Shown here: positions 1-38,548 of the stretch, one piece after another
How positions within the stretch are numbered: position 1 is the first letter of the stretch
Layout: the number at the start of each line of letters is the position of its first letter
Virus record (IMG/VR): IMGVR_UViG_2718217885_000011
Direction: 5' to 3' (one strand)
Length of the DNA: 38,548 bases
Source of the DNA: a virus
Taxonomy: Duplodnaviria > Heunggongvirae > Uroviricota > Caudoviricetes
Notes under the pieces: model-generated
What the model was told of the DNA's origin: nothing
Database searches by the model: none
Seen by the model: the letters and a program-made list of their open reading frames with translations, nothing else
Made by a program: the position numbers and the translations under genes

Positions 1-258
1 ATGCAAACCGTTATTTTTGGTCGTCCGGGTTGCCCTTACTGTGTGCGTGCAAAAGATCTGGCTGAGAAATTGAGCAATGAACGCGATGATTTTCAGTATC
101 AGTATGTAGATATTCGTGCGGAAGGGATCACTAAAGAAGATCTACAACAAAAGGCAGGTAAACCCGTAGAAACCGTGCCGCAGATTTTTGTCGATCAGCA
201 ACATATCGGCGGCTATACCGATTTTGCTGCATGGGTGAAAGAAAATCTGGACGCCTGA
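1..258 (+). CDS. grxA: glutaredoxin 1
   Basis: 85-aa ORF beginning at ATG pos 1; CPYC active-site motif (GRPGCPYCVRAKDLA); full-length match by recollection to E. coli GrxA. Confidence 0.95.
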   Translation: MQTVIFGRPGCPYCVRAKDLAEKLSNERDDFQYQYVDIRAEGITKEDLQQKAGKPVETVPQIFVDQQHIGGYTDFAAWVKENLDA

Positions 259-267
259 TCGTCTGAC

Positions 268-300
268 AAGCCCTCGCGTTGAGGGCTTTACTGATTTTTT
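268..300. terminator. hairpin plus T-run between convergent grxA and ybjM (bidirectional intrinsic terminator)
   Basis: aagccctc-gcgtt-gagggctt followed by ctgatttttt; lies between the two convergent stop codons. Confidence 0.5.
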
Positions 301-665
301 CTGTGCTGTGGTTTAAACAAACTACTGATAAATAAGAAACACAGTGCCCCCAGCGCACACCAGAACACCGCGCTTAGTAACCATGCCAGCTCTTGCCAGA
401 ATGAGCGCGTCGGTGAAAAAAACAGCCGCATAATGAGCATCGAACAGGGTGCCGCCAGCATTGCGCCAAACAGAGGTTTCAGGACTTCTCTACGCTGTGA
501 AAAGAAGCTGGCGACTGCTCCAGGAAGAATGAAAAATAGCAAGCCGATTTCAGGATGCCCGGCAGCCCGAAAAGCGCCTTTCATGTGCGTCGCCAGAAAA
601 AGGCACACCACAATGAAGAGGACAAAACAGCAGATTGCCCCCGCCCAACGTTGTTTATGTTTCAC
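288..665 (-). CDS. ybjM: inner membrane protein YbjM
   Basis: 125-aa hydrophobic ORF; sequence and position between grxA and ybjL as in E. coli. Confidence 0.9.
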   Translation of the reverse strand: MKHKQRWAGAICCFVLFIVVCLFLATHMKGAFRAAGHPEIGLLFFILPGAVASFFSQRREVLKPLFGAMLAAPCSMLIMRLFFSPTRSFWQELAWLLSAVFWCALGALCFLFISSLFKPQHRKNQ

Positions 666-934
666 TCGTTCCTCCTGACACTGCGTCTATCGAACACATT
701 TTTCGCCAGTGTGGCGTTCAGTAAGATAAAGCCGCTTCGCATTCCATGCTAATATAGGCCAACGCAATTCATATAGCCGTTGATACCTAATGTGATTACA
801 CTAGTAAAATATATTGTTACTTTACTATCGTTTAGGTGCGCTGAATGAATCTGCGCCCTGAATTCTGGTAAAAAACATTATCGTAAATTACCATTTCTTT
901 CAACAGCTTACTAGTAAACAAGAAGTTAGCCTCC

Positions 935-2620
935 GTGAATATAAACGTCGCCGAATTGTTAAATGGGAATTACATTCTGTTATTATTTGTGGTCCTCGCG
1001 CTTGGGCTATGTCTCGGAAAGTTACGACTTGGTTCGATCCAACTGGGTAATTCCATTGGCGTTTTAGTCGTATCGCTGTTATTAGGCCAACAACATTTCA
1101 GCATTAACACCGATGCGCTTAATCTTGGCTTTATGCTGTTTATTTTCTGCGTCGGGGTCGAAGCCGGACCGAACTTTTTTTCCATTTTTTTTCGCGATGG
1201 GAAAAATTACCTAATGTTAGCACTGGTGATGGTTGGCAGTGCGCTGGTGATCGCCTTAGGGTTAGGTAAGCTGTTTGGCTGGGATATTGGCCTGACGGCC
1301 GGTATGTTAGCAGGCTCTATGACGTCGACACCGGTTCTGGTCGGTGCTGGCGATACACTGCGTCATTCCGGCATGGAAAGCAGGCAGCTCTCACTGGCAC
1401 TGGATAATCTGAGCCTCGGGTATGCCTTAACCTATTTAATCGGTCTGGTGAGTTTGATTGTTGGTGCGCGTTACTTGCCGAAATTGCAGCATCAGGACTT
1501 ACAGACCAGCGCCCAGCAAATCGCCCGCGAACGTGGCCTGGACACTGATGCCAACCGTAAGGTTTATTTACCGGTGATCCGCGCCTATCGCGTCGGCCCG
1601 GAGCTGGTGGCCTGGACCGACGGCAAAAATCTGCGTGAACTGGGTATTTATCGACAAACCGGCTGCTACATTGAACGTATTCGACGTAACGGGATTCTGG
1701 CAAATCCAGACGGTGATGCCGTGCTACAAATGGGCGATGAAATAGCGTTGGTAGGCTATCCCGACGCCCATGCCCGACTCGATCCCAGCTTCCGTAACGG
1801 TAAAGAAGTTTTCGATCGTGACCTTCTCGACATGCGTATCGTCACTGAAGAAGTGGTCGTTAAAAACCATAACGCTGTAGGTAAACGTCTCGCACAACTG
1901 AAGTTGACCGATCACGGTTGCTTCCTTAACCGCGTCATTCGTAGCCAGATTGAGATGCCGATAGATGACAACGTCGTGCTTAACAAAGGTGACGTTTTAC
2001 AAGTCAGCGGTGATGCCCGTCGCGTAAAAACCATCGCCGATCGCATCGGCTTTATCTCGATTCACAGCCAGGTCACTGACCTGCTGGCATTTTGCGCCTT
2101 CTTTGTTATTGGGCTGATGATCGGGATGATCACCTTCCAGTTCAGCACATTCAGTTTCGGCATGGGGAACGCTGCCGGGTTGTTATTCGCCGGAATTATG
2201 CTGGGCTTTATGCGTGCTAACCACCCGACCTTCGGTTACATTCCGCAAGGTGCATTAAGCATGGTGAAAGAGTTCGGCTTGATGGTGTTTATGGCAGGCG
2301 TTGGTCTGAGCGCCGGTAGCGGTATTAATAACGGCCTGGGCGCGATTGGCGGTCAGATGTTGATTGCCGGATTAATTGTCAGTCTTGTGCCCGTGGTTAT
2401 CTGTTTCTTGTTCGGTGCTTATGTATTGCGAATGAACCGCGCACTGTTGTTCGGCGCAATGATGGGCGCACGCACCTGCGCGCCGGCAATGGAGATCATC
2501 AGTGATACAGCTCGCAGTAACATCCCTGCGCTGGGCTACGCGGGCACCTACGCAATCGCCAACGTCCTGCTGACGCTGGCAGGGACAATCATCGTCATGG
2601 TATGGCCAGGATTAGGATAA
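935..2620 (+). CDS. ybjL: putative transporter YbjL (AspT/YidE/YbjL family, two TrkA-C domains)
   Basis: 561-aa polytopic membrane ORF with GTG start; recognised as E. coli YbjL over full length. Confidence 0.95.
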
Positions 2621-2732
2621 AACTGAAGTTGCCCTGAAAATGAAATTTTTTTGCACAACCGCAGAACTTTTCCGCAGGGCATCAGTCTTAATTAGTGCCA
2701 CTGCTTTTCTTTGATGTCCCCATTTTGTGGAG

Positions 2733-2776
2733 CCCATCAACCCCGCCATTTCGGTTCAAGGTTGATGGGTTTTTTG
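2733..2776 (+). terminator. rho-independent terminator downstream of ybjL
   Basis: perfect 10-bp stem cccatcaacc / ggttgatggg with 17-nt loop followed by TTTTTTG. Confidence 0.6.
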
Positions 2777-2855
2777 TTGCCTGAAATTTATGCCTTTTAA
2801 AATCATGATGTTAGAAGCACTGTTTTTTAACGATGGCGACATAATGGCGGCAGCG

Positions 2856-3074
2856 TCAAAGAGAGAGCGCCACCTGTCCTGATTTCATTGGATGCGGCTG
2901 AACCGGATTTGACTCTTTTGGCGTTGCAATCGAACGAACAAAAGTTTCATGGGTAACAAAAGTATGGCTGCAGTTAATGTTCTGGCACTGGTTGTAACGC
3001 TCTTTGGTCAATGAAGATACCTGAAAACTGCTGCGAGTATGGGCGGCACTTCCACACAGTGGGCAAATCATCAT
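2856..3074 (-). CDS. ogr: Ogr/B-family zinc-finger late transcription activator
   Basis: CPLCG...CQNINCSHTF C4 zinc-finger pattern as in P2 Ogr; probable start at internal Met (MICPLCG) giving ~72 aa; ORF track extends to 3107. Confidence 0.8.
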   Translation of the reverse strand: MMICPLCGSAAHTRSSFQVSSLTKERYNQCQNINCSHTFVTHETFVRSIATPKESNPVQPHPMKSGQVALSL

Positions 3075-3164
3075 TTTTCGAGTTCTCCCCATTTTTGCTA
3101 AATTCACAACAATGATACCGCATTATTCCATTTTGCAAACTTAAAAGTTCTCCATTGCGAAGAA

Positions 3165-4265
3165 TCATTCCATTTCGAAATCATCAATCCTCACTTCAAG
3201 CTCCAGACTGGTTGTAAAACCGTTATCCGGGCTGACGGTATGTGTCAGAGTCGTAATGGTCCATTCCGCATCATCTATCGGCTGTTTAAAACCACTGACC
3301 TTCACAGGCATTTCCGTGTAGAGATCTGCCCGCCCTTCTGCCAGTTGTAGCGAAAATGACGCAACGCCGCGTTGCAGGCGTTCCCACTGCATTTTCGCCG
3401 CTCGTTCGGCGTTGCTCCGGTTGGCATAAGTGCGATTAAGTACCAGCACGTTTTCATCCGTACCCACCAGGTAATCGCCCTGCTTCGCTTCTGGCTCTTT
3501 CTTCTGCTTCTTAGTTCTGCGCTTACGCTTCACCGTGGTGCTTTCTTTCTTTGCAGGTTCGCGGGTATGCAACCAGCTGGCAATTACGCCCGTGTAGGCT
3601 CCGCGATCTGCTAGGGTAAATCGGTGACTGTCGCCGTCCTTGCGTGTGATAGTGATCACTGGCAGAGGTTTACCAGTGGCGCTTTTGCCCTGCCCCTGCC
3701 GGATGAATAACAGATTGCCATTTTTCACCGACGCGATGGCACCGTACTGTCGCGCCAGCCGCATCAGAAAACTGCCGTCACTCTCATTAGTCTGGTCTAT
3801 ATGCTCCACTGGCTTATCCGACAGGTCTTTACCCAGTGCCATCTTCAGCTTGTGCCGCGCGGCTATTTCCTTCACCACTTCCCCGACGGTGGTCTTATGC
3901 CACGATTTTTCACGGCGGGTATTCAGCGTTTCCCGAAAATCAGCACTTCGCGCCCGGATAGTCAGGCGGTCCGGTGCGCCAGTGTGTTCAATCTCGTCCA
4001 CTGTGAATGCCCCTTTCGGGAAAAGCGGCTGCCCCTTCCAGCCCAGCGCCAGCGTAATAACCGCACCACGGCGCGGCAGCACGATTTTTCCGTCAGCGTC
4101 ATCCAGCTCCAGATCAAGCTGGTCCGCTTCAAAGCCCCGGTTATCCGTCAGCGTCAAACTCATCAGGCGGTTATCCAGCACAGTGGTGATATCCCTGCCC
4201 TCAATACTGATGCTGAATGCGGGAGTTTTGTTGCCTTTGTTAAGCAGTTCAGAGCTGAAATTCAC
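3165..4265 (-). CDS. tail protein D (late control gene D)
   Basis: 366-aa ORF, position and size as P2 gpD, immediately upstream of ogr and overlapping U stop. Confidence 0.9.
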   Translation of the reverse strand: MNFSSELLNKGNKTPAFSISIEGRDITTVLDNRLMSLTLTDNRGFEADQLDLELDDADGKIVLPRRGAVITLALGWKGQPLFPKGAFTVDEIEHTGAPDRLTIRARSADFRETLNTRREKSWHKTTVGEVVKEIAARHKLKMALGKDLSDKPVEHIDQTNESDGSFLMRLARQYGAIASVKNGNLLFIRQGQGKSATGKPLPVITITRKDGDSHRFTLADRGAYTGVIASWLHTREPAKKESTTVKRKRRTKKQKKEPEAKQGDYLVGTDENVLVLNRTYANRSNAERAAKMQWERLQRGVASFSLQLAEGRADLYTEMPVKVSGFKQPIDDAEWTITTLTHTVSPDNGFTTSLELEVRIDDFEME

Positions 4266-4747
4266 GACAGCAGCCCTCCCACCGTTTTACTGATATCGCT
4301 TAAGGCAGACGTTGCCGTGTCCTGCAGATTATTCAGTTGCGCACTGAGATCACCGAACATATCGGACAGGGATTCATCCACTCGTTTGAGCGACAGGGTG
4401 AACTCAATCCGGCGCGGCATACCGTCGCGGAAAAACTCCGTTTTAGTCTGATTCAGTCCCTCAATCACATACATGCCGTAAATCGTGCCGCTGCCTTCAA
4501 TCAGGGGCCATGCTTTCCCCTGTTCTGCCATCTGCTCCAGTGCCAGCAACGACAGCCTGCCGCCTGTTATTTCCGGCATAAGAACACCGGAAAGCGTCAG
4601 CATGTCGTTTTCCGGTCCCAGAAACTGCGTGGACGGACGTCGGTTTACCCGACTGTTTGCCGCATGTCGCCAGCTGCGTTGATACTGCAGTTCCTGATAC
4701 GGAACGGTGCGCAGCATAAACACGTACAATCCCAGCACCATCATCAT
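4262..4747 (-). CDS. tail protein U
   Basis: 161-aa ORF, translationally coupled between T and D as in P2. Confidence 0.9.
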   Translation of the reverse strand: MMMVLGLYVFMLRTVPYQELQYQRSWRHAANSRVNRRPSTQFLGPENDMLTLSGVLMPEITGGRLSLLALEQMAEQGKAWPLIEGSGTIYGMYVIEGLNQTKTEFFRDGMPRRIEFTLSLKRVDESLSDMFGDLSAQLNNLQDTATSALSDISKTVGGLLS

Positions 4748-7700
4748 GCGTCGTATCCCCCCTGATCGCTGTAGTTACTCCTGGCTTTTGCCTTCAGCCT
4801 GCGTTCACGTTCATCAAGCTGGCGTGCCACCTCCCGCGCAATATCCTGCGCACTTTGTCCTAGCTGCGTCTGAATGATGATCTGCGTCGGTGCCTCAATC
4901 CGTTGAACGAGCGGCACAGTGGCTGCGCGACTCACAATTGCTTCTCCACCTTTCGCGGGAAGTGCCAAAGGGTGCAACGGTGGAAGCTCTGCTGGCGCGG
5001 CAGCAACGCCCATCATTCCGGCAACAACGGCAGCCAGTGCAGCTGTATTTCTCCGGCTGGTCACATTTGCCGGGCCGTTAACAATTTCCGGCCCGTTTTC
5101 ACCGACGATGCCAAACTGCCCGCGCGGGATATACCCGCCGCTGTCATACATCCCCGCAAAGCCATATCCCCATGATGGAAAACCACCCGATGGCATCATC
5201 ACTTTACCGTCTGCATTCACCGTCGCAGGTTGCTGACGCGTCACGCTTTCCGGCAGTTTTGCCTTTGCGGCCTCTTTACTGACAATGCCGAGCTTCTCCA
5301 GCAACCAGGAAACGCCGGATTTCAGGGAGTCCAGCGGATGCATGACCATATTCAGCCCTTCCGCCAGTGCCTCCCCGAATCGCCGCCCCATTGCCGCTGC
5401 GCTCTGCAGTTCGGCAGCGGTCGACTTAACGGGCGTCAGCAGATCAGTAAACCAGCCCCACAGCGCCTGCACTTTGTCGCCAATCCACTGGAACACGGGC
5501 TTAAGCGGTTCGAACGCTGCACTGATGGGACCTGCCGCCGCTTTGAATCCTTCCACCACGCCACCGAGAAATGCGGTGATGGGTTGCCAGTATTTCCAGA
5601 CAACCAGCGCCACGCCCGCCAGTGCAGTAACCACAAGACCTATCGGACTGAGCAGAGCACCTAACAGACCAGATATGGCATACAGGGCAACGCGCAGCAT
5701 CGCCAGTGGACCAGATGCCAGTACTCGCAGCACCGTGCCTGCGGCGGCCAGTCCACCGCGCAGTACCGCCAGAGGATTCATAAACATCACAGCAACAGCA
5801 CGTAAACCGGATAATCCAGACCGCAAAAGTGCAACCGGCGCACCTGCTACAGTTTTCAGGACATTTCCCGTCAGTGATGCCGTGCGGCGCAAAGACGACA
5901 ACGGCGCAGTAAGTAAACCTGCGGCGTTGCCCGATGAAGCAAGCCCGCGTCGCAGCAGTGCCAGTGGTGCGCCAGCCAGCCAGGACAACGCGCTGCTGGT
6001 TCGAGTTACTGCTGCCGTAACGGAAGATAACGTTTTGATACCCAACACAGAGAATCCCAGACGGATCACTGCCAGCGGCCCCAGCACTGCAGCCAGCGCC
6101 ACCGCTAAGGTGCCGAGGCCGACGGTAACCGCAGCCACAACAGCCGATGCTTTCATCAGTGTGCCTGTCAGTTCCGGGTTAGCTTCCACCCAGCGACGCA
6201 ACGCCCCCGTGACGCTTTTCACCGTGTACAGAATATCCATCAGCGGCTGGCGCAGCGTTTCGCCCAGGCTGCTGAAGGTGTTCTGCGCTCCGGTTTTGAC
6301 CAGCAACCACTGCGCAGAAAGTGAATCCTTGTTAATGTCGGATTCTTTCTGCATGGAGCCGAGCGCATCATTGCCCGCTGTCAGTTTTAACTGACGCTGC
6401 AGTTCCGGCAGGTTGTTTGCCAGTTTCGCCGCGTCATCGCCAAACTCTTTACCAAACAACATAGTCATGGCAGACAGGCGCTTGTCCTGCGGCAGCGCGT
6501 TTACCTTCTCCAGCACGCGCTGGATGGTTCCCATCGCATCCTTCGTCATCTGCTTTTCAATCACTTCAGGATTGAGTTTCAGCAGATTCATCCCTTCAAA
6601 GAAACTCTTGCTTTGCATGGTGGCAATGGACAATTCACGCACCATCGCGTTTGCTGCACTGGCTGCAACCTCTGGCGCAGCGCCCAGTGTCAGGAAGGTG
6701 GAACCCAGCGCCGCCGCTTTACGATAATCCAGACGGTCAGCCACACCGCCCAGACGTTGCATCACATCAATGATGTCTGCCCCTTTCGACATGGCGTTAT
6801 CATCCAGATAGTTCAGCGCATCACCGAGCTGTTCAATATTGCGGGTGGGGATTTTGTAGAGCTGGGCGATTTTCCCCAGACTTTCTGACAGTTCATCCGC
6901 TGGCAGCTCAAAGGCTGTTGCCGCCTTTGCTGCCGTACTGGCGAAGGCCAGCAGGTCACGTTTCTGATCTTCCCAGCTGTCGTCAGGGTTTGCGACGTTC
7001 ATGCGCGCACCACCTTCAACCAGTGCAGCGAAGTCCACCGCACCGTTTTCCATCGGCAACTGTTCGCTGGCAGCCTTGATGGCATCCTGCATTTCATAAA
7101 AACGTGCAGTGCGGTTGCCATTATCGTCACGCAGACCATTGACCTGCTTTGCCACACCTTTCATGGCATCTTCCATGCTGGTATAGCTTTTTACTGCCGC
7201 CATCACTGGCGCACCCATTGCCAGCCCTGCAGCCGTGGTGGTGGCTCCGGCACCTGCAATACGATCACGCACCTCCAGCGAACGGGCATAACTGGCACGC
7301 GCTGCATTCATCCTGCGCTGAGCTTCCCCCAGTCGCTTCAGCCGCGCCTCCTGTTTCGAAAGTTCCTGGTTATAACGTGATGTTTCACGGGCTAAACGGG
7401 CAGTTGCTCCCGCATCGTCTTTCGCAGAAATTCCCGCCCGGTACAGTTCAGCACGCACAAGCGCCGTCTGCTGCTGCAGCTTTTTCTGGCGTTCTTCCAG
7501 GCGCTGAACAGCCAGCCGTTGACGGCCCAGAGCAACAACCTGACGTTGCGAAGGCGGCCCCATCGCTCCCAGTTCCTGACTGAGCAAATTTGCACGCTGG
7601 CGGGCATAGTTCAGCCTGTCGCCTAATTTCTGATTTTCTGCCTGCAGCTTTCGGAAGCTGTCCAGACTGATCCCGGCCTGATCAAGCTGCTTTATTGCAT

Positions 7701-7821
7701 CGCGGGATTTTTTGACAGCAGCAGCCAGTTCTCTTGAACTGGCCTGCGCAGCACGGAATGGGCGGGTGAGTTTGTCAACCGCATTAAGAATGACCTGCAG
7801 ACGCAGGTTATTATCACTCAT
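4744..7821 (-). CDS. tail tape measure protein T
   Basis: 1025-aa ORF, coiled-coil N-terminal region and Ala/Gly/Leu-rich repeats typical of tape measure proteins. Confidence 0.9.
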   Translation of the reverse strand: MSDNNLRLQVILNAVDKLTRPFRAAQASSRELAAAVKKSRDAIKQLDQAGISLDSFRKLQAENQKLGDRLNYARQRANLLSQELGAMGPPSQRQVVALGRQRLAVQRLEERQKKLQQQTALVRAELYRAGISAKDDAGATARLARETSRYNQELSKQEARLKRLGEAQRRMNAARASYARSLEVRDRIAGAGATTTAAGLAMGAPVMAAVKSYTSMEDAMKGVAKQVNGLRDDNGNRTARFYEMQDAIKAASEQLPMENGAVDFAALVEGGARMNVANPDDSWEDQKRDLLAFASTAAKAATAFELPADELSESLGKIAQLYKIPTRNIEQLGDALNYLDDNAMSKGADIIDVMQRLGGVADRLDYRKAAALGSTFLTLGAAPEVAASAANAMVRELSIATMQSKSFFEGMNLLKLNPEVIEKQMTKDAMGTIQRVLEKVNALPQDKRLSAMTMLFGKEFGDDAAKLANNLPELQRQLKLTAGNDALGSMQKESDINKDSLSAQWLLVKTGAQNTFSSLGETLRQPLMDILYTVKSVTGALRRWVEANPELTGTLMKASAVVAAVTVGLGTLAVALAAVLGPLAVIRLGFSVLGIKTLSSVTAAVTRTSSALSWLAGAPLALLRRGLASSGNAAGLLTAPLSSLRRTASLTGNVLKTVAGAPVALLRSGLSGLRAVAVMFMNPLAVLRGGLAAAGTVLRVLASGPLAMLRVALYAISGLLGALLSPIGLVVTALAGVALVVWKYWQPITAFLGGVVEGFKAAAGPISAAFEPLKPVFQWIGDKVQALWGWFTDLLTPVKSTAAELQSAAAMGRRFGEALAEGLNMVMHPLDSLKSGVSWLLEKLGIVSKEAAKAKLPESVTRQQPATVNADGKVMMPSGGFPSWGYGFAGMYDSGGYIPRGQFGIVGENGPEIVNGPANVTSRRNTAALAAVVAGMMGVAAAPAELPPLHPLALPAKGGEAIVSRAATVPLVQRIEAPTQIIIQTQLGQSAQDIAREVARQLDERERRLKAKARSNYSDQGGYDA

Positions 7822-7947
7822 CGTTGGCCCCGCTTCTCTGAATCGCTTTATACCGCCATTCCAGCACTTCGGTCAGCGGCATAACGTCAGTAACGGATGG
7901 CGGCCAGTGAAAGATGGTGGCGATATCTGCCACCAGATCGTCAACCG

Positions 7948-8250
7948 TCAGGCTGTCGGTAAACCGGCAAGCACCGACTTCTTCAACAAAAAAGTGACAA
8001 CCTCAACCGACATGGCAGTGAGATCTGCCGGGTCCATCTCTGCAATTTCCTGTGCAGTCAGTGCCGGGCTGGAGATGCGGGGGATCACGGTCATCATCGC
8101 GTTCACATCCATATCCATAATCGCCTGCAGGCGTGTACCGCGCAGCGCACCGGACTGCGGTTTACGCAGCACAATTTCGGTGATTTCTGTTTTACCGCGC
8201 TTGATGGGGGTATCCAGTTGAATAGTCTTTTCAGTCTGCTTATCGCTCAT
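7948..8250 (-). CDS. tail assembly chaperone E; an E+E' frameshift product would extend to ~7814
   Basis: 100-aa ORF upstream of T; a -1 frame stays open from the TTTTTTG heptamer to a stop overlapping the T start codon. Confidence 0.85.
   Translation of the reverse strand: MSDKQTEKTIQLDTPIKRGKTEITEIVLRKPQSGALRGTRLQAIMDMDVNAMMTVIPRISSPALTAQEIAEMDPADLTAMSVEVVTFLLKKSVLAGLPTA
7987..7993 (-). other. slippery heptamer TTTTTTG, candidate -1 programmed frameshift site for E+E'
   Basis: T TTT TTG in the E frame (codons F-L) 14 codons before the E stop; -1 frame open to ~7814. Confidence 0.5.
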
Positions 8251-8304
8251 TTTGCTGTCCTGTAAATTGGGTTCTGGCGCGGTATCCCGCGCCGTTCAGA
8301 TACA

Positions 8305-8820
8305 TCAGAGGCCGAGGGCGTTGCGGTGCGCTTCCATCAGGTCCACACCGTCCACAATTTCCACCATGTTGATAAGGTCCACTTCATAGAGCACCTCACC
8401 ATTTATAGTCAGCTTCGCGTAGCTGTTGGTACTGGTCACTTTGGTGGTGTTGCTTTCGCCCGTCTTCCACTCGCCGGAATCCACTTCTTTGTGACGTCCA
8501 CGCACCACAAGCTCCACGGCCTGCACTTCCCCGGTATCGTCACGCTGGATAGAGCCGGTAAAGCGCAACTGGATACCATCCACCGTGGCTTTGCCCATCT
8601 GCTTAAACAGCAGCAGTTCAGTACCACCAATGGAAAATTCCGTATCCAGTGCGCCGTCATCCAGCCCCAGATCCACATCCACTGCACCCGGCATTCCGCC
8701 GCCGCGATACTTCTCATATTTGCGGGTAAATTTCGGCAGCGTCAGCGACTCAACGATCCCCTGCCAGTTGTTCCCGTCGTTAAACAGGTTCAGGTGTTTT
8801 AATTTGCGTGGTAAAGCCAT
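8305..8820 (-). CDS. tail tube protein FII
   Basis: 171-aa ORF, P2 FII position and size. Confidence 0.9.
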   Translation of the reverse strand: MALPRKLKHLNLFNDGNNWQGIVESLTLPKFTRKYEKYRGGGMPGAVDVDLGLDDGALDTEFSIGGTELLLFKQMGKATVDGIQLRFTGSIQRDDTGEVQAVELVVRGRHKEVDSGEWKTGESNTTKVTSTNSYAKLTINGEVLYEVDLINMVEIVDGVDLMEAHRNALGL

Positions 8821-8829
8821 GTTGTCCCC

Positions 8830-10002
8830 TTACGCGCTGACCTGGCTGGCGAAATTCACCAGGTACTGATCGGTGATGCGCTGACGCAGCATCAGGTTTT
8901 CAAGTGGCGGCACTGGCGTGTAGTCGTAGTCGATGGTGAGTTTTCCGGCTTTCAGCGTGTCTTTGTCGTTCACCGACTCATCCAGCCAGCAATCACCACC
9001 AATGAGATAGCCCTGACTGACCAGGCTGCGCATTTTGGCGCGGATACCCTCGATAATGTCGCGCGCCAGCGACGGGTTAAGCGGTTTATCCACCGCCCAC
9101 ATGTGTGCTTCTGCCATCGTGTCCATCAGCACCTGCGCCGTGCGGGTGTAGTTTTCGAAGGCAAAGAGCGGGTCATCACTCAGGCAGCGGGAACCCCAGA
9201 AGCGGAAACCGTCTTTACGCACAAGCGTGGTGACGTCGTTCTGGTTCAGCAGACCTGCATCGGTTGCCGGGTCCTGCAGATCCCAGAACACATCTGCAGA
9301 AATTCCGGTGACACCGTTCACGCCCACGTTGGACAGGCTTTTGTGCCATCCGGTCTGCTCGTCAATTTTGGCGCGCAGACCAAGCGCACGGGCGGTAGCA
9401 TATGCCGTTGCTTCGGCATTCAGCACCGTGTCCCAGCCAGTAAAGTCAGGCCAGATCAGCATCCCTTCGCGCTGGCTGAAGTTTTCGCGGTAAGTGATCG
9501 CCTCCTGCACTGTCTTGCAGCCATACGCTGACAGGTAAGCAAATCCACGCAGGCTTTGCGCCACGCCCAGCAACTCAGTAGCTACCGCCTTGGTGTCGTG
9601 GCCTGGCACGCCGAGAATGCGCGGTTTAACGCCGAGCTGTGACTGGGCAGATAACAGGGCTTTCATACCTGTTTTTTTACCTTCAGCAGTCACTGCGCCG
9701 ATGATATTGGTCGTGGTTTCGTCTTCCGTTTCACCCTGCGGCACACGCACAACAATGGTCACGGGTTTTGCCTGGTCAGCGATGGCATCCAGCGAACGGG
9801 CCAGAGTACCTGACTCACCCGCTTTACCGCTGGCAGTCAGCACATCAGTGATCAGCACGGGTTTATTAAGAGGAAACATTTTTGCATCGGCATCATCGCC
9901 CGTGCAGACCATACCCACGATGGCGGTGCTCACCGTGGTAATAGATCGGGTGCCTTCGTTGACTTCAACAACGCGCACCCCGTGGTGGTAATCCTGAGCC
10001 AT
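8830..10002 (-). CDS. contractile tail sheath protein FI
   Basis: 390-aa ORF, P2 FI position and size. Confidence 0.9.
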
Positions 10003-10078
10003 AGTGGCGAACCTCCTGATTGGATTAGGCTTCGCCCTATGTTGAAGTGATTGTGCCTGACAAACAGCTAAGCGCAGT

Positions 10079-10096
10079 TGTGTCGTTATTCACACA
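10079..10096. promoter_or_regulatory. candidate Ogr-dependent late promoter element (TGT-N12-ACA dyad) upstream of FI
   Basis: TTGTGT-cgttattc-ACACAA palindrome about 85 bp upstream of the FI start codon. Confidence 0.4.
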
Positions 10097-10144
10097 AAAT
10101 AACGGTATTTGTCTGCTTGCAGGGATAATCAACATAATGCTGAT

Positions 10145-10711
10145 TCAGGGGGATTCATTGATCTTATTTGCCGGAAATTTTCTATAAATGGTAGAAACGC
10201 CTACATCAAAAATCAGTGCAATACGCTGTCTTGATTCTCCGGCCTCGAGTAAACGCCCAATCTGTGCCCACTGTTCGGTGGTCAACTTAGGACGGCGTCC
10301 ACCTACTCTGCCTTTGGCACGAGCTGCAGCCAGCCCTGCCCTGGTACGTTCAACTATCAGTTCGCGTTCCATTTCAGCTAGGGCACCCATGACATGAAAA
10401 AAGAAACGGCCCATTGGGGTACTGGTATCAATACTGTCAGTCAGGCTTCTGAAATTCACACCACGCTGGCGCAACTCTTCTATCAGCGTAACAAGATGCC
10501 GCATACTGCGCCCCAACCTGTCCAGCTTCCAGACAACCAGCGTGTCTCCTGCCGATAGTGTCCTGAGTAGTTTTTTCAGCCCCGGTCTGTCGGACTTAGT
10601 GCCACTGATTTTGTCCTCAAAAATCCGCTCACATCCCGCGCAGTTCAGTGCATTACGTTGCAAATCGGTGTTCTGGTCATTTGTTGACACGCGTACATAG
10701 CCAATAAGCAT
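10145..10711 (-). CDS. serine recombinase, DNA invertase of Pin/Gin/Cin/Hin family
   Basis: N-terminal GYVRVSTNDQ catalytic serine motif, C-terminal HTH; near-identity in motif blocks to E. coli e14 Pin by recollection; second ATG chosen for SD spacing. Confidence 0.9.
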   Translation of the reverse strand: MLIGYVRVSTNDQNTDLQRNALNCAGCERIFEDKISGTKSDRPGLKKLLRTLSAGDTLVVWKLDRLGRSMRHLVTLIEELRQRGVNFRSLTDSIDTSTPMGRFFFHVMGALAEMERELIVERTRAGLAAARAKGRVGGRRPKLTTEQWAQIGRLLEAGESRQRIALIFDVGVSTIYRKFPANKINESP

Positions 10712-10738
10712 GATCATCCCCCTGAATAAAAACCGGAG

Positions 10739-11152
10739 ATGATGCCAGTTAGCTGTTACCTCTGCATTTTCTTAAACGTTGGTTTGGGAGAAGCGGCAAA
10801 ACGGGATGTGGGGACAGGGGAAAATCAGATACCGGACATGGCCTCTTTTGCCAGTGGTGATGGATGGATGAAATTACCCAACGGGAAAATCCTGCAATAT
10901 GGTCGTGGTGCGGTTACGCCGACATTATCGACGCAAACAATGAGAATTACATTCAGCATCCCTTTCCCCAAAAAAGCGGACTGCGCCATGCTTACTCATT
11001 CTGGTGATGGCGGTGCGCCTTTAGGCGCTGGGCGAGGGTTCGTGATGACTGCAGAAGGCCCAACGTTAACCGGCTTTAATTCTGCTTACAGAACGTCATC
11101 AACCAGCGACACGGTATCGATGAATTACAGTTGGTGGGCTGTTGGTGAGTAA
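10739..11152 (+). CDS. alternative tail-fibre C-terminal segment (Sv'-like), silent in current orientation
   Basis: 137-aa ORF inside the invertible segment, opposite orientation to H, Gly/Thr/Ser-rich receptor-tip-like sequence. Confidence 0.55.
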   Translation: MMPVSCYLCIFLNVGLGEAAKRDVGTGENQIPDMASFASGDGWMKLPNGKILQYGRGAVTPTLSTQTMRITFSIPFPKKADCAMLTHSGDGGAPLGAGRGFVMTAEGPTLTGFNSAYRTSSTSDTVSMNYSWWAVGE

Positions 11153-11163
11153 TTTTATTCAGG

Positions 11164-11616
11164 GTGATTTATATGAACGAATATGTTTATAGCGCAAGGC
11201 ATAATGCTTTTTTCCCTGTGGATATGATTGATAAATATAAATCAGAGGGATGGGATTTATCAGACGCTAAGGAAGTAAATCAAAATATTATCAGTGAGTT
11301 TATGGCTGAACCGCCACAAGGAAAAATCCGTATTGCCGGAGATGATGGGCTGCCTGCGTGGGCAGATATTCCTCCACCCACGCATGAAGAACTTATTGAA
11401 ATTACAGAATCAGAAAGACAGCTACTAATTAACCAGGCCAACGAATACATGAACAGTAAGCAATGGCCCGGTAAAGCCGCTATTGGTCGTCTGAAAGATG
11501 ATGAACTGGCGCAATATAATTTGTGGCTGGATTATCTGGACGCACTGGAACTGGTTGATACCTCCAGTGCTCCAGATATTGAATGGCCTACGCCTCCGGC
11601 AGTTCAGGCCAGATGA
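11164..11616 (+). CDS. tail fibre assembly protein (alternative copy, tfa')
   Basis: 150-aa ORF; C-terminal SSAPDIEWPTPP motif shared with the opposed tfa copy (TSTAPDVIWPELP). Confidence 0.8.
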   Translation: MIYMNEYVYSARHNAFFPVDMIDKYKSEGWDLSDAKEVNQNIISEFMAEPPQGKIRIAGDDGLPAWADIPPPTHEELIEITESERQLLINQANEYMNSKQWPGKAAIGRLKDDELAQYNLWLDYLDALELVDTSSAPDIEWPTPPAVQAR

Positions 11617-12190
11617 CATCCGGCGCGGTGCTGGTATCTGTTGCCGTCACCGCGTCAATGTAATCCAGCACGGCGTTAAGTCGGGTTGTTTCTGCCTGCG
11701 TCAACTTCCGTCCGGCCTGTAATTTCAGCTGAATCAGACTAATGGAAACCATTGCTGCATCAATCAGTGACTGGCGCTGTGCTTCTGCCGCTTCTACTGC
11801 GGCGCTATGCTGTGCCTCAGTATCCGTCACCCATTTCTCACCATCCCATTTATCATATGGCGTTAACGGGGCGATAGTGGTTGTATTTTCAGGGTAATCA
11901 CCCGGAGCTGTGATTTCTTTGGCGTCTCCCGTTTCGGTGTTATAGACGATTTCACCGCGATGGTCTGACACATATTCCCATGATTTTAAATCCACAGAAC
12001 GGCAAATTGTATAACCAGCTTTATGTGTAACTGGTGCATCTAAACAAGAACATGCCGGGATACCGACGCCAACCGCAAGATATTCAGTTGATGTGGAAAT
12101 ATATTCCCGCGTTTCACCATCATAGTTATAAACGGTAATATCCCCTGCCTTTGTAGCAACAAGTCCACTATTTAATATTGCTTTATCCAT
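11588..12190 (-). CDS. tail fibre assembly protein (Tfa/G-like), active orientation
   Basis: 200-aa ORF; start ATG overlaps stop of the tail-fibre C-terminal reading frame (TAATG). Confidence 0.85.
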   Translation of the reverse strand: MDKAILNSGLVATKAGDITVYNYDGETREYISTSTEYLAVGVGIPACSCLDAPVTHKAGYTICRSVDLKSWEYVSDHRGEIVYNTETGDAKEITAPGDYPENTTTIAPLTPYDKWDGEKWVTDTEAQHSAAVEAAEAQRQSLIDAAMVSISLIQLKLQAGRKLTQAETTRLNAVLDYIDAVTATDTSTAPDVIWPELPEA

Positions 12191-12468
12191 TATGCTGCTC
12201 TCACGATATAGTTAAATGCAATGCTTCTTGGTCTGTTCTCTGAGGCAGTTGGCACTACTCTTGAAGCATCAAAATTGACTAAATGAGGATTGTTTGGGGT
12301 ATTTGGAATGATTGTGGTGTTACCTATCGTATTACGAAGTGCTGATTGACTTACAAAAACACCACTCGCTGTATTAAAGCTAATAGCCGCATTAGCTTCG
12401 GTTTGTCCATTACCAAATGTGCCGGTTATATTACGAATAGCATCCCCCTGAGCAGACAGAATTTCGCG
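12190..12468 (-). other. tail-fibre C-terminal coding segment, out of frame with the H ORF
   Basis: frame +1 relative to H encodes REILSAQGDAIRNITGTFGN...ENRPRSIAFNYIVRAA (conserved Mu/P1/e14-type fibre C-terminus) and ends TAA overlapping the tfa ATG. Confidence 0.6.
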
Positions 12469-13727
12469 CCCGCGTCAATACCGCGCCCGTCATCCCAACC
12501 ACGAATAAACTCACCACGTAAATCAGGCAATTTATTTGTCGGATAAGCCTTTGCCAGTTCCGGATATTCTTCAGCAGAAAAAACCGCACCGTTGCATTTC
12601 AGCCAGCCTGTTGGCGGAGTGGCGGAAGGCCACGGAACAGGGACACCAACAGGTAATGCAGAGCCTTCTCCCAAACCAAGGTATGCGAGAAGACCAGCTA
12701 CATCCTTTCCACTCAAATTGGTAAGCGTATTGTCCAGCGGTTGTTTACCTGCCAGCGCATTAAGCATTGTCGTGGCAAAGTTCGGATCATTCCCCAGTGC
12801 CGCCGCCAGTTCGTTCAGTGTATCCAGTGCAGCAGGTGCAGAACCCACCATTCCTGCAATCGCCGATTTCACAAAAGCCGTAGTGGCAATCTGTGTATTG
12901 TTGACCGACTGCGCCGCCGTGGGGGCTGTTGGCGTTCCGGTGAGTGCCGGACTCGACAACGGTGCTTTTAGTGCCAGCGCATTGTTAATGGTGGTACTGA
13001 AATTCGGATCATTGTTAATGGCTGCGGCTATTTCTTTCAGCGTGTCCAGCGTGGCTGGTGCACCATTAATAAGGGCCGTCAGTGCCGCCTGTACAAACGC
13101 AGTGGTCGCAACCTGCGTGGTATTATTCCCCGCCGCTGGCGTTGGCGCTTTGGGGGTTCCGATAAATGTCGGGCTGGCTTTTGGCGCGTACTGTGAATGC
13201 GGGTCCGGTGCGGCAAGATGTTTTGCCATCTGATCATCCGCGTACACCTTCAGCTCCAGTGCCTTGTCATCCACATACTTGCGGGTTGCCAGCACTACAG
13301 CAGGGTCGATTTTCAGGGTGATATTGTCCGTGCTGCTGGTAATCAGCACCATGCGCACGGTCTGAGTGCGCCCGCTACCTTCAGCCAGTTGCGGCTTATA
13401 GCTTTCCGGGCAGTTGCCCACGGCAATCAATGCCCCGGACTCATCAAACAAGCCCACTTCACGTATCCACCAACCGCCCTCGTTTTCAGGGATCACCTGT
13501 TCGGCAATAATCTGGCTGCTGTTCTGCGGGTCGATATAAAGCATATTCAGCGCAGCCCGGCGTTTCTCATTTACCAGTGCCGTCTGCTTTGCGTCCGGCG
13601 TTGGCAATACTCCACCGCCATCGCCCACCGCCATATGGGTAATTTTTAGCGGCACACCGAGCGCGGCGGCGCTGGCAAGTTTCGCCGCGCCAATATCCGT
13701 CAGCAGGGTATAAAATTTTGTGCTCAT
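12426..13727 (-). CDS. tail fibre protein H (N-terminal and shaft part; ORF terminates prematurely, see findings)
   Basis: 433-aa ORF with P2 H-like N-terminus and internal NDPNF-containing repeats; ends ...GRGIDAGAKFCLLRGMLFVI*. Confidence 0.85.
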   Translation of the reverse strand: MSTKFYTLLTDIGAAKLASAAALGVPLKITHMAVGDGGGVLPTPDAKQTALVNEKRRAALNMLYIDPQNSSQIIAEQVIPENEGGWWIREVGLFDESGALIAVGNCPESYKPQLAEGSGRTQTVRMVLITSSTDNITLKIDPAVVLATRKYVDDKALELKVYADDQMAKHLAAPDPHSQYAPKASPTFIGTPKAPTPAAGNNTTQVATTAFVQAALTALINGAPATLDTLKEIAAAINNDPNFSTTINNALALKAPLSSPALTGTPTAPTAAQSVNNTQIATTAFVKSAIAGMVGSAPAALDTLNELAAALGNDPNFATTMLNALAGKQPLDNTLTNLSGKDVAGLLAYLGLGEGSALPVGVPVPWPSATPPTGWLKCNGAVFSAEEYPELAKAYPTNKLPDLRGEFIRGWDDGRGIDAGAKFCLLRGMLFVI

Positions 13728-14329
13728 GGATTCACTCTCATTGTGTCAATAACATGGACCGCCCCGCCTTCATGCGCGGTGCCACCGGAAATAATCGTTT
13801 CGTTGATATACGGATAGATCGTGATTTCTTCGCCAAGATAGCTGGCGGCTCCCACCCAATGCGGGCCGCTGGTCTGCAGATTGATGGACATGCCGATCAT
13901 GTGGCGGCTACATGGTTTGGCATCGCTTATCAGTCGCTCAAGTTCCAGATAGGTATCTTCAGTGATGCCCTGGTCCTGCACGCCGATATCCAGGCGAAAC
14001 GTGCCCGGTGTTTCTCCGGTCTGCCACCACTCAATAATGCGGATCAGGAATCCGAACGGTTCCACCACCCGCCGCACGGCACTGGTGGTTCCTTTATGCT
14101 GATGAATATAAAAAGCATCCTTCACTACCTGGCGTTTGACGCTTTCTGTCCAGCCCTCGTCCCAGCGATCCACAGAGAACGCCCAGGCGAGATAAGGCAG
14201 GAAGCTGACCGGACAGGTAGCCGGATTCCACAAGTCACGCAGCGGCACCTGCAAATCAGAAATCCCGCTACAGGTTTGCGCCAGTCGGCGCTCCAGTGAA
14301 GTTGAACCCGGTGGCAGCAGACTATTCAT
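13724..14329 (-). CDS. baseplate protein I
   Basis: 201-aa ORF, P2 gpI-like (LWNPxTCP...LAWAFSVDRWDE). Confidence 0.85.
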   Translation of the reverse strand: MNSLLPPGSTSLERRLAQTCSGISDLQVPLRDLWNPATCPVSFLPYLAWAFSVDRWDEGWTESVKRQVVKDAFYIHQHKGTTSAVRRVVEPFGFLIRIIEWWQTGETPGTFRLDIGVQDQGITEDTYLELERLISDAKPCSRHMIGMSINLQTSGPHWVGAASYLGEEITIYPYINETIISGGTAHEGGAVHVIDTMRVNP

Positions 14330-15230
14330 CCGTTCCTCCGTTGGTTACGCTCCACTGCGTACATGATGCCGCCTGTGTTTTGTTCAGGACCACATCCGCC
14401 AGCGGAGAAGCCAGTTCCACACGTTGAACACCCTCAACATGCAGAGCAGCAAAGATGGCGCTACGGCGAATATCCCGACCAAGCCTCGTCTGGCTGGCAA
14501 TGTACTTCTGCAGACTGGCTTTTGCCGCTGCCATTACCGGCTCTGCTTCCGGTCCCGGATAGAGAAAAATGGTGGCTTCCACGCGATACGGGATGATTTC
14601 TGCGCTGCGAACCGTAAGACGGTCAGCCACCGGGCGGACGTTCTCACTGTTCAGAGCTTTTTCCACCACGTCCAGCAGGTCTTTTTCTGCAGTTCCATCG
14701 CCTTCGCGGCTAAGGACAGTCAGCACCACCTCTGCAGGTGCCGGGCTGGTTGCACTGGCATCCGCCACCCGACCGTCGGCGCTTCGGGCATGAAATTCAT
14801 AAGCTGCAGTTGGCCCCGCAACAGAAAGCCCTTCAAAGGCTGCTGGCACACGCAGGCGCAACGCTTCATCGCTTTCCATCACAGCTGCAACGGGCGGCAC
14901 AGCATCATTATCAGCAGGCGTCACCGTCAGGCGTGTCACGTTGTAGTTGGCAGCGAGCTGGTCAAGATCGCCGCCCATCGCGTAAGCCACCATCACCGCC
15001 TGCGCGGCTTCGTTAATACGCTGGCGCAGAAGCAACTCACGGTAAGCGTTCTCCTGCAACAATTTAGTGGCGGGTTCAGATTCCAGTTCCAGCGTGCGGA
15101 TCACTGCTTCCTGCTCATCTTTCGGATGAAGCGCCACAAATTCGGCCTTGCGTTCGGCAAGCAGCGTCTCAAAGTCCGGCACATCCACAATCTGCGGTGC
15201 AGGCAACTGCGAAAGGTCAATCACTGCCAT
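14322..15230 (-). CDS. baseplate assembly protein J
   Basis: ~302 aa from internal Met (MAVIDLSQLP); ORF track extends to 15269. Confidence 0.85.
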   Translation of the reverse strand: MAVIDLSQLPAPQIVDVPDFETLLAERKAEFVALHPKDEQEAVIRTLELESEPATKLLQENAYRELLLRQRINEAAQAVMVAYAMGGDLDQLAANYNVTRLTVTPADNDAVPPVAAVMESDEALRLRVPAAFEGLSVAGPTAAYEFHARSADGRVADASATSPAPAEVVLTVLSREGDGTAEKDLLDVVEKALNSENVRPVADRLTVRSAEIIPYRVEATIFLYPGPEAEPVMAAAKASLQKYIASQTRLGRDIRRSAIFAALHVEGVQRVELASPLADVVLNKTQAASCTQWSVTNGGTDE

Positions 15231-15576
15231 TCTCTGCTCCTGTTGATACGGAAAGGGACACAGGCACACCGTTATTCCGCCGCCCGGTCAGCTCCACCAC
15301 CATTGAACCGTCAAAATTGCTGTTGATGGTGATGGAATCCAGCGTCAACCGTGGCTCCCAGCGACTCAGCGCCACATACACTGCCGACATGACCTGCAGG
15401 CGTAATGCCGGATTTTGTGGCTGATCTATCAGTGCCGACAGCAGGGAACCATATTCCCGGCGGGCAATACGGCTACCCTGCGGTGTCAGCAGAATGTCCC
15501 GCACCGACTGGCGCAGATGATCAATATCAGTAATGACTTTGCCGCTGGTATTGTTCATCCCGCTATAAAGCGTCAT
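15217..15576 (-). CDS. baseplate protein W (GPW/gp25 family)
   Basis: 119-aa ORF, P2 W position and size. Confidence 0.85.
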   Translation of the reverse strand: MTLYSGMNNTSGKVITDIDHLRQSVRDILLTPQGSRIARREYGSLLSALIDQPQNPALRLQVMSAVYVALSRWEPRLTLDSITINSNFDGSMVVELTGRRNNGVPVSLSVSTGAENGSD

Positions 15577-16151
15577 ACCGGGCCTCCGGTTGTATCGCCG
15601 CCTTTCAGGACGCCAGTATGCTGATGCGCATCAACCACGATCCCGTTAGAACTCATCGCTCCGCCGCCCTGGGTAACGCCACCATTGATCACCACTTCGC
15701 TGTTAATGCGCGTGCGGTCAGCCTCCAGTACAAACTCACTGGTTTTCATGGTGATGTTGTCAGCAGCCTCAATGACCATTGATTTGATGCCCCTGACATA
15801 CCAGCGCCCGGTGGCGGGTTCGTATTCAAACCAGCCACCGTCAGGATGTTCTGTCACGCAGGCGTCCGCCGACGTCGACGGTGGTGCGAACTGATTCGAA
15901 TAGACAGCGGGCAGCGCAAAGGCGGTTTCCAGATTGCCGCCCAGACTCAGCAGCACCACCTGCTCACCTTCCGATGGTCGCCACCATGTACGGGCATTCC
16001 CGGCACGCAGCGTCAGCCAGCTGATCCAGTTGGTTTCAAGCTCGCCCGTTTTCACCCGGCAAAGCCAGTTTTCCCTGTCCACTTCGGTGACTACCCCTGT
16101 GCGGATCAGGTTGGTGATAAGGCGCATGATTTCGGTTAATTGTGCGTTCAT
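15573..16151 (-). CDS. baseplate spike protein V
   Basis: 192-aa ORF, N-terminus resembles P2 V. Confidence 0.85.
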   Translation of the reverse strand: MNAQLTEIMRLITNLIRTGVVTEVDRENWLCRVKTGELETNWISWLTLRAGNARTWWRPSEGEQVVLLSLGGNLETAFALPAVYSNQFAPPSTSADACVTEHPDGGWFEYEPATGRWYVRGIKSMVIEAADNITMKTSEFVLEADRTRINSEVVINGGVTQGGGAMSSNGIVVDAHQHTGVLKGGDTTGGPV

Positions 16152-16197
16152 AGGGAAAGGTTGCCATCAGGGGAAGAAAGGCGGCAGTGCTGCAACT

Positions 16198-16215
16198 TGT
16201 ATCAGTGCTGATACA
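16198..16215. promoter_or_regulatory. candidate Ogr-dependent late promoter element upstream of V
   Basis: perfect palindrome TGTATCAG-TG-CTGATACA (TGT-N12-ACA) in the S-V intergenic region. Confidence 0.45.
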
Positions 16216-16219
16216 AAGA

Positions 16220-16666
16220 TCACCCCGCCAGCCATTGCAGAATCATGTCGCGGGTCATTGCCTCAACATCATCATTTACACCCAGCAGGCGGCGCTCTGC
16301 GTAACGGACCTCCGGTCCTTTGCGACTGACGCGATCACGCAGGCCGTAATGGTGAACACGGGCAATACGCTGCACCTTGCCTTCAAACTGTACGCTGGCA
16401 GAGTCGGCGCTGGCGGCAGTTTTCAGGTATTTTGTGGTGCGCAACTTTGCAAACATCTGACGTTTGATGCGGCCTTTTTTGCTGCGTGCTGTTACCCTGC
16501 GCGGTTCATAACTGCTGCCATCTGGATTGCGCTGCATCCTGATATTCTGCTGCTGTGTCCGGCGCAGTTCCTGCGCCAGCTGGCGCATCATGCGGCTTCT
16601 CGTGGCTGGTTCCAGATTCGCCAGCAAGGCACTCAGCCAGTCGTCCACCTTCTGCAGTTCAGCCAC
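16220..16666 (-). CDS. tail completion protein S
   Basis: 148-aa ORF, P2 S position. Confidence 0.85.
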   Translation of the reverse strand: MAELQKVDDWLSALLANLEPATRSRMMRQLAQELRRTQQQNIRMQRNPDGSSYEPRRVTARSKKGRIKRQMFAKLRTTKYLKTAASADSASVQFEGKVQRIARVHHYGLRDRVSRKGPEVRYAERRLLGVNDDVEAMTRDMILQWLAG

Positions 16667-17111
16667 GTTTCACCGTCCACATTTCTTCAGGTTCATCGGG
16701 TTCTGCTACAGCTTCAACGCTCGACACACTGCCGTCAGTACTGACCAGCACACGTTCCGTCAATTGCAGGTTAAGGCTGATATCACAGACATCGTTGCGC
16801 AAAATATCCACCTCAAAGGTGAATAGCTTTTCCCGTAACGCCGGGTTATTGATGGCATCGGGCTGGTTATCCCGAAGCCACAGTAAAACCGGGGCCATCA
16901 GCAGATTCTGGTCGCCGCTGAAATCCTCTATCACCACGTTCAGGGTATAGCGGTACTCCCATGACATGGAGCTGGCCCCCGTGGCAACCAGCGAACCGTT
17001 ATCCACAAACAGATGCAGTTTGTCCGGGTTATTGCGGACATAAGGCACCGCTTTATTGAGGGCGTGGCGCAGGGATTGTGGTTTGTTCACTGTTTCGCTC
17101 CTGACACGCAA
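16659..17111 (-). CDS. tail completion protein R
   Basis: 150-aa ORF, P2 R position. Confidence 0.85.
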   Translation of the reverse strand: MRVRSETVNKPQSLRHALNKAVPYVRNNPDKLHLFVDNGSLVATGASSMSWEYRYTLNVVIEDFSGDQNLLMAPVLLWLRDNQPDAINNPALREKLFTFEVDILRNDVCDISLNLQLTERVLVSTDGSVSSVEAVAEPDEPEEMWTVKRG

Positions 17112-17343
17112 TAATCATGTCCACTTTGTCTGCACAGACCGCCCAGGCGGCCTCCGTTTCATCCAGCAACGCATTCAGATCACCGTTAGTGCGCGGTGCT
17201 GCCTGCTCCAGCCGACACGGCGTCACTCGCGGACAACCACTGACGGTAAGCTGCACCTCCGGTGAGTGCCGGACGTTCCCGCAGCCGGATAATGTCAGCA
17301 GGCAAAGGAGTATCAGCCCAGTGGCGTAAATCCTCGTTCTCAC
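17053..17343 (-). CDS. LysC / Rz1-like outer-membrane spanin (lipoprotein), embedded in lysB in another frame
   Basis: signal peptide with lipobox LTLSGC; ORF nested out of frame in the 3' part of lysB, as for Rz/Rz1. Confidence 0.6.
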   Translation of the reverse strand: MRTRIYATGLILLCLLTLSGCGNVRHSPEVQLTVSGCPRVTPCRLEQAAPRTNGDLNALLDETEAAWAVCADKVDMIIACQERNSEQTTIPAPRPQ

Positions 17344-17614
17344 GTTTCAGTTCCTCGATCCGGCGTTGTCGTTGTCTCAGCTGTGCGCTGGTCTGTTCTG
17401 CTTCGGCATAGAGCCGCGCCTGCTCCCGGTTATTGGTTTCAGTCAGAATGGACAGGCTGATAAGCTGGCTGTTGCTCTTTGCCAGTGCCTGGCTTTTGCT
17501 CTGCAGCTCGTTTGCCTGCGTGCTGATGGTCTGGCTGGCATCAGCCAGCCGCCACGTCTGCCAGCCCAGCGCCGCCAGTAATAACGCCAGCACAACCAGC
17601 AGCAACCGGTTCAT
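17186..17614 (-). CDS. LysB / Rz-like inner-membrane spanin
   Basis: 142-aa ORF with N-terminal TM helix and coiled-coil. Confidence 0.75.
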   Translation of the reverse strand: MNRLLLVVLALLLAALGWQTWRLADASQTISTQANELQSKSQALAKSNSQLISLSILTETNNREQARLYAEAEQTSAQLRQRQRRIEELKRENEDLRHWADTPLPADIIRLRERPALTGGAAYRQWLSASDAVSAGAGSTAH

Positions 17615-17988
17615 GCTGCTACCTGTTGCGCCATCTGATTACGGGTGATCCAGAAGGCAATAACGGTCAGCAGATAAAAGACCAGGGTAATAGCCCACCC
17701 CGTCCATGCGAGACTTACAACAATCAGCAATCGCATCACCCAACAGATAAATACATTTTCTTTTCGGGTAATTGTCTTCAGCAAAGATGCCCTTAACTCC
17801 TGCCAGAGCGGGCCATTCTGAATTAACGCAGCCAGTGCTACCGGAATTACCGCCCATGTCAGCAAACAGGCTACCCAAACGCCGGACGCTGCCAGTACCG
17901 GAAAGATCCCCTGCGGATACATCATTGCTGCGATTAACAGCGCCATCCATAACATCAGAAACAGTCCGCTGATTAATTTCTTTTTCAT
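17611..17988 (-). CDS. LysA-like lysis-timing membrane protein
   Basis: multi-TM ORF after endolysin; probable start at MKKKLISG; ORF track extends to 18060. Confidence 0.7.
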   Translation of the reverse strand: MKKKLISGLFLMLWMALLIAAMMYPQGIFPVLAASGVWVACLLTWAVIPVALAALIQNGPLWQELRASLLKTITRKENVFICWVMRLLIVVSLAWTGWAITLVFYLLTVIAFWITRNQMAQQVAA

Positions 17989-17989
17989 T

Positions 17990-18463
17990 TCAGTTTGCTC
18001 CCTGTAAACACCAGGCCATCTCCCGCGCACGGCGGTTATCCAGCCCCTGATTAAACACACCTTTTACATAAACCCAGCGCGGCAACTGTCGGCACGCATC
18101 CGCCCAGCGCCGCTGATTGAGCAATTTCACCAGCGTGGAACTACAGGCATTGCCCGTTCCCACGTTGAAGGCAAACGACACCGTAGCGTCATACACCTTC
18201 TGTGGTGGCTGTTGCTTCACACACCTTTCCAGCGCCCGCTCCACACGCAGCACGTTGGAGATCAGCCCTTCTGCTGCCTGTCGTTCCGTGATTGTTTTGC
18301 CGGGAATGACGCCCGATGTATTACCAATGCCGTCGGTCCAGACACCCGCGCTGCACTGATACGGCTGCAGACGACAGCCTTCGTAATCGGCAATCAGTTT
18401 CAGCCCCTCCACGGAGGTGTGAAGCTGCTGAAAACCCGGCAGCGTGGCAGCAATAGCCAGCAC
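17990..18463 (-). CDS. endolysin K (phage lysozyme, glycoside hydrolase family 24)
   Basis: E-x8-D-x5-T catalytic pattern (YEGCRLQPYQCSAGVWTDGIGNT) and FNVGTGN / RR motifs of P21 R-type lysozymes; GTG start. Confidence 0.85.
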   Translation of the reverse strand: MLAIAATLPGFQQLHTSVEGLKLIADYEGCRLQPYQCSAGVWTDGIGNTSGVIPGKTITERQAAEGLISNVLRVERALERCVKQQPPQKVYDATVSFAFNVGTGNACSSTLVKLLNQRRWADACRQLPRWVYVKGVFNQGLDNRRAREMAWCLQGAN

Positions 18464-18481
18464 GGCCCGACAAGGCAGCGT

Positions 18482-18697
18482 TTAACGATTGATGGATTCA
18501 TAGTCCTCCCGCGAGATCTGCCCGTCGCGCAGAAGCTGGTAGGCTTTGTGTTTGTAGTACCAGTTGATAGCCAGCATCAGCACACCAATCATCAGGCCGC
18601 CCAGCGTTGAGGCATCCTTGATGGACAAATCGCCCAGCCAGGCCAGCACGACGGCGATGCAATACGTGATAAAGGCGCTGATTCGCTCAAGCGTCAT
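18482..18697 (-). CDS. holin
   Basis: 71-aa ORF with two hydrophobic helices and charged C-terminus, immediately upstream of endolysin. Confidence 0.75.
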   Translation of the reverse strand: MTLERISAFITYCIAVVLAWLGDLSIKDASTLGGLMIGVLMLAINWYYKHKAYQLLRDGQISREDYESINR

Positions 18698-18700
18698 AAT

Positions 18701-18904
18701 TCAGTCCCATAGCTGGACGGTCTGCACGGTGGTGGTGGTCGGTATGTCCGGCAGCTCCACCTGCAGCCCGTGAGGTAAAAAGGGGCCGTATTCGGCAAGC
18801 CCCGGATTTGCCTTCAGTACCTGCTCCGTGACACCCTGCGTGCGCCCGTAATGACGCCAGCAAAGCGCGTCCACCGTGTCATACTGATACGCACGCACTT
18901 TCAT
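18701..18904 (-). CDS. tail protein X
   Basis: 67-aa ORF, P2 X position and size. Confidence 0.8.
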   Translation of the reverse strand: MKVRAYQYDTVDALCWRHYGRTQGVTEQVLKANPGLAEYGPFLPHGLQVELPDIPTTTTVQTVQLWD

Positions 18905-19431
18905 CAGATAAGCTCCACTGTGCAGTGCGGCGCATCCTGCACCCGGCTGATGGCCCAGCGGGCGTCACGCCACAAATCACCGCTGGCTTCCGCCAGTTCT
19001 TCGCCTCGCTTCACACCGGATGCCGTGGCGTCATAGTCCTGGTATCGTTCGTTGAGCATGGCGCGTGCCCAGCAGTAAACCGCGTTGAAATAGTGCTGAA
19101 TGCGCTCACTTTTCCCGTCCAGCTGTTCCGCCGGAACCTCTGCCAGCGAGGCATACCCCAGCATCTGCTGGCGTCTGCGAAACTCATACAGCTCTGCGTT
19201 GACCTCCGAAATTGCCGACAGGGCAACCTGCTTTAAACGCGGCTGCGTCACCGTGCCGTCAGTGCGCATGACACTGCGAAACTCCGACAGGTCCACATCA
19301 GGCCAGAACGGCGTATTTCTGATGATTTCCGCCTGTTCCGGTGCCTGTTCTGGCGCAACAAACTTCATGCTGCTTTCTCCTGAAATAGAGGGCGGTGGAC
19401 GGGGTTTTGATGAGGCTGTGCCTTTCGCCAC
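18904..19431 (-). CDS. head completion/stabilisation protein L
   Basis: 175-aa ORF, P2 L position. Confidence 0.85.
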   Translation of the reverse strand: MAKGTASSKPRPPPSISGESSMKFVAPEQAPEQAEIIRNTPFWPDVDLSEFRSVMRTDGTVTQPRLKQVALSAISEVNAELYEFRRRQQMLGYASLAEVPAEQLDGKSERIQHYFNAVYCWARAMLNERYQDYDATASGVKRGEELAEASGDLWRDARWAISRVQDAPHCTVELI

Positions 19432-19463
19432 CCCGTGCCGCCCGTGCGCGGGGGCACGTTCTG

Positions 19464-20114
19464 TCAGCGGCTGTCATTGCGCAGTCTGCGCTCCAGCTGC
19501 TGTTTGTCTTTTTTCACGCCACAGCGGGGATCGAGCTGTAACGCATGGTTGAGATGATTAAGGGCGGACGCCGGATTGCTTTCACTCAGGACAACGCCAA
19601 TCGCTTTATGCAGACGCGCCCGTGACTGGTCCGGCATATCCAGACCGTCTGTCAGCTCCAGCGTCTGCAGCAACAGATCAGCATCAAAGCCGGTGGCGGC
19701 AAGCATTGCGCTCTGCGCGGCGTCTGCCATTTCCTCTGCCAGCACGGTCTGCACGTTGCGGTTACCCAGCGGCATCACCCAGCCATGACGCAGGGCATGA
19801 CGCCCGATCTCCAGCGCTCCGGCATAATCTCCGGCATCAATGCGCCACAGCATCACGTACATCAGCACGTCATCCTGTTGAGCGCCTCCGGCAGCCAGGA
19901 CACCCTCTGCCCAGGCGGCGTACTTCGGCAGCAGCTCCACCTTGATTTCCGCTTTTTTGACCGTGGACTGAACGCCCTTGAGACGGCGGCGGTCTTCCGC
20001 CAGTTGCAGCAGCATCAGGTCATAGCCCGATGCGTGGCGAACACTGCCGCCCTCGCGGGCGGCCTGTTCAGCCTGAACGCGCAGGCGATGCTGCCGTGCG
20101 GGACTCAGGCTCAT
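19464..20114 (-). CDS. terminase endonuclease (small) subunit M
   Basis: 216-aa ORF, P2 M position. Confidence 0.85.
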   Translation of the reverse strand: MSLSPARQHRLRVQAEQAAREGGSVRHASGYDLMLLQLAEDRRRLKGVQSTVKKAEIKVELLPKYAAWAEGVLAAGGAQQDDVLMYVMLWRIDAGDYAGALEIGRHALRHGWVMPLGNRNVQTVLAEEMADAAQSAMLAATGFDADLLLQTLELTDGLDMPDQSRARLHKAIGVVLSESNPASALNHLNHALQLDPRCGVKKDKQQLERRLRNDSR

Positions 20115-20117
20115 GGA

Positions 20118-21176
20118 TTACGCTCCTGTTTCGGCTGCGGCGGCGCTGAAATCACCAATCTGGATGTTTTCCACCAGTGCGGCGCAGCGGTAGTCCTCAA
20201 CCACATAGGCTTCGTTAACGGATTCAAAGTTTTCAATCCGGTCACGTTTCGGGTTGTCGATAACTGAACGGCGGCGGGTGTCTTCCTGCCAGTAGATGGA
20301 CAGGTTATCCAGACGGGTGATCAGCAGCGCATTCGGCGGGAAGAACGGCGCACGCACGGCCTGCAGGCCACCCATGCGTTTCTGACTGATGATCATATCG
20401 GCAGCCAGTTTTTCACTGTTTTCCTGCTCTTTGTTGACCAGCGGGAAATACTTGTCAGACAGCAGTTCACGACCGCAAATCACCACCAGATCGTCATCGT
20501 CCTGATAGACCACGTCGATAAGCTCGTTAACGGCATCCATCACCACGGCGTCCAGGTTGGCATATTCGCCACCTTTCCCGACTTTCACTGCACCCGGTGT
20601 GGTTTCACCGCCCGTGGTGCTGCTGCCCATGACGTGATCCGGTGCATCCTCACGGATTTTCTGCAGCCAGCCTTTATTCACATCCTGCAGTAGCGGGTTT
20701 TCGCTACGGTTGGAGGTTTTCGCACGCTTCACGCCGTTAAAGCCGATCATGATGCGGTCCAGTGCCTGACGTTTCACGATGGCGTCACGGATACGCACCT
20801 GGAAATCCTGAAACTTCGCCCACAAGTCCAGCTTCGCGTAGGTCAGCACCGTGTCAAAGTTGGTCTGCTCGCATTTGTATTCCACATCGACCATCAGCGT
20901 CGGATCGACAGGTTCACGCTCTTTCGCGGTGGTGTCAGTGGTTCCGGCAATGGTGCTGCCAACACCCAGCCCCAGCAGCTGACCGGACTGCTCAGTCACT
21001 GGCGTGACGTTAATCAGCGTCAGGAAAGCGGCGGACTGCTGGATCTGGTCTTCCAGCGTCTGCTGTACAGACGGCTCCACGGTGAACTTGCTGGACAGTT
21101 CTTCAACTGCCACACCGTTCAGACGCGCCAGCTGCTGCAGGTAAGCGTTAAAAGCAAAGCGGGTATTCTTCTTCAT
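20118..21176 (-). CDS. major capsid protein N
   Basis: 352-aa ORF, P2 N position and size. Confidence 0.9.
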   Translation of the reverse strand: MKKNTRFAFNAYLQQLARLNGVAVEELSSKFTVEPSVQQTLEDQIQQSAAFLTLINVTPVTEQSGQLLGLGVGSTIAGTTDTTAKEREPVDPTLMVDVEYKCEQTNFDTVLTYAKLDLWAKFQDFQVRIRDAIVKRQALDRIMIGFNGVKRAKTSNRSENPLLQDVNKGWLQKIREDAPDHVMGSSTTGGETTPGAVKVGKGGEYANLDAVVMDAVNELIDVVYQDDDDLVVICGRELLSDKYFPLVNKEQENSEKLAADMIISQKRMGGLQAVRAPFFPPNALLITRLDNLSIYWQEDTRRRSVIDNPKRDRIENFESVNEAYVVEDYRCAALVENIQIGDFSAAAAETGA

Positions 21177-21192
21177 CAGGTTTTGTGCTCCA

Positions 21193-22026
21193 TCAGCAAT
21201 TGGTCAGAGTGTCAGCGGGGGCGTTACCGCCTGTTGCACGCTGGCGGTAGTCCTGGCGGCTGTCTTCATGGCTCAGCTTGTCCACCAGTTCGTTAAAAGC
21301 TGTCAGCTGTGCCTGCAGGGCTGTCTCCAGCTCAGACAGGCGTTCTTCCTGTTCAGACAGGGATTTTTCGGTGCGCGCACTCAGGTTTTGCTGCTCAGTG
21401 GCAACCAGCTCCACGGCCTTATGCACATCAGAGAACCGGGCATCATCGGACTGCTCTTTTTTGGTGAACAGCGCCGTGACACGGGCAAACAGGGATAGTT
21501 TTTCGTCCTGGACTTCTTCCAGTTCGATCACCGTTTCCTCTGCAGCGGTAAAAAGATTGGCGGGATTCTGCTTGCGGTTTGCCAGCGGGTTATGGGCTGC
21601 ACTGGCGCTGAATGTCAGCATTTCCGTACCCAGACTGGCAGGGTCATCAGTGGCAGCCAGACCGACCAGGTAGGCTTTGCCCGTATCAGCAAACTTCGGG
21701 CTGACTTCCATAGAGGTGAATAATTTCTGGCCTTTTTTCACCAGTTCCACCAGTGATTCCGTTGGCTCAACGTCGGCATACAGTGCCATCTTGCCCGCCA
21801 GCGGACCCTCCGTGATTTCTTCAGCAAACAGCGCCGTCACCTTGCCGTAACGGTTAAAGGTGCTGTCCGGCAGATAAGACTTGATGTGCTCAAGGTTAAT
21901 CAGCGCGGTATACACCGCCGGGTTGTAGCTGGCTGCCATCTGTTCCAACCATTCACGCTGGATTTCGCGCCCGTCGGTGGTGGCACCTTCCACCCCGATG
22001 CGAAAACGCTTTGCTTTCACTGTCAT
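21193..22026 (-). CDS. capsid scaffolding protein O
   Basis: 277-aa ORF, acidic/coiled-coil, P2 O position. Confidence 0.85.
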   Translation of the reverse strand: MTVKAKRFRIGVEGATTDGREIQREWLEQMAASYNPAVYTALINLEHIKSYLPDSTFNRYGKVTALFAEEITEGPLAGKMALYADVEPTESLVELVKKGQKLFTSMEVSPKFADTGKAYLVGLAATDDPASLGTEMLTFSASAAHNPLANRKQNPANLFTAAEETVIELEEVQDEKLSLFARVTALFTKKEQSDDARFSDVHKAVELVATEQQNLSARTEKSLSEQEERLSELETALQAQLTAFNELVDKLSHEDSRQDYRQRATGGNAPADTLTNC

Positions 22027-22104
22027 GAGCCGTGCTCCGTTAGAAAAAACTTACTGGAGCCTTATGGTTGCGGTGATGGGGGCAGTGAAACAATGCGCGG
22101 TATT

Positions 22105-22122
22105 TGTACCGACAACCACACA
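22105..22122. promoter_or_regulatory. candidate Ogr-dependent late promoter element in divergent O/P intergenic region
   Basis: TTGT-accgacaaccac-ACAA (TGT-N12-ACA). Confidence 0.35.
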
Positions 22123-22168
22123 AACCGCAGGCGGGGAAAGCCTTCATTCAAGGCTGTAGGTTTGTGCC

Positions 22169-23935
22169 ATGAACACCACACTGACACCCGCAGATCTCGA
22201 TCCCCGTCGGCAGGCCATGCTGCTGTACTTTCAGGGATACCGCGTAGCCCGCATTGCTGAAATGCTGGGCGAGAAAGTTGCAACCGTTCACAGCTGGAAA
22301 AAACGCGACAAGTGGGGTGACTATGGGCCGCTGGATCAGATGCAGCTCACCACCGCCGCACGCTACTGCCAGCTCATTATGAAGGAGCACAAAGAAGGGA
22401 AAGATTTCAAAGAGATTGACCTGCTGGCGCGCCAGTCGGAACGCCACGCGCGGATCGGCAAGTTTAACAATGGCGGCAACGAAGCCGACTTAAACCCTAA
22501 CGTCGCCAACCGCAACAAAGGCCCACGCCGGCAGCCGGAAAAGAACGTTTTCACCGATGAACAGATTGAGAAGCTGGAAGAAATTTTCCATTCCTCCATG
22601 TTCAACTACCAGCGCCACTGGTGGGAAGCCGGAAAAACCAACCGCATCCGCAACCTGCTGAAGTCACGCCAGATCGGCGCGACCTTTTACTTTGCCCGTG
22701 AAGCCCTGATTGACGCCCTGCTTACCGGACGTAACCAGATTTTCCTTTCCGCCAGTAAGGCACAGGCCCACGTCTTTAAACAGTACATCATCGACTTCGC
22801 CAAAGAAGTGGAGGCGGAGCTGAAAGGCGATCCGATGGTGCTTCCCAACGGGGCCACGCTTTACTTCCTCGGCACCAATGCCCGCACTGCCCAGAGTTAC
22901 CACGGCAACCTGTATCTGGATGAATACTTCTGGATACCGAAATTCCAGGAGCTGCGCAAAGTGGCTTCCGGTATGGCTATTCACAAAAAATGGCGACAAA
23001 CCTATTTTTCCACACCATCCAGCCTGACACACAGTGCTTATCCGTTCTGGTCCGGTGCGCTGTTTAACCGTGGGCGCAACAAAGCCGATAAGGTGGACAT
23101 CGACCTGTCCCACAACAATCTGGCCCCCGGCCTGCTGTGCGCAGACGGGCAATACCGCCAGATAGTCACCGTGGAAGATGCGGTACGCGGCGGCTGTAAC
23201 CTGTTCGACCTCGACCAGCTACGCATGGAGTACAGCCCGGACGAATATCAGAACCTGCTGATGTGCGAGTTCGTGGACGATCTCGCGTCCGTGTTCCCGC
23301 TCAGCGAACTGCAGGCGTGCATGGTGGACAGTTGGGAAGTCTGGACCGATTTTCATGCACTGGCCCTGCGCCCGTTTAGCTGGCGCGAGGTGTGGATCGG
23401 TTATGACCCGGCAAAAGGTACGCAGAACGGCGACAGCGCCGGATGCGTGGTGGTGGCACCGCCAGCCGTGCCAGGCGGTAAGTTTCGCATTCTTGAGCGT
23501 CACCAGTGGCGCGGGATGGACTTCCGCGCCCAGGCTGATGCAATCAAAAAACTGACCGAGCAGTACAACGTGACCTATATCGGCATCGACTCGACAGGCG
23601 TCGGTCACGGGGTTTATGAGAACGTGAAAGCGTTCTTTCCTGCCGTCCGGGAGTTTGTCTACAACCCCAACGTTAAAAACGCTCTGGTACTCAAGGCCTA
23701 CGACATTATCAGCCACCGCCGTCTGGAGTTTGACGCCGGACACACCGACATAGCGCAGTCCTTTATGGCAATCCGTCGCGCCACCACCGCCAGTGGCAAC
23801 CGCCCGACCTATGAAGCCAGCCGCAGCGAAGAAGCCAGCCACGCCGATCTGGCATGGGCAACGATGCACGCACTGTTTAACGAACCGCTGCAGGGCGAAT
23901 CCGCCAATACCAGCAATATTGTGGAGATTTTTTGA
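22169..23935 (+). CDS. terminase ATPase (large) subunit P
   Basis: 588-aa ORF divergent from O, P2 P size. Confidence 0.9.
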   Translation: MNTTLTPADLDPRRQAMLLYFQGYRVARIAEMLGEKVATVHSWKKRDKWGDYGPLDQMQLTTAARYCQLIMKEHKEGKDFKEIDLLARQSERHARIGKFNNGGNEADLNPNVANRNKGPRRQPEKNVFTDEQIEKLEEIFHSSMFNYQRHWWEAGKTNRIRNLLKSRQIGATFYFAREALIDALLTGRNQIFLSASKAQAHVFKQYIIDFAKEVEAELKGDPMVLPNGATLYFLGTNARTAQSYHGNLYLDEYFWIPKFQELRKVASGMAIHKKWRQTYFSTPSSLTHSAYPFWSGALFNRGRNKADKVDIDLSHNNLAPGLLCADGQYRQIVTVEDAVRGGCNLFDLDQLRMEYSPDEYQNLLMCEFVDDLASVFPLSELQACMVDSWEVWTDFHALALRPFSWREVWIGYDPAKGTQNGDSAGCVVVAPPAVPGGKFRILERHQWRGMDFRAQADAIKKLTEQYNVTYIGIDSTGVGHGVYENVKAFFPAVREFVYNPNVKNALVLKAYDIISHRRLEFDAGHTDIAQSFMAIRRATTASGNRPTYEASRSEEASHADLAWATMHALFNEPLQGESANTSNIVEIF

Positions 23936-24966
23936 TGGGAAAGAGTAAGAAGAACCGAGCTGCGGCGACGAAACAGATCCAGCTTAAAAGTCAAACTACA
24001 GCCGAAGCATTCAGCTTCGGCGATCCCGTTCCTGTTCTGGACCGCCGTGAACTGCTGGACTATGTGGAATGCGTACAGATGGACCGCTGGTATGAGCCTC
24101 CCGTCAGCTTTGACGGACTGGCGCGCACCTTCCGCGCTGCCGTGCATCACAGTTCCCCGATTGCAGTAAAGTGTAACATTCTGACCAGTACCTATATCCC
24201 TCATCCTCTGCTCAGCCAGCAGGCTTTTTCGCGTTTTGTGCAGGACTATCTGGTATTTGGCAATGCCTATCTGGAGAAACGCACGAACCGCTTCGGTGAA
24301 GTGATCGCCCTTGAACCTGCGCTGGCAAAATACACCCGACGCGGATTAGACCTAGATACCTACTGGTTTGTGCAATACGGTATGACAACCCAGCCGTATC
24401 AGTTCACGAAAGGCAGCATTTTTCATCTGATGGAACCGGATATTAATCAGGAGATCTACGGCCTGCCCGGTTATCTTTCTGCCATTCCGTCAGCCCTGCT
24501 CAACGAGTCCGCCACGCTGTTCCGCCGTAAGTATTACATCAACGGCAGCCATGCAGGCTTCATCATGTATATGACCGATGCCGCGCAGAACCAGGAGGAT
24601 GTGAACAACCTCCGCAACGCGATGAAAAGCGCCAAAGGCCCTGGCAACTTCCGCAATCTGTTTATGTACTCGCCTAACGGCAAAAAGGACGGACTTCAGA
24701 TTATCCCGTTGTCAGAAGTCGCAGCGAAGGATGAGTTTCTGAATATCAAGAACGTGAGCCGTGATGACATGATGGCTGCGCACCGCGTGCCACCACAGAT
24801 GATGGGGATTATGCCAAGTAATGTTGGCGGGTTTGGGGATGTGGAGAAGGCCAGTTGCGTCTTTGTCCGTAACGAACTGATGCCTCTACAAAAACAACTC
24901 GAGGGGCTCAATGAATGGTTAGGGGAGAAAATTATGCGTTTTGAAAAATATGAACTAACTCTTTGA
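23932..24966 (+). CDS. portal (capsid vertex) protein Q
   Basis: 344-aa ORF, start overlaps P stop, P2 Q size. Confidence 0.9.
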   Translation: MMGKSKKNRAAATKQIQLKSQTTAEAFSFGDPVPVLDRRELLDYVECVQMDRWYEPPVSFDGLARTFRAAVHHSSPIAVKCNILTSTYIPHPLLSQQAFSRFVQDYLVFGNAYLEKRTNRFGEVIALEPALAKYTRRGLDLDTYWFVQYGMTTQPYQFTKGSIFHLMEPDINQEIYGLPGYLSAIPSALLNESATLFRRKYYINGSHAGFIMYMTDAAQNQEDVNNLRNAMKSAKGPGNFRNLFMYSPNGKKDGLQIIPLSEVAAKDEFLNIKNVSRDDMMAAHRVPPQMMGIMPSNVGGFGDVEKASCVFVRNELMPLQKQLEGLNEWLGEKIMRFEKYELTL

Positions 24967-24984
24967 GTTTCAGAGAAAATAGAG

Positions 24985-25006
24985 GCGGCGGTATGAATAC
25001 CGCCAA
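24985..25006. terminator. hairpin between convergent Q and cargo operon
   Basis: ggcggtat-ga-ataccgcc inverted repeat between the two stop codons. Confidence 0.4.
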
Positions 25007-25009
25007 CTA

Positions 25010-25711
25010 TTAAATTTCCCTTTCAAGAATATGAGAAACTATTGTCTCAGTTAAATATTTAACCATACCCTCGTTAGCACAGACAGAACCATTCTTCGAT
25101 ATCTCAAATTCACAACGATGTCCTAGAACATATCCTGCCGCCCTGACCTTATCAAGAGAATATGCTTTATCCCCAATAATATCCTTCACATCATCAAATG
25201 CATTTTTCTTAGATGTAACCTCTACGGTTGCCTTAGAGTTATCATTAACTATCAAATTACTAACCTTAACCTTCTTGATACTAACAAGTTCCAAATCATA
25301 TTTTTTATGCAGCGAATCCAAATACTCAGACAGTTTAATATCAACGATGCCAAACCCTATTTTATAACCTGAATCCGCACTAAGTCGCTCTGTCAAAGCC
25401 TTTATTGATTTTGGTGGATTGTAAACTGATAATAAATATAACCTACCTATGAGTTTAGATATAGAGAACTGAATTGACTCATAAGTAATGAACTCTTGTT
25501 CATTTTCGTTACCCAAAGGATCAACTGAAGTCTGTTTATTCAACTTAGCTTCAGTATACTTAGCTGATAGTACGTCAGATGAAACTTCAAAGTCAGAATA
25601 ACCATAGCCAAGTTCTTCAGAGTATTTGTTACTCTTTATATAAAAAGCAATCTCACTTAATGTAAGATTAGACTTCAATCTATTCCATTTAACTCTGATC
25701 AGACTTTCCAT
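25010..25711 (-). CDS. cargo operon gene 3, hypothetical protein (233 aa), no recognisable domain
   Basis: ATG start with GGGGAAG SD-like sequence, 23-nt overlap with the upstream gene; AT-rich codon usage unlike the phage core. Confidence 0.7.
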   Translation of the reverse strand: MESLIRVKWNRLKSNLTLSEIAFYIKSNKYSEELGYGYSDFEVSSDVLSAKYTEAKLNKQTSVDPLGNENEQEFITYESIQFSISKLIGRLYLLSVYNPPKSIKALTERLSADSGYKIGFGIVDIKLSEYLDSLHKKYDLELVSIKKVKVSNLIVNDNSKATVEVTSKKNAFDDVKDIIGDKAYSLDKVRAAGYVLGHRCEFEISKNGSVCANEGMVKYLTETIVSHILEREI

Positions 25712-26813
25712 CTTTCTTCCCCTGAGCCTGTTTATTTAGTTCAATTATAATGGAACGGGCTGCCTTTTCAATCATACGACTAAAAAATAACTTCTGACTA
25801 TCTTTCAACTGGACTGTTGACTTATTATACTCGCCACCCCCTTTGTATTTTTTAATACCTTTAGCTATATATGAAAACCCCTTAAAATTTTGAGCGTCGT
25901 TAAATTGCGCTTCAAACTCAAAAATATTTGGATCCGCACCTTTCTCTTTAACTCGCCATTTAATTTTACATATATAAAAGCCACGCTCATAAAGTGAGTA
26001 GATTTCTTCAGATTTGAGCACCCCTTCCCCTTTCAACGATGCCTTACTAACATGTACTCCTAAATCTGTTTCGCCGTCTTCCTCTTCAATCTCTTCTGGT
26101 TTTGGGTGATAAACATAAGCATCTGTTACATCATCGAGTTCATAACCTTCAAGCCCATTTATTAATTTCGTAAAGAAATCAGTTCTGGACTGAGGGGAAT
26201 CAATGTTTTCTAGACTTATTTCTTGGATATCGAGAGTAGCGTCCGAAATTGGTTTTCCTTCCTCAATCGCTCTTTCCTTTGATAATCTTTCAACGATAGC
26301 AAGTAACTGATTCTCATAAACCTCAGTTTGCTCATTATCTGGACGGCGAATCACATAACCAGCTTCTGTTGGCTCTACCTCTATGACAGCTTGCTTTTTA
26401 ACGACTTGTTTGAAATCACTTTTTGAAAAATTTGTTGACATATAAGTTATATGAATATTTATCATGCCACTTTTATCAGCAACTATATGGCAGAGGTCTT
26501 TTTGGTCTGTTAACTCTTTTTTTAGCGAATCCGCCGCTTTTAATAAAATTGTTTTTTCAGGCATATTAGATACTAATCTTGAAGTAGAACGCTCCCTCCG
26601 AGGCTCACTTCCTAATATCTCTGCAATTTTCTGATGATCATAGTAATCATGAGTGAACTTTGAGAAGTTTTTAGCTAATAATTTTCTATCGGTGTTTTTT
26701 GAAATAATTATACCTCTTGAAAGATAAAGCTCTCTCATCTCATTTTGAGTTACTTGTGACTGGTTAAGAGCATCACATAAAACCTTATCCGTCACACTAT
26801 AAATATTGCTCAT
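25689..26813 (-). CDS. cargo operon gene 2, hypothetical protein (374 aa) with acidic stretch, no recognisable domain
   Basis: ATG start 1 nt after the stop of gene 1 (TGA-T-ATG); long uninterrupted AT-rich ORF. Confidence 0.7.
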   Translation of the reverse strand: MSNIYSVTDKVLCDALNQSQVTQNEMRELYLSRGIIISKNTDRKLLAKNFSKFTHDYYDHQKIAEILGSEPRRERSTSRLVSNMPEKTILLKAADSLKKELTDQKDLCHIVADKSGMINIHITYMSTNFSKSDFKQVVKKQAVIEVEPTEAGYVIRRPDNEQTEVYENQLLAIVERLSKERAIEEGKPISDATLDIQEISLENIDSPQSRTDFFTKLINGLEGYELDDVTDAYVYHPKPEEIEEEDGETDLGVHVSKASLKGEGVLKSEEIYSLYERGFYICKIKWRVKEKGADPNIFEFEAQFNDAQNFKGFSYIAKGIKKYKGGGEYNKSTVQLKDSQKLFFSRMIEKAARSIIIELNKQAQGKKDGKSDQS

Positions 26814-26814
26814 A

Positions 26815-27879
26815 TCAATAATCCCAAGATGTTGATTCAGTACTATAAAACTCTTTAACTGTAGGAACTAAATAAATATCCATAGAAAGTAGTTTTTCCT
26901 TTGCACTATCATCATAATTCCAATCAAAAGCATACTTCTGAAGTGCCCGTTTAAAATGCGATCTTATTGAATCATTCCGATCTTTTGTCGCGATACGTAT
27001 TCTTATGTTGTTTTTTCCATTCAGAATCTGGTAGTTAGTTAAAAGATCAAAGAGATAATAAAACTCCATATCTGTGGAGCCCGGACGATTATAATATACA
27101 ACATACCCTGCAGGATAAACTTCAACTTCTCTTTGTAGCTCGCGATTATACGAGTAAACTGCATCATGTTTAATAATTAAAAATGGAGCAGTCAAAGACT
27201 CTATCGTTGCAGGTAAATAATCATCGGTGACAATTACCTTATGATATGTAAGTTGAGGGTAATAAAAACCATACTCATCTCTCGGGAATTGATTATCTCT
27301 GATTAATTCATTCATATCTGCGATTATAGATAACATATAGCTAATCGACTTAGGCTCAATTATATGTATTTGTTGCCCATCAGACACTTTTATATTATCT
27401 AATTTAACTGCCTTCGGCTTTCTTTTTCTTCCTGCAGGTTTGGGAGGATCGAAGAAATCATAAAAGTTATGCTCAAAATCGTTATCATGATTATAAACAA
27501 ACAATAACCCTCTAACCTCACTATCCCCAACGCATATATTATATTTCTCTCTCCACTCCGGACTATATTGAGCACAGGAAATTGTATACCCTAGGGATGT
27601 CAGCGCTTTTTCTATCATGTCAGGATTAATAGAACCCTTAGAGTAACTTTTTAGGTCAGTATTCAATAAAATAGTTTTATTTAAATAAGGGTCTTTATAG
27701 CTAAAAACCACATCGACAGGGTGTGTATGAGCCTGCTTTTTTTCGAGTGGTTTATGATTTTCTTCGTCAATACATCCAAAGTCCTGATCACACGGCCCTG
27801 ATATGCTCCATTTAAAGCGCTCAAAAATCTTCGATGATACTATCTTTGCTAATTCTTCTATCGGTCCGTTCTCAGCCAC
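26815..27879 (-). CDS. cargo operon gene 1, hypothetical protein (~354 aa); possible PD-(D/E)xK-like motif (HPVD ... ILLNTDLK)
   Basis: ORF open to TTG at 27912; GTG at 27879 preceded by AAGGGGA is the preferred start; no P-loop. Confidence 0.65.
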   Translation of the reverse strand: MAENGPIEELAKIVSSKIFERFKWSISGPCDQDFGCIDEENHKPLEKKQAHTHPVDVVFSYKDPYLNKTILLNTDLKSYSKGSINPDMIEKALTSLGYTISCAQYSPEWREKYNICVGDSEVRGLLFVYNHDNDFEHNFYDFFDPPKPAGRKRKPKAVKLDNIKVSDGQQIHIIEPKSISYMLSIIADMNELIRDNQFPRDEYGFYYPQLTYHKVIVTDDYLPATIESLTAPFLIIKHDAVYSYNRELQREVEVYPAGYVVYYNRPGSTDMEFYYLFDLLTNYQILNGKNNIRIRIATKDRNDSIRSHFKRALQKYAFDWNYDDSAKEKLLSMDIYLVPTVKEFYSTESTSWDY

Positions 27880-28007
27880 AATACATCCCCTTAACCTGAT
27901 CTTTCTCGGCAAAATCCTATGGACAAGATAAGTAAATCATTGTTCCTTTGCAAGAATGGAGGCGCATTATGCTTAGTAGTGAAATATGACATCAAGCGCG
28001 CGCTCGT

Positions 28008-28026
28008 ATCCCCGCCACGCCTGCCC
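28008..28026. other. probable cos site (cohesive end region)
   Basis: reverse complement reads GGCGTGGCGGGGATACGAG; first 12 nt match the 19-nt cohesive end of phage 186 as recalled, P2's differs at one of them. Confidence 0.45.
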
Positions 28027-28400
28027 GCTTTATGCAGTGGTTTTCATGCACATGCATAACATGAGCAAAAGCCCGCCAGTTCTGGCGGATCTGAGCAAAG
28101 ACGATCCTCAATCGATCATGCGATTTCATGCAGCATAGTCATGCACTGTCAAGGAAGTGAAAATCCGTATCTGAATGGCCACTTGAAAAACGGATCATAC
28201 GGGTTTACAAAGATGAATGTTCGCTGTGAACGGGAAGCGGAAGTTAACTTTCAGATAACATAATCCATATGCACGAGAACCTCTAAAATAGAATGGGACA
28301 CCTAAGCGGGGTACTTACAACGATTCTTTCCATATTCACAGTTAACACTCTGTTTGGCGTATTTTTATTCAAATAGCAAACACCAATAAAAGGAGTTTCC

Positions 28401-28736
28401 ATGAACAATATTCCCCCTATACCACAGTTAGGAATTTATGTCTCAAAAATCGATCCCACCCTACGTATCACTGTAACCGATGTTGATATTGTTGATGGTG
28501 AGGATGATTCTCCTGATGATGAATTGTTTTATTTAGTCCACTGGATCGAGGGGGAAGATGAAAGTGATATGACAGCAATGGGATTTGAGCTAGACCCAGT
28601 AGAGTGGCAGGCTTTCGTTGAATCTGAGCAATTAGTGTTTGAGCGTGATCCGTACATGGATTCAATCCCCGAAAATTCAAACTTGGCAAAGATTCGGGAT
28701 TTTCTCATGAAGACTAAACAGAATGATCATTCGTAA
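28401..28736 (+). CDS. small highly acidic hypothetical protein (111 aa)
   Basis: ATG preceded by AAAGGAG SD; strongly acidic (Asp/Glu-rich); AT-rich. Confidence 0.65.
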   Translation: MNNIPPIPQLGIYVSKIDPTLRITVTDVDIVDGEDDSPDDELFYLVHWIEGEDESDMTAMGFELDPVEWQAFVESEQLVFERDPYMDSIPENSNLAKIRDFLMKTKQNDHS

Positions 28737-28928
28737 GTGTAAGCATCCATCAGGAAAATGGTTTTGTAAGTGAATCATCAACTTTTAGAGAGTCTCAGAC
28801 ACTCCCACTTCTGCTTCTGACACAAAGCGGACGATCACTTATCAAAATAACCGCCCACCTTACGCCTTATTTCACTCATTGCCCAAACTAGCCCCCATCA
28901 GAATGAATCCTCCTGGGGGCAACATTTC

Positions 28929-29162
28929 TTAATGCAGCCAGCTGTCGTCCTCCCACACCTTCTGCATAATTTTCATCACTTGTTTTCTTTCTTCATCCAG
29001 TTGCAGTCCGGTTAGTTCCACACCGTTAGAGCTACCTTTGCGAATGCGAATTACCGTTTTGGGATACAGGGGGCGCAGATTGCGGTAAAGCTCGGATTCA
29101 AGGGCGTCCAGGGTAGACTGGCTAATCTTCTGCTCTTTATCGATCATTATTTCAATGCGCAT
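28929..29162 (-). CDS. DinI-family protein
   Basis: MRIEIMIDKEQ...VWEDDSW resembles E. coli DinI (MRIEVTIAK...TWESADDW); GAGGTGA SD before the internal ATG; ORF track extends to 29234. Confidence 0.75.
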   Translation of the reverse strand: MRIEIMIDKEQKISQSTLDALESELYRNLRPLYPKTVIRIRKGSSNGVELTGLQLDEERKQVMKIMQKVWEDDSWLH

Positions 29163-29172
29163 AAAAGTCACC

Positions 29173-29361
29173 TCAGCTGATGACATCCATTGAGCGGTTG
29201 TATTCGTGGCTTCTGATTTTTGCCATGAGTTCATCAGTCAATTCAGAAACCCACTGCAGAGCCAGCCCCTTCTCTTCATCACTACACTCACTAGCCGCTA
29301 CAAGCTTAAGAAAAAAATCAATGCGCTGGAGCTTCAAAGACTCCAAAAAATAGTCCTGCAT
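29173..29361 (-). CDS. small hypothetical protein (62 aa), first gene of SOS-box operon
   Basis: ATG with AGGAGG SD; LexA box about 45 bp upstream. Confidence 0.55.
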   Translation of the reverse strand: MQDYFLESLKLQRIDFFLKLVAASECSDEEKGLALQWVSELTDELMAKIRSHEYNRSMDVIS

Positions 29362-29403
29362 CTTTCCTCCTATGACACCAAAACAATACTGTATAAATAA
29401 CCA

Positions 29404-29419
29404 CTGTTTATATTTACAG
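29404..29419. promoter_or_regulatory. LexA (SOS) box CTGT-N8-ACAG
   Basis: aCTGTttatatttACAGta matches the consensus taCTGTatatatataCAGta at all conserved positions. Confidence 0.6.
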
Positions 29420-29513
29420 TATATAATAATCTTACTGATGTAAAACGTTTTTTTACGTTCATCGGCCTGATATGCCTGGTATTATTAAGAGCACGAATTG
29501 TCAACCCGCGTAA

Positions 29514-31928
29514 TTAATACAGGTTCCGCCACTTATCATCTTCCTTCAGACGCTGGTTCCGATAGAAGATACGCAGGCCTGCTCCTGACGGAATACTGCC
29601 GCCGCGAAGGAGCAAATCGACTTCTTTCTCGCTGCCATCAAATCCCCTGGACTTCAGTTCATAGACGAGCTGCTGTCGCTGATGGTCTGTAATTCGCTGT
29701 TTGTAGTCTTTACGCCGTTTCGGTTTCACCTGGCGTAACCTTGCAGCCAGTTCCCGGCGCTCTTTTTTGCTCATACTGTGCAGGTAATTGTGCAACTCCT
29801 TGTCATTCATACGGGTAATATCCGTTCTGGAGTCCCCATCAGCTGATTTGTCTTTCCCTTGCTGGTTCAAATTTTCAGCAAGGGGACAGTTATTGCCACG
29901 AGTCCAAGGGGCGCAAGCGCCCTGGTCGGCTGCCGCCTCCTGAACGTCAACGGCCTTACGAACCATTTTCCACTTCACTGCATGAGTGCAGATCTTGCCC
30001 TCTGCAATGGGTGACCAGATGCCATAAATACGAATGCCGTGATCGCCATAGGCGGTCGGCTCTTCGTTGATTTCATAAGCGGTTCTGATGAGGTGATATT
30101 TGCGGGGAACCAGTACGCCGCCCTGCTTCATGATGTAGGTGGCAAAACAACCAGCATCAGCAGCAGCCAGGATGGCATCAAGGCGTGGGTTATCCAGTAC
30201 CGGCGCACCTGCTTTTTTGTCCCCCTGTTGCCTTGCCGCCTGACCAGCCAGCAATCGCAGTTCACGGTAAGCCTGACGCCCCGGAATGCCAAAGAAGCGG
30301 AATTGCTGAACACGATGCAGAGACGCCCAGGCATTAACGTATTCAGCGTTATCACGCAGGGATTTACCCGTTTCCTTGCTGATCTCGCCAGCCAGACCAC
30401 GCCCGTCAATGTTCTTACTGATGTATTTCGCGATGTAGCTTGTTGGCGTACCTTTGCGCGGGTTTATCAGCTCAGACTTAAAGCGTGGTCCTGTGTTATT
30501 ACCCAGCTCCTCGCGGTCTTCACGAATGGCAAACTTACGCAACAAAGCAGTAATGGCGCGGCGATCTTTTTTGCGCATAAAACACAACAGGTGCCAGTGA
30601 ACTGTACCGTCATGATGCGGCTCAGCCACCCGCACGCCATACCAGCGCAATCCGGCTTTGTACATCGCCTTACGAAATGCAGCAAACATGCCGACCAGAT
30701 AATCACTGCTTTGTCTTACCGTCGCATTTGTCCAGGTCGGGTTGGGCCTGCCGTTATTTAGCGTGGAATGGAAACGTGACGGACAGGTGATGGTGTAGAA
30801 AACGGCGCAGTCGCCACGCATTTCCGCGATAAGCTCCAGACCTTTAACACAGGCCATCATCTCATTGCGGCGATGCGCAGGGTTGCTGCTGCTGGCGTTT
30901 ACCACATCCTCCATGTCCAGAGTGTCGCCGTCTTCGTTCACCAGTTCATGAGAACGGAAAAACTCCAGCGACTTACGGCGCTGCTCACGTTTATGCATCA
31001 CGGCTTCATAGCTGACATAGGGAGATGCTTTTTTGCTGACAAGGCAGACAGCACGCAACTGCTCTTCCCGCCATTCGCAACGCATCTTCCATAATTTCCG
31101 ATACCACCAGTCGGCGCACAACATACGCGCCAGCGAACCCGGAATGAGTTCATAGGGCACGGGTTTACGGCGGTTTCTTTTCCGACGGAGTTGCTCAAAC
31201 GCAGGCGGGATGACATCCAGACGCACGGTTTCCGCTGCCACCTTTTCCCATGTCTTGCGGATTTCTGCTGGCTTAACGTCATCGGTGGCATACAAATCGC
31301 CACAAGCTGCATCAAGGCACATGCTCATATGCGCAGCTACCAGGGTGGACAGGCGTTTCACCTGATCCTGACTCATTTCAGGCAGGATCAGCAGGCCGTC
31401 CAGCCCTTCATGGCTTGCCATAAAGCGAAAAGAAGTGGATAGCTGACTGTCGCGTACATGCTCCAGTCGTTCAAGACATGGCTTAATCGTCTCACGCAAA
31501 TAGCGGAAATAAGCCTTTGGCCTGCCCAGGCTGCTGAAGTATTCAATACGTTGCATCAGCGGCTTGCTGATGTGGGAAGGCTGGGCATTGACGTCCGCCA
31601 GAATGACCATTTCTGGATTAAAACGCTGCTGCTCATGCGCCAGCTTTGCCCGGCTAATGAGCTTATCCTGCTCCATTCCGCGTTGGACAGGATCACGGGA
31701 TTCATTAAAGAAATAACGCTCCCAGACCTGCTCACTCAGTGCCTCGTGGCGCAGTTGTTCCTGCTCGTTATCGGCAGCGTACAGAGTGATCAGGTTTGAA
31801 AGTGCAGACTCCGGCGCAACTTCCGCCGGGTCCAGATAAGGGTTAATGGCCTTTTTCGGGCCGTTCCATGAAAATGATGCAGCGGCCTCGTTAAAGCCGC
31901 TAGAGTTGCTCATATCGTCATAACTCAT
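29514..31928 (-). CDS. replication initiation protein A (rolling-circle HUH endonuclease)
   Basis: 804-aa ORF with HWHLLCF (HUH) and YIAKYISK (catalytic Tyr) motifs as in P2 gpA. Confidence 0.9.
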
Positions 31929-32782
31929 ACACGCACCTCGTACACAGCAGAACTATCTACGCCACGCGAAGGATCAAATCCCACCCAGCAGCGCGCCCCG
32001 GAAACAGCAATGATTTCTGTTGCAGATTTACTCTCGCCAGCCGACACGCCGATGCTGCGTTTTGCCTTGATGTAGTGGTGAGTGAAATTGCGATACAGCG
32101 AACGAATCAGGGATGTGTCACTGTTAGAAACAATGACCGGATGACCTTCAGATGATCGATGTTCAAGAACGGATGCCAGGTGATACTGGTCATCTTCAGT
32201 GAAGCCATCAGTGTGATAGCCGGAAAACGTACCGTCATAAGGCGGATCGCAATACACCACATCCCCCACCTTCAACATCGCCAGCGTTTCATCAAAGCTG
32301 GCGCAGATAAACGTTGCCCGCTGGGCTTTCTCTGCAAATGCGCGAATTTCTTTTTCAGGGAAATACGGATTTTTATAATTACCGTAGGGAATGTTGAAAT
32401 ACCCGCTCTTGTTATAGCGACATAACCCACGGTAACCATGACGATTGAGATACAGAAAATATACCGCTTTCATGAAATCAGTAATTTCAGTGGAGTAATT
32501 AAACTCCTGCCTTATGTTGTAATAAGCCACCTCCCTGTTTGCTTCCTCAAATAAAGCTCTGGCACGAGATATAAACGCCTCACAATCAGCAGCAACCTTT
32601 TTATAGAGGTTGATTAAATCAGGATTAATATCCGCAACAAGATAGCTGGGGTAATCCGTCTCCATCATCACTGCACAGGAACCCGCGAAAGGTTCAACCA
32701 GTCGCGGGCCAGCAGGAAGATGCTTTTTCAGTTCGGACATTATGGCGGTTTTATTTCCCGCCCATTTCAGGATGGTGCTCAT
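31925..32782 (-). CDS. dam: DNA adenine methyltransferase (Dam family, N6-adenine)
   Basis: [17 protein letters not shown] and DPPY motifs; collinear with E. coli Dam throughout; start at [11 protein letters not shown] overlapping upstream stop; ORF track extends to 32842. Confidence 0.9.
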
Positions 32783-33006
32783 ACAGCACCTCCGTTGTAA
32801 TGTTTGCCTTTCAGCTCTGCGATTTCCTGACAGGTAATGCAAAGCTGCACACCCGGAATGGCACGACGGCGTGCTGGCGGAATTGGCGCTTCACACTCAA
32901 CGCAAAGCACGCGGGACACGCCCGGCGTTTTGGCACGGGCAGCACGGATATGACGTTGGCGTTCTTCTTCAACTCGCTGCTGTACGAGATCCATTGCATC
33001 AGCCAT
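32779..33006 (-). CDS. TraR/DksA-family C4 zinc-finger protein
   Basis: CVECEAPIPPARRRAIPGVQLCITCQE four-Cys motif, 75 aa. Confidence 0.75.
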   Translation of the reverse strand: MADAMDLVQQRVEEERQRHIRAARAKTPGVSRVLCVECEAPIPPARRRAIPGVQLCITCQEIAELKGKHYNGGAV

Positions 33007-33245
33007 CAGTGGATCTCCTGCGCTTCGTTCTGGATTGCTTCAGCAGTCACACGCAGCAGTTCTGCCGCTTCGACGTGGTTTAACTGGCGGGATGTGATAT
33101 GACACGCCAGGCGATCAAGGCGAGCTGCCATTGCTTCAGCCCTTGCCCGGCGTTCTTCCAGACGAGCCTCTGTCAGTAAAATATTAAGCCCTGCATCATC
33201 CGGTCCGGTTTTAGTCGTGAGGGTATCAATATTACGCATAATCAA
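33006..33245 (-). CDS. hypothetical early protein (79 aa)
   Basis: ORF in the early leftward operon, translationally coupled to the downstream gene. Confidence 0.5.
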   Translation of the reverse strand: MIMRNIDTLTTKTGPDDAGLNILLTEARLEERRARAEAMAARLDRLACHITSRQLNHVEAAELLRVTAEAIQNEAQEIH

Positions 33246-33306
33246 TTCTCCTGAATTTAGATAAAGGGATGCCCGGCGGGTTTACGCCATTAATTTCATT
33301 AGTTGG

Positions 33307-33648
33307 TTAATTCGGCATGGTTAGCCGTCTGGGAAATAAGCTCACCACTGCACGAAAATGATTCATTGCTTTAATCAGCTCCCGCTTTTCGTCAGTGGTC
33401 AGCTCATTAATGCTGATGCTATGACGTTCAGCTGGAATTTTTGCCATAAAGAATATGGCAGCCAGTGCCCGTTTATTTTGTTCATTATTGATATCCCGTG
33501 GATCACGCATATCTTTAATAAACCGCTCAAGCTCTGACTCAATATTCAGGCCAAAAACTTTCGCCCTTAACTCCGCAATATGATTAAGTCCATTCAGGCG
33601 TTCACCGGGGCTTAATGGAACAGTCGCCGCAGCGCCTTCAATAGCCAT
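33307..33648 (-). CDS. hypothetical early protein (113 aa)
   Basis: ORF in the early operon; start uncertain. Confidence 0.5.
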   Translation of the reverse strand: MAIEGAAATVPLSPGERLNGLNHIAELRAKVFGLNIESELERFIKDMRDPRDINNEQNKRALAAIFFMAKIPAERHSISINELTTDEKRELIKAMNHFRAVVSLFPRRLTMPN

Positions 33649-33812
33649 TGGTTCCCCCGTTTTTTCGTTGATAGTTCTGCCAGCAATTCATCTTGTGAAC
33701 GGCACGGATGCCAGCGTTTACCATCCTCACCCATGATCCAGCCGTGACCGTAGTGCATTGCCGGGCTTTGTTTTACCAGCAGCGATGCAAATGATGGTTC
33801 TTTCGTCAGCAT
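33612..33812 (-). CDS. hypothetical early protein downstream of cII (position of 186 fil)
   Basis: ORF 33612..33842 in track; internal Met preferred to avoid overlap with cII; assignment by position only. Confidence 0.4.
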   Translation of the reverse strand: MLTKEPSFASLLVKQSPAMHYGHGWIMGEDGKRWHPCRSQDELLAELSTKKRGNQWLLKALRRLFH

Positions 33813-33819
33813 AAGCACC

Positions 33820-34329
33820 TCACAGCAAACCAAATGAAGCACCGAGGCCAGTCACGGTATCAACTGCACTCGCCATCGCAGGGTTAGCCTGTAAACGGGC
33901 CTGCAATGAAACAGCAGCCAACGCCATCAGTCGTGTTACAGAGTTAATGCTGCTGATAGCATCACGACGGCCTGCACTGGTTTTTACATCGCCAGACACC
34001 GCGCCTGCAGCTACACGCCCGATCTCTGCTGTTGCACTCATGACGTAATGCGGCAGTTTCTCTTTTGCCACCTCATTAATCGGAACACATGGCAGGCAGT
34101 GAATCTGTGCCAGAAAACCATCTACCAGTGTTGAGTCTTCTGTCAGATCAGTAAGCAACCAAATTTCTGGTGCGGTTAATAAATGAGGTTGAGCTGGATT
34201 CAGCTTGTTCCGCAGAATCTGCACATTCATACCTGCACGTTCTGCCAGTTGCACCAAGTTGTGGCGCAATGCAAATGCACGACAGGCTTCATCAAAATGT
34301 GGATGTTTGGAAACTTGGTAATCAAACAT
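33820..34329 (-). CDS. CII-like transcriptional activator (phage 186 CII family)
   Basis: [20 protein letters not shown]...[25 protein letters not shown] closely resembles 186 CII as recalled; start at internal Met, ORF track extends to 34383. Confidence 0.85.
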
Positions 34330-34361
34330 AGTCGACACTCCTGATGCATCCCAAAATGGAA

Positions 34362-34583
34362 CTAGTTGAATACAACATTGCAATCAGCAAGTGCATCAAC
34401 GGTAAGAGCAGCAAGGTTGATCATTACCTTTTCTCTTTTCTTGTCTTTCCGAAGGCGATGGCGAGGGATACGACCATCAGCCAGCATATCGTTGATGGTG
34501 TCGATAGAAAGACCAGTAAGTTCGCTATAACGCTCAATTGTGACGTGTGGCGTATTCAGAGTTATTGAAATGTTAGGGGTCAT
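34362..34583 (-). CDS. Apl/Cox-like excisionase and repressor of lysogenic promoter
   Basis: 73-aa HTH protein, first gene of the operon divergent/convergent with cI. Confidence 0.7.
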
Positions 34584-34670
34584 GATGCAACATCTCCTAT
34601 TGGCTTGTGGTGAGCCGGTATTAATCGTGACAAAACATCACAAAACGGAGAATAGGTTCACATAAAGAAT
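34584..34670. promoter_or_regulatory. immunity switch region (lytic and lysogenic promoters, operators)
   Basis: 87-bp AT-rich interval between apl and cI starts; repeated acaaaac and cctatt/aatagg inverted elements. Confidence 0.45.
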
Positions 34671-35609
34671 ATGTCAACTCAAAAAATCACATTTCGCCAT
34701 ATTGAAGATAGTCTGAAAGCTATGGTCATGCAGAATCGTGGAGGGCAAAAAGTCATTGAGAGGATACTCAAGGCCTATGGTTTCAAATCACGCCAAGCCT
34801 TCTGTAAGCATCTTGGTATTTCACAAAGCACAATGGCTAATAGATATGCACGCGATACCTTCCCTGCTGATTGGGTTGTTATATGTTCAATGGAAACTGG
34901 CGCATCCCTAGAATGGCTGGCCTTTGGTTCTAACAATGCAGAAGAAAGTTTCCCCCCTTATGTGGAACAACATGATGAAACAGTCCCACATGAGGGGTTT
35001 AACAGCAACGCTCATCAATCATCCTTTAAGCGCCGCATTGAGAATCACATTGAGCTTACTAACGGAGGAAAAGCCGCGATAGAGAGGATTGTTAATGCTT
35101 ACGGGTTTAAAACCCGCCAAGCCTTAGCCGACCACCTTGGTATTTCAAAAAGCACATTAGCCACACGATACATGCGAGATTCTTTCCCTGCGGATTGGGT
35201 GATTAAATGCGCATTAGAAACCAAAGCGGATCTCGCCTGGCTAGTTACAGGAATCGAAACACCAAATAGTTCACAAGAAGAAAACACTGTAATTTTAAAT
35301 AAGTTCAATTTGGTCAATGGCGTGCTTGTCGAGTCAGGTTTTTTATCCATGGATCGGTGTCTACTTCCGAAGCAAGAAACTAGCAGCTTGATGTTTGTAA
35401 GCAATGGAGAAAAACATGTCATATGTGATAAAGAATTTCACCTAATTAGAGATGGAAAATGGTTAGTAGGAATTGACAATGAGTTATCTTTAAAAGAGTT
35501 AACTCGTTTACCTAAGAACAAAATTCTTGTTTCTGGTGGGAGTAAGGATTTTGAGTGTTCCATTGAGGATATTCAAATTATAGCCAGCATTATCTTAACA
35601 ATACAATAA
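34671..35609 (+). CDS. CI-type immunity repressor (186 CI family) with tandem duplicated N-terminal HTH domain
   Basis: two ~65-aa repeats (IERILKAYGFKSRQAFCKHLGISQSTMANRYARDTFPADW... / IERIVNAYGFKTRQALADHLGISKSTLATRYMRDSFPADW...) plus a C-terminal domain resembling 186 CI. Confidence 0.8.
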   Translation: MSTQKITFRHIEDSLKAMVMQNRGGQKVIERILKAYGFKSRQAFCKHLGISQSTMANRYARDTFPADWVVICSMETGASLEWLAFGSNNAEESFPPYVEQHDETVPHEGFNSNAHQSSFKRRIENHIELTNGGKAAIERIVNAYGFKTRQALADHLGISKSTLATRYMRDSFPADWVIKCALETKADLAWLVTGIETPNSSQEENTVILNKFNLVNGVLVESGFLSMDRCLLPKQETSSLMFVSNGEKHVICDKEFHLIRDGKWLVGIDNELSLKELTRLPKNKILVSGGSKDFECSIEDIQIIASIILTIQ

Positions 35610-35652
35610 CATTGCAGACATTACTTTTAAATACTTACTGGAGGAGTCTAAA

Positions 35653-37422
35653 ATGAATCATCATCTTTCAAAGATTTCTATAAAAAACTTTAGATCTTGC
35701 AAAGATATTGATATCAATTTTTCTTCATTCACGCCTTTAATCGGTTACAACAATGCTGGTAAGTCAACGATTTTAAATGCTATTGAATGGCTTTTTAAGA
35801 AAAAACTTTTGTCCTCTGATGATTATACTAATCCAGATAACCCTATAGAAGTTATAGGTACAGTTAAGGGTATTACTGAAGATATTTTGTCAGCTTTAAC
35901 AGAAGAAAACAGAACTAGAATTTCACCCTACATTATTGATGGGGTATTGATATTTAAGCGTCAACAGACTGTTGGTGCTCAAAGTGCAAAAGACGTCAGA
36001 TTATTAATTAAAAACCCAGAAAATAACGAATTCAGGACATCACCAACGGGTATTGAGAATGCGATAAAAGCTTTATTTCCAGACCCAATACGTATAGGTG
36101 CAATGGAAAATGCAGCGGATGATTCTTCAAAATCAAAAACAGGAACTACAATAGGTAAGTTGCTGGCAGAATTGAGTTGCAAAATAGAAGAGAAGCACAC
36201 TCAAAGGATACTAAGCCATTTAAATGCCGTTAATAGAAGAATGACTGCAACCGGTAATAAACGAATATCGGACCTCAATGATATTGATGATTCAATAAGT
36301 AGTAAACTTGCTGATTTCTTCCTTGGGATAAGTTTAAAACTACACTTCGAACTCCCTGACTTCAAGGATATATTTAAATCTGGGACTGTAAAAGTATATG
36401 AAGATTCATTTCCCGGCATTGCTCGTGACTGTTCTTCTTATGGTCATGGCACACAGCGTTCGATTCAGATGTCTCTAATAAGACATTTAGCTGATATAAC
36501 CAACGGTGATGATATTAAAACAACTACTCTACTGTTAATAGATGAACCTGAGTTATATCTTCACCCATTTGCTATCGAACAAATTAGAGAATCTCTAAAA
36601 ACACTATCTCATCATGGATATCAAATAATTTTCTCTACCCATTCATCTCAAATGATTACCTCTGACTTAGCAAAAGACACTGTGTTAATCAGAAAAAACA
36701 GTCAGCGTGGCACTCATTGCAGATTAACATTAAAAGAAGCAGTCAATAAAGTAATCGAACAACGACCAGCACAAGCAACCCATTTATTTTCATTAACACA
36801 GTCTTCAAAAGTTTTGTTTGCTAACAATGTAATACTAACAGAAGGTAAAACAGAGACTACTCTGCTCCCATTTATTTTTAACAAAGTTAAAAATAAAACA
36901 TTAGGTCAGATGCAAATAGCACTAATTGAAACAGGGTCCGTTGAAAGTATATCTAAAACGATGCAAATTCTAAATTCAATGGATATACCTACAAAAGCAA
37001 TTGTTGATTTAGATTTTGCGTTCCGCGGTGCAATAAGGAACAACTTCTTAGAACATAATGACGAGGATATTTTACGACTAAAAGAAATCTTGAGAAGTAT
37101 GCATGCTAATGGAGAATGCACTCTCGATGGATCCGGTTTGCCTACAAAGGGTAGTAACACTACCGCAGCTGAAGCATTTGCTATTATGTCTCAAAAGCCC
37201 GGCGCCAGAGAATTTTTGTCATCATTAGCCGCAAAACTGAGAAATGCAAATATTTGGATTTGGCTAAATGGTTCGATAGAAAACCATTTGGGTCTTACAG
37301 AAAAAAATGAATCAGTATGGGCTGATTTCAAAACAAAAGCAGATACACAACCTCTTTCAGATATCTGTGCAGATTTCGAAAGTATTGAGGCTTTAGTCGA
37401 CTGGATTACCCCTGACGTATGA
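35653..37422 (+). CDS. OLD-family ATP-dependent endonuclease (ABC-type ATPase + TOPRIM), P2 Old-like class 1
   Basis: Walker A GYNNAGKST, Walker B LLLIDEPELYLHP, FSTHS, then TOPRIM-like VILTEGKTE and VDLDF; 589 aa (P2 Old ~586 aa); strong GGAGG SD. Confidence 0.85.
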   Translation: MNHHLSKISIKNFRSCKDIDINFSSFTPLIGYNNAGKSTILNAIEWLFKKKLLSSDDYTNPDNPIEVIGTVKGITEDILSALTEENRTRISPYIIDGVLIFKRQQTVGAQSAKDVRLLIKNPENNEFRTSPTGIENAIKALFPDPIRIGAMENAADDSSKSKTGTTIGKLLAELSCKIEEKHTQRILSHLNAVNRRMTATGNKRISDLNDIDDSISSKLADFFLGISLKLHFELPDFKDIFKSGTVKVYEDSFPGIARDCSSYGHGTQRSIQMSLIRHLADITNGDDIKTTTLLLIDEPELYLHPFAIEQIRESLKTLSHHGYQIIFSTHSSQMITSDLAKDTVLIRKNSQRGTHCRLTLKEAVNKVIEQRPAQATHLFSLTQSSKVLFANNVILTEGKTETTLLPFIFNKVKNKTLGQMQIALIETGSVESISKTMQILNSMDIPTKAIVDLDFAFRGAIRNNFLEHNDEDILRLKEILRSMHANGECTLDGSGLPTKGSNTTAAEAFAIMSQKPGAREFLSSLAAKLRNANIWIWLNGSIENHLGLTEKNESVWADFKTKADTQPLSDICADFESIEALVDWITPDV

Positions 37423-37470
37423 TTTAATATTTACATACATTGACCACTGGTCAAACATACAGTTAAATTT

Positions 37471-37495
37471 AGCCCTCTGACATGAGGGCTTTTTT
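37471..37495 (+). terminator. hairpin plus T-run immediately upstream of int start
   Basis: agccctc-tgacatg-agggct followed by TTTTT, ending 1 nt before the int ATG. Confidence 0.5.
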
Positions 37496-38548
37496 ATGGC
37501 AGTACGAAAACTCACCACAGGAAAATGGCTTTGCGAATGTTACCCCGCCGGACGTAGTGGGCGTCGGGTGCGTAAACAATTCGCCACCAAAGGCGAAGCT
37601 CTGGCTTTTGAGCGCCACACGATGGAAGAAACCGAAGCAAAGCCCTGGCTGGGTGAATCAGTGGATCGTCGAACACTGAAAGACGTGGTTGAGCTATGGT
37701 TCAAACTACATGGTAAATCTCTGACAGCTGGGCAGCATGTCTATGACAAATTGCTGTTGATGGTTGACGCTCTGGGTAATCCTCTTGCAACCGATCTCAC
37801 CTCTAAAATGTTTGCCCACTATCGAGATAAACGCCTGACAGGCGAGATCTACTTCAGCGAGAAATGGAAGAAAGGAGCAAGCCCGGTCACCATTAACCTG
37901 GAGCAAAGCTATCTAAGTAGTGTTTTTAGCGAACTATCCCGTCTGGGCGAATGGTCGTATCCGAACCCACTGGAGAACATGCGAAAATTCACCATCGCAG
38001 AAAAAGAGATGGCATGGCTTACCCATGAGCAGATTGTTGAATTGCTGGCTGATTGCAAACGTCAGGACCCAATTCTGGCACTGGTAGTTAAGATATGCTT
38101 AAGCACAGGCGCACGCTGGCGTGAAGCCGTAAATCTTACCCGCTCACAGGTGACCAAATACCGAATTACCTTTGTCAGAACGAAGGGGAAGAAAAACAGA
38201 AGCATCCCTATCAGTAAAGAGCTTTACGAAGAGATCATGGCGCTTGATGGGTTCAATTTCTTTACAGACTGCTATTTTCAATTTTTATCCGTGATGGAAA
38301 AAACGTCTATCGTGCTCCCTCGCGGTCAACTCACACACGTTCTGCGCCATACGTTTGCGGCGCACTTCATGATGTCGGGTGGAAACATTCTCGCCTTACA
38401 AAAAATTCTCGGACACCACGATATAAAAATGACTATGCGTTACGCACATCTGGCACCAGATCATCTGGAAACGGCGCTCCGTTTCAATCCTCTGGCAACG
38501 CTGCCAAGTGGCGACAAAGTGGCGGCAGCGGTTGGCATTACCCCGTAA
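37496..38548 (+). CDS. int: tyrosine integrase (P2/186 family)
   Basis: 350-aa ORF; N-terminus like 186/P2 Int; C-terminal HxxR...Y catalytic region (LRHTFAAHFMMSGGNILALQKILGHHDIKMTMRYAH). Confidence 0.9.
   Translation: MAVRKLTTGKWLCECYPAGRSGRRVRKQFATKGEALAFERHTMEETEAKPWLGESVDRRTLKDVVELWFKLHGKSLTAGQHVYDKLLLMVDALGNPLATDLTSKMFAHYRDKRLTGEIYFSEKWKKGASPVTINLEQSYLSSVFSELSRLGEWSYPNPLENMRKFTIAEKEMAWLTHEQIVELLADCKRQDPILALVVKICLSTGARWREAVNLTRSQVTKYRITFVRTKGKKNRSIPISKELYEEIMALDGFNFFTDCYFQFLSVMEKTSIVLPRGQLTHVLRHTFAAHFMMSGGNILALQKILGHHDIKMTMRYAHLAPDHLETALRFNPLATLPSGDKVAAAVGITP

Follow-up and report, generated by a model that had tools for sequence, protein, structure and literature searches.

Phage tail-fibre switches of the Mu G, P1 C and e14 P type share one layout: the constant N-terminal part of a fibre gene lies outside the invertible segment, two opposed cassettes, each with a fibre C-terminus and a tail-fibre assembly gene (tfa), lie within it, and the invertase gene sits just outside. 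The invertases of the Din family (Hin/Gin/Cin/Pin) have about 185-190 amino acids, an N-terminal resolvase domain, the serine of the YVRVSTxxQ motif and a C-terminal HTH_7 domain; their targets are two inverted 26-bp sites with imperfect 12-bp half-sites and an identical 2-bp core, and their enhancer, within the 5' part of the invertase gene, has two Fis sites spaced 48 bp apart. In Mu G/Gin and P1 C/Cin, a constant Sc part is joined to alternative Sv/U or Sv'/U' cassettes. Within P2-like prophages, the Fin invertase of Salmonella Fels-2 reportedly inverts tail-fibre C-termini (Kutsukake et al. 2006). The P segment of e14, a cryptic prophage of E. coli K-12, is arranged as stfP-tfaP / tfaE-stfE / pinE, and its site pair inverts experimentally (PMC4272514); PinQ-driven inversion in e14 gives rise to StfE2, with T2 adsorption blocked (PMC12529663). 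In the P2-like prophages of EPEC E2348/69, tail-fibre C-termini are likewise inverted by an invertase, and coexisting variants were detected in clonal cultures by whole-genome sequencing, PCR confirmation being described for e14 (Goldberg et al. 2014, PMC4272514). One of the EPEC loci carries three inverted repeats and yields four variants.

We analysed a 38,548-nt stretch of DNA from a virus of the Caudoviricetes (IMGVR_UViG_2718217885_000011; hereafter, the window), and conclude that the tail fibre of this P2/186-like prophage is very probably switched between two states by site-specific inversion, with an invertase system of the Pin type (Din family). The gene order runs from FII-FI (8305-10002) through the invertase and cassettes to H-I-J; in the annotation of a 99%-identical locus, it is bordered on one side by the tail sheath gene FI and on the other, past H, by the I/J baseplate genes. 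In P2, fun(Z) is found directly upstream of the pF activator site and FI. The locus thus occupies the Z/fun hotspot slot, bounded by the tfa gene (G) and the pF promoter/FI, as an earlier reading made from the sequence alone had proposed. The slot is the same, whereas the P2 cargo is the T5-exclusion gene fun(Z) and that of the window is an invertase with a second fibre cassette; in P2-like phages the cargo of this hotspot is variable and often includes a DNA invertase (bioRxiv 10.1101/2024.10.15.618418). Near-identical loci are present in E. coli strain 64EVA (99.0% over 2.9 kb), Escherichia phage 500465-1, the O157:H43 T22 phage P2 (KC618326) and the Klebsiella phages Kp48xx, with the same invertase (up to 99.5% identity), the same cassettes and the same position between the tail-fibre/tfa genes and FI, and are already annotated there as DNA invertase, tail fiber assembly protein and tail protein.

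The invertase is encoded on the minus strand at 10145-10711. The open reading frame extends to an upstream ATG at 10717 (10145-10717, 190 aa), but the start was placed at 10711 because homologues begin with MLIGYVRV. Pfam searches identified a Resolvase domain at residues 5-137 (E = 2.3e-53) and an HTH_7 domain at residues 140-183 (E = 1.5e-15), and the catalytic-serine motif GYVRVSTNDQ is present; the protein is a Din-family serine invertase in every one of these features. Its best match in the PDB was Gin (3UJ3, E = 1e-92), aligned over the full length. Identity was 85% to PinE of e14 (157/184 residues), 79% to P1 Cin and about 75% to D108 Gin, and reached 99.5% with the invertase of phage 500465-1; Mu and P1 differ from the window in an invertase of 75-79% identity, as well as in phage backbone. 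As in e14, the invertase gene is transcribed away from the segment, whereas P1 cin runs towards its segment, its 3' end overlapping cixL. No invertase promoter was found in a scan of positions 9950-12800, where the counts of sigma-70 promoters and terminators did not exceed shuffled expectation.

A perfect 12-nt inverted repeat (10143-10154 and 10716-10727) brackets the invertase reading frame. By chance alone, 3.8 kb would hold about 0.4 such pairs; the repeat was not adopted as the boundary of a mobile element. On inspection by eye, its 10716-10727 arm overlaps the Shine-Dalgarno sequence of the invertase, and the motif at 10716-10731 also pairs with 11153-11168, ahead of the tfa gene of the second cassette.

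The 5' part of the invertase gene contains a homologue of the Fis-dependent recombinational enhancer (10622-10693, minus strand), corresponding to nucleotides 19-90 of the gene, the same interval that the P1 record annotates as the enhancer of Cin-mediated inversion in cin. Over this stretch the window was 78% identical to cin and 88% to pin. Two 15-mers fit the Fis consensus (Huebner & Arber 1989): TGTCAACAAATGACC at 10675-10689 and GCGCGGGATGTGAGC at 10627-10641, with their centres 48 bp apart. The pair at nucleotides 23 and 71 is the sole pair of consensus matches at this spacing in cin, pin and the window gene alike, and the homologue lies about 97 bp from the nearest crossover site, as in e14. 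From this conserved arrangement, Fis binding and Fis dependence of the switch are predicted.

Two 26-bp crossover sites were identified, inverted relative to each other. The invertase-proximal site (10767-10792) reads TTTTCTTAAACG-TT-GGTTTGGGAGAA and the site internal to H (12666-12691) reads TTCTCCCAAACC-AA-GGTATGCGAGAA. The pair was recovered independently by a repeat search and by a pattern search (two matches against 0.01 expected), and 12666-12691 is the only position in the window that scored above 16/26 against the left site. The inner 12-bp half (TTCTCCCAAACC) is identical in both sites, as is the AA/TT core dinucleotide; the outer half-sites are imperfect and differ from each other, so that 21 of the 26 positions match. 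The invertase-proximal site is one nucleotide from the pinE-proximal pix site of e14 and the H-internal site three nucleotides from the pix site inside stfP, and by this resemblance the two are classed as e14 pix-type, as opposed to the gix sites of Mu or the cix sites of P1. The H-internal site encodes ..AYLGLGE.., in frame with ..NVGLGE.. of the second cassette. A third site, which would have permitted multiple inversions as in one EPEC P2-like prophage, was sought and rejected: only two matches to the 14-nt core with at most two mismatches occur in the window, which in this respect resembles the simpler EPEC locus.

The sequence-only reading had placed the boundaries at 10775-10795 and 12488-12510. 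The left one was right (the site is 10767-10792); the right one was misplaced by about 190 bp, its best inverted match to the left site (13/26) being at chance level, a score reached or bettered at more than 200 positions in the window. The segment that it had drawn at 10740-12480 is accordingly replaced by one of 1901 bp between the central dinucleotides of the two sites (about 10779-12679). The same reading took the crossover sites to be diverged and the switch to be perhaps decaying. That inference is unsupported because it was built on the misplaced right boundary: the outer half-sites are indeed unlike each other, but the 5/26 differences within the pair equal in number those of the e14 pair, which is functional (PMC4272514).

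Between the two sites lie two opposed cassettes. The one in silent position, on the plus strand (cassette B), comprises an alternative fibre C-terminus with a gp53-like C domain (10793-11152, within an open reading frame spanning 10739-11152; Gp53-like_C, E = 1e-12) and a tail-fibre assembly chaperone gene (11173-11616; Caudo_TAP, E = 8e-32), which is open from a GTG at 11164 (11164-11616) but is annotated in relatives as a 444-nt gene; the C-terminal half of its product is TfaP-like. The minus-strand cassette (cassette A) comprises a TfaE-like chaperone gene (11588-12190; Caudo_TAP, E = 4.6e-32), whose product is identical to TfaE of e14 at 180 of 200 residues, and a fibre C-terminus (12193-12665, defined by three-frame translation) with a Collar domain and tip, which in the orientation of the window is joined to H and shares 102 of 171 residues with the C-terminal part of StfE. 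The constant N-terminal part of H lies outside the segment (12692-13727, minus strand; Phage_tail_fib N-terminal domain, E = 4.6e-65), and the Collar domain of H falls inside it. The tfa genes of the two cassettes run towards each other and share 29 nt (11588-11616). When the segment was inverted in silico, an uninterrupted fibre of 473 aa resulted, in which cassette B is fused to H; in either orientation, the crossover leaves the reading frame unbroken.

This is the layout of Mu G, P1 C and e14 P. The Pin-like serine invertase, the two opposed cassettes, the tfa overlap of about 29 nt and the likeness to those three segments had all been read from the sequence beforehand, and the domain assignments, pix-type sites, in-frame fusion, enhancer homologue and the occurrence of both orientations (see below) agree with them. 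The e14 P segment is among the closest known systems, sharing the order and orientations of the genes, a 29-nt convergent tfa overlap, 85% identity in the invertase and 90% in TfaE, and sites one and three nucleotides apart from those of the window. Whereas e14 is lambdoid and defective and its fibre gene is truncated, the window carries the module in an apparently complete P2/186-like prophage with a full-length P2-type H; the tips also differ, that of cassette B being gp53-like rather than StfP and that of cassette A being unlike the tip of StfE.

We propose that the invertase would bind the two inverted pix-type sites, which lie in H and immediately upstream of the invertase gene itself, probably assisted by a Fis-bound enhancer in its own 5' end, and that strand exchange at the identical central AA/TT dinucleotide would flip the 1.9-kb segment. 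Transcription of H is taken to start outside the segment, so that its constant N-terminal codons (about 352) would be joined in frame to either cassette. Cassette A would supply the Collar domain, a StfE-like tip and the TfaE-like chaperone, and cassette B the gp53-like tip and its own chaperone; virions with two alternative receptor specificities would be the outcome. The unrelated tips (Collar plus StfE-like versus gp53-like C) suggest that the two orientations may confer different host ranges.

Both orientations were observed in public genomes. Among 5426 complete E. coli genomes, surveyed at a coverage of at least 80%, the orientation of the window was present in 60 and the flipped one in 56. 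In GPEC1040 and GPEC1366, the 1883-bp interiors between the sites are exact reverse complements of each other, the flanks are identical except for one single-base indel in the right flank, and the breakpoints fall inside the shared core of the sites. Moreover, 58-mers spanning the native and the flipped junction, each with the window's own variant of the right-hand site, matched at least 10 genomes apiece with 100% identity. Because both orientations occur, and with them the exact reverse-complement pair, the switch appears to work in this family of near-identical prophages, and the copy in the window is probably active as well.

The public orientations might instead have arisen by rare general (RecA-type) recombination or by exchange of mosaic modules, without the invertase. 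Mosaicism is pronounced in the tail-fibre regions of P2-like and lambdoid phages, pieces of the segment match HK97, e14 and Klebsiella phages, and the GC content changes at the segment (40-50% across it versus 55-58% in the flanking structural genes). Yet RecA would not recombine efficiently over an inverted homology as short as this one, about 14 bp with scattered matches besides; a base-perfect reverse complement between near-identical flanks, with breakpoints inside the 26-bp sites, also speaks against this origin, and the roughly 1:1 split fits a reversible switch. We regard it as extremely improbable.

One lesion was found in the cassette that is fused to H: a C-run at about 12466-12468, 200 nt into cassette A, has lost one nucleotide; the frameshift (at about 12468) is absent from the sequence-only reading. 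As a consequence, the H reading frame ends at 12426, and its last 90 or so codons run on in another frame to 12193 (three-frame translation). Restoring the missing C gives an H of 512 aa, equal to the intact gene annotated in 64EVA, the closest relative, which carries one extra C at this run. Of the 5426 complete E. coli genomes, 26 contain the repaired 41-mer and none the 40-mer across the frameshift. Programmed frameshifting in H was rejected because in these 26 genomes the run is one C longer and the allele is in frame, and a look-up of the truncated 433-aa H for recurrence in other assemblies returned no exact product on record. The frameshift is either a sequencing error or a recent mutation. 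Since the cassette in expressed position is frameshifted, two working fibres are not encoded by the sequence as it stands; should the frameshift prove genuine, a full-length fibre would be obtained only from the flipped state.

This frameshift, whose allele is unique among the surveyed genomes, is together with the dissimilar outer half-sites the ground for regarding the switch as frozen: its parts would be recognisable, while the copy would no longer invert, fixed in one orientation and on its way to a pseudogene cluster. Against this stand the intact invertase reading frame with its near-identical counterpart in phage 500465-1, the intact enhancer homologue, a site pair no more diverged than that of e14, and the occurrence in other genomes of both junction types with exactly the window's right-hand site. 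The deletion affects the cargo and not the switch, and lies in a homopolymer run, where assembly errors are common; 64EVA itself shows two homopolymer indels of this kind at other points of the locus (the invertase and cassette B), the cassette-A deletion being unique to the window. A frozen switch is thus considered unlikely. The single-base frameshift in one cassette is the sole sign of decay, and the switch machinery is unaffected.

A different function was also weighed, namely that the module serves mainly in defence of the lysogen, the StfE-type chimeric fibre of one orientation masking outer-membrane receptors and blocking adsorption of T2-like phages. The homology of cassette A to StfE and TfaE of e14 and the pix-type sites accord with such a role, given the StfE2 that inversion of the e14 P segment yields (PMC12529663). 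The gene fused here, however, is a full-length H, and the P2/186-like prophage that carries it appears complete; the receptor-binding tip of cassette A also differs from StfE. In P2, H belongs to a late operon that depends on Ogr and is expected to be off in a lysogen, and the same would be expected of H here. A mainly defensive module is therefore very unlikely in our estimate. Were the frameshift real, inversion might turn virion infectivity on and off instead of toggling host range; that either this applies or the module doubles as a lysogen defence, through an StfE-type fibre made with TfaE, is, jointly, decidedly unlikely.

The preferred reading remains a reversible, invertase-driven switch between two fibres. 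Documented cases of the device already exist in e14, Mu, P1 and P2-like prophages, and its occurrence here advances no open question. For annotation, a crossover site lies inside H at 12666-12691, and the H "pseudogene" is best treated as a single-base homopolymer problem; assembly differences between strains are to be read in the knowledge that the segment appears in either orientation in public genomes. Two alternative receptor-binding tips are probably available to the prophage, a point that bears on the prediction of its host range.

An ORF map of 7-16.5 kb and the annotated locus of the closest relative, E. coli 64EVA, which is 99% identical to the window and from which gene names were drawn, placed the module in a P2-like series of minus-strand late genes: T, E, FII (8305-8820), FI (the sheath gene, 8830-10002), module, H, I, J, W and V. 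The invertase (10145..10717, minus strand; 190 aa) contains a Resolvase catalytic domain (E 2e-53) with the motif GYVRVSTNDQ, and an HTH_7 domain. Cassette B, on the plus strand, consists of a fibre end with a C-terminal Gp53-like_C tail-fibre tip (10739..11152) and a tfa gene (11164..11616); the tfa gene of cassette A lies on the minus strand (11588..12190), as does the tail-fibre gene H (12426..13727), whose product has an N-terminal domain of the P2 type along with a Collar domain. Both tfa products match the Caudo_TAP tail-fibre assembly chaperones, and the two genes converge with a 29-nt overlap. ORF map and domain matches thus bore out the gene content proposed in the sequence-only reading, and the proposed Z/fun position was also right, as in phage P2 the pF activator site and FI are immediately preceded by fun(Z). 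GC content is 40-50% in the module and 55-58% around it, the drop coinciding exactly with the module.

Two smaller features lie near the invertase. One, noted by eye in the gap that separates the start of FI (10002) from the end of the invertase gene (stop at 10145), is a TGT-N12-ACA dyad (TGTGTCGTTATTCACACA, 10079-10096) at the position of the Ogr/activator binding site of pF in P2, so that the late promoter immediately adjoins the end of the invertase module. The other is a perfect 12-nt inverted repeat (10143-10154 and 10716-10727; ATTCAGGGGGAT and ATCCCCCTGAAT) whose arms exactly bracket the invertase ORF; it is probably meaningless, since chance alone would yield about 0.4 such pairs and one arm, judged by eye, spans the ribosome-binding site of the invertase gene.

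The layout is gene for gene that of the e14 P segment of E. coli K-12 (stfP, tfaP, convergent tfaE and stfE, pinE). The invertase is identical to PinE at 157 of 184 residues, to P1 Cin at 79%, to D108 Gin at about 75% and to that of Escherichia phage 500465-1 at 99.5%; its closest solved structure is Gin (3UJ3, E 1e-92). The TfaE-like chaperone shares 180 of 200 residues with e14 TfaE, and cassette A is similar to StfE as far as the Collar region, with a different tip. Cassette B is unrelated to StfP except in the site-encoded residues. The system is very probably a two-state Din-family inversion switch of the tail fibre; for activity of this particular copy our confidence is lower.

An inverted-repeat search returned one standout pair, 10767-10793 and 12665-12691 (27 nt, 81% complementary). 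The left site (10767-10792, reverse strand) reads TTCTCCCAAACC-AA-CGTTTAAGAAAA and the right site (12666-12691, inside H) TTCTCCCAAACC-AA-GGTATGCGAGAA; inner half-sites and central dinucleotide are the same, and the differences (5/26) all fall in the outer halves. The left-site pattern matches exactly two places in 38.5 kb, where 0.01 would be expected, and no third crossover site emerged in the window when a 14-nt core was searched for less strictly. The right boundary had previously been put at 12488-12510; this stretch agrees with the left site at 13/26 positions, and as over 200 positions in the window score as high or higher, the resemblance is due to chance. At 1.9 kb (~10779-12679), the invertible segment extends some 190 bp further into H than had been thought and takes in the Collar domain. 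The e14 sites, TTCTCCCAAACCAAGGTTTTCGAGAG and TTCTCCCAAACCAACGTTTATGAAAA, lie 3 and 1 nt, respectively, from those of the window and differ from each other by the same 5/26.

Reading frames match across the sites (H ..LLAYL-GLGE-GSALP.., cassette B ..FLNV-GLGE-AAKRD..), and flipping 10779-12679 in silico gave an unbroken 473-aa fibre with the gp53-like tip at its end. Among 5426 complete E. coli genomes, the window arrangement was found in 60 and the flipped one in 56, when at least 80% of the 2.9-kb locus was required in the given arrangement. For 58-nt probes that span the junctions and contain the window's own variant of the right-hand site, at least 10 genomes gave 100% matches to the flipped form, and at least 10 did so to the native (window) form. 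The same prophage occurs in two isolates from chickens, GPEC1040 and GPEC1366, where the 1883 bp between the sites of one are the base-perfect reverse complement of those of the other; their left flanks are identical, and the right flanks are identical bar one single-base indel, so that the breakpoints fall within the core that the 26-bp sites share. General recombination or mosaicism might also produce differences in orientation, but an inversion so exact, with both breakpoints in the sites, contradicts this origin and makes it most improbable. Both orientations and both junction types among these genomes show that the switch is active within this prophage family and that the window's own sites are, judged by sequence, of the recombining kind. 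Coexisting inversion variants have been detected by whole-genome sequencing of clonal cultures for e14 and for loci in two EPEC P2-like prophages, with PCR confirmation of two genotypes described for e14 (PMC4272514), and a survey of P2-like phages found that the Z/fun hotspot often has a DNA invertase, with inversion of adjacent genes (bioRxiv 10.1101/2024.10.15.618418).

At the sequence level, a candidate enhancer is present inside the invertase gene. The P1 reference record annotates a Cin-mediated inversion enhancer at nt 19-90 of cin, and its counterpart in the window (10622-10693) has an identity of 88% with pin and 78% with cin. The cin, pin and window genes were scanned with the degenerate Fis consensus reportedly given by Huebner and Arber in 1989, (G/T)NN(C/T)(A/G)NN(A/T)NN(C/T)(A/G)NN(C/A). 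Each gene has a sole consensus pair 48 bp apart, at nt 23 and nt 71 (10675-10689 and 10627-10641 in the window), and the whole window has only four such pairs per strand. The proximal predicted Fis site and the centre of the nearest crossover site are ~97 bp apart, and Fis would be expected to bind at this 5' enhancer homologue.

In the native orientation, the H frame spans the site and the Collar domain before it meets a stop at 12426, while its last ~90 codons (..REILSAQGDAIRNITG...FNYIVRAA) run to 12193 in another frame. The window is one C short of 64EVA in a C-run at ~12466-12468; in the 64EVA annotation H is intact (512 aa). A 40-mer of the window allele occurred in 0 of the 5426 complete genomes and the repaired 41-mer in 26, and the truncated protein was absent from a large assembly collection. 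The missing C must reflect a sequencing error in the homopolymer or else a mutation that arose very recently. In 64EVA itself (NZ_CP138399.1; positions 1646-2655 of the retrieved locus), the annotation shows a frameshift in the invertase and another in cassette B, each due to a single extra A in an A-run (opposite window positions 10396 and 10969); this suggests that public records of the locus contain homopolymer assembly errors, and two such indels in one locus indicate that these artefacts are common. In either case the lesion is in the cargo, sparing invertase, sites and enhancer. The earlier suggestion that the switch is decaying through diverged sites is unsupported; the sites are sound, being no more diverged than the e14 pair. 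A frozen switch is a possibility that we consider unlikely.

The prophage carries other cargo. Three consecutive minus-strand ORFs at 25010-27912 (233, 374 and 365 aa), for which no Pfam match was found, correspond to three PADLOC models of candidate defence genes, Hp3 (7e-9), Hp2 (2.5e-47) and Hp1 (5.5e-64), respectively. They lie between ORF 23932-24966, which from its position we take to be portal, and an 804-aa ORF (29514-31928), by position presumably gpA, in what we assume to be the P2 old/tin hotspot. A full-length Old-type ATPase-TOPRIM nuclease gene (35653-37422, plus strand; PADLOC Old, 770 bits; Pfam AAA_15 and OLD-like TOPRIM) is flanked by the genes for the CI repressor (34671-35609) and the integrase (37496 to the window end), making it a second defence-type cargo. 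The repressor ORF (plus strand, 312 aa) has two separate Phage_CI_repr HTH matches and Phage_CI_C, reflecting either a doubled HTH or an over-long ORF call; with the CII (CP76) gene at 33820-34383, it assigns the prophage to the 186 type of the P2-like group. At the left end of the window (288-2620), host genes (ybjM, PF11045, and an Asp-Al_Ex/TrkA_C permease) indicate that the prophage adjoins the ybjL-ybjM region of a chromosome of Escherichia type. The window was found to contain no tRNA gene.

H belongs to a late operon in P2-type phages. This placement weakens the proposal that the locus serves lysogen defence in the manner of e14 StfE2 (PMC12529663), which we regard as improbable. Such a switch is already known, given near-identical annotated loci in many public genomes and phage records, an architecture matching e14, Mu and P1, and published inversion in P2-like prophages; added here are the corrected right boundary, the soundness of the sites, the enhancer homologue and the frameshift. 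As a tail-fibre switch, inversion would join the constant part of H to either tip-plus-chaperone cassette, and alternation of the cassettes would in turn alternate receptor specificity.

Follow-up and report, generated by a model that had tools for sequence, protein, structure and literature searches.

Does the tail-fibre gene of this prophage really stop short, or has a base been lost on the way from the bacterium to the database? The window (the whole stretch of DNA that we analysed, 38,548 nucleotides) holds a complete P2/186-like prophage of Escherichia coli inserted beside ybjL. Its fibre gene H is read on the minus strand as an ORF of 433 amino acids (12426-13727) that ends ...GRGIDAGAKFCLLRGMLFVI*. 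Another frame, over 12190-12468, reads REILSAQGDAIRNITGTFGN...ENRPRSIAFNYIVRAA and closes on a TAA (12190-12192) that shares one base with the ATG (12188-12190) of tfa, the gene for a tail-fibre assembly chaperone. The initial annotation had H ending at 12426 and the other frame running to a TAA over the tfa ATG at 12190, and every one of its sequence statements proved correct. It left two explanations standing side by side, a sequencing error in a homopolymer or an inactivating frameshift. The evidence favours the former, a homopolymer error of sequencing or assembly, and the inactivating frameshift has become the less favoured of the two. In our judgement the frame break in H is probably a consensus error, made in base calling or in assembly, in one complete-genome assembly.

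The record does contain the frame break, which comes down to a single missing G. When H was aligned with four homologues (from E. coli 64EVA, G47-1 and E14, and stf of phage HK97), one gap column appeared: the window reads GACGC-GGGCGCG where all four have GACGCGGGGCGCG. Adding one G gives a fibre of 512 amino acids that matches H of a relative, L037 (GCA_012247785.1), at 100% identity, and the idea that one restored nucleotide would fuse the two frames is thus borne out by both the alignment and the product. The exact 512-amino acid protein is recorded on 28 contigs. An 81-nt query spanning the site was matched over its full length by 28 complete E. coli genomes; all of the matches listed are one base longer than the window sequence and none reaches 99% identity. 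At least 80% of the restored 163-amino acid C-terminus is read in a single frame in 227 phage records. The break is therefore no chance reading, since those 28 complete genomes are one base longer and those 227 phage records keep to one frame. The cost to H, as it stands in the record, is 92 native residues.

Table 1. Positions in the window of the tail-fibre switch, its neighbours and the two one-base deletions
Feature	Position	Strand	Details
Tail gene J	14322-15269	-	
Tail gene I	13724-14329	-	
Present H (tail-fibre) ORF	12426-13727	-	433 aa; residues 1-420 native, then 13 out-of-frame residues (AKFCLLRGMLFVI) and stop; Pfam Phage_tail_fib 1-150, Collar 361-408
Crossover site within H, where constant and variable parts meet	12666-12691	-	TTCTCGCATACC-TT-GGTTTGGGAGAA; encodes ...LLAYLGLGE; core dinucleotide 12678-12679
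Frame-break site	12469-12471	-	GGG (CCC on the + strand) vs GGGG in all relatives; from the alignment, pairwise differences and 81-nt query
Displaced 3' end of H	12190-12468	-	92 codons (REILSAQGDAIRNITG...IAFNYIVRAA) and TAA, now out of frame
tfa, tail-fibre assembly chaperone for the Collar-type cassette	11588-12190	-	200 aa; Pfam Caudo_TAP; exact protein on 204 contigs
tfa', chaperone for the alternative cassette	11164-11616	+	Pfam Caudo_TAP; in relatives 147 aa, called from the ATG at 11173
Silent alternative C-terminal cassette (gp53-like_C type)	10781-11152	+	Inversion fuses it in frame to H residues 1-~354, giving 473 aa; Pfam Gp53-like_C
Partner crossover site adjoining the invertase gene	10767-10792	+	TTTTCTTAAACG-TT-GGTTTGGGAGAA; core 10779-10780
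Invertible segment	10779-12679	.	1,901 bp; holds the two alternative C-terminal cassettes of the fibre, each paired with a chaperone gene
Serine DNA invertase	10145-10717	-	Intact; 188-190 aa; Pfam Resolvase and HTH_7
Second private one-base deletion	18466-18468	-	CCC on the + strand vs CCCC in the closest relatives; N-terminal membrane segment of the endolysin gene
Endolysin gene	17990-18501	-	170 aa, intact in relatives; split here into a 33-aa ORF (18400-18501) and a 157-aa GTG-start ORF (17990-18463)

The break sits in one arm of a switch. The best inverted repeat of the region (10767-10793 paired with 12665-12691) can be read as two 26-bp crossover sites, which lie in inverted orientation, carry the same central dinucleotide (TT/AA) and fit the general form of the gix, cix, pix and hix sites. 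Beside one of them lies the invertase gene, with the sheath gene after it in map order. Its product matches a solved DNA-invertase chain, 3UJ3, over its full length (E = 1e-92), and we take that chain to be Gin of phage Mu. The invertase (10145-10717) recombines the site at 10767-10792 with that at 12666-12691 and so flips the 1.9-kb segment between them. With each flip roughly the last third of the fibre and its chaperone are exchanged, the fibre tip being either Collar-type and paired with tfa or gp53-like and paired with tfa'. In the window it is the gp53-like end that is promoterless, as the ORF 10739-11152 (+).

Both states of the switch exist in nature. A close relative, L038 (GCA_011814005.1), has the two flanks 100% identical and the segment inverted, with breakpoints that coincide with the crossover sites, and L037 has the segment in the same orientation as the window. 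The draft contigs L039 and L040, together with a Logan contig, L018, begin or end at the crossover sites (L040 starts at the 10767-10792 site), as expected of an assembler faced with a culture that contains both orientations. A weaker inverted repeat near the break (10110-10126 and 12442-12458) was also considered as the place of crossover and set aside; L038 and the contig ends put the exchange at 10779/12679. Inverting 10779-12679 in silico yields a fibre of 473 amino acids, identical to the H protein of L038, and the tentative suggestion in the initial annotation that the flipped cassette would read in frame is confirmed by this naturally flipped relative. Its placing of the break next to the crossover site has to be corrected: the G run lies within the invertible segment and the site (12666-12691) is about 195 nt upstream of it.

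How widely is the deleted allele shared? It was found neither among 5,426 complete E. coli genomes nor in viral, metagenome or species-representative collections, and relatives of the same clone, represented by three assemblies that cover the fibre site, do not have it. An exact 22-mer spanning the deletion gave no viral and no metagenome matches; its one match in species-representative genomes, a Eubacteriales metagenome-assembled genome with unrelated flanks, was rejected as chance. In the protein table a single contig, a 5,233,459-bp E. coli chromosome, carries the 433-amino acid product, and an exact look-up of that product in the gene-position index returned no record. Intact forms of H that are partial or silent are on record at 162 and 155 amino acids (contig-edge partials) and at 176 (the ORF that is silent when the segment is flipped), whereas none of the deleted versions, which would be 83, 76 and 97 amino acids long, is on record. 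Nine further loci with an identical tfa all have GGGG, and the tract is four bases long in every other genome examined, three only in the window. One genome, L043 (GCA_036681185.1), seemed to stop H at the same codon and proved to be a chimeric cassette join without the G-run region.

The comparison with near relatives was made against a composite of the nearest ones (L038 for 1-17820, L007 for 17821-19513 and L018 for 19514-38548), all of them other isolates and not a re-sequencing of the source isolate. Against this composite the 38.5-kb window shows 0 substitutions and exactly two one-base deletions, each of which turns a C4 run of the + strand into C3 and breaks a gene that the relatives keep intact. 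L038 is 100.000% identical over 1-10793 and 12665-17820, and inside the inverted segment it departs from the window only in the exchanged base of the half-site and in the C that the window lacks. Over 19514-38548 L018 matches at 100.000% identity, and L007 differs from the window over 17821-19513 solely by the second deletion. Host DNA makes up 2.6 kb of the window and is error-free, a point that speaks against an artefact. The prophage had been described as possibly decaying, a picture hard to keep for a sequence that, besides two one-base deletions, has no substitutions against relatives with all their genes intact.

The window belongs to a clone that can be recognized by its tape-measure and OLD-nuclease variants and that is present in about 70 index blocks. 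Few substitutions separate this clone from its next relatives, among them C to T at the Dcm sites of window positions 4862 and 36323. These clone-level substitutions are real, because independent draft assemblies share them; the two deletions, by contrast, are confined to the one complete assembly.

The second deletion is of the same type as the first and came to light in the comparison with relatives. It falls in the endolysin gene, whose intact counterpart in L007 is a lysozyme of 170 amino acids (Pfam Phage_lysozyme), and it was present in 0 of the 943 complete genomes that carry the 81-mer at this site. The 157-amino acid endolysin ORF was tried as a marker for the deletion and turned out to be uninformative, its start being called on thousands of contigs that keep the full span; on contigs with that start the distance from holin to lysozyme is the full 708 nt, against 707 nt in the window. 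For the clone-mate SRR20438831, contig-end arithmetic suggests, indirectly, one base more than the window between 12665 and 19514.

What, then, removed the two bases? The analysis has shown the missing base and its uniqueness, the crossover sites, the two orientations in nature and the two intact products; that the missing base in H is an artefact and not a mutation of the strain is something we infer. An assembly error is favoured because a single assembly has the deletion allele and near-identical relatives lack it, and because 38.5 kb of sequence hold two homopolymer contractions of the same type and no substitutions at all. It is favoured too because other public assemblies of this prophage carry artefact-like breaks of their own: 64EVA has A6 turned into A7 in the invertase and in the silent cassette (both annotated 'frameshifted'), GCA_047262165.1 has GATC-to-GATT changes and indels in its copy of the prophage, and GCA_036681185.1 has its chimeric H. 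Finally, the pattern matches the known error profile of long reads, whose assembly errors are mostly short indels at homopolymers, with deletions commonest after four to five identical bases (PMC12007338). If the assembly did err, its consensus shortened a G4 run (C4 on the + strand) to three bases, and the true H would be an intact 512-amino acid tail fibre of the P2/186 type, its stop overlapping the start of tfa. In mutation-accumulation lines of E. coli small indels are roughly ten times rarer than substitutions, so two indels and no substitutions would be unlikely as neutral change.

The window contains 526 homopolymer runs of at least four bases, including T8, A7 and C6, and all of these agree with the relatives. 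Whatever removed the two bases was therefore not a gross homopolymer failure. An observation that speaks against an artefact is that only two short C4 runs were hit, when in the classic nanopore pattern the longest runs fail first.

The main rival is that the deletion in H is a genuine mutation that arose very recently and only in the sequenced isolate, which together with the endolysin frameshift would mean a prophage freshly crippled. The break is, after all, physically in the record, and the flipped product of 473 amino acids is intact. Real slippage mutations also arise in homopolymers, and slippage in short runs is a genuine mutational route; loss of the endolysin could plausibly be selected in a lysogen; and the correctness of the longest homopolymers tells against a grossly error-prone assembly. 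A slight hint in the same direction may come from the accession numbers, which run from ANO77056 (OLD) to ANO77088 (tfa) in 32 steps where the relatives have 35 genes. That count is compatible with H and the endolysin gene having been annotated as pseudogenes from the start, and it is silent on the cause. Yet a real mutation has to live with zero substitutions beside two deletions of one type in 38.5 kb, with the absence of either deletion from every clone-mate examined and from other public sequence, with a fibre frameshift that brings the host no obvious benefit, and with a G4 tract too short to be hypermutable. We regard a true mutation in H as doubtful. Equally unlikely is the larger claim that both deletions are real and very recent, the endolysin and one of two host-range states having just been lost in the first steps of prophage grounding, before any substitutions had gathered.

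It could also be asked whether the two-ORF arrangement is natural and functional, through programmed ribosomal or transcriptional frameshifting or through phase variation of the G run layered on the inversion switch. The attraction is a formal one: the break is in a G run and the downstream frame stays open to a proper stop. No homologue examined has the arrangement, and the comparison that the initial annotation proposed, with a natural two-ORF state in mind, found all homologues reading through in one frame. Programmed frameshifting would need a -1 shift, but the sequence GCG GGC GCG AAA TTC offers no slippery heptamer of the form X XXY YYZ. Phase variation would have to act on a tract of only three to four bases whose length does not vary among the other genomes examined that carry it. 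To judge from this absence of conservation, a functional two-ORF gene is most improbable and effectively refuted.

Returning to the reading we prefer, an error of assembly, the organism itself most probably lacks the frame break, and the annotated 433-amino acid product (WP_335648367.1) should probably not be kept as a protein. Were the deletions real, H as now oriented would yield a fibre cut short after residue 420, without its receptor-binding tip and non-functional, and only the flipped orientation, with its 473-amino acid gp53-like fibre, could give infective particles. With both deletions real, the inversion switch would turn fibre production on and off instead of choosing between two receptors. 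In either event the biological weight is small: a textbook switch in a common prophage, with a break that is an assembly error or a private and trivial loss-of-function mutation. The practical lesson is one of caution, for apparent prophage pseudogenes in single long-read assemblies need to be checked against clone-mates before they are called decay.

Set beside the homopolymer deletion errors of long-read assemblies, the two deletions look familiar in being single-base contractions of short runs that break genes and are private to one assembly. They differ in touching two C4 runs only, the longer runs being correct.

The claim that the C-terminus of H is conserved held up well, and the conserved part is a collar/tip module. 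The closest comparison is HK97 Stf, whose C-terminus shares 90.7% protein identity and about 94% DNA identity with the restored 163-amino acid variable cassette. In HK97 stf this end is read in one frame and is followed by tfa, as in restored H. HK97 differs in being a siphovirus and in having an unrelated N-terminal part, and neither a second cassette nor an invertase gene was found in its annotated stf-tfa region. A more distant likeness (about 36-42% identity, over the collar only) is to the tip of T4 gp37 (PDB 2XGF) and other collar-domain fibres (9CUY), which have the same order of collar, then tip, then a terminal ...IAFNYIVR(L)A strand. T4 gp37 itself ends ...IAFNYIVRLA, where restored H ends IAFNYIVRAA. 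We take the last strand in the 2XGF structure to return and complete the collar domain, and because of this an H protein ending at residue 420 would be left with neither the tip nor the strand that closes the collar.

The switch as a whole is a standard tail-fibre inversion switch of the Gin/Pin type, with all the defining features that we looked for. Like the Gin, Cin, Pin and Hin switches (the G segment of Mu, the C segment of P1 and the P region of e14 among them), it has an adjacent serine invertase; two inverted 26-bp sites, one of them within the fibre gene; and two alternative C-terminal cassettes, each with a Tfa chaperone of its own and both fused in frame, the Collar-type one after the G is restored. 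As in those switches, both orientations are found in nature (L037 as against L038). Unlike the switches of Mu, P1 and e14, this one resides in a P2/186-like prophage, where the constant part is an N-terminus of the P2 H type (Pfam Phage_tail_fib) and the cassettes are of the Collar and gp53-like_C types. The same layout occurs in hundreds of E. coli genomes, and the arrangement, common as it is in this species, is nothing new in kind.

Short-read contigs of same-clone relatives (clone-mates) end at the crossover sites of the invertible segment. The contigs are L018 (Logan SRR20438831_154), L039, L040 and L041, and their ends were compared against window 10779-10793 and 12658-12691. Either orientation is fixed in whole assemblies, L037 (GCA_012247785.1) lying as in the window vs L038 (GCA_011814005.1), which is flipped. 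Read together, the contig ends and the two fixed states imply an active invertase and cultures mixed in orientation. The silent cassette reads open from an upstream ATG (MMPVSCYLC...), which is why many annotations list it as a free-standing "gp53-like" protein of 136-137 aa; in the flipped state the counterpart silent ORF is a 176-aa "Collar" protein. Both ORFs arise as side products of the switch and are not genes in their own right.

We saw a perfect 12-nt inverted repeat (ATTCAGGGGGAT; 10143-10154/10716-10727) flanking the invertase ORF, about 0.3 perfect 12-mer inverted repeats being expected by chance in 3 kb, and a 16-nt repeat (10716-10731/11153-11168) with one copy in the invertase start region and the other where the silent cassette meets tfa'. 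These repeats could be chance or a common translation-initiation sequence.

The endolysin gene carries the second one-base deletion private to the window (18466-18468, C4 to C3 on the plus strand), which splits the 170-aa endolysin into ORFs of 33 and 157 aa; the deletion was present in 0 of 943 complete E. coli genomes with the 81-mer across this site. Other assemblies of the same prophage have defects of their own that resemble artefacts: A6 to A7 frameshifts in the invertase and silent cassette of E. coli 64EVA (L006; positions 11286 and 11860), GATC to GATT changes, indels and a holin-lysozyme fusion in GCA_047262165.1 (L019/L030), and a chimeric H joining both cassettes in GCA_036681185.1 (L043).

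Clone-specific C to T substitutions that hit the inner cytosine of CCWGG (Dcm) sites, at window 4862 and 36323 and at position 7877 of L039 (window 4783), give P to L changes in the tape-measure protein and the OLD nuclease. They are genuine, since independent draft assemblies have them in common, and look like 5-methylcytosine deamination hotspots.

Window coordinates of the endolysin gene, silent cassette and accessory genes
Feature	Coordinates	Strand	Setting
Silent cassette	10739-11152	+	
Endolysin gene	17990-18501	-	
PDDEXK_GAPS4-family protein	26815-27912		Accessory region 25010-27912
Unannotated ORFs of 374 aa and 233 aa			Within 25010-27912
OLD-family AAA/TOPRIM nuclease	35653-37422		Adjoins integrase

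The PDDEXK_GAPS4-family protein and the two unannotated ORFs are placed between the portal gene and dinI. The cargo, here and beside the integrase, looks like anti-phage defence.

Follow-up and report, generated by a model that had tools for sequence, protein, structure and literature searches.

What do the three adjacent genes between the portal gene and the probable cos site of this P2-like phage encode? In the 38,548-nt stretch of Caudoviricetes DNA analysed here (the window; IMG/VR record IMGVR_UViG_2718217885_000011), the original prediction, made from the sequence, had described a translationally coupled minus-strand trio of 354, 374 and 233 amino acids, AT-rich against a GC-rich phage core. 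It had found no assignable domain, a weak PD-(D/E)xK-like pattern in gene 1 and an acidic tract in gene 2, and had proposed that the genes form an undescribed anti-phage system, carried as cos-proximal cargo of a P2-like prophage.

Organization of the cos-proximal operon

The description of the operon was confirmed by the open reading frames and by reading the sequence, which gives a 1-nt spacer (TGA-T-ATG) at the gene 1/gene 2 junction and a 23-nt overlap between genes 2 and 3; the difference in composition is likewise real, with a GC content of 0.348 for the operon and 0.541 for window positions 1–24966. Each gene has many full-length homologues in database searches, so the three are not chance ORFs. 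The ORF of gene 1 comprises 365 aa counted from a TTG. An in-frame GTG at 27879, yielding the 354-aa product, is the likelier start, because it is preceded by an AAGGGGA ribosome-binding site, is the RefSeq call in an E. coli locus that is 99% identical and lies at the position where gene 1 homologues open with MAENGPIE.

The block is bracketed as had been proposed, by portal gene Q, which ends at 24966, on one side and by a cos-type 19-mer, GGCGTGGCGGGGATACGAG, on the other. This 19-mer is identical to the cos of the pFR109 fragment that was cloned by Rousset et al. and shares 14 of its 19 positions with P2 cos; a search with the P2 cos 19-mer allowing up to three mismatches gave no match, the local cos being a five-mismatch variant. 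Within the region, sequence conservation with other P2-like phages is confined to window positions 27994–28147, which contain the 19-mer. The promoter-like site downstream of cos is a candidate for the operon promoter and should be read as such, because the number of promoter-like sites in the region was not above chance in the consensus scan. The terminator-like hairpin at the opposite end has an 8-pair stem with 5 GC pairs and is followed by CCTCTATTTT.

Table 1. Features of the operon and its flanks, in window coordinates
Feature	Position	Strand	Basis
cos-type 19-mer GGCGTGGCGGGGATACGAG, upstream boundary of the cargo block	28003..28021	-	read from sequence
Site resembling a promoter (TTGATG, 18 nt, CATAAT), located between cos and the start of hp1	27966..27995	-	consensus scan, 9/12 matches
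Three ORFs in a row	26815..27912, 25689..26813, 25010..25711	-	ORF list
hp1, 354 aa, GAPS4a-type PD-(D/E)xK nuclease (predicted), predicted effector	26815..27879	-	PADLOC, BLASTP, NCBIfam, motif
hp2, 374 aa, N-terminal helical domain, RdgC-like fold (predicted model), conserved acidic loop	25689..26813	-	
hp3, 233 aa, RdgC fold (predicted model), predicted Hp2 partner	25010..25711	-	
Terminator-like hairpin and T-run right after the hp3 stop, facing the end of portal gene Q	24986..25005	-	scan

Relationship to the 3HP anti-phage system

A PADLOC run matched all three window proteins, in gene order, to the models Hp1 (PDLC03004; E 5.5e-64, profile positions 4–304 of 333), Hp2 (PDLC03005; E 2.5e-47, positions 4–343 of 359) and Hp3 (PDLC03006; E 6.9e-9, positions 3–200 of 227). 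Side-matches of Hp1 to MTase_I (E 0.012) and of Hp3 to REase_II (E 0.001) were weak, and we rejected them as noise beside the strong Hp1 and Hp3 matches. The genes are adjacent and co-oriented in the order Hp1–Hp2–Hp3, which is the arrangement of the 3HP system. A 3HP system ('hp + hp + hp', plasmid pFR109) was cloned from the P2 hotspot of E. coli E1114 by Rousset et al. 2022 (Cell Host Microbe; PMC9122126) and, carried on a plasmid with its native promoter, protected against P1 alone of eight phages (PMC9122126). BLASTP aligned all three proteins over their full length with their pFR109 counterparts: Hp1 with protein 1 (39% identity, E 7e-69), Hp2 with protein 2 (32% identity, E 1e-48) and Hp3 with protein 3 (20% identity across 205 aa; E 3e-12). 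Low as these identities are, the two systems share the number and order of genes, with protein sizes of 354/374/233 aa here and 333/359/227 aa in pFR109, the location in the P2 hotspot bounded by gpQ and gpA, beside the same cos variant, and proteins without Pfam domains (local Pfam copy).

This sequence evidence identifies the block as a divergent representative of 3HP, a known anti-phage system. The claim of a novel system therefore fell, since the PADLOC models and the P1-validated pFR109 provide confident homology to a known one, whereas the placing of the trio as cos-proximal defence cargo is upheld. Phage resistance conferred by the window's own copy is predicted by analogy with the E1114 homologue, to which its proteins are 20–39% identical, and because the identities to pFR109 are no higher than this, the window's 3HP represents a distinct subtype. 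As a discovery the assignment carries little weight: PADLOC and routine defence annotation already cover this type of system, and proteins in RefSeq that share 99–100% identity with those of the window were catalogued in 2022 among the P2 loci of Rousset et al. (Table S5A).

The expectation that the three genes are one unit, found together elsewhere, was borne out in 41 of 41 other genome loci (from Vibrio, Pseudomonas, Burkholderiales and others), all of which keep the trio in the same order; Hp3 was recognized downstream of Hp2 by its family profile in 40 of these and by tblastn in 1. Most of the 3HP loci fetched lie outside P2 prophages, with a P2-like prophage at 1 of the 41, and in Metapseudomonas and Vibrio the trio sits in integrase-flanked islands. 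The 3HP family is large, comprising 608 clusters at 50% identity.

A predicted nuclease and two predicted RdgC-fold partners

Searches with Hp1, Hp2 and Hp3 returned no significant match in the local Pfam copy, no sequence relative in the PDB by profile search and, in PHROGs, families of 'unknown function' alone, in line with the earlier failure to assign a domain. The weak HPVD...NTDLK pattern that had been pointed out in gene 1 gained strength from its homologues: H53, P54, D56, N73, D75, L76 and K77 are invariant (n = 50), giving Hp1 the conserved D...(D/E)xK motif of PD-(D/E)xK nucleases. Homologues of Hp1 bear the domain PF26115 (PDDEXK_GAPS4), and 43 of the 50 family members match the NCBIfam GapS4a model NF047933. 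Hp1 itself matches this model with E 3e-9 and 36.4 bits, below the cut-off of 270, which indicates homology at the level of the domain and not membership of the family. Hp1 is predicted to be a GAPS4a-type PD-(D/E)xK nuclease, with D56, D75 and K77 as its predicted catalytic residues.

The predicted models of Hp2 and Hp3 both adopt an RdgC-like tertiary fold. Each has RdgC as its best structural match; lambda RexA and Iml3-Chl4 (CENP-L/N) stand with it among the best matches, and none of these proteins has sequence similarity to Hp2 or Hp3. Members of this fold are non-specific DNA-binding dimers of ring or horseshoe shape. Proteins with the RdgC/RexA fold encircle DNA as homodimers or heterodimers, and one of them is RexA, the prophage-encoded exclusion sensor of lambda, in which DNA binding is not strictly required for exclusion (PMC11077077). 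In contrast to what is proposed for Hp2 and Hp3, RdgC and RexA form homodimers that have no nuclease attached to them, and the partner of RexA is a membrane protein, RexB.

For Hp2, 11 of 135 family members also match the GapS4b model NF047934, with E values from 1.4e-11 to below 0.01 and an alignment that spans 240 residues; the single member whose score was recorded reached 25.7 bits (cut-off, 300), and the window's own Hp2 gave no match to this model. These matches suggest that Hp2 is a distant GAPS4b homologue. We predict that Hp2 serves as a DNA-binding sensor or scaffold and that Hp3 is its partner. Hp3 showed no sequence relatives beyond its own family, and a scan of 23 Hp3 sequences against NCBIfam yielded no recurring family. 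Comparison of Hp2 with Hp3 by hhalign, using narrow and broad alignments, detected no similarity (probability <1%), so a recent duplication is unsupported at the sequence level. The acidic tract of Hp2 proved genuine: its sequence varies and its acidity is kept, with a net charge of -2 or lower in 57 of 63 and 70 of 72 family members. Hp2 also keeps what would be the nuclease-docking domain in the three-subunit reading set out below, and Hp3 is without it.

GAPS4, a system of GMT islands, has been described as an a2b2 complex in which GAPS4b forms a ring and as a non-selective DNase switched on by linear or broken DNA, and the Asp of the GAPS4a HGxD-SxK motif is essential for defence (preprint 10.1101/2025.09.07.674715). 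Hp1 resembles GAPS4a in its PDDEXK_GAPS4 nuclease domain and in an N-terminal H-x-x-D...x-K motif, its HPxD...DLK paralleling HGxD-SxK, although the second motif of Hp1 is a canonical DxK and that of GAPS4a is SxK. Hp2 has the GAPS4b-like succession of a helical domain and a ring-type fold, and in both systems the nuclease gene comes first and the partner after it. In contrast to the two genes (at times fused) of GAPS4, Hp3 was always present in the 3HP loci examined. The Hp1 and Hp2 family scores, moreover, lie far under the NCBIfam cut-offs, and the relationship to GAPS4 is distant (36 bits with a cut-off of 270 for Hp1, 11 of 135 members for Hp2). The phage range differs too, broad for GAPS4 and narrow for the tested 3HP, and because pFR109 acts on P1 alone of eight phages, the trigger of 3HP may differ from that of GAPS4. 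In the literature library searched, we found no published 3HP mechanism or 3HP–GAPS4 link, and no paper that mentions both systems; the sequence and fold evidence that connects the two is new here, and from it we infer that GAPS4, a nuclease system that senses DNA breaks, has a three-gene relative in 3HP.

Proposed mechanism and competing explanations

We consider it fairly probable that the block, which a P2/186-like prophage carries as AT-rich 3HP cargo in its cos-proximal hotspot, acts as a three-gene GAPS4 relative. Hp1 would be the effector. Judging from the folds of the monomers, Hp2 (GAPS4b-like) and Hp3 would probably form a heterodimeric ring or horseshoe of the RdgC/Iml3-Chl4 type, which would load on free ends or linear DNA and stand in for the GAPS4b homodimer ring, with Hp1 probably docked on Hp2 through the N-terminal helical domain of the latter. 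Once linear DNA of an incoming phage is bound (that of P1 in the validated homologue), the activity of Hp1 would be released, leading to degradation of DNA and an aborted infection. The acidic, disordered and conserved loop of Hp2 may plug the clamp as a DNA mimic and keep it closed until infection. In its most specific form, the proposal makes 3HP an asymmetric three-subunit derivative of GAPS4, in which an Hp2/Hp3 RdgC-fold heterodimer replaces the GAPS4b homodimer and one nuclease is coupled to an end sensor gated by the acidic loop; this form we put forward tentatively, as plausible and somewhat short of probable.

A 3HP system could instead work by direct interference, the RdgC-like Hp2 and Hp3 blocking recombination that the phage needs, RecA-dependent or other, with Hp1 as an accessory nuclease. 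P1 cyclisation would be one such target: the linear, terminally redundant DNA of P1 must circularise through recombination, and the validated 3HP acts on P1 alone. Hp2 and Hp3 both have RdgC as their best structural match, and RdgC is an inhibitor of RecA functions, according to work cited in PMC11077077. We nevertheless regard this mechanism as unlikely, because the invariant nuclease motif of Hp1 and the retention of the trio in all 41 other loci argue that the nuclease is a core component, and the homologous GAPS4 needs its nuclease Asp and degrades DNA. Less likely again is a toxin–antitoxin or addiction module that stabilizes a mobile element, with Hp1 as a nuclease toxin restrained by Hp2/Hp3 and defence as a side effect. 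Carriage on prophages and integrase-flanked islands, tight translational coupling and the pairing of a nuclease with non-catalytic proteins all accord with such a module, but the plasmid-borne homologue with its native promoter gave phage protection, and the module would overlap with the abortive model rather than replace it.

The position of the operon next to cos and the portal gene, together with the RdgC homologues, annotated as recombination-associated, that some phages encode, would fit a housekeeping role, in which RdgC-like DNA-binding proteins and a nuclease near cos serve as an accessory of P2-like recombination, replication or packaging. This is highly improbable. The block is missing from most P2-like phages, which have just the cos stretch in common, and the window's variant occurs in 2 of 5426 complete E. 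coli genomes; its GC content of 35% departs from the 54% of the phage core, and phage defence has been validated for a homologue. We rejected a housekeeping function because 40 of the 41 other loci are without a P2 portal, terminase or gpA gene.

The GAPS4-like model of 3HP is testable, as it names the catalytic residues of a GAPS4a-type nuclease and specifies its GAPS4b-like partner and a second RdgC-fold subunit. If it holds, 3HP hosts may, as GAPS4 hosts, be hypersensitive to DNA-breaking agents. In its asymmetric three-subunit form, it would also make 3HP, GAPS4 and possibly lambda RexA one class of RdgC-fold DNA sensors in phage exclusion. Shedu and Hachiman, nuclease effectors triggered by DNA ends or aberrant DNA (preprint 10.1101/2025.09.07.674715), are comparable as end-sensing PD-(D/E)xK defences, whereas their sensor modules are unrelated. 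The same cos-proximal hotspot harbours the P2 cargo genes old and tin, but Old and Tin have no homology to Hp1, Hp2 or Hp3.

Assignment of the operon to 3HP

ORF calls and the junctions read from the sequence confirmed the original prediction of three consecutive minus-strand genes (hp1, hp2 and hp3, encoding Hp1, Hp2 and Hp3), with a one-base spacer at the hp1–hp2 junction (TGA-T-ATG) and a 23-nt overlap between hp2 and hp3. The GTG listed in the table is most likely the start of hp1, because an AAGGGGA ribosome-binding site lies immediately 5′ of it, the RefSeq annotation of a 99%-identical E. coli locus uses this start too and Hp1 homologues start with MAENGPIE at this position. The trio was also predicted to form an AT-rich block between portal gene Q and cos; indeed, its GC content is 0.348 versus 0.541 in the structural genes lying to the left, and it lies between the end of Q (24966) and a cos-type 19-mer located within the only part of the region common to other P2-like phages.

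Features of the prophage discussed in the text
Feature	Position	Strand	Remarks
hp1 (ORF 1)	26815..27912	-	ORF call; likeliest start, in-frame GTG at 27879 (354 aa)
hp2 (ORF 2)	25689..26813	-	ORF call
hp3 (ORF 3)	25010..25711	-	ORF call
Terminator-like hairpin	25005..24986	-	directly 3′ of hp3 stop
cos-type 19-mer GGCGTGGCGGGGATACGAG	28003..28021	-	read from sequence
111-aa ORF, strongly acidic	28401..28736	+	between cos and DinI-like gene
DinI-like gene	28929..29234	-	
D12-class (Dam-type) N6-adenine DNA methyltransferase	31925..32842	-	directly downstream of replication gene A homologue
CII/CP76 gene	33820..34383	-	
CI-repressor gene	34671..35609	+	Phage_CI_repr and Phage_CI_C
Old nuclease homologue, full-length	35653..37422	+	PADLOC Old, E 5.6e-232; Pfam AAA_15 and OLD-like TOPRIM

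The PADLOC profiles Hp1 (PDLC03004), Hp2 (PDLC03005) and Hp3 (PDLC03006) matched the three window proteins in gene order (E 5.5e-64, 2.5e-47 and 6.9e-9, respectively). The hotspot between gpA and gpQ, adjoining cos, was analysed by Rousset et al. 2022 (PMC9122126), where pFR109 carries "hp + hp + hp" from E. coli E1114 (protein sequences in their Table S2A). Comparison with described three-hypothetical-protein systems of P2 hotspots, as had been proposed, led to this validated trio, to which window Hp1, Hp2 and Hp3 aligned over their full length with 39%, 32% and 20% identity (E 7e-69, 1e-48 and 3e-12), and the fragment cloned in pFR109 has exactly the same cos variant as the window. The RefSeq proteins WP_040064001 and WP_040063998, which are 99–100% identical to window proteins, are among the P2 loci of Table S5A (PMC9122126), adjoining a DarT/Macro pair. 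All sequence-level defining features of 3HP are present in the trio. Judged by sequence, the trio is therefore a diverged member of the described, validated 3HP system, a name in use in defence surveys (PMC11305592, PMC12824646), rather than the undescribed system originally proposed.

Scanning the Hp2 alignment against one genome per species yielded 41 loci, in Buttiauxella, Erwiniaceae, Vibrio, Photobacterium, Rheinheimera, Stutzerimonas, many Pseudomonas, Cupriavidus, Ralstonia, Paraburkholderia, Janthinobacterium, Ideonella, Methyloversatilis, Gallionellaceae, Arenimonas, Terasakiella and Balneola. Each of the 41 has Hp1 immediately upstream of Hp2 and an Hp3-family ORF (223–251 aa) immediately downstream; a profile search identified this ORF at 40 loci and tblastn at the other. 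Only one of the 41 loci also has the P2 genes Q, P and A. An exhaustive profile search placed 608 clusters at 50% identity in the Hp2 family (362 with E <= 1e-30); the window's 3HP subtype is rare in E. coli (2/5426 complete genomes). In Salmonella, 3HP is mostly prophage-borne, with high abundance in Typhi and Paratyphi A (PMC11305592). The trio of Metapseudomonas otitidis and that of Vibrio europaeus each occupy a small island adjoining an integrase. A phage housekeeping function is highly improbable, as the trio is absent from most P2-like phages and present in non-phage islands.

At the V. europaeus locus (L045/L046, 4190..5515), the trio has in its neighbourhood a DUF3427 and NOV_C protein, an EndoU-domain protein and an S1-P1 nuclease, apparently forming a small defence island with an integrase at its border; the island may correspond to "spot 45.1 (3HP and PD-T7-2)", where V. 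europaeus 3HP was called (PMC12824646).

Relation to GAPS4 and proposed mechanism

Among the matches listed, 120/120 Hp1 homologues carried PF26115 (PDDEXK_GAPS4), a naming that already implies the Hp1 part of a link to GAPS4, a nuclease defence system. NCBIfam GapS4a (NF047933) matched window Hp1 (E 3e-9) and 43/50 family members (best E 7.8e-12). The weak PD-(D/E)xK-like pattern originally seen in gene 1 proved to contain residues (H53, P54, D56, N73, D75, L76 and K77) that are invariant in 50 sequences, among them Hp1 of the validated pFR109 system. GAPS4a, a divergent PD-(D/E)xK enzyme, has an HGxD-SxK motif in its N-terminal part, and defence requires the Asp of this motif (preprint 10.1101/2025.09.07.674715); the HPVD...NTDLK of Hp1 is the equivalent of this motif.

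GapS4b (NF047934) matched 1/63 close and 10/72 divergent Hp2 family members (best E 1.4e-11; in one member, residues 24–263 against positions 12–261 of 355), and no other NCBIfam family recurred among the 72 divergent sequences. The confident AF2 model of Hp2 (pLDDT 86.2, pTM 0.76) comprises an N-terminal four-helix domain (residues 7–67) followed by alpha/beta repeats. The acidic tract noticed earlier (residues 236–256) is a low-confidence loop, variable in sequence and length across the family, with its negative charge kept. Hp3 showed no sequence link to Hp2, GapS4b or any NCBIfam or PDB entry; its AF2 model (pLDDT 90.1) matched phage "recombination-associated protein RdgC" entries in a Foldseek search of viral models (E 1.6e-6 to 1.4e-4).

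Since scores fall below the family cut-offs and there are three genes instead of two, the trio is not GAPS4 sensu stricto, but it probably works like GAPS4, itself an a2b2 complex (preprint 10.1101/2025.09.07.674715). Dimers of RdgC are rings with a basic pore, by which they bind DNA non-specifically; the fold recurs in the Iml3–Chl4 heterodimer, which sits on centromeric DNA, and in RexA, the exclusion protein of lambda (PMC11077077). We suggest that Hp2 and Hp3 could pair into a heterodimer, an RdgC-type ring or horseshoe recognising free DNA ends, that Hp1 would dock on the Hp2 helical domain and then be released to degrade DNA, and that prior to infection the Hp2 acidic loop may block the DNA channel. 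Because P1 injects linear DNA that must cyclise, such a mechanism would fit protection against this phage. The weak points of a GAPS4-like mechanism are the remoteness of the homologies, far below family cut-offs, and the narrow phage range of validated 3HP. Interference with recombination by RdgC-like proteins, with no central role for the nuclease, is a rather unlikely alternative to it; a toxin–antitoxin or addiction role, which overlaps with an abortive model, is somewhat less likely still. The 3HP–GAPS4–RdgC fold link was not found in the published literature searched, and its main value is that 3HP, a system without a published mechanism, gains specific testable predictions.

Other cargo of the prophage

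Within the interval from portal gene Q to cos (24966..28021), the 3HP cargo thus occupies the Q side of the cos site. The P2 fragment cloned by Rousset et al. (PMC9122126) has the order Q end, cos, old, which places old/tin on the opposite side; cargo can apparently be accommodated on either side of cos. On the A side, the window has only the 111-aa ORF, for which Pfam and PADLOC matches were not found, and the DinI-like gene. The two E. coli genomes with a 99%-identical 3HP block have a different 225-aa hypothetical gene in place of the 111-aa ORF, so this position is a further variable slot. In E. coli NZ_QOWR01000033 (Table S5A), proteins 99–100% identical to window Hp1 and Hp3 lie beside DarT and Macro (DarTG) in the P2 hotspot, whereas the window lacks DarTG; modules of cargo within the hotspot are therefore shuffled independently of one another.

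A second AT-rich cargo block (GC about 0.34–0.36) holds the old homologue, between the CI repressor and the integrase, whereas P2 old is at the cos hotspot. The prophage thus has no fewer than two defence systems, located at two separate loci. The DinI-like, CII/CP76 and CI-repressor genes presumably resemble regulatory genes of phage 186 rather than those of P2. The CI ORF as listed (312 aa) contains two HTH stretches, so the real start is probably internal. Prophage or host DNA may be a substrate of the D12-class methyltransferase, which could play a part in self-protection or anti-restriction.

Follow-up and report, generated by a model that had tools for sequence, protein, structure and literature searches.

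In phages of the P2 family, the packaging substrate consists of monomeric circles, and the steps of terminase binding, nicking and linear packaging follow the P2/186 paradigm, drawn here partly from general background and partly from the annotation of sequence records. The GenBank records of the reference phages open at their annotated cohesive ends (GGCGAGGCGGGGAAAGCAC for P2 and GGCGTGGCGGGGAAAGCAT for 186), and the end of PSP3 is annotated as identical to that of 186. A 55-bp cos core needed for packaging is credited to Ziermann & Calendar 1990 in the relevant passages of PMC3931495 and PMC5694545. Cargo next to cos has been described as well: passages of PMC5694545 present the interval between cosL and the portal gene (cosL-gpQ) as a hotspot (citing Dodd & Egan 1996 and Nakayama 1999) and place retron Ec67 between cos and a packaging gene, and the gpA-gpQ interval beside cos is described as a hotspot of defence genes, for which 1650 arrangements are known in E. 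coli (Rousset 2022, PMC9122126; 2026 NAR). The “hp + hp + hp” system (pFR109), originating from a P2-like prophage in E. coli E1114, protected against P1 when cloned (PMC9122126).

The locus analysed here is of this documented kind: its cos site, the type of that site and its cargo architecture have all been described before, and the feature is an ordinary one. In the window (the whole stretch of DNA analysed, 38,548 nt of the IMG/VR virus record IMGVR_UViG_2718217885_000011), positions 27996-28146 are very probably the cos site of a Fels-2/186-like (Peduoviridae) prophage and form a fixed pivot between two exchangeable cargo slots. The window contains a P2-family prophage, reversed relative to the standard P2 map, with the gene order ogr (2856-3107), tail genes D, U and T, capsid genes, gpM, gpP, gpQ, A, 186-type CII and CI, and integrase. 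The small terminase subunit (gpM-like) was encoded at 19464-20114 on the minus strand (Pfam Phage_term_smal, E = 2.2e-40) and the large one (gpP-like) at 22169-23935 on the plus strand, with complete matches to Pfam Terminase_5, Terminase_6N and Terminase_6C; the first presumably reads the cos block and the second presumably makes the staggered nicks. The portal gene gpQ/W (Pfam Phage_portal) occupied 23932-24966 on the plus strand, its stop codon being the outer edge of the portal-side slot, and the replication gene A (gpA) occupied 29514-31928 on the minus strand; cos was found between the gpA side and gpQ, in a genome with a gpM/gpP-type terminase.

Some features of the prophage lie away from cos. 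A RybB sRNA gene (2700-2778, plus strand; Rfam RF00110, 105 bits) was located directly beside the prophage end, with ybjL (935-2620) upstream of it in the same host flank, and rybB is the apparent integration locus of the prophage, whose second att site lies outside the window; no att direct repeat was found inside the window, since the window ends at the integrase stop codon. The CI-type repressor ORF (34671-35609, plus strand) encoded 312 aa, with two Phage_CI_repr matches and a CI C-terminal domain. The CI protein of 186 has about 190 aa, and the longer ORF could be explained by a duplicated or fused gene, or by an ORF call that runs too far. An OLD-family nuclease gene (35653-37422, plus strand; AAA_15 plus an OLD-like TOPRIM domain, 35% GC) was inserted between the genes for the CI repressor and the integrase. 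This insertion is a second, separate cargo slot, and the integrase-primase interval is listed as a minor defence hotspot (2026 NAR).

The 19-nt cohesive-end sequence GGCGTGGCGGGGATACGAG was located at 28003-28021 on the minus strand, has the P2-family form GGCG(A/T)GGCGGGGA... and was present in a single copy in the window. It was identical to 186 at 15 of 19 positions and to P2 at 14 of 19, and the likeness ran on into the flanks, which bears out the resemblance to the P2/186 cohesive end proposed by the sequence-only reading. The position given there (about 28008-28026) was 5 nt too high, though within the interval to which that reading had assigned the site (27913-28400). Its placing of the site between a three-gene operon and an acidic ORF, and not beside Q, was correct: the 19-mer was 3036 bp past the portal stop codon (24966) and was flanked by the start of the operon (ORF 27912; probable GTG 27879) and by the acidic ORF (28401-28736). 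No second GGCGTGGCGGGGATACGAG-like site was found in the window when up to 3 mismatches were allowed. If the GC-rich motif resembled the P2/186 cohesive end by chance alone, the only point in favour would be its shortness; with 0.01 matches expected by chance, and with 151 bp of flanking homology in 89 phage records and in 1263 of 5426 complete E. coli genomes, the probability of such a coincidence is negligible.

For comparison with the experimentally defined sites, the right end of each of P2, P4 and 186 was joined to the left end, and the product was compared with the reverse complement of the window. The junctions aligned with the window in a gap-free register from about -125 to +25 with respect to the first cos base, with the flanks in the same register in all three phages: CATAAAGCGGGCA upstream, and GCGCGC directly after the 19-mer. 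The homology to P2 and P4 spanned -29 to +26, and this 55-bp span matches the “55-bp cos region” of Ziermann & Calendar 1990; in the equivalent core of the window (27996-28050, minus strand) 42, 43 and 44 of the 55 positions were identical to P2, P4 and 186 respectively.

The limits of the whole conserved unit were taken from a per-position conservation profile of 77 unique sequences, with the loci aligned on the 19-mer. Conservation was about 0.95-1.0 inside the block and dropped sharply beyond either edge to about 0.4, as expected at random; with these edges at -125 and +25, the conserved unit is the 151-bp block 27996-28146 (minus strand). GC content followed the same limits: 54% in the block and 55% in the phage core, vs. 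35% (24967-27995) and 41% (28147-28928) in the flanking slots.

Several elements were common to the aligned cos junctions: a proximal stretch, ATGCA..TGCAT.AAAACC....AAAGCGGGC(A/G), shared by the window, P2, P4 and 186; a distal group of TGCAT repeats; and a GC-rich hairpin (t95b in 186). The TGCAT repeats formed two clusters on the minus strand (28032-28145: proximal 28032-28057, distal 28117-28145), with 6 copies of TGCAT/ATGCA in the 151-bp block against 0.26 expected and none of 5000 shuffles reaching 6. The right-arm region that holds them was conserved out to -125, in the register of P2, P4 and 186. These clusters may be recognition elements of the small terminase subunit. Conservation was asymmetric, extending over 125 bp on the A side vs. 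7 bp on the Q side, which suggests that the recognition determinants are on the right arm.

The hairpin, followed by a T run (28072-28089, minus strand), was detected by a terminator scan and was kept in 186, P4 and the Fels-2 group; it is a predicted counterpart of t95b, which is annotated in the 186 record, and would end transcription coming from the A/DinI side. A terminator-like hairpin inside the block, and the position of the block exactly at the exchange point of cargo modules, are what one would expect if the block were kept mainly as a terminator or insulator, a recombination site or a small RNA, with the packaging site elsewhere. Against this, the window held no second cos-like sequence, the block, 19-mer included, was collinear with the junctions annotated as cos in P2, P4 and 186, a terminator alone needs no invariant 19-mer plus GCGCGC, and Rfam gave no family in the cos region (best match mir-4012, E = 0.51, noise). 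Such a function in place of packaging is very improbable.

As a packaging site, the block is predicted to receive one nick per strand (minus, 28022|28021; plus, 28002|28003), staggered so that 5' overhangs would remain. These positions were derived from the annotation of the 186 record, and as the last six bases of the 19-mer are unlike those of P2 and 186, their exact placing follows from the register alone. The exact 19-mer was present in at least 120 IMG/VR stretches; about 80 of them were listed, and in none of these was it at the first or last base of the stretch, although the scan covered contig fragments only. One contig (L083) was considered as a physical cos end, because it stops 175 bp past the portal stop, the cos location in cargo-free relatives; its end was the terminus of an IS element and not cos.

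During lytic growth, the gpM/gpP terminase of the prophage itself would recognise the 151-bp block, with most of the recognition probably falling to the approximately 125 bp towards the replication genes, where the two TGCAT clusters are. The terminase would nick 19 nt apart at 28003-28021, leaving 5'-GGCGTGGCGGGGATACGAG overhangs, and a linear genome with 19-nt 5' overhangs would be packaged. Homology predicts a mature genome whose left end runs from cos through Hp1, Hp2 and Hp3 into the 3' end of the portal gene and whose right end runs A-orf62-DinI-(DUF8087, on the opposite strand)-t95b-like terminator-cos. The position of cos would in this way fix the map of the mature genome, with the three-gene (3HP) operon and the DUF8087/SOS module at opposite ends of the packaged DNA. 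The block must stay and its neighbours are non-essential, so it would be a fixed pivot between 24967-27995 and 28147-28928; the simplest route for exchange of the slots would be homologous recombination, with shared sequence supplied by the portal gene, the cos block and the DinI/A genes.

The site might also be a true cos homologue that has lost its activity, a relic within a prophage that is defective or oversized, in which case no DNA ends would ever be made at this locus. The prophage measured about 35.8 kb or more (counted from position 2856, in ogr, to 38548, where int ends), enlarged by the 3HP and DUF8087 cargo and by the OLD-like gene (35653-37422), three blocks in all; P2 has 33.6 kb, 186 has 30.6 kb and SEN8 35.2 kb, the last marking the upper end of the virion-verified range, and the left attachment site lies outside the window. 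These points fit a relic, but the genes for terminase, portal, capsid, tail, replication and regulation were all full-length ORFs. Ten of the 151 positions of the block departed from the family consensus, each with a base common to at least 3 other unique sequences; with no private substitution, the block showed no changes suggesting decay. Blocks of equal length were present in two infectious phages, Salmonella phage SEN8 (138 of 151 positions identical) and Yersinia phage MLG42 (137 of 151). The record of SEN8 opens with the identical 19-mer, labelled “putative cos site” (position 1); SEN8 is a plaque-purified, CsCl-banded infectious phage whose cos position comes from annotation rather than from mapped ends (PMC5427200). 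A relic is improbable, and an active cos site remains the preferred reading.

The portal-side slot (24967-27995, 3029 bp, 35% GC) carried three collinear genes on the minus strand: Hp1 (26815-27912; PADLOC Hp1, E = 5.5e-64), Hp2 (25689-26813; PADLOC Hp2, E = 2.5e-47) and Hp3 (25010-25711; PADLOC Hp3, E = 6.9e-9). PADLOC alone named the operon; Pfam and NCBIfam gave no informative match for the three proteins. The start of Hp1 is probably the GTG at 27879, and RefSeq annotates a CDS of 1065 nt for Hp1 in E. coli Res13. The BLASTP identities to the pFR109 proteins, in conserved order, were 39% for Hp1, 32% for Hp2 and 20% for Hp3 (E = 3e-12), giving three collinear Hp1-Hp2-Hp3 homologues of the “hp + hp + hp” (Rst_3HP) type. 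On general background and the pFR109 alignments, we take the names of the PADLOC models to denote Rousset's 3HP system. Judged by sequence, the operon of the window is a diverged homologue of that validated defence system, and it can be identified as lysogenic-conversion (defence) cargo in a well-known hotspot. Hp1 also had a sub-threshold NCBIfam match to the antiphage protein GapS4a (E = 3.2e-9, 36 bits vs. a cutoff of 270), which hints at a distant link between 3HP and GAPS4.

A promoter-like site (TTGATG, 18-nt spacer, CATAAT; 9 of 12 consensus positions) was found at 27966-27995 on the minus strand, opening at the first base outside the conserved cos block, and is a candidate promoter of the 3HP operon. 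Another terminator-like hairpin was detected by the terminator scan between the Hp3 stop and the portal stop (24986-25005, minus strand). The operon had been described as lying “upstream” of Q; it lies beyond the 3' end of Q and is convergent with it, so that it is not upstream in the sense of transcription.

The DinI-side slot (28147-28928, 782 bp, 41% GC) carried the acidic ORF (28401-28736, plus strand, 111 aa). Pfam, PADLOC and NCBIfam gave no match for this ORF; in an E. coli relative, RefSeq annotates a collinear CDS of equal length (336 nt) as a DUF8087 domain-containing protein, the two being matched by position and length. Beyond the slot there was an SOS module on the minus strand (28929-29419), comprising a LexA box (29404-29419), a 62-aa ORF (29173-29361) and a DinI/Tum-like gene (28929-29234; Pfam DinI, E = 1.2e-22). 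The LexA-box pattern CTGTTTATATTTACAG matched once, at 29404-29419, upstream of the 62-aa ORF and the DinI/Tum-like gene.

The variability of both slots was examined in relatives collected by an IMG/VR scan with the portal protein, which returned 80 loci with portals 92-96% identical. The motif was found downstream of the portal gene in 75 of these loci, the other 5 being truncated contigs, and the 19-mer was identical in 72 of the 75 and differed by one base in the remaining 3. The distance from the portal stop to cos varied from 174 to 3521 bp (median 1689), and 2 of 75 loci had no cargo there, with the bare spacing of about 175 bp known from 186/P2. The distance from cos to DinI varied from 204 to 4508 bp (median 965), with no cargo in 19 of 67 loci; both slots were occupied in 47 of 67. 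The DNA flanking the 151-bp block on both sides was unrelated, non-homologous cargo among the 75 relatives, and on the portal side homology between relatives ended exactly at the portal stop codon. The last 100 nt or so of the portal gene (24860-24966, plus strand) showed much greater divergence between relatives than the remainder of the gene did, which is consistent with recombination junctions inside its 3' end.

Clustering by k-mers in 77 loci distinguished 53 types of cargo on the portal side and 26 on the DinI side, which occurred in 71 different combinations, and many cargo types on either side were paired with several partners across cos. The portal-side cargo of the window was shared only with E. 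coli Res13, whose DinI-side cargo differs; the DinI-side cargo was present in 5 relatives, with five different portal-side cargos; and the pairing of 3HP with DUF8087 was absent from the 77 other loci, Res13 having only the 3HP half. As the cargo types assort independently across relatives, the two slots are exchanged independently and are separated by the cos block. The proposal that cos splits the accessory region is upheld by this assortment among 75 relatives and by the sharp boundaries of the 151-bp island.

Gene content between gpA and gpQ was variable among these near-identical phages (77 loci, portals at least 92% identical), and defence genes were part of it: retrons, Abi, AIPR, GmrSD, PIN and OLD-type genes were found in relatives. 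E. coli genomes with flanks about 97% identical carried retron Ec67, retron St85, PIN, GmrSD, OLD-type or P-loop genes instead of 3HP. The polarity of the portal-side cargo was surveyed in the portal-to-cos interval of loci L015-L094 (24967-27995 in the window). All ORFs of at least 90 aa read from cos to portal in 56 of 65 distinct cargo types, and this strand held 97% of the ORF residues. DinI-side cargo was of mixed orientation (23 minus-only, 14 plus-only, 9 mixed), so that the “divergent” arrangement of two modules expected by the sequence-only reading, which does hold in this window, is general for the portal side only.

The 3HP operon was on the portal side in two cases, the window and locus L052; loci L042 and L055 and E. 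coli E1114 had it on the DinI side. The assignment of the validated E1114 system to the DinI side follows from its published clone, which extends from the left of a Fels-2-type cos to the DinI stop. In all five cases the operon was read away from cos.

Beyond the survey, Fels-2 had a single cargo gene on either side of cos and SopEPhi two per side. In SEN8, one gene for a hypothetical protein and one for an HNH endonuclease separated cos from the portal gene, and E. coli phage 813R9 also had cargo between portal and cos. In Yersinia phage MLG42 the same block was present in a stretch that has no portal side. E. coli C, the classical P2 indicator strain, had a 100% identical block (NZ_CP029371.1, 1221612-1221762) beside retron St85 cargo. 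One contig (L168, IMGVR_UViG_3300011853_000021) had two inverted cos blocks (3447-3465 and 6704-6722), each with portal and DinI genes; it was rejected as a genuine double cos, being a head-to-head junction of two partial phage genomes and probably an assembly chimera.

Taken together, these patterns tentatively suggest, with the balance somewhat against it, that the gpA-gpQ hotspot of Fels-2/186-like phages consists of two slots with different rules: a portal-side slot read almost without exception towards the portal, from a promoter next to cos, and a DinI-side slot of mixed orientation, with 3HP accepted in either and read outward. In the literature searched, neither a two-slot substructure with a portal-side polarity rule nor a single defence family on either side of cos was found spelled out. 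If the substructure and the polarity rule are undescribed, they would point to a constraint linking packaging-site function to the acquisition of defence genes; possible constraints, if this is true, are the avoidance of transcription through cos and the expression of cargo from freshly injected DNA ends. The 151-bp block provides a landmark for splitting the gpA-gpQ hotspot in about one quarter of complete E. coli genomes, and the current understanding of P2-family packaging is unchanged.

The closest known systems are SEN8, Fels-2, SopEPhi and the Felsduovirus/186-like prophages, including the retron Ec67 prophage: their 19-mer was identical to that of the window, their blocks matched at 131-138 of 151 positions, and cos was likewise located between portal-side and DinI-side cargo, so that only the cargo differs. 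In 186 and PSP3 (Eganvirus) the likeness comprised the 19-nt 5' cohesive end, the 55-bp core, the TGCAT repeats, the t95b-like hairpin and a right arm with a DinI/Tum SOS module; the SOS-controlled p95-tum antirepressor operon of 186 was collinear with the LexA box-62-aa ORF-DinI/Tum module of the window. However, in 186 and PSP3 the terminator tW is the sole element in the roughly 175 bp that separate cos from the portal stop, whereas the window has 3 kb of cargo there, and the last six bases of the 186 cohesive end are unlike those of the window (ATACGAG in the window against AAGCAT in 186).

P2 and P4 share with the window the architecture, the register and the gpM/gpP-type terminase, but the P2 cohesive end differs at 5 positions, and all cos-proximal cargo of P2 (old, tin) is on the A side, with none between cos and Q. 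The cos of lambda (cosN/cosB) also has a sequence-specific terminase, staggered nicks, 5' cohesive ends and an asymmetric recognition region beside the nick; its overhang is 12 nt long and has no sequence similarity to the cos of the window. For the three-gene operon, protection was shown for the 3HP system of E. coli E1114 alone, and the version in the window, 20-39% identical, is known from its sequence. The gpA-gpQ hotspot of Rousset 2022 is the same interval, with very high diversity and defence content as in the window; in the literature searched, the hotspot is treated as a single one “adjacent to cos”, whereas here cos is an internal pivot between two slots.

Follow-up and report, generated by a model that had tools for sequence, protein, structure and literature searches.

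Gene content of the prophage and its cos region

The stretch of DNA analysed here, called the window throughout (38,548 nucleotides; IMG/VR record IMGVR_UViG_2718217885_000011), is a segment of an E. coli-type chromosome with grxA and a ybjL-like permease gene at its left end. It carries a P2/186-like prophage with tail and head genes, a Dam-like methylase and CII in addition to the genes listed in Table 1. To locate cos, we joined the cosL and cosR annotated in P2 (NC_001895) and aligned this junction to the window; the 19-nt cohesive-end equivalent lies 380 bp before the ATG of the gene under study, ybl33. A cos region of ~150 bp is common to 86 P2-like phage records. The ybl33 gene is placed between gpQ and gpA beside cos and is variable among related prophages, identifying it as cargo of the P2 gpA-gpQ hotspot. 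In the window it is monocistronic and convergent with a DinI-like gene that is present in prophages with or without ybl33.

On the other side of cos is a three-gene operon, considered here as context only, whose products match the PADLOC models Hp1, Hp2 and Hp3. A system of three hypothetical proteins from this same hotspot protects against P1 (Rousset et al. 2022, PMC9122126). The name Rst_3HP is used in the literature, and its application to this Hp1-3 operon, abbreviated 3HP below, is our own attribution.

Several features of the core genes were observed alongside. The DinI-like gene is annotated in RefSeq as 77 aa, while its longest ORF is 101 aa. A 62-aa ORF without a family match (29173-29361, − strand), followed by the DinI-like gene, lies just downstream of gpA; in phage 186 this position is taken by the Tum antirepressor and a DinI-like gene. 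The window CI matches the Phage_CI_repr HTH domain twice, and the CI of the BL21 prophage is 189 aa long; from the sequence, the N-terminal DNA-binding domain of the window CI appears to be duplicated.

Table 1. Positions of the genes, cassette limits and candidate signals in the window.
Feature	Position	Strand	Evidence or remark
Terminase gpP	22169-23935
Portal gpQ	23932-24966
Three-gene defence operon (3HP)	25010-27912	−	PADLOC Hp1 5.5e-64, Hp2 2.5e-47, Hp3 6.9e-09
Conserved cos region	27996-28147		Joint between left cargo arm (3HP) and right cargo arm (ybl33)
cos cohesive-end sequence	28003-28021		Reverse complement of P2-type 19-mer, 14/19 bases identical to P2
771-bp cassette	28148-28918		blastn; replaced by 68 bp in collinear E. 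coli ET734 prophage
Upstream non-coding segment travelling with ybl33	28215-28400	+	Presumed promoter/regulatory region
Weak promoter candidate, −35-like TTCACA	28335-28340	+	Read by eye
Inverted repeat ACAG-N8-CTGT	28338-28353		Conserved upstream; overlaps TTCACA
Weak promoter candidate, TATTTT	28360-28365	+	Read by eye; 19 nt after TTCACA
Shine-Dalgarno AAGGAG	28390-28395	+	Read from sequence; 5 nt before ybl33 ATG
ybl33 (DUF8087)	28401-28736	+	ORF list and sequence; 111 aa, ATG start
DinI-like gene	28929-29234	−	Pfam DinI 1.2e-22; end of gpA operon, convergent with ybl33
Replication endonuclease gpA	29514-31928
186-type CI repressor	34671-35609	+	312 aa
Full-length Old homologue	35653-37422	+	PADLOC Old 5.6e-232; AAA_15/AAA_21 and OLD-like TOPRIM
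Integrase	37496-38548

ybl33 is an acidic gene under purifying selection

The ybl33 product contains 15 Asp, 11 Glu, 4 Lys and 3 Arg residues (Asp and Glu together 23%), corresponding to a computed net charge of −19 and a pI of 4.05, and is the most acidic among the window ORFs of at least 90 aa. The GC content of the gene is ~0.39-0.42, compared with ~0.52-0.55 for the phage backbone and ~0.33 for the neighbouring 3HP operon. A preliminary description made from the sequence alone had reported a 111-aa ORF with a Shine-Dalgarno element, a high Asp/Glu content, AT-richness and transcription divergent from the three-gene operon across cos. All four of these observations were borne out, the 488-bp spacer between the two transcription units indeed holding cos.

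We found that a purine-rich Shine-Dalgarno element is retained, with substitutions, at the same position in loci from seven other genera or contexts, and that the DUF8087 gene keeps its full length across genera. The median pairwise dN/dS of 11 homologous coding sequences from several genera is 0.17 (46 pairs). This value shows ybl33 to be a real gene under purifying selection. The lack of a domain of assigned function in the product, and of a consensus promoter upstream, would be compatible with a spurious ORF or a decaying remnant without function. However, this reading is contradicted by the dN/dS and by the conservation across genera of the full length, the Shine-Dalgarno element and the upstream region, and we give it practically no credence.

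DUF8087 is a catalogued but sparsely distributed family

The preliminary description had called the protein an orphan, which is contradicted by its family relationships. Ybl33 matches PHROG 17127 over residues 1-111 at E 2e-70. A total of 61 clusters at 90% identity match it, every one of them with a precomputed PF26332 (DUF8087) assignment, and an exhaustive search with the family profile recovered 34 representatives at 50% identity, distant ones included. E. coli BL21(DE3), REL606, W and E2348/69 encode exactly the window protein, as WP_001059831, which is named 'DUF8087 domain-containing protein' in RefSeq and Ybl33 in UniProt, and this exact protein occurs on at least 1000 contigs. We observe the ybl33 region at high identity in ~130 of 5426 complete E. 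coli genomes. With ~1305 of the E. coli genomes matching cos, ybl33 is carried by ~10% of E. coli P2-like prophages. At the level of species-representative genomes the family is found in only 5 of 185,579. A tblastn search for Ybl33 gave no match in 50,697 phage records and a single one in 72,556 plasmids, on a 45-kb non-mobilizable replicon.

Searches against functional annotation returned little. A Pfam-A scan of Ybl33, with a copy of Pfam that lacks the PF26332 model, found no family at E ≤1; NCBIfam and PADLOC scans gave no match, PADLOC having no model for ybl33; and a family-profile search of PDB sequences found no chain at E ≤10. We found no literature on DUF8087, PHROG 17127 or ybl33, the three names under which the family is catalogued without an assigned function. 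The longer members (127-152 aa) were considered as domain fusions and rejected as such, since they look like products of N- or C-terminal extensions or alternative starts. A distant subgroup (P0072, P0074, P0075, P0079 and P0085 in our collection) has a basic N-terminal extension of ~20 residues, MG(Q/E/D)AK.RG..E.R, which is absent from the Enterobacterales proteins.

The two cargos are joined at cos and assort independently

Comparison with other prophages places the two cargos of the window on different arms. Genomes bearing ybl33 start matching the window at 27991-27996, and genomes bearing 3HP stop matching at 28147. The right arm of the window (27996-29600) is 99.9% identical to BL21(DE3), and the left arm with 3HP resembles that of E. 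coli ET734. In the ET734 locus (L026), blastn homology to the window covers 27800-28147 and resumes at 28919, the intervening cassette being absent. Because the breakpoints coincide with the borders of the 150-bp cos region, we conclude from the sequence comparison that cos is the joint of a mosaic prophage, its two cargos being independent modules that recombined there. It has been proposed that cos drives cargo exchange (PMC9122126), and the mosaic seen in the window fits this proposal.

The cargo beyond cos changes from genome to genome, and ybl33 assorts independently of it. We found a retron reverse transcriptase with its effector across cos from ybl33 in BL21(DE3), GmrSD in E. coli W and in six further loci (L008-L013), and a DprA-like gene in EPEC E2348/69. 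Table S5A of PMC9122126 adds other retron reverse transcriptases and an AAA_15/AAA_21 ATPase in the same position, and lists the Ybl33 protein just as 'hypothetical'. A query spanning 3HP, cos and ybl33 returned no genome with both cargos among the 5426 complete E. coli genomes, so the combination seen in the window is absent from that set. Two genomes with 3HP continue from 3HP through cos straight into dinI, without ybl33.

These data bear on the functional link to the adjacent operon that had been suggested from the sequence alone. The divergent arrangement across the shared 488-bp spacer, seen only in the window, would suit a regulator, antitoxin or immunity partner of the 3HP operon. Against such a role, none of the ~130 complete E. 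coli genomes with ybl33 has 3HP, both genomes with 3HP lack ybl33, the spacer contains cos, the recombination joint of both arms, and PADLOC models 3HP as three proteins and has no match for ybl33. A partnership with 3HP is thus contradicted by the co-occurrence data, and we regard it as very improbable. A more general role as a type II antitoxin or nuclease immunity protein is not supported either, as the neighbours of the gene vary in every context and form no conserved operon with a cognate toxin.

Limits of the cassette and its upstream region

An alignment of eight loci from different mobile elements shows that homology starts ~190 bp before the ATG, so that a non-coding segment travels with the gene. 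In the window, homology of the cassette stops ~40 bp after the ybl33 stop codon; in some islands it continues into a second gene, which encodes a 127-aa protein. This second gene (L002 7659-8042, L005 8538-8921 and L006 8538-8921) is preceded by a conserved intergenic stretch of ~200 bp, and its product, which has no PADLOC match, seems to be hydrophobic in its N-terminal part, where a membrane helix may lie. The DUF8087 gene and the gene of the 127-aa protein possibly make up a version of the cassette with two genes.

The proximal 100 nt upstream of the gene diverge at a Jukes-Cantor (JC) distance of 0.13, whereas coding dS is ~0.27-0.41. This lower divergence shows that the proximal upstream region is under constraint, and a promoter or operator is presumably the cause. 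A scan for consensus sigma-70 promoters found no site on the + strand upstream of ybl33, and the pair of hexamers in Table 1 is a weak candidate. The conserved inverted repeat that overlaps the −35-like hexamer may, judging from its sequence, be an operator. In the LexA box the half-sites stand in the opposite order to that in ACAG-N8-CTGT, and for this reason LexA control of ybl33 was rejected. We also rejected an RNA element, as the upstream segment has no meaningful match to an Rfam family and a folding energy that is not unusual (z −0.74). The homologues of the Klebsiella type, described below, are entirely without the upstream DNA of ybl33, and therefore the protein is the functional unit.

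DUF8087 genes recur in cargo slots of integrated elements

In P2, old-tin lies on the A side of cos, starts ~150 bp from cosR and is transcribed away from cos towards A. The ybl33 gene is in the same slot between cos and gpA, in the same orientation and likewise running towards the A operon. In sequence, Ybl33 is unrelated to either P2 protein, Old being a 589-aa ATPase-Toprim nuclease. P2 Tin is held to act by poisoning of, or interference with, another protein through protein-protein contact rather than by catalysis.

A different slot is used in P2-like prophages of Klebsiella and Enterobacter, which encode a DUF8087 homologue at 71-76% identity. There the gene order is repressor, Flk_N, DUF8087 and integrase, all on one strand with gaps of ~10-25 nt, and the DUF8087 gene overlaps the start of int. 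From what is known of P2 and 186, we take this repressor-to-integrase operon to be the lysogenic transcript. Flk_N (PF27202; 211-215 aa) always precedes DUF8087 in it, and the Flk_N proteins (L014 6343-6990 and L029 5341-5976) have no PADLOC match. In the window, the Old homologue lies between CI and the integrase, inside the lysogeny operon and not beside cos as in P2. Because the window carries Old where the P2-like prophages of Klebsiella and Enterobacter carry DUF8087, comparison of the gene orders indicates that the two swap between the same two slots, cos-gpA and cI-int. Defence hotspots of P2-like phages have been recognised at both positions (PMC9122126; PMC13586616).

Beyond P2-like prophages, we observed the cassette at 85-90% identity in islands of Morganella, Raoultella and E. 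coli IMT16316. It adjoins a gene for a 1169-aa helicase-PLD protein in Morganella, in an island that also has DUF932, Antirestrict and IrmA genes; is flanked in Raoultella by a P4-type integrase gene and a Lamassu-like operon; and adjoins IS elements and a gene for a 1589-aa DEAD-box helicase in IMT16316. Distant homologues (~30-45% identity) from Nitrosospira and metagenomes are encoded beside an integrase gene or opposite alpA-gpA. Their elements are small and integrative, with TIR-STAND, SRA-HNH, BglII restriction-modification, Gabija-like and DEAD-helicase cargo. In sum, DUF8087 genes turn up repeatedly in the slots that several kinds of integrated elements use for lysogenic conversion and defence.

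A further homologue, 33% identical, stands alone in Pantoea sp. (L031 6001-6309), ~330 bp from the tRNA-Leu(taa)/tRNA-Cys cluster beside pgsA-uvrC. The P2-like prophages of Klebsiella and Enterobacter with DUF8087 adjoin the same tRNA cluster, and the Pantoea gene appears to be all that is left of a decayed prophage.

Predicted fold and conservation of acidity

We modelled Ybl33 with AlphaFold2 from a 28-sequence alignment. The model has moderate confidence (pLDDT 78.8, pTM 0.64; mean pLDDT of the five models 41-79) and shows strands at residues 11-15, 22-31, 43-50, 61-64 and 78-82 and helices at 66-76, 84-87 and 94-108. Ybl33 is thus predicted to be a small compact beta-barrel with helices, one of them C-terminal, and a pair of acidic loops. 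In the model the barrel looks SH3/Tudor-like, with the DUF1653 protein 3be3 and other small beta-barrels (FeoA, EF-P domain I and Tudor/CarD-RID) as candidate resemblances. Foldseek found nothing at E ≤0.001 for the model in PDB or BFVD. The core common to distant relatives comprises residues 5-82, in which P8, G11 and W69 are invariant.

All 56 aligned DUF8087 members are acidic, with net charges of −8 to −22 and pI values of 4.53 or less, so that strong acidity is conserved down to ~30% identity. The conserved Asp and Glu positions cluster at residues 26-41 and 51-56, in the loops between strands 2 and 3 and strands 3 and 4, and at E63-E68. Since every member is acidic and the acidic positions themselves are conserved, the charge is selected for and not incidental. 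The Pfam-A and NCBIfam scans detected no enzymatic domain in Ybl33.

DNA mimics of the Ocr and ArdA type had been named in the preliminary description. As a class, DNA mimics bind a DNA-binding protein and display carboxylates on their surface in the pattern of the phosphate backbone of DNA. T7 Ocr and ArdA, which are inhibitors of type I restriction-modification enzymes, resemble Ybl33 in being small, of extreme negative charge and encoded by mobile elements. They fold as helices, with Ocr being elongated and imitating bent B-DNA, whereas Ybl33 is predicted to be a beta-barrel with helices. No match to Ocr or ArdA was found by the Pfam, PDB sequence or structure searches. In the absence of any structural or sequence match, kinship of Ybl33 with Ocr or ArdA is rejected, and no function can be transferred to it from its fold.

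Proposed function of Ybl33

Our best guess, held tentatively, is that Ybl33 is a stoichiometric acidic decoy or inhibitor with an interference function on the side of the prophage. The gene is autonomous cargo: a cassette of a single gene and the upstream region that travels with it, placed on the side of cos that faces gpA. It would be expressed from the integrated element, because it lies in the old-tin slot, belongs to the cI-int operon in Klebsiella and Enterobacter, and takes positions opposite the replication operon elsewhere. Since Ybl33 has no catalytic signature, we propose that it acts stoichiometrically, by occupying the nucleic-acid-binding surface of a basic protein. The protein blocked in this way may belong to a competing phage or satellite that enters the cell, in the manner ascribed to P2 Tin. 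Few precedents exist for a stand-alone exclusion factor of 111 aa, which counts against this reading, as do the missing consensus promoter, the moderate confidence of the fold model and the lack of a PADLOC model. Acidity alone does not show mimicry, and some hotspot cargos are unrelated to defence, such as partition systems and toxins (PMC9122126).

The closest alternative is that Ybl33 is an anti-defence mimic of nucleic acid that blocks a DNA-targeting defence of the host, for example restriction, with a function like that of Ocr and ArdA and an unrelated fold. The small size, the net charge of −19, the 23% Asp and Glu, the family-wide acidity and the carriage by mobile elements only would all suit such a mimic. 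An Antirestrict gene (PF03230) lies ~4 kb from DUF8087 in the Morganella island, and prophages can express anti-defence genes constitutively. However, neither sequence nor fold is similar to Ocr, ArdA or any solved mimic. Anti-restriction mimics are typical of plasmids and phages, the genes of Ocr and ArdA typically being early phage genes or lying in plasmid leading regions; unlike these, DUF8087 is nearly absent from plasmids (1 of 72,556) and from isolated phages (0 of 50,697). Additionally, DUF8087 occupies slots used by lysogenic-conversion and defence genes, and known anti-defence genes are rare in P2-like elements (28 of 1511, with detection limited to known families; PMC13586616), which also argues against this function. 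We consider an anti-defence mimic unlikely on balance. The anti-defence or regulatory accessory role proposed from the sequence alone is partly supported: the acidity stands, and the link to 3HP does not.

Ybl33 could also regulate the life cycle of the element, for example as an antirepressor or by modulating integrase or the initiation of replication, and would then sequester a DNA-binding regulator by operator mimicry. CarS of Myxococcus xanthus is an SH3-like antirepressor that mimics operator DNA; like Ybl33, as modelled, it is small and acidic with an SH3-like barrel topology, and would be a precedent for DNA mimicry by such a fold. The recurrent position of DUF8087 beside the integrase gene, including the overlap with int in the cI-int operon, its divergence from alpA-gpA, where a master repressor would sit, and the predicted SH3/Tudor-like barrel are consistent with this. 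Yet only ~10% of E. coli P2-like prophages carry ybl33 and close relatives are without it, a distribution that suits cargo better than it does a core regulator. The E. coli gene is in a cargo slot and not in the immunity region, and the cassette is found at 85-90% identity in unrelated islands with different regulators. A regulatory role is therefore improbable in our estimate.

Between interference from the prophage and anti-defence during entry, we lean towards the former because of the location, the base rates of the hotspots and the near-absence from plasmids and isolated phages, with nothing being decisive. The evidence for the direction of action, defence or anti-defence, consists of location and base rates only. 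In a broader form of the decoy reading, which is possible but less likely than not, DUF8087 would found a new fold family of acidic decoys in the lysogenic-conversion slots of P2-like prophages and int-alpA-gpA islands, expressed from the integrated element and neutralising a nucleic-acid-binding protein of a phage or satellite or of a host defence.

The cos-proximal hotspot of P2 is among the richest known sources of anti-phage systems, and many of its genes are still annotated as 'hypothetical'. The window clearly illustrates how crossover at cos can join two cargo arms that are exchanged independently of each other. As ybl33 is conserved, assorts independently and is present in BL21(DE3), REL606 and W, its function is directly testable by deletion and expression. 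If Ybl33 indeed works as a decoy or inhibitor, the few acidic protein mimics would be joined by a new structural family, and single small non-enzymatic genes of such hotspots would deserve screening. Were DUF8087 indeed the founder of a decoy family, a one-gene, non-enzymatic module of immunity or counter-immunity would have gone unnoticed in BL21(DE3), W and EPEC E2348/69.

Follow-up and report, generated by a model that had tools for sequence, protein, structure and literature searches.

Organization of the Locus

The window, by which we mean the whole stretch of 38,548 nt that was analyzed, is a P2/186-like (Peduoviridae) prophage of the Fels-2/186 type. Downstream of replication gene A, on the minus strand, it carries a LexA operator followed by two short genes, ORF1, a probable tum gene of the tumA type, and ORF2, a dinI-like gene of the tumB type (table 1). 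A 152-nt intergenic region separates gene A from the 62-aa ORF1, and on its other side the module is flanked by variable cargo adjoining the portal gene. The module follows gene A in the same orientation as a putative transcription unit of its own, and it holds the same position in 186, PsP3, Fels-2, and Escherichia coli HS.

Table 1. Coordinates of the tum–dinI module and of the associated phage genes in the window.
Feature	Position	Strand	Remarks
cI repressor, presumed Tum target	34671..35609	+	186-type, 312 aa, duplicated HTH domain
Gene A	31928..29514	-	Pfam Phage_GPA, 3.1e-126
-35-like hexamer TTTACA	29444..29439	-	Putative; 17 nt upstream of TACTGT
-10-like hexamer TACTGT	29421..29416	-	Putative, by analogy with 186 p95; first six bases of box 1
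SOS box 1, TACTGTAAATATAAACAGTG	29421..29402	-	CTGT and ACAG arms both intact
SOS box 2, CAGTGGTTATTTATACAGTA	29406..29387	-	5-nt overlap with box 1
Shine–Dalgarno AGGAGG of ORF1	29371..29366	-	4 nt before ATG, read from the sequence
ORF1, tum (tumA-type)	29361..29173	-	62 aa
Shine–Dalgarno GAGGTGA of dinI-like gene	29174..29168	-	Overlaps tum stop TGA (29175..29173)
ORF2, dinI-like (tumB-type)	29162..28929	-	77 aa, 234 nt, Pfam DinI
Possible terminator	28920..28891	-	GCCCCCA...TGGGGGC stem, 16-nt loop, then TAGTTTGGG

An initial annotation of this DNA, made from the sequence alone, had described a consensus SOS box about 45 bp before a 62-aa ORF with an AGGAGG Shine–Dalgarno sequence, followed 11 nt later by a DinI-family ORF with GAGGTGA as its own. 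The distance to the box is a fair description, as its edge lies 40 nt and its center approximately 50 nt from the ATG of ORF1, and both Shine–Dalgarno sequences are present. The DinI-family ORF is real as well (Pfam E = 6.8e-23), but the gap between the two ORFs is 10 nt rather than 11. ORF2 in fact begins at the ATG at 29162, which gives it the length of 77 aa (234 nt) that its counterparts in Fels-2 and PsP3 also have. A 101-aa ORF at 29234..28929 in the program-made list of reading frames was set aside as a mere extension of the DinI frame to an upstream in-frame ATG.

Translational coupling of dinI to tum is possible. A 6-bp hairpin reported by the terminator scan across the ORF1 stop and the ORF2 Shine–Dalgarno sequence was rejected as a regulatory element; it folds like its shuffles (z = -0.16). 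Downstream of dinI, a hairpin with a fold energy of -20.5 kcal/mol and a z of only -1.5 is a weak candidate for a terminator, which the terminator scan missed because its loop is long. Similarity to Fels-2 and to most other phage records stops at 28919–28931, and thus the conserved module ends there, after dinI. A search of Rfam across 28300..29700 returned no match at E values up to 1.

The LexA Operator and the Putative Promoter

The 20-mer CACTGTTTATATTTACAGTA (29402..29421) differs from the LexA consensus TACTGTATATATATACAGTA at no more than three positions. No other site in the 38.5 kb comes this close, nor did any site in 100 shuffles. The minimal motif CTGT-N8-ACAG also occurs once in the window, at 29404..29419, although with 0.61 occurrences expected by chance this count is not significant. 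Box 1 is retained in Fels-2, 813R9, E. coli HS, and MLG42.

A second SOS box, overlapping the first, had been missed by the initial annotation. It has five mismatches to the consensus, two of which fall in the left CTGT arm (here GTGG). The operator thus consists of two overlapping 20-bp boxes with a common inner arm (CAGTG), which is the arrangement of a colicin-type double operator. The double box is common to Fels-2, 813R9, HS, and the Yersinia phage MLG42, with arms that are kept and spacers that vary; in box 2 of these relatives the arms CAGTGG and ACAGT are fixed and the spacer is variable. Box 2 is absent from 186, PsP3, ESSI-2, and ev015, in which a single box is found.

We compared the operator with plasmid sequences by a sensitive DNA search that used a 71-nt operator stretch as the query. 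This search hit the promoters of two bacteriocin genes, those for colicin E1 (cea) and pesticin (pst). No gaps are needed to align the 35-bp operator TACTGTAAATATAAACAGTGGTTATTTATACAGTA with TGCTGTATATAAAACCAGTGGTTATATATACAGTA of a ColE1-type plasmid and with TACTGTACATAAAAACAGTGGTTTTATGTACAGTA of pPCP1, and box 2 corresponds column for column to the second cea and pst boxes. Outside of the operator the sequences are not alignable, and the genes that are controlled are unrelated, namely a bacteriocin in the colicin and pesticin systems and a phage antirepressor here. In colicin genes, two overlapping boxes bind two LexA dimers, which results in tight repression and late derepression (PMC2994835). 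By analogy with these near-identical operators, the double box in the window probably binds two LexA dimers, and it may plausibly repress more tightly than the operator of 186 and respond at a higher SOS threshold or later.

The putative promoter is overlapped by this operator, as far as can be judged from the sequence. The annotated p95 promoter of 186 is composed of TTCACA, 18 nt, and TACTGT, and in the 186 record (NC_001317) the -10 signal and the putative LexA site share their first base; the arrangement in the window is identical. TTTACA at the same spacing as in the window is also present in the Yersinia phage MLG42 and the Cronobacter phage ESSI-2. A generic sigma-70 scan of 28300..29700 found no promoter, since TACTGT fits TATAAT at only three of six positions, and the tum promoter is therefore assigned by analogy with p95.

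ORF1 and ORF2 Correspond to the Two Halves of 186 Tum

ORF1 matches two PHROG families, phrog_698 (E = 5.9e-38) and phrog_8554 (E = 1.1e-8). The N-terminal 71 residues of 186 Tum match the same families at the same profile positions, with E values of about 2.4e-5 to 6.1e-6 for phrog_698 and about 1.4e-11 to 3.5e-12 for phrog_8554. Furthermore, when a 28-member alignment of the ORF1 family was compared with 186 Tum by hhalign, residues 3–44 of ORF1 were paired with residues 3–44 of Tum at a probability of 94.9% (E = 4.5e-8). Homology of ORF1 to the N-terminal half of 186 Tum is thus found by profiles. Pairwise BLASTP produced no alignment between ORF1 and 186 Tum, between ORF1 and PsP3 TumA, or between PsP3 TumA and 186 Tum. 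PsP3 TumA shows no more than marginal similarity to the ORF1 family (hhalign E = 0.0039, probability 8.6%); it belongs to phrog_1993, through which 186 Tum is tied to TumA. These comparisons support the assignment of ORF1 as a Tum antirepressor equivalent to the N-terminal half of 186 Tum that is not DinI-like.

A word-indexed protein search returned 483 matches to ORF1 at E values up to 0.001, of which the best 120 are all at least 82% identical to it. These matches offered no diversity from which to build a profile, and an exhaustive search of representatives was therefore needed. Across 1.84 billion proteins (cluster representatives), this search recovered only 67 relatives of ORF1, nearly all of which are 50–100 aa in length. 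None of the 67 has an N-terminal ORF1-like match that would leave space for a DinI domain downstream; the few representatives longer than about 105 aa either have the match at the C-terminal end or are themselves of low complexity.

The AlphaFold model of ORF1 contains helices at residues 2–23 and 28–61 (pLDDT 88), and the protein is confidently predicted to be a two-helix hairpin. A Foldseek comparison of this model with the PDB returned only generic helical hairpins, none at an E value of 0.001 or better, and a profile search of the PDB with the ORF1 family alignment gave no matches. The Tum antirepressor likewise has no match in Pfam, NCBIfam, or the PDB.

ORF2 matches the Pfam DinI family (PF06183) over profile positions 1–63 of 63, with 81.2 bits against a gathering cut-off of 24.2. 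It aligns to residues 71–145 of 186 Tum, the DinI-like C-terminal half, at 41% identity, and to the structure of E. coli DinI (PDB 1ghh) at an E value of 2.7e-6; ORF2 therefore represents the DinI-like moiety of the module. With the NCBIfam DinI equivalog model (NF007893) it scores 42.7 bits, below the cut-off of 111, and is thus a phage DinI-like paralog rather than the chromosomal DinI. The ORF2 protein is most likely a ligand of RecA filaments that tunes SOS signaling or limits it. In Gifsy prophages, non-polar deletions of dinI have no significant effect on induction (PMC3121763).

The initial annotation had noted that Tum resembles DinI and had pointed to 186 Tum and to DinI as the proteins with which both ORFs should be compared. 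The resemblance is confirmed, and the alignments place the two ORFs on the two halves of Tum, in order.

The CI Repressor

The presumed target of Tum is encoded on the opposite strand. The CI protein has two tandem HTH domains (PF07022 twice) and a PF16452 C-terminal domain, and the Pfam search found no S24 peptidase (self-cleavage) domain in it, as in the non-cleaving CI of the 186 type. Induction is therefore expected to proceed through an antirepressor and not through cleavage of the repressor. The identity of this CI is 37% to 186 CI, 55% to the CI of HS, and 45% to the CI of a strain that has exactly the same DNA sequence as the window in its tum module. Because the window CI carries an extra N-terminal HTH domain and has only this level of identity to the HS protein, we infer, rather than take as given, that Tum would inactivate it.

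Relatives of the Module and Published Experiments

Between the DinI stop codon and the end of gene A, a stretch of 600 bp, the window shares 96–98% identity with Fels-2, Escherichia phage 813R9, and numerous Klebsiella prophages, among others. The module is found in 1124 of 5426 complete E. coli genomes, or approximately one in five, and its copies in laboratory strains of the BL21 lineage show 99.8% identity. All RefSeq rows inspected label ORF1 a "hypothetical protein," and one UniRef name and some phage records call it a "levan regulatory protein."

The Fels-2 module has 96.8% DNA identity to that of the window, the same split, and the same double box. Of its two genes, STM2728 is annotated as a "hypothetical protein" and STM2726.1 as a "DinI family protein," the latter with a noted similarity to PsP3 TumB. 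PsP3 is split like the window. Its tumA is annotated as "similar to 5' end 186 tum; UV induction of prophage" and its tumB as "similar to dinI and 3' end of 186 tum." It differs in having a single SOS box, a 3-nt gap, and a TumA of another PHROG. In 186 itself, tum encodes one fused 146-aa protein with annotated internal starts that give DinI-like truncated forms, whereas the window has two genes. The two phages share the place of the module after gene A, a LexA site that begins at TACTGT, the antirepressor and DinI-like moieties, and the type of CI. They differ in that 186 has one SOS box where the window has two that overlap, and in that 186 runs on into orf97 where the conserved module of the window ends after dinI. 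Since a stop codon and 10 nt divide its ORFs, the module belongs to the split PsP3/Fels-2 subtype and not to the fused 186 form.

The initial annotation had also stated that 186 is induced through a LexA-repressed antirepressor and not through repressor cleavage, and this is borne out by the published account of 186, in which Tum is expressed from the LexA-repressed p95 and sequesters CI (PMC7708051; Lamont 1989, Brumby 1996, and Shearwin 1998 as cited there). In the accounts of PMC3121763 and PMC7708051, binding of Tum to CI has been demonstrated only for 186 Tum (Shearwin 1998, as cited there). Lemire et al. (2011) describe Tum as an antirepressor with a DinI-like second half; they treat the split of tum in Fels-2 and PSP3 as the normal state and identify the upstream PSP3 gene as the antirepressor (PMC3121763). 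The gfoA–irsA and gftA–irsA operons of the Gifsy prophages likewise combine a LexA-repressed small antirepressor with a DinI homolog, and their repressor is uncleaved during induction (PMC3121763). They differ from the window in that dinI comes first, the phages are lambdoid, and the repressors and antirepressors belong to other families, the last point by literature description only (PMC3121763).

Direct evidence comes from DuoHS, the P2-like prophage of E. coli HS, in the Phollow study. An in-frame deletion of tum abolishes both lysis and viral foci after mitomycin C, and the non-cleavable allele lexA(Ind-) likewise abolishes both (PMC12055606, Nat Microbiol 2025; preprint PMC11195241). ORF1 and the HS tum product, WP_001154431.1, share 100% of their residues. 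The published primer junction of the deletion, ATAGGAGGAAAGATG|TGAGGTGACTTTTATGCGCATTG (PMC11195241), fits the window without a mismatch at the start (ATG) and stop (TGA) codons of ORF1. The HS DinI-like protein, WP_001217575.1, is found under the same accession in the strain whose module is 100% identical to the window. DuoHS has a near-identical promoter, the same double SOS box, and the same chromosomal neighborhood next to ybjL. It differs in its CI, which has 189 aa and one HTH domain compared with 312 aa and two HTH domains in the window, and in the cargo genes beside the module.

The initial annotation took the module for the SOS-sensing induction switch of the prophage. The requirement for an identical tum in the induction of DuoHS supports this interpretation, and published work on identical and homologous genes suggests that induction of the window prophage would depend on both LexA and tum. 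Taken together, we conclude with a probability of roughly 0.9 that the module is the split tumA–tumB form of 186 tum and the SOS-sensing induction operon of a P2-like prophage of the Fels-2/186 type.

Alternative Explanations

The initial annotation had left it undecided whether the split is natural or the result of a disrupted tum. If the two ORFs were the remains of a single 186-like tum that was broken by a frameshift or nonsense mutation, the switch would be defective. The two halves do form one 146-aa polypeptide in 186, and an in-frame ATG at 29234 lengthens the DinI frame so that it overlaps ORF1 at its 3' end, as would fit such a break. However, the two-gene layout recurs in Fels-2 (10-nt gap), PsP3 (3-nt gap), MLG42 (12-nt gap), and E. 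coli HS (10-nt gap), and the junctions of the PsP3, MLG42, and Fels-2/HS types differ from each other, each with its own stop, Shine–Dalgarno sequence, and ATG. Among complete E. coli genomes, 1077 match at least 80% of the module, and the genes are separate in every annotated row inspected. The lack of any fused form among the 67 representatives of the ORF1 family and the description of the split as normal for Fels-2 and PSP3 (PMC3121763) point the same way, and the HS prophage with an identical split module is inducible (PMC12055606). We therefore regard a broken tum as scarcely credible and the split as natural. A different proposal accepts two functional genes and reassigns their roles, such that the DinI-like protein is the inducer or the operon is a moron that modulates the SOS response of the host and stands outside of the lysis–lysogeny switch. 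Consistent with this, only ORF2 has a domain recognized by Pfam, ORF1 is a "hypothetical protein" almost everywhere, and the truncated DinI-like forms of 186 Tum are annotated as modulating SOS induction. Yet the deletion in HS removes ORF1 only, fusing its ATG to the TGA and leaving the Shine–Dalgarno sequence and ATG of dinI intact, and induction is lost. The antirepressor activity of PSP3 maps to the upstream gene, and the dinI deletions in Gifsy prophages also argue against an inducing role (PMC3121763). Additionally, the distant family members ESSI-2 and ESSI2_ev015 retain a LexA box and an ORF1 homolog with no dinI downstream, so the antirepressor is an independent unit. This proposal is very improbable.

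The module could also be intact and yet mismatched to the CI of the window, in which case Tum would fail on the two-HTH repressor and the prophage would not be SOS-inducible or would depend on a helper. An identical Tum occurs with one-HTH CIs that are only 45–55% identical to the window CI, and the immunity region and the tum module have clearly been exchanged independently of each other. Klebsiella phages, however, pair a two-HTH CI (52–59% identity) with an ORF1 at 98.4% identity, and the recurrence of this pairing in phage records from another genus argues against a mismatch. Moreover, the HTH domains are the best-conserved part of the CIs compared, with about 80% identity between HS CI and the second HTH of the window CI (by eye, not separately computed), so a conserved target surface is plausible. 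On balance we consider a mismatch improbable.

A Model for Prophage Induction

With the module read as the split tum operon, we envisage the following course of events. In the lysogen, LexA would occupy the two overlapping boxes that cover the -10 hexamer and the predicted transcription start, and the operon would be off. DNA damage would activate RecA and lead to the self-cleavage of LexA, upon which the promoter would fire. One transcript would then give two small proteins, Tum followed by the DinI-like protein. Tum, as a 62-aa helical hairpin, would bind the CI of the 186 type, which does not cleave itself, and keep it off its operators. Removal of CI would free the early lytic promoter (apl, cII, and onward to gene A), and lytic growth would follow. 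The 77-aa DinI-like protein would act on the RecA side of the response.

Beyond this model we can offer one tentative extension, which we judge to be rather unlikely as it stands. Prophages of the Fels-2/DuoHS class may be late, high-threshold responders, given their colicin-type double operator as opposed to the single box of 186 and PsP3, and their Tum may be an antirepressor of broad specificity that acts across diverged CI alleles, including those with a duplicated HTH domain, and thereby cross-induces co-resident P2-like prophages of different immunity. Neither the double-operator nor the broad-specificity point was found in the literature searched, the scope of which did not extend to Bunny, Liu, and Roth (2002), reportedly the primary paper on Fels-2 tum and one that may describe the Fels-2 operator.

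Significance

The system described here is not new, and experiments have been performed on an identical copy of it; the reading of the module is thus correct but ordinary, and the understanding of the mechanism is unchanged by it. Its main use is to correct the annotation of the Tum antirepressor of a very common class of prophages. With ORF1 known as the SOS trigger, it can be told which prophages are induced by DNA-damaging antibiotics. Finally, the double operator and the non-matching pairs of Tum and CI provide modest leads on the threshold for induction and on cross-talk between prophages.

Accessory Genes and Possible Integration Site of the Prophage

The ORF at the left end of the window looks like the host gene ybjL, a judgment that we base on its size and position. 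In E. coli HS, ybjL flanks the ogr/D end of the P2-like prophage DuoHS. Thus, if the 561-aa ORF is indeed ybjL, the window prophage occupies the same integration site as DuoHS, ybjL-rcdA.

Two places in the prophage carry genes of a defense type. The three genes that lie beside the tum-dinI module match Hp3 (6.9e-9), Hp2 (2.5e-47), and Hp1 (5.5e-64) in PADLOC, and no Pfam domain was found in any of them. These genes resemble a candidate three-gene antiphage system situated in a variable cargo slot. In other strains this slot holds different cargo, for example a retron St85 system. The second defense-type cargo gene is the OLD-family gene, which is matched by PADLOC Old (5.6e-232) and by the Pfam domains AAA_15 and OLD-like TOPRIM. 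The acidic ORF matches phrog_17127 (2e-70), a family without assigned function, and searches of this ORF against Pfam and PADLOC returned no match. The gene is found in the same place in strain VG1046-3E9.

Features of the prophage and of related loci
Feature	Location	Strand	Remarks
561-aa ORF	window 935..2620	+	left end
Three cargo genes	window 25010..27912	-	between portal gene and tum-dinI module
111-aa acidic ORF	window 28401..28736	+	just downstream of tum-dinI module, opposite strand
tum	window 29173..29361	-	pairing with cI compared (loci L012, L014)
cI repressor gene	window 34671..35609	+	312 aa; two PF07022 copies, then PF16452 C-domain
OLD-family ATPase/TOPRIM nuclease gene	window 35653..37422	+	between cI and int
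Distant tum family members, ESSI-2-like phages	L009 601..820; L010 601..813

Tum and Its Pairing with CI

Distant homologs of Tum (P0147, P0153, P0156, P0173, P0181, and others) occur in ESSI-2-like phages, in which there is one SOS box and dinI does not follow the Tum gene. A conserved Gly-rich C-terminal tail (...NPQxGGxxGGxxLQ), absent from the Tum of the window, is shared by many of these distant homologs.

The CI repressor of the window differs from those of 186, Fels-2, E. coli HS, and VG1046-3E9, which are 189-210 aa in length and contain one copy of PF07022. In the window CI two copies of this HTH domain are arranged in tandem (residues ~22-86 and ~131-195), N-terminal to PF16452. The two-HTH form is also found in Klebsiella phages such as 4LV2017, with 52-59% identity to the window CI.

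A 100% identical Tum is found in different E. coli strains together with CIs that are only 45-55% identical to that of the window, and phage records in which Tum is at least 97% identical carry CIs that are 41-59% identical. This occurrence of identical or nearly identical Tum proteins beside diverged repressors means that Tum is not paired one-to-one with immunity type. Such a lack of correspondence suggests that CIs share a conserved target surface for Tum, and it is possible that one prophage could cross-induce another via Tum.

Follow-up and report, generated by a model that had tools for sequence, protein, structure and literature searches.

A TraR-family zinc-finger gene and an orphan Dam methyltransferase gene upstream of replication gene A in a 186/P2-like prophage

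Our analysis of a 38,548-nucleotide window, the whole stretch of DNA under study, suggests that the two genes just upstream of replication gene A are unremarkable members of the early lytic operon, a TraR-family factor followed by an orphan GATC-type Dam methyltransferase in a variable slot, and that the overlaps between genes reflect the style of the operon; we place the probability of this reading at roughly 0.78. The genes lie on the minus strand, with the TraR-like gene at 32779-33006, the Dam gene at 31925-32782 and replication gene A at 29514-31928, and ATGA overlaps link consecutive genes. The arrangement is already known and is correctly named by annotation pipelines, and the stretch contains nothing new.

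The early operon and its relatives

The prophage is 186/P2-like (Peduoviridae, Kapieceevirus-like) and its integration site adjoins rybB in an Escherichia-type chromosome. Rfam and tRNA scans returned nothing in or near the TraR-Dam-A stretch, the sole find being the host rybB gene at 2700-2778. Gene order is of the 186/P2 type, with the repressor divergent from apl/cox, followed by cII, small genes, DUF2732, the TraR-like gene and, further on, A. A candidate pR-like early lytic promoter (TTGACA-17-TATTCT, 34649..34677, minus strand), which is a consensus match only, points away from the CI repressor gene and lies at a position equivalent to that of phage 186 pR. The first gene of the operon (34362..34583) is an ORF for an Apl/Cox-like excisionase-repressor, whose homologue in Klebsiella phage ST512-KPC3phi13.2 carries the label ‘Cox-like excisionase and repressor’ and for which the Pfam scan gave no match. 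Next on the same strand are a CII-like regulator of the CP76 family (33820..34329; Pfam Phage_CP76, 4.4e-42; annotated as CII-like in a relative), a Fil-like small DUF2724 gene (33612..33812, an ORF with coordinates taken from the NC_049452 annotation and called ‘cell division inhibitor’ in relatives), a DUF5347 protein (33307..33648; Pfam DUF5347, 3.7e-33) and a DUF2732 protein of the P2 Orf80/186 CP80 type (33006..33239; Pfam DUF2732, 7e-28), with counterparts in both phages. The operon then continues with the 75 aa TraR-family C4 zinc-finger protein (Pfam zf-dskA_traR, TIGR02419 and phrog_54), the 285 aa orphan Dam-family N6-adenine methyltransferase (Pfam MethyltransfD12 and TIGR00571), which has an ATGA overlap at each end, and the 804 aa product of gene A, a rolling-circle initiator/nickase (Pfam Phage_GPA, 3.1e-126) that is annotated in relatives.

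An earlier note on this DNA had named a Dam-family methyltransferase, a TraR-type zinc finger and gene A, and strong homology matches bear out all three identities. Its placement of the genes in an early lytic operon fits the 186-like map and the candidate promoter at 34677-34649, which was the sole sigma-70-like match on the minus strand between 28800 and 35000; the TraR-like and Dam genes are presumably expressed early. The start/stop overlap that it described for TraR and Dam was also confirmed when the minus-strand junctions were read directly from the sequence; these are TGATG for DUF2732/TraR and ATGA for both TraR/Dam and Dam/gpA. Each downstream start is preceded by its own Shine-Dalgarno-like sequence (AGGAGA for the TraR-like gene, GGAGGTG for Dam and GAGGTG for gpA), and nearly every gene of the operon, whatever its identity, is joined to its neighbour by an overlap of the ATGA type. 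Stop/start overlaps are a general packing and coupling style of this early operon, and not a mark of TraR/Dam pairing.

The plan from CI, apl and cII to A is also that of the phage 186 early operon (CP80, CP81, CP82, CP83, orf84 and A). In 186, as here, a DUF2732 gene and a DksA-like zinc-finger gene are followed by a cargo segment whose last gene overlaps A, although this segment consists of an exonuclease, DUF5405 and the PAPS-reductase-like orf84 in 186 and of a single Dam gene in our prophage. In the phage 186 record, the genes that correspond to these early ones are marked ‘not essential’.

Comparison with closer relatives found the stretch to be 97 % identical at the nucleotide level to Klebsiella Kapieceevirus phages with matching annotation. 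More broadly, Kapieceevirus/Fels-2-like prophages of Klebsiella, Salmonella and E. coli (e.g. ST512-KPC3phi13.2 gp05-gp08; 95-97 % nucleotide identity) have the same order of DUF2732, TraR/DksA-like gene, Dam (858 bp) and replication endonuclease (2415 bp), and show no substantive difference in this stretch, whereas the immunity region and defence cargo differ. A matching gene order has been tabulated for a prophage of K. pneumoniae Kp52145 (PMC7826664). [quoted passage not shown] The exact Dam protein was found on 284 contigs and the exact TraR-like protein on at least 1000. This arrangement is among the commonest prophage gene orders in the Enterobacteriaceae.

The TraR-like protein and its association with Dam

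The TraR-like protein matched Pfam zf-dskA_traR (PF01258; 4.4e-11, 43 bits against a cut-off of 24.9), NCBIfam TIGR02419 (67.1 bits against 59.7) and phrog_54, ‘DksA-like zinc-finger protein’ (1.8e-30), and its sequence also matched that of TraR in complexes with RNA polymerase. It fell short of the equivalog cut-offs for F TraR (NF010268; 40.8 bits against 108) and YbiI (NF008243; 54.9 bits against 96), and it thus belongs to the TraR family but is neither F TraR nor YbiI. Sequence identity is 46 % with P2 Orf82 and 39 % with F TraR, and in alignment with both proteins the C4 zinc site (C35, C38, C56 and C59) is invariant, as are R46-R47. The latter correspond to TraR R48-R49, which contact the rim helices and beta-prime Si3 of RNA polymerase (PMC9239242). 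The N-terminal tip, MADAMDLV, keeps D3 and D6 of the DxxDxA motif, both shared with TraR and P2 Orf82, but is incomplete in having Val at the Ala position; this motif reaches the RNA polymerase active site (PMC9239242). P2 Orf82 has Ile at that position and is still active, with a lower activity that has been linked to this defect (PMC9239242). The two proteins also share family TIGR02419 and an operon position after the DUF2732 gene and before A; they are positional orthologues. Comparison of the TraR-like gene with the copy in the Klebsiella phage gave a dN/dS of 0.085.

TraR, lambda Orf73 and P2 Orf82 have all been shown to bind RNA polymerase and to inhibit rRNA promoters, and Orf82 also complemented a dksA deletion (PMC9239242). 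The role at the RNA polymerase secondary channel that had been proposed for the TraR-like protein is backed, by analogy, by these P2 Orf82 experiments. The 75 aa protein would most likely bind the secondary channel of the host enzyme during lytic growth, as P2 Orf82 does, and lower the activity of rRNA and ribosomal-protein promoters, so that resources are freed for the phage.

Whether this protein and Dam belong together is a separate matter. The earlier note had viewed them as a host-modulation and anti-restriction pair, and the ATGA overlap within one operon is what a co-selected, translationally coupled functional pair acting in early host modulation and anti-restriction might look like. 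The order DUF2732-TraR-Dam-gpA is also the second commonest architecture in our survey of 78 related prophage loci from different species, being found in 6 of the 78, and 2 further loci have TraR-Dam-gpA with DUF2732 undetected. However, the two genes occur independently across the 78 loci: 16 carried both, 31 TraR only, 17 Dam only and 14 neither, and co-occurrence was not enriched (Fisher odds ratio 0.43, p=0.10). An exonuclease, DUF3850 or other genes often intervene between the TraR-like gene and Dam, and P2 and 186 both have a TraR-like gene without Dam. Similar overlaps at DUF2732/TraR and at Dam/A mean that the overlap is not specific to TraR/Dam. We therefore regard a functional pair as unlikely.

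The Dam methyltransferase and its predicted specificity

The Dam ORF (858 bp) starts at ATG 32782. An alternative upstream start at TTG 32842 was rejected on account of the GGAGGTG ribosome-binding site at ATG 32782, the length of 858 bp annotated in relatives and alignment with the N-terminus of E. coli Dam (EcoDam). The protein matched the full length of PF02086 MethyltransfD12 (profile 1-253/253; 1e-76, 258 bits against a cut-off of 22), scored 323.4 bits against a cut-off of 114.85 for TIGR00571, matched EcoDam crystal-structure sequences with E = 7.7e-74 and is 47.5 % identical to E. coli Dam across its full length. It scored below the chromosomal Dam equivalog NF008152 (288.9 bits against a cut-off of 441), and is therefore a Dam-family paralogue and not the orthologue of host Dam. 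It is phage-borne and sited in a phage early operon. Comparison with EcoDam (PDB 2G1P) revealed N120 replaced by Arg, R137 by Asn and the final Gly of motif I by Cys, together with a different C-terminal tail of ~25 aa. The best PADLOC match was ‘orphan methyltransferase’ (1.3e-111), and ORF, Pfam and PADLOC searches found no nuclease gene adjoining Dam, whose neighbours are the TraR-like gene and gpA; a restriction-modification system was ruled out, there being no adjacent nuclease gene. G+C content is 46.9 % for Dam, 55.7 % for the TraR-like gene and 53.0 % for gpA, a dip too small to argue for recent acquisition of Dam from base composition.

The motifs quoted in the earlier note are present (ILKWAGNK at residues 4-11 and DPPY at 179-182), and the catalytic motif, whose integrity on alignment it had singled out for checking, is intact, with D179-P180-P181-Y182 aligning with EcoDam 181-184. 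Across 33 related prophage Dams (39-96 % identical), the D, the second P (EcoDam P183) and the Y are invariant and the first P (EcoDam P182) is present in 32 of the 33. AdoMet motif I (FxGxG) reads F32-A-G34-S-C36, and the position of its last Gly is variable among the prophage relatives (C in 19, A in 12 and G in 2), while D51, equivalent to the AdoMet-binding EcoDam D54, is invariant. Residues K6, W7, Y117, L120, R122, P132 and Y136 correspond to EcoDam K9, W10, Y119, L122, R124, P134 and Y138; six of these EcoDam residues (R124, Y119, L122, P134, K9 and Y138) have been described as reading GATC (PMC4417163). Conservation of the GATC-reading residues is 6 of 7, the exception being N120, which is R118 here. 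Equivalents of EcoDam R124, P134, W10 and K14 are invariant among the 33 prophage Dams. On these residues, the enzyme most likely methylates GATC, its predicted specificity.

According to the account cited in PMC7826664, a Dam methylase function is encoded in a 34-kb P2/186-like E. coli prophage with retron-Ec67 (Hsu, Inouye and Inouye 1990). That Dam may be related to ours, and a homologue search for the link returned only generic ‘DNA adenine methylase’ names.

What such an enzyme offers the phage can be suggested from its position. Dam would be produced together with the replication initiator, and fast-replicating phage DNA would probably be kept fully GATC-methylated once host Dam becomes limiting. 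The prophage contains 137 GATC sites against 134.5 expected, giving no signal of avoidance or enrichment across the prophage. Local GATC clusters were seen at 28088-28117 and at 22193/22199, at a frequency that a rough estimate places near chance. Given that the hosts, E. coli and Klebsiella, are Dam-positive and that the number of GATC sites is close to expectation, the case for anti-restriction through GATC methylation is weak. For a related reason, the comparison of lysogen and cured-strain methylomes that had been proposed as a check would be uninformative, as the host already methylates GATC and the operon is expected to be repressed in the lysogen.

Alternatively, Dam might act mainly on the host or in prophage maintenance: instead of modifying progeny DNA, it would bring about lysogenic conversion by altering host gene regulation, the mutation rate or the stability of the lysogen. 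The Dam of the Stx2 phage 933W is reportedly needed for stable lysogeny, which would favour such a role. Control of viral replication cycles has been suggested for many orphan methyltransferases (PMC12707154), which points the same way. Here, however, Dam is part of the early lytic operon repressed by CI and is not among the lysogenic-conversion loci, its strand shows no separate promoter-like site for it, and GATC is already methylated by the host. This makes a lysogenic function decidedly improbable.

A methyltransferase of relaxed or non-GATC specificity, giving broad protection against several restriction systems, is a very unlikely alternative to the GATC reading. It would accommodate the change of the base-contacting EcoDam N120 to R118 and the score below the chromosomal cut-off (289 against 441 bits), the slot elsewhere holds other DNA-modification-type genes, and semi-specific orphan methyltransferases of mobile elements have been noted in review (PMC12707154). 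Nevertheless, the residues at the third and fourth base pairs and for intercalation at GATC (R124, L122, P134 and Y119) are all kept, as are K9 and Y138 at the first pair, and both R and N are found at position 118 among the prophage Dams themselves (11 R vs 22 N).

The gene slot upstream of A

The slot directly upstream of gene A has interchangeable contents, of which Dam is one example. PAPS-reductase-like, C5-methylase, TGT-like, exonuclease and DUF genes are among the others; the slot holds Orf83 in P2, an exonuclease and Dam in SEN8, and DUF5405 with a TGT-like gene in SEN1. At least one DNA-modification-type gene was present in the slot in 39 of the 78 prophages surveyed, with Dam in 32, PAPS-reductase/DndC-like genes in 9, C5-methylases in 4 and TGT/DpdA-like genes in 2.

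Gene A, 2415 bp in length in relatives, overlaps the upstream Dam by ATGA. According to the phage 186 record, A apparently cannot be translated unless translation proceeds to the end of the preceding gene, orf84, and by analogy the overlaps suggest that Dam and A are translationally coupled. The overlap would probably make translation of A depend on translation of whichever gene fills the slot. The same record describes 186 tM1 as a terminator that acts when A is untranslated. A G+C-rich hairpin at 31880..31902 on the minus strand, a terminator-like match 26-48 nt inside gene A, is a weak candidate for its counterpart, with a centroid stem of 9 pairs, a fold z-score of -0.82 and a poor T-run.

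That Dam is kept mainly as a translated spacer for A expression, with an enzyme activity that is maybe dispensable or decaying, can hardly be credited: the 186 record on orf84, itself not essential, and the highly exchangeable contents of the slot would allow it, but the catalytic and DNA-contact residues are invariant in Dams 39-96 % identical and dN/dS is 0.20, which together indicate selection on the enzyme itself, and TraR abuts A directly in 15 of the 78 loci, so a spacer is not needed. A comparison of Dam with SEN8 for dN/dS was discarded, as the ungapped value (dN 0.89) pointed to indel misalignment.

We tentatively raise a wider possibility, on balance more doubtful than probable, that the short TraR-to-A segment of Peduoviridae early operons is a dedicated cargo slot, translationally coupled to A, in which DNA-modification enzymes preferentially accumulate. 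Produced with the replication initiator, they would modify nascent phage DNA, and the segment would be a hotspot of anti-restriction genes separate from the P2 defence hotspots already known.

In summary, the stretch matters little by itself, being a common and already annotated prophage arrangement, and the adjacency of two genes with overlapping codons in this early operon should not be taken as functional pairing. The locus does raise the question of what use a second GATC methylase is to a phage in Dam-positive hosts. The slot upstream of A, which often holds DNA-modifying enzymes, could guide searches for phage anti-restriction genes.

The prophage and its early operon

Nearly the whole window is a single P2/186-like prophage. 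Its left host flank contains an Asp-Al_Ex/TrkA-C permease gene, at the left end of the window, and the host small RNA gene rybB (2700-2778, plus strand; Rfam, 105 bits). Tail, head and packaging genes follow, and the early and immunity region forms the right end, which is closed by the integrase gene (37496-38548). Because rybB lies within ~400 bp of the gpD end of the prophage, the data suggest integration at or next to rybB; the second prophage end is outside the window, which ends at the integrase stop codon.

The early operon runs on the minus strand from an apl/cox-like gene (34362-34583) through cII of the CP76 family (33820-34329), a small fil-like gene, a DUF5347 gene (33307-33648), a DUF2732 gene (33006-33239), a TraR-like gene encoding 75 aa (32779-33006) and a Dam gene (31925-32782) to replication gene A (29514-31928), divergent from a CI-type repressor gene (34671-35609, plus strand). 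On the strand of the operon a single sigma-70-like site was present, at 34677-34649; it is a candidate promoter whose position matches pR of phage 186. The junction sequences were TGATG for DUF2732/TraR, ATGA for TraR/Dam and ATGA for Dam/A, with a Shine–Dalgarno-like sequence of its own before each downstream gene. The TraR-like gene and the Dam gene are both intact, with conserved sequence, and lie in an operon whose genes are linked by stop codons that overlap start codons. The features described in an earlier note on this DNA (a Dam ORF, a TraR-type ORF, their overlaps and adjacency to gene A) were all recovered by profile matches and by reading of the junctions.

The CI-type repressor (312 aa) has two tandem Phage_CI_repr helix-turn-helix domains, 63 % identical over 63 aa, before a single CI C-terminal domain; the cI gene is only 579 bp in phage 186 and 633 bp in SEN8, whereas that of SEN1 (861 bp) is another long form. 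Between the repressor and integrase genes lies a full-length Old-type ATPase-TOPRIM nuclease gene (35653-37422, plus strand; PADLOC Old, 5.6e-232; Pfam AAA_15 and OLD-like TOPRIM), unlike P2 old, which is located at the opposite genome end near cos. Three successive genes of 233, 374 and 365 aa (25010-27912, minus strand), flanked by the portal/terminase genes and the DinI/gpA side, had no Pfam match but matched PADLOC Hp3, Hp2 and Hp1 (6.9e-9, 2.5e-47 and 5.5e-64, respectively), and may form a defence cargo of three genes.

The Dam and TraR-like proteins

The Dam ORF covered the entire Pfam MethyltransfD12 profile (1e-76), scored 323 bits with TIGR00571, above its curated cut-off of 115, and matched the crystal-structure sequences of E. 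coli Dam (EcoDam) at E = 7.7e-74, with 47.5 % identity to EcoDam. It contains the motifs ILKWAGNK (residues 4-11) and DPPY (179-182), and its dN/dS against a Klebsiella phage copy was 0.20. An upstream TTG start in a mechanical ORF list was dropped in favour of the ATG at 32782, which has GGAGGTG just before it. With 289 bits against a cut-off of 441, the protein fell short of the model for the chromosomal Dam equivalog, indicating a phage-borne paralogue. No nuclease gene was adjacent to Dam among its gene neighbours in the window, and the best PADLOC model was 'orphan methyltransferase'.

In EcoDam, K9 and Y138 serve the first pair of GATC. The guanine of the fourth pair is contacted by R124 and the neighbouring pair by L122 and P134; Y119 intercalates and N120 forms a hydrogen bond to a base (PMC4417163). 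The GATC-reading equivalents R122, Y117, L120, P132, K6 and Y136 are all kept in the window's Dam, whereas N120 is replaced by R118. In an alignment of 33 Dam genes that related prophages carry in other species, with 39-96 % identity to that of the window, the equivalents of R124, P134, W10, K14 and D54 were invariant, as were the D, second P and Y of DPPY (first P in 32/33), while position 118 was N in 22 and R in 11. Based upon these conserved contact residues, GATC specificity is the best-supported prediction for this enzyme.

The Dam homologue search also returned a few E. coli proteins (456-496 aa) in which Dam is joined to a Phage_GPD domain, and the 90 % identity cluster of the window's Dam also contains 804-aa replication endonucleases. 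These could reflect fusion of neighbouring genes by prophage deletion or frame fusion, or a clustering artefact.

The 75-aa ORF matched zf-dskA_traR (4.4e-11), TIGR02419 (67.1 bits, cut-off 59.7) and, at 2e-9, TraR chains in cryo-EM entries of RNA polymerase. It is 39 % identical to F TraR and 46 % to P2 Orf82, which occupies the same place in its early operon, with a DUF2732 gene before it and A after it. D3, D6, four cysteines, an arginine pair equivalent to R48/R49 and a C-terminal K-H-Y are invariant among the three. Orf82 was among five such proteins reported to bind RNA polymerase, to inhibit promoters of rRNA and ribosomal-protein genes and to complement a dksA deletion; an incomplete DxxDxA motif may account for the lower activity of Orf82 (PMC9239242). 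The motif of the window's protein is similarly incomplete (D-A-M-D-L-V). The RNA polymerase mechanism that the earlier note had proposed for this gene is therefore reasonable by analogy with experiments on its orthologue.

Possible working of the two genes

By analogy with 186 and P2, the operon would be transcribed from the CI-repressed early promoter upon induction or infection. According to the phage 186 record, translation of A appears to need translation to the end of the preceding gene, and a terminator within A is active if A is untranslated. The ATGA overlap of Dam and A fits this design of coupling into A; a G+C-rich hairpin 26-48 nt inside A (31880-31902) was statistically unremarkable.

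The TraR-like protein would bind RNA polymerase and move host transcription off ribosome synthesis, and Dam, co-produced with the rolling-circle initiator, would keep GATC in replicating phage DNA fully methylated. The hosts are Dam-positive. Host Dam is limiting when phage DNA replicates rapidly, and MutH, SeqA and GATC-cleaving restriction enzymes act on GATC sites that are hemimethylated or unmethylated; full methylation would spare the phage DNA such sites. The prophage showed no GATC avoidance (137 sites, 134.5 expected). Three sites fall within 30 bp in an intergenic stretch upstream of 28401 (28088-28117), and two lie 6 bp apart at the terminase gene start (22193-22202); by a rough estimate, these local clusters do not exceed what is expected by chance. 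Comparison of lysogen and cured-strain methylomes, the check put forward in the earlier note, would be uninformative: GATC is methylated by the host in any case, and in a lysogen the operon is expected to be off. Dam homologues are encoded by numerous phages; P1 packaging requires GATC methylation, and what T4 Dam does in vivo has yet to be clarified (PMC12707154).

Distribution and the variable segment before gene A

The Dam/TraR-like arrangement is ordinary and already known. The 1082-bp stretch was 95-97 % identical to many Klebsiella Kapieceevirus phages and to Salmonella phages such as RE2010, in which the genes are annotated as DNA adenine methylase, TraR/DksA-like zinc-finger protein and replication endonuclease. 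It was present at ≥80 % coverage in 1230 of 5426 complete E. coli genomes, with identical PGAP names, and at 100 % identity in seven E. coli genomes among the matches listed. The exact Dam protein occurred in 284 contigs and the exact TraR-like protein in at least 1000. An identical gene run of equal lengths is tabulated for a 'Fels-2-like' prophage of K. pneumoniae Kp52145 (PMC7826664). More than 6500 protein clusters matched Dam at E ≤ 1e-30, and those with a source name were labelled DNA adenine methylase or Dam-family/site-specific adenine methyltransferase, across Enterobacterales.

Related prophages were surveyed by anchoring on gene A, with one genome per bacterial species, giving 80 loci, 78 with full-length A; upstream ORFs were typed by BLASTP against reference proteins and by Pfam. 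TraR-like genes were found in 47/78 loci, although sensitivity is limited for short divergent TraR-like proteins and the counts are not a precise estimate. Dam was found in 33/78 on the first pass and in 32/78 under a stricter coverage filter. Both genes were present in 16 loci, TraR only in 31, Dam only in 17 and neither in 14, with no positive association among the 78 loci (odds ratio 0.43, p = 0.10, kinship ignored). These figures speak against a strong TraR–Dam association. Where the earlier note read the two genes as an early host-modulation and anti-restriction pair, their identities, operon position and overlaps held, but a functional pair was not supported. At one surveyed locus (L017, Escherichia sp. 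MOD1-EC7003; 4851-5075 in a numbering that places gene A at ~6001), whose TraR-like protein, Dam and gpA are 97-99 % identical to those of the window, the TraR-like and Dam genes are separated by ~220-300 bp with a 66-aa ORF, whereas in the window they overlap.

What lies between the TraR-like gene and A is exchangeable between relatives (loci L005-L084, and also L003, L004 and L085). P2 carries Orf83, a DUF5405 protein, there; SEN8, a Salmonella phage, an exonuclease and Dam; SEN1, DUF5405 and a gene annotated as queuine tRNA-ribosyltransferase; and 186, an exonuclease, DUF5405 and the PAPS-reductase-like orf84. In the survey the segment held Dam (32 loci), DUF3850/ASCH-like (11), DUF5405 (10), PAPS-reductase-domain proteins (9), Rv2179c-like exonucleases (7), C5-cytosine methylases (4) and TGT-like genes (2), and in 15 loci it was empty, with TraR directly abutting A. 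Where Dam lay immediately before A, the ORFs overlapped or abutted in most cases. At least one DNA-modification-type gene (Dam, C5-methylase, PAPS-reductase-like or TGT-like) was present in 39/78 loci, and this recurrence of DNA-modification genes just before gene A is the sole, mildly novel thread.

Follow-up and report, generated by a model that had tools for sequence, protein, structure and literature searches.

Why should a phage immunity repressor carry two DNA-binding heads on one chain? Canonical 186-type CI proteins have a single helix-turn-helix (HTH) domain per chain and run to about 185–210 residues. In a 38,548-nucleotide Caudoviricetes sequence (IMG/VR record IMGVR_UViG_2718217885_000011; hereafter the window), the cI gene instead encodes two such domains in 312 residues. 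The first-pass annotation of this DNA had set that length against the roughly 190 residues of single-headed 186 CI, and the comparison holds, with the open reading frame (ORF) confirmed and 186 CI at 192 residues. The reading we lean towards, at somewhat better than even, is that a P2/186-like prophage of E. coli here has a functional immunity repressor, born by fusion, whose first head (N1) acts on the phage's own operators and whose second head (N2) supplies a second specificity.

Table 1. Features of the repressor locus and the induction operon; positions are those of the window, and residues are those of the CI protein.
Feature	Residues	Position	Strand	Basis or detail
cI gene (two-HTH immunity repressor)		34671..35609	+	ORF list; 312 aa + stop; ATG start
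Leader, specific to Q-type heads	1-23	34671..34739	+	Alignment
N1, first HTH, Q-type	24-87	34740..34931	+	Pfam and phmmer envelopes 25-86
Inter-domain linker	88-131	34932..35063	+	pLDDT <50 for 89-126
N2, second HTH, K-type	132-197	35064..35261	+	Pfam; aligns to 186 CI N-terminal domain (2FJR)
C-terminal beta-rich domain, 186 CI oligomerisation-domain fold	206-312	35286..35606	+	PF16452; pLDDT >90
Candidate lytic promoter (pR equivalent)		34649..34677	-	-35 TTGACA (34677-34672), 17-nt spacer, -10 TATTCT (34654-34649)
Candidate operator S1, ATCAC-AAAAC-GGAG		34637..34650	+	Exact WTCACAWWW; directly downstream of -10 box (about +1 of pR)
Candidate operator S2, TTCAC-ATAAA-GAAT		34657..34670	+	Within -10/-35 spacer of pR
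Candidate operator S3, ATCAC-ATTTC-GCCA		34686..34699	+	Upstream of -35 box, in cI codons 6-10
Possible lysogenic promoter (pL equivalent)		34565..34593	+	TTGAAA, 17 nt, CAACAT; face to face with pR
Possible weak extra site, TCAC-CACAA-GCCA		34601..34613	-	Regex scan; over putative pL start
Cox/Apl-like excisionase-repressor, first lytic-operon gene		34362..34583	-	PHROG 575, E 9.4e-32; transcribed away from cI
CII-like activator		33820..34383	-	PF06892, E 4.4e-42; RefSeq start 34329
Likely SOS-controlled induction operon		28929..29419	-	LexA box CTGTTTATATTTACAG at 29404-29419
62-aa ORF		29173-29361	-	phrog_698 (unknown function)
DinI-like ORF		28929-29162	-	PF06183 DinI, E 6.6e-23

The repressor comprises two homologous heads, a long tether and a single oligomerisation-type domain. 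Its PHROG match is to a transcriptional repressor, and RefSeq labels it 'phage repressor protein CI' (WP_042096903.1). Pfam PF07022 (Phage_CI_repr) covers two stretches (whole-protein E 1.5e-58; best stretch, residues 135–197), and residues 24–86 and 132–194 align by BLASTP without gaps at 40 of 63 identities (63%, E = 2e-32). The two paralogous CI-type regions first noticed by inspection are thus present, as are both peptides quoted for them, and each matches Phage_CI_repr. The recognition helices read SQSTMANRYAR in N1 and SKSTLATRYMR in N2. Structure prediction gives five helices in each head (residues 25–85, pLDDT about 80–88, and residues 133–193), joined by a linker of about 40 residues that is predicted to be disordered; the model is of a monomer only (pTM 0.40), and in it N1 and N2 do not pack against each other. 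The proposed likeness of the C-terminal domain to the 186 CI oligomerisation domain was borne out by a PF16452 (Phage_CI_C) match at residues 210–308 (E 1.4e-22) and by superposition of the predicted domain on 2FKD (Foldseek; target-normalised TM 0.89, rmsd 1.2 Å, 106 columns). Full-length 186 CI (PDB 2FJR) aligns through its residues 10–182 with residues 136–308 here (E 2.2e-28). By eye, no ATG, GTG or TTG is suitably spaced after GGAGGA (35064–35069) to start a short product made of N2 and the C-terminal domain.

Two-headed CI genes are common in databases. The architecture was found in 45 of the best 120 clusters, that is, in at least 45 clusters and about 1,590 sequences (Enterobacteriaceae), and in several deposited phage genomes, including Klebsiella phages such as 4LV2017. 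All members of the family carry the plain annotation 'repressor protein CI'. Literature searches found no published study of a two-HTH 186-type CI, and a 2011 survey of P2-like regulatory genes mentions just longer couplers and longer C-terminal domains. Mean identity within the family is 74% in N1, 35% in the C-terminal domain and 78% in N2, the most conserved part of the protein; linker length is roughly constant despite a mean pairwise identity of 19%. Strong purifying selection on both heads is evident from dN/dS, at 0.01–0.10 for N1 and 0.08–0.18 for N2, with 0.2–0.7 in the linker.

N1 and N2 fall into separate, diverged classes, each of which also occurs alone in single-HTH repressors. 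Clustering of HTH domains placed N1 of 36 doubled proteins with 11 singles in one class (Q) and N2 of 44 of the 45 doubled proteins with 64 singles in another (K). Residues 1–92 are 79% identical to the same residues of P0073, a 208-residue Q-type repressor of Salmonella prophages that has one head only and whose phages share the three TCACA operators described below. Residues 127–312 are 69% identical to residues 1–185, the whole, of P0036, a one-headed K-type repressor from Citrobacter freundii with the same downstream Old nuclease and integrase, and the helix-2/3 string of N2 is identical to that of stand-alone repressors of the P0036 group. The DNA has the same two-part character: positions 34638–34916 resemble a Q-type single-HTH locus, and positions 35076–37599 a single-HTH locus of the K type that shares its Old and int genes. 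The gene would have arisen by in-frame, end-to-end fusion of a Q-type leader and HTH ahead of a complete K-type repressor, with the disordered tether of about 40 residues joining the Q-type module to the K-type HTH and its 186-like oligomerising C-terminal domain. The tandem duplication proposed earlier stands insofar as one chain does carry two homologous HTH domains; local duplication of one domain is rejected, since the heads match two separate single-HTH classes.

The gene lies where a 186-type immunity repressor is expected. Cox-like and cII-like genes are on the minus strand, and cI, the Old nuclease gene and int are on the plus strand; only one cI gene is present in the switch. An annotated E. 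coli record (L003) was used for context, at an offset of 1,438 bp in the left part of the prophage, and coordinates were re-checked on the window. The candidate pR is the sole sigma-70-like match between 34300 and 34900 (10 of 12 positions) and points toward cox and cII. Both of its hexamers are kept in doubled, Q-type and K-type relatives, and by analogy with the annotated 186 pR we infer that it functions as the lytic promoter.

Three candidate operators cluster at this promoter. The motif WTCACAWWW has nine matches in the whole window, three of them clustered in 58 bp of the same strand at the pR-like site, and the same three-site layout occurs in 21 distinct Q-type single-HTH operator regions and 27 of 29 distinct doubled ones. 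S1 keeps its position in 27 of the 29 doubled and 16 of the 21 Q-type regions; the TCACA core of S2 is kept in 18 of 21 Q-type regions versus 12 of 29 doubled ones. Leader codons contain both the -35 box and S3, and this DNA is conserved across 50 distinct operator regions, with a dS in the leader of only 0.17–0.50 versus 0.30–2.3 in N1 for the same pairs. Promoter hexamers and coding constraint account for part of the conservation of S1–S3. Conservation and position together point to these sites as putative operators. Each has a single TCAC core, a variable right half and no clear palindrome.

Operator type tracks the class of N1, not that of N2. Doubled proteins with another N1 class and the same K-type N2 have different operators, palindromes of the form CTCACA-N3-TGTGAG. 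Conversely, S1–S3 equal the sites of single-HTH relatives that have only the N1-type head in sequence type, orientation and spacing, which speaks against the earlier proposal that a second head had changed operator geometry. The phage's own operators are most likely read by N1.

Signals around a possible lysogenic promoter are harder to assign. A possible pL equivalent is proposed on the model of the annotated 186 pL, which sits at the beginning of apl; this match fell below the pass mark in the promoter scan. The possible extra site over its start also occurs in K-type phages sharing the same cox module and may belong instead to Cox or pL. A GTGA 12 bp upstream of S1 is kept in most doubled phages (GTGG in one group); as a signal for N2 it was set aside, being also present in K-type singles with the same cox module and inseparable from Cox or pL signals.

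Induction probably proceeds through a LexA-controlled antirepressor operon and not through repressor self-cleavage. The LexA box is the window's sole exact CTGT-N8-ACAG. Of the two ORFs that follow it, the DinI-like one shares 41% identity with the C-terminal half of 186 Tum, and the 62-aa one has no similarity to Tum, the N-terminal half of Tum included. No Peptidase_S24 family member appeared among the 25 Pfam matches listed for the repressor (E ≤ 1), and the C-terminal domains of LexA and UmuD resemble the one here merely as distant folds (9–17% identity).

We found no resident target for N2. Phages of the P0036 group have a K-type palindrome, GTTCAC-N5-GTGAC, adjoining cI (for example AAGTTCACCTGGAGTGACC, from L086); it is absent from the window, which has no TCAC-N5-GTGA site at all. 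A profile search of contigs with the doubled-family alignment, in which 2 of 78 were doubled and the rest single-HTH, served as the K-type operator panel. Several other candidates were rejected. Operators of the 186 B type (TTCAC-N5-GTGAA, up to two mismatches) gave 21 matches in the window versus 17.7 expected, none with both cores intact, and A-type-like palindromes ACCCAATTGGGT and TCTCAATTGAGA (up to three mismatches) gave fewer matches than chance. The one nearby match of this kind, GCTCAATTGTGA at 34532 in cox, is also present in phages with other repressors, and the promoter region of ogr, the late activator, offered only loose TCGCA/GAGA resemblances and was dropped. Distal sites like FL and FR (TCACA...CG), sought in the window and 67 distinct related loci, had no consistent position beyond the three pR sites. 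In five IMG/VR contigs a K-type cI is followed by a doubled cI as second gene, and these loci lack a Q-type operator, which would leave one head of the doubled protein without a resident target there.

These observations suggest how a two-headed repressor could work. N1 would read the phage's three same-strand TCACA-type sites, which span +1, the spacer and the upstream part of the lytic promoter, and the C-terminal domain would assemble dimers or higher oligomers like those of 186 CI, giving cooperative repression. N2 would provide a second DNA-binding specificity, because its K-type recognition helix is kept yet the prophage has no matching palindromic operator. It might add weak contacts to the repressor–DNA complex or, in what we take to be the likelier case, silence K-type 186-like phages on entry and thereby broaden superinfection immunity; its specificity is possibly outward-looking. 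An effect of the architecture on immunity specificity is plausible because operator type tracks N1 class. The GTGA upstream of S1 and the degenerate S2 of doubled phages could be N2 contacts, favouring a role in cis; both features are confounded with cox type. Conservation of N2 could also reflect a role other than binding DNA.

Other explanations fit parts of this evidence. The idea of the first-pass annotation was a single-chain pseudo-dimer, in which the two heads of one chain lie next to each other on a single asymmetric operator, with TCAC read by one and the variable right half by the other, so that each chain replaces a homodimer. The sites are indeed asymmetric (TCAC-N5-GGAG/GAAT/GCCA), S2 is less well kept in doubled phages than in their single-HTH relatives, and a solved precedent exists in a monomeric mycobacteriophage repressor that places two DNA-binding domains on an asymmetric site (PMC9283540). 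We nevertheless consider this arrangement unlikely. Relatives with a Q-type head only share the same asymmetric sites and spacing, so asymmetry does not mark a two-headed protein; the linker is predicted to be long and disordered, with no predicted packing of N1 on N2, where a pseudo-dimer calls for a short or structured one; and N2 with the C-terminal domain is by itself a complete repressor of the homodimer type. It is less probable still that N2 has lost DNA binding and persists as a folded spacer or oligomer scaffold between an active N1 and the C-terminal domain. The lack of a cognate K-type operator in the prophage would suit a spacer, but a pure spacer should drift as the linker does, and N2 combines 78% mean identity with a dN/dS of about 0.1 and has the recognition helix of stand-alone repressors that must bind DNA.

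Intact recognition helices in both heads likewise make it improbable, to about the same degree as the spacer, that one head reads no DNA and acts as an antirepressor sensor or decoy, bound by a small SOS-induced protein so as to tune inducibility or block foreign antirepressors. The LexA box ahead of the 62-aa and DinI-like ORFs fits such a role, as does the description of Tum in the 186 record as an inhibitor of CI DNA binding; there is no sign of a connection between the 62-aa protein and N1 or N2, and the N-terminal half of Tum shows no similarity to that protein. That the gene is an annotation or assembly artefact, or a pseudogene decaying from two adjacent cI genes, has next to no likelihood in our estimation. 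Truncated relatives do exist (L088, 237 aa; P0041 and P0049, 227–229 aa), and one lineage has tandem cI genes. Among 5,426 complete E. coli genomes, however, 13 have the ORF uninterrupted at a DNA identity of ≥99%, which rules out a sequencing or assembly fusion of two ORFs, the artefact that the first-pass annotation had allowed for. The ORF is also intact in 45 diverged clusters, both domains are under purifying selection, and this is the sole cI gene of its switch. The fusion-born repressor with two specificities remains the reading we prefer.

Among known repressors, 186 CI (192 aa; 2FJR, 2FKD) has in common with the protein a whole-length alignment, the C-terminal fold, the position of cI between cox/apl–cII and int, and a promoter overlapped by three sites. 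The TCAC half-site of the annotated 186 FL, FR and pB operators (ATTCAC-N5-GTGAAT) also matches the sites here. Residues 1–131, comprising leader, HTH and tether, are additional to 186 CI, and the pR sites here are same-strand TCAC motifs with non-palindromic right halves, not inverted repeats. In 186, CI assembles as a wheel of seven dimers, the distal operators FL and FR lie about 300–400 bp away, and the late-activator promoter is also repressed; FL/FR equivalents were not found here in the window or the 67 related loci. The lambda–186 hybrid repressor (PDB 7JVT) has a 186-type C-terminal domain, matching the one here, that bears a foreign DNA-binding head; in that engineered protein one head was exchanged for another, whereas here a second head was added. 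Engineered single-chain 434 repressors join two HTH domains covalently, and hetero-specific versions read hybrid operators. Their linkers are short and designed to mimic the dimer, in contrast to the long, disordered linker and natural oligomerisation domain of the present protein.

Among natural repressors, CI of Klebsiella phage 4LV2017 (ARB15674.1, 313 aa) and the ST11-VIM1phi8.4 group (Peduoviridae) have the same two-HTH architecture and operator region. The locus is mosaic: their DNA is 91% identical from cII to about codon 170, but they have another C-terminal domain and another cargo gene downstream. The immunity repressor of mycobacteriophage TipsytheTRex also has two DNA-binding domains on one chain, which its authors propose helps new immune specificities to arise (PMC9283540). 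It differs in belonging to an unrelated fold family and in working as a monomer whose two dissimilar domains share a single asymmetric site; the present protein has a homologous pair of HTH domains tethered to an oligomerisation-type domain.

The 186 switch is among the best-measured alternatives to the lambda switch, and its logic depends on how many heads the repressor wheel presents. A naturally occurring repressor with double the number of heads and two specificities would be a ready-made experiment in multivalency and cooperativity, and its head, tether and wheel domain are potential modular parts for synthetic circuits. The finding is relevant, too, to the question of how a phage can alter or widen its immunity and still repress its own promoter. 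A more tentative extension, which we regard as possible though doubtful, is that a K-type phage captured a Q-type operator and head module, yielding a natural dual-specificity protein that confers one-way immunity. If so, the lytic promoter would be invisible to K-type repressors, and the phage's own repressor would silence both K-type and Q-type newcomers. Where a doubled cI follows a K-type cI, the same device would be serving as a defence cargo gene, and Peduoviridae would have a general way to gain new and broader immunity by adding domains, not by mutating the recognition helix. If N2 does repress other phages, common prophages of Klebsiella, Salmonella and E. coli would confer cross-immunity masked by the label 'repressor protein CI', with consequences for predictions of which hosts a phage can infect and of how prophages compete.

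The cI gene encodes a single chain with two HTH domains and a 186-type C-terminal domain, as the first-pass annotation had proposed. Both peptides quoted there are present, and the segments around them, here called N1 (residues 24–87) and N2 (residues 132–197), share 40 of 63 residues in an ungapped BLASTP alignment of the halves (E = 2e-32). A Pfam domain search matched PF07022 (Phage_CI_repr, whole-protein E 1.5e-58) in two stretches and PF16452 (Phage_CI_C, residues 210–308, E 1.4e-22) in one, with no Peptidase_S24 signature among the 25 matches listed at E ≤ 1, and a phmmer scan placed the HTH envelopes at residues 25–86 and 133–197. Phage 186 CI is 192 aa long, against 312 aa here, and residues 10–182 of its full-length structure (PDB 2FJR) align with residues 136–308 (E 2.2e-28). 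An AlphaFold2 model built on 39 doubled (two-HTH) sequences (mean pLDDT 77.7, pTM 0.40) comprises a short leader helix, five-helix bundles at residues 25–85 and 133–193, and a beta-rich domain at residues 206–311 (pLDDT above 90). The C-terminal domain superposes on that of 186 CI (PDB 2FKD) with a target-normalised TM score of 0.89 and an rmsd of 1.2 Å. Residues 89–126 have pLDDT below 50; given this disordered segment and the low pTM, fixed packing of N1 against N2 is not predicted. By all sequence and context criteria save the one-head architecture, the protein belongs to the 186-type CI family.

Doubled repressors make up a CI sub-family that has been sequenced already yet, apparently, remains undescribed. 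Searching 5.8 billion proteins and taking the best 120 matches as clusters at the 90% identity level, we found two HTH domains in 45 clusters, 43 of which also have the C-terminal domain. By summed member counts these clusters hold about 1,590 sequences, are 39–61% identical to the query, and come from E. coli, Salmonella, Klebsiella, Citrobacter, Enterobacter, Kosakonia and Edwardsiella. The same architecture occurs in the 313-aa 'repressor protein CI' of Klebsiella phage 4LV2017 and in the ST11-VIM1phi8.4 group of deposited phages, and IMG/VR contains 34 distinct doubled proteins plus 21 single-HTH relatives of the first domain. The cox–cI–Old segment itself recurs at 99% identity or more in 13 of 5,426 complete E. 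coli genomes, where cI is annotated 'phage repressor protein CI' (WP_042096903.1). These 13 genomes and 45 clusters exclude a fusion artefact of two ORFs, a concern raised at the outset. Literature searches found no published description of a two-HTH form of 186-type CI; a 2011 survey of P2-like regulatory genes noted longer couplers or longer C-terminal domains and nothing else. Some copies are truncated: contig L088 (1501–2214), which over N1 otherwise matches the window exactly, encodes 237 aa, and P0041 and P0049 are forms of 227–229 aa without the C-terminal domain; these copies possibly belong to decaying prophages.

Sequence comparison shows CI to be fused from two classes of repressor rather than to carry the tandem duplication that the first-pass annotation had read. 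Clustering of all HTH domains gave three groups. The Q class (helix SQSTMANRYAR) supplies N1 of 36 doubled proteins and the sole head of 11 single-HTH repressors of about 207 aa. The K class (SKSTLA[NT]RY[ML]R) supplies the sole head of 64 single-HTH repressors and N2 of 44 of the 45 doubled proteins, and the one N2 outside it still has the helix SKSTLANRYLQ. A small third class (SSSTLANRYTR) provides N1 of five doubled proteins. N1–N2 likeness is 58% both within one protein and between different proteins, so neither a recent nor a repeated duplication is indicated. By BLASTP, residues 1–92 are 79% identical to residues 1–92 of P0073, a Q-type single-HTH CI of Salmonella prophages, and residues 127–312 are 69% identical to the entire 185-aa P0036, a K-type single-HTH CI of Citrobacter freundii, from its first residue. 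In the DNA, 34638–34916 resembles a Q-type single-HTH locus (77%), 35076–37599 a K-type single-HTH locus with the same Old nuclease and integrase (79%), and 33800–35179 phage 4LV2017 (91% identical), a pattern that makes this cI a mosaic within a lineage doubled beforehand.

The lytic promoter region carries three candidate operators. Between 34300 and 34900 we found only one sigma-70-like site, on the minus strand and reading toward cox, which by position is the putative equivalent of 186 pR. Three of the nine WTCACAWWW matches on both strands of the window fall here within 58 bp (candidate operators S1–S3), and S3 lies inside cI codons 6–10. Set in the ATTCAC-N5-GTGAAT geometry of the annotated 186 FL, FR and pB sites, they read TCAC-N5-GGAG, TCAC-N5-GAAT and TCAC-N5-GCCA; in each the left half is conserved and the right half breaks the palindrome. 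Synonymous divergence is low in cI codons 1–23 (34671–34739; dS 0.17–0.50, versus 0.30–2.3 in the following HTH domain for the same pairs), consistent with a DNA element, the -35 box and S3, embedded in coding sequence. Across 50 distinct operator regions, doubled and Q-type single-HTH phages share the layout, orientation and spacing (20 and 29–30 bp), so the changed operator geometry expected of a two-headed repressor is not visible. The TCACA core of S2 is kept in 18 of 21 single-HTH versus 12 of 29 doubled regions, counts that are not phylogenetically independent. A candidate weak site at 34601–34613 (-) overlies the putative lysogenic promoter; its sequence is common to phages with other repressors. 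In linker-coding DNA, 35037–35057 (+) reads ATTGAGAATCACATTGAG, a TCACA core between two ATTGAG repeats, about 360 bp from pR and roughly at the 186 FL position; as the linker varies, relatives do not conserve it.

Features of the switch region, a probable SOS-type operon and a tandem cI locus (window positions unless a contig is named)
Feature	Position	Strand	Description
cI	34671-35609	+	ATG start, 312 aa
Cox/Apl-like gene	34362-34583	opposite to cI	transcribed away from cI; PHROG 575, E 9e-32
CII-like gene		opposite to cI	transcribed away from cI; PF06892, E 4e-42
P2 Old-type nuclease	35653-37422	+	AAA_15 and OLD-like TOPRIM; PADLOC Old E 5.6e-232; full length
Candidate lytic promoter	TTGACA 34677-34672; TATTCT 34654-34649	-	17-nt spacer; promoter scan
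Candidate S1	start 34637	+	+1 region
Candidate S2	start 34657	+	promoter spacer
Candidate S3	start 34686	+	upstream of -35
SOS-type operon	28929-29419	-	LexA box, 62-aa ORF, separate 77-aa DinI-like ORF
LexA box	29404-29419		CTGTTTATATTTACAG; only perfect one in window; upstream of 62-aa and DinI-like ORFs
Tandem cI pair	L119 848-2424		189-aa K-type cI, 50 bp, 307-aa doubled cI; one lysogenic operon

Three operator comparisons point to N1 as the head that reads these sites. The same candidate operators occur in Q-type single-HTH phages without any N2, and with doubled proteins carrying either ATRYMRD or ANRYLRD as the N2 helix. Proteins pairing a third-class N1 with an ordinary K-type N2 have different operators, clear CTCACA-N3-TGTGAG palindromes at the spacer and upstream positions. 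The type of candidate operator thus goes with N1 class, and the N1 module is inherited jointly with these sites. Escherichia phage vB_EcoM-813R9 (locus L005, 1800–1920), with a single K-type cI, is 91% identical to the window in cox and cox-proximal intergenic DNA (34584–34700 compared) and has a perfect 16-bp palindrome, GTACCCAATTGGGTAC, plus a related half-palindrome where the window has S1 and S3; the two switch regions are nearly identical apart from a clean exchange of the operator cassette.

The asymmetry of the candidate operators makes it attractive to see CI as a single-chain pseudo-dimer, for which there is a mycobacteriophage precedent (PMC9283540). Identical sites in one-headed relatives weaken that reading, as does the long linker, disordered in the model. 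A vestigial N2 is contradicted by its conservation: across the doubled family, mean pairwise identity reaches 78% in N2 and 74% in N1, against 35% in the C-terminal domain and 19% in the linker. In pairs with unsaturated synonymous sites, dN/dS is 0.01–0.10 for N1, 0.08–0.18 for N2 and 0.2–0.7 for the linker, values that indicate strong purifying selection on both heads and a length-conserved tether between them. Less probably, one head could act as a decoy or sensor toward an antirepressor.

What N2 binds is suggested by its relatives. Its helix-2/3 string, HLGISKSTLATRYMRDSFPA, is identical to that of stand-alone P0036-group repressors, whose phages carry GTTCAC-N5-GTGAC adjoining cI. The whole window contains no TCAC-N5-GTGA, an absence that is weak evidence since chance expectation is below one, and no A-type-like palindrome in it could be assigned as an N2 target. 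Five IMG/VR contigs (L119, L121, L123, L127 and L129) encode a K-type single-HTH cI followed by a doubled cI of 307 aa. The first cI has its own GTTCAC-N5-GTGAC operator; no Q-type operator was found upstream of the doubled cI or anywhere in the roughly 3.3-kb locus, so the Q-type head lacks a resident target in the DNA examined, as we would expect were such heads usable against other phages. Mainly because of this lineage, we consider an outward-looking role for the 'spare' head more likely than one purely in cis.

The switch is otherwise laid out as in 186 (NC_001317). The prophage, of P2/186-like type, lies between ybjL and rcdA of E. coli, and its locus has only one cI-like gene. Old sits between cI and the downstream integrase gene, making its expression from the lysogenic operon probable; the same Old gene also follows a single-HTH cI in locus L086, and other doubled-cI phages have different cargo genes at this position. 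The SOS-type operon resembles the SOS/Tum operon of 186 in split form: the 77-aa DinI-like ORF matches the C-terminal half of 186 Tum at 41% identity. The 62-aa ORF (phrog_698, function unknown) has no similarity to Tum, and its product is a candidate antirepressor. Against the closest annotated E. coli record (L003, strain PSS-08-1), the window is shorter by 1,438 bp, a difference that falls somewhere in the interval from the tail genes to the DinI-like gene, to the left of about 28.9 kb. An insertion or deletion therefore separates the two prophages; it may correspond to the region that L003 annotates as DUF4062 or hypothetical genes.

The doubled CI is real, with two corrections to its first description, a fusion of classes and no visible new operator geometry, and the experimental path is clear and cheap. 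By analogy with 186 CI, the C-terminal domain would form dimers and probably a higher-order wheel (PDB 2FKD), and N1 heads on long flexible tethers would bind the three TCACA sites and turn the lytic promoter off. The weak site might give autoregulation through the putative lysogenic promoter, and induction would probably proceed via an antirepressor. N2 occupies the position in the chain of the sole head of a normal 186-type repressor and would be placed to bind palindromic K-type operators as a dimer. Such binding would give the lysogen immunity against K-type phages, and the phage's own promoter would not be recognised by K-type repressors.
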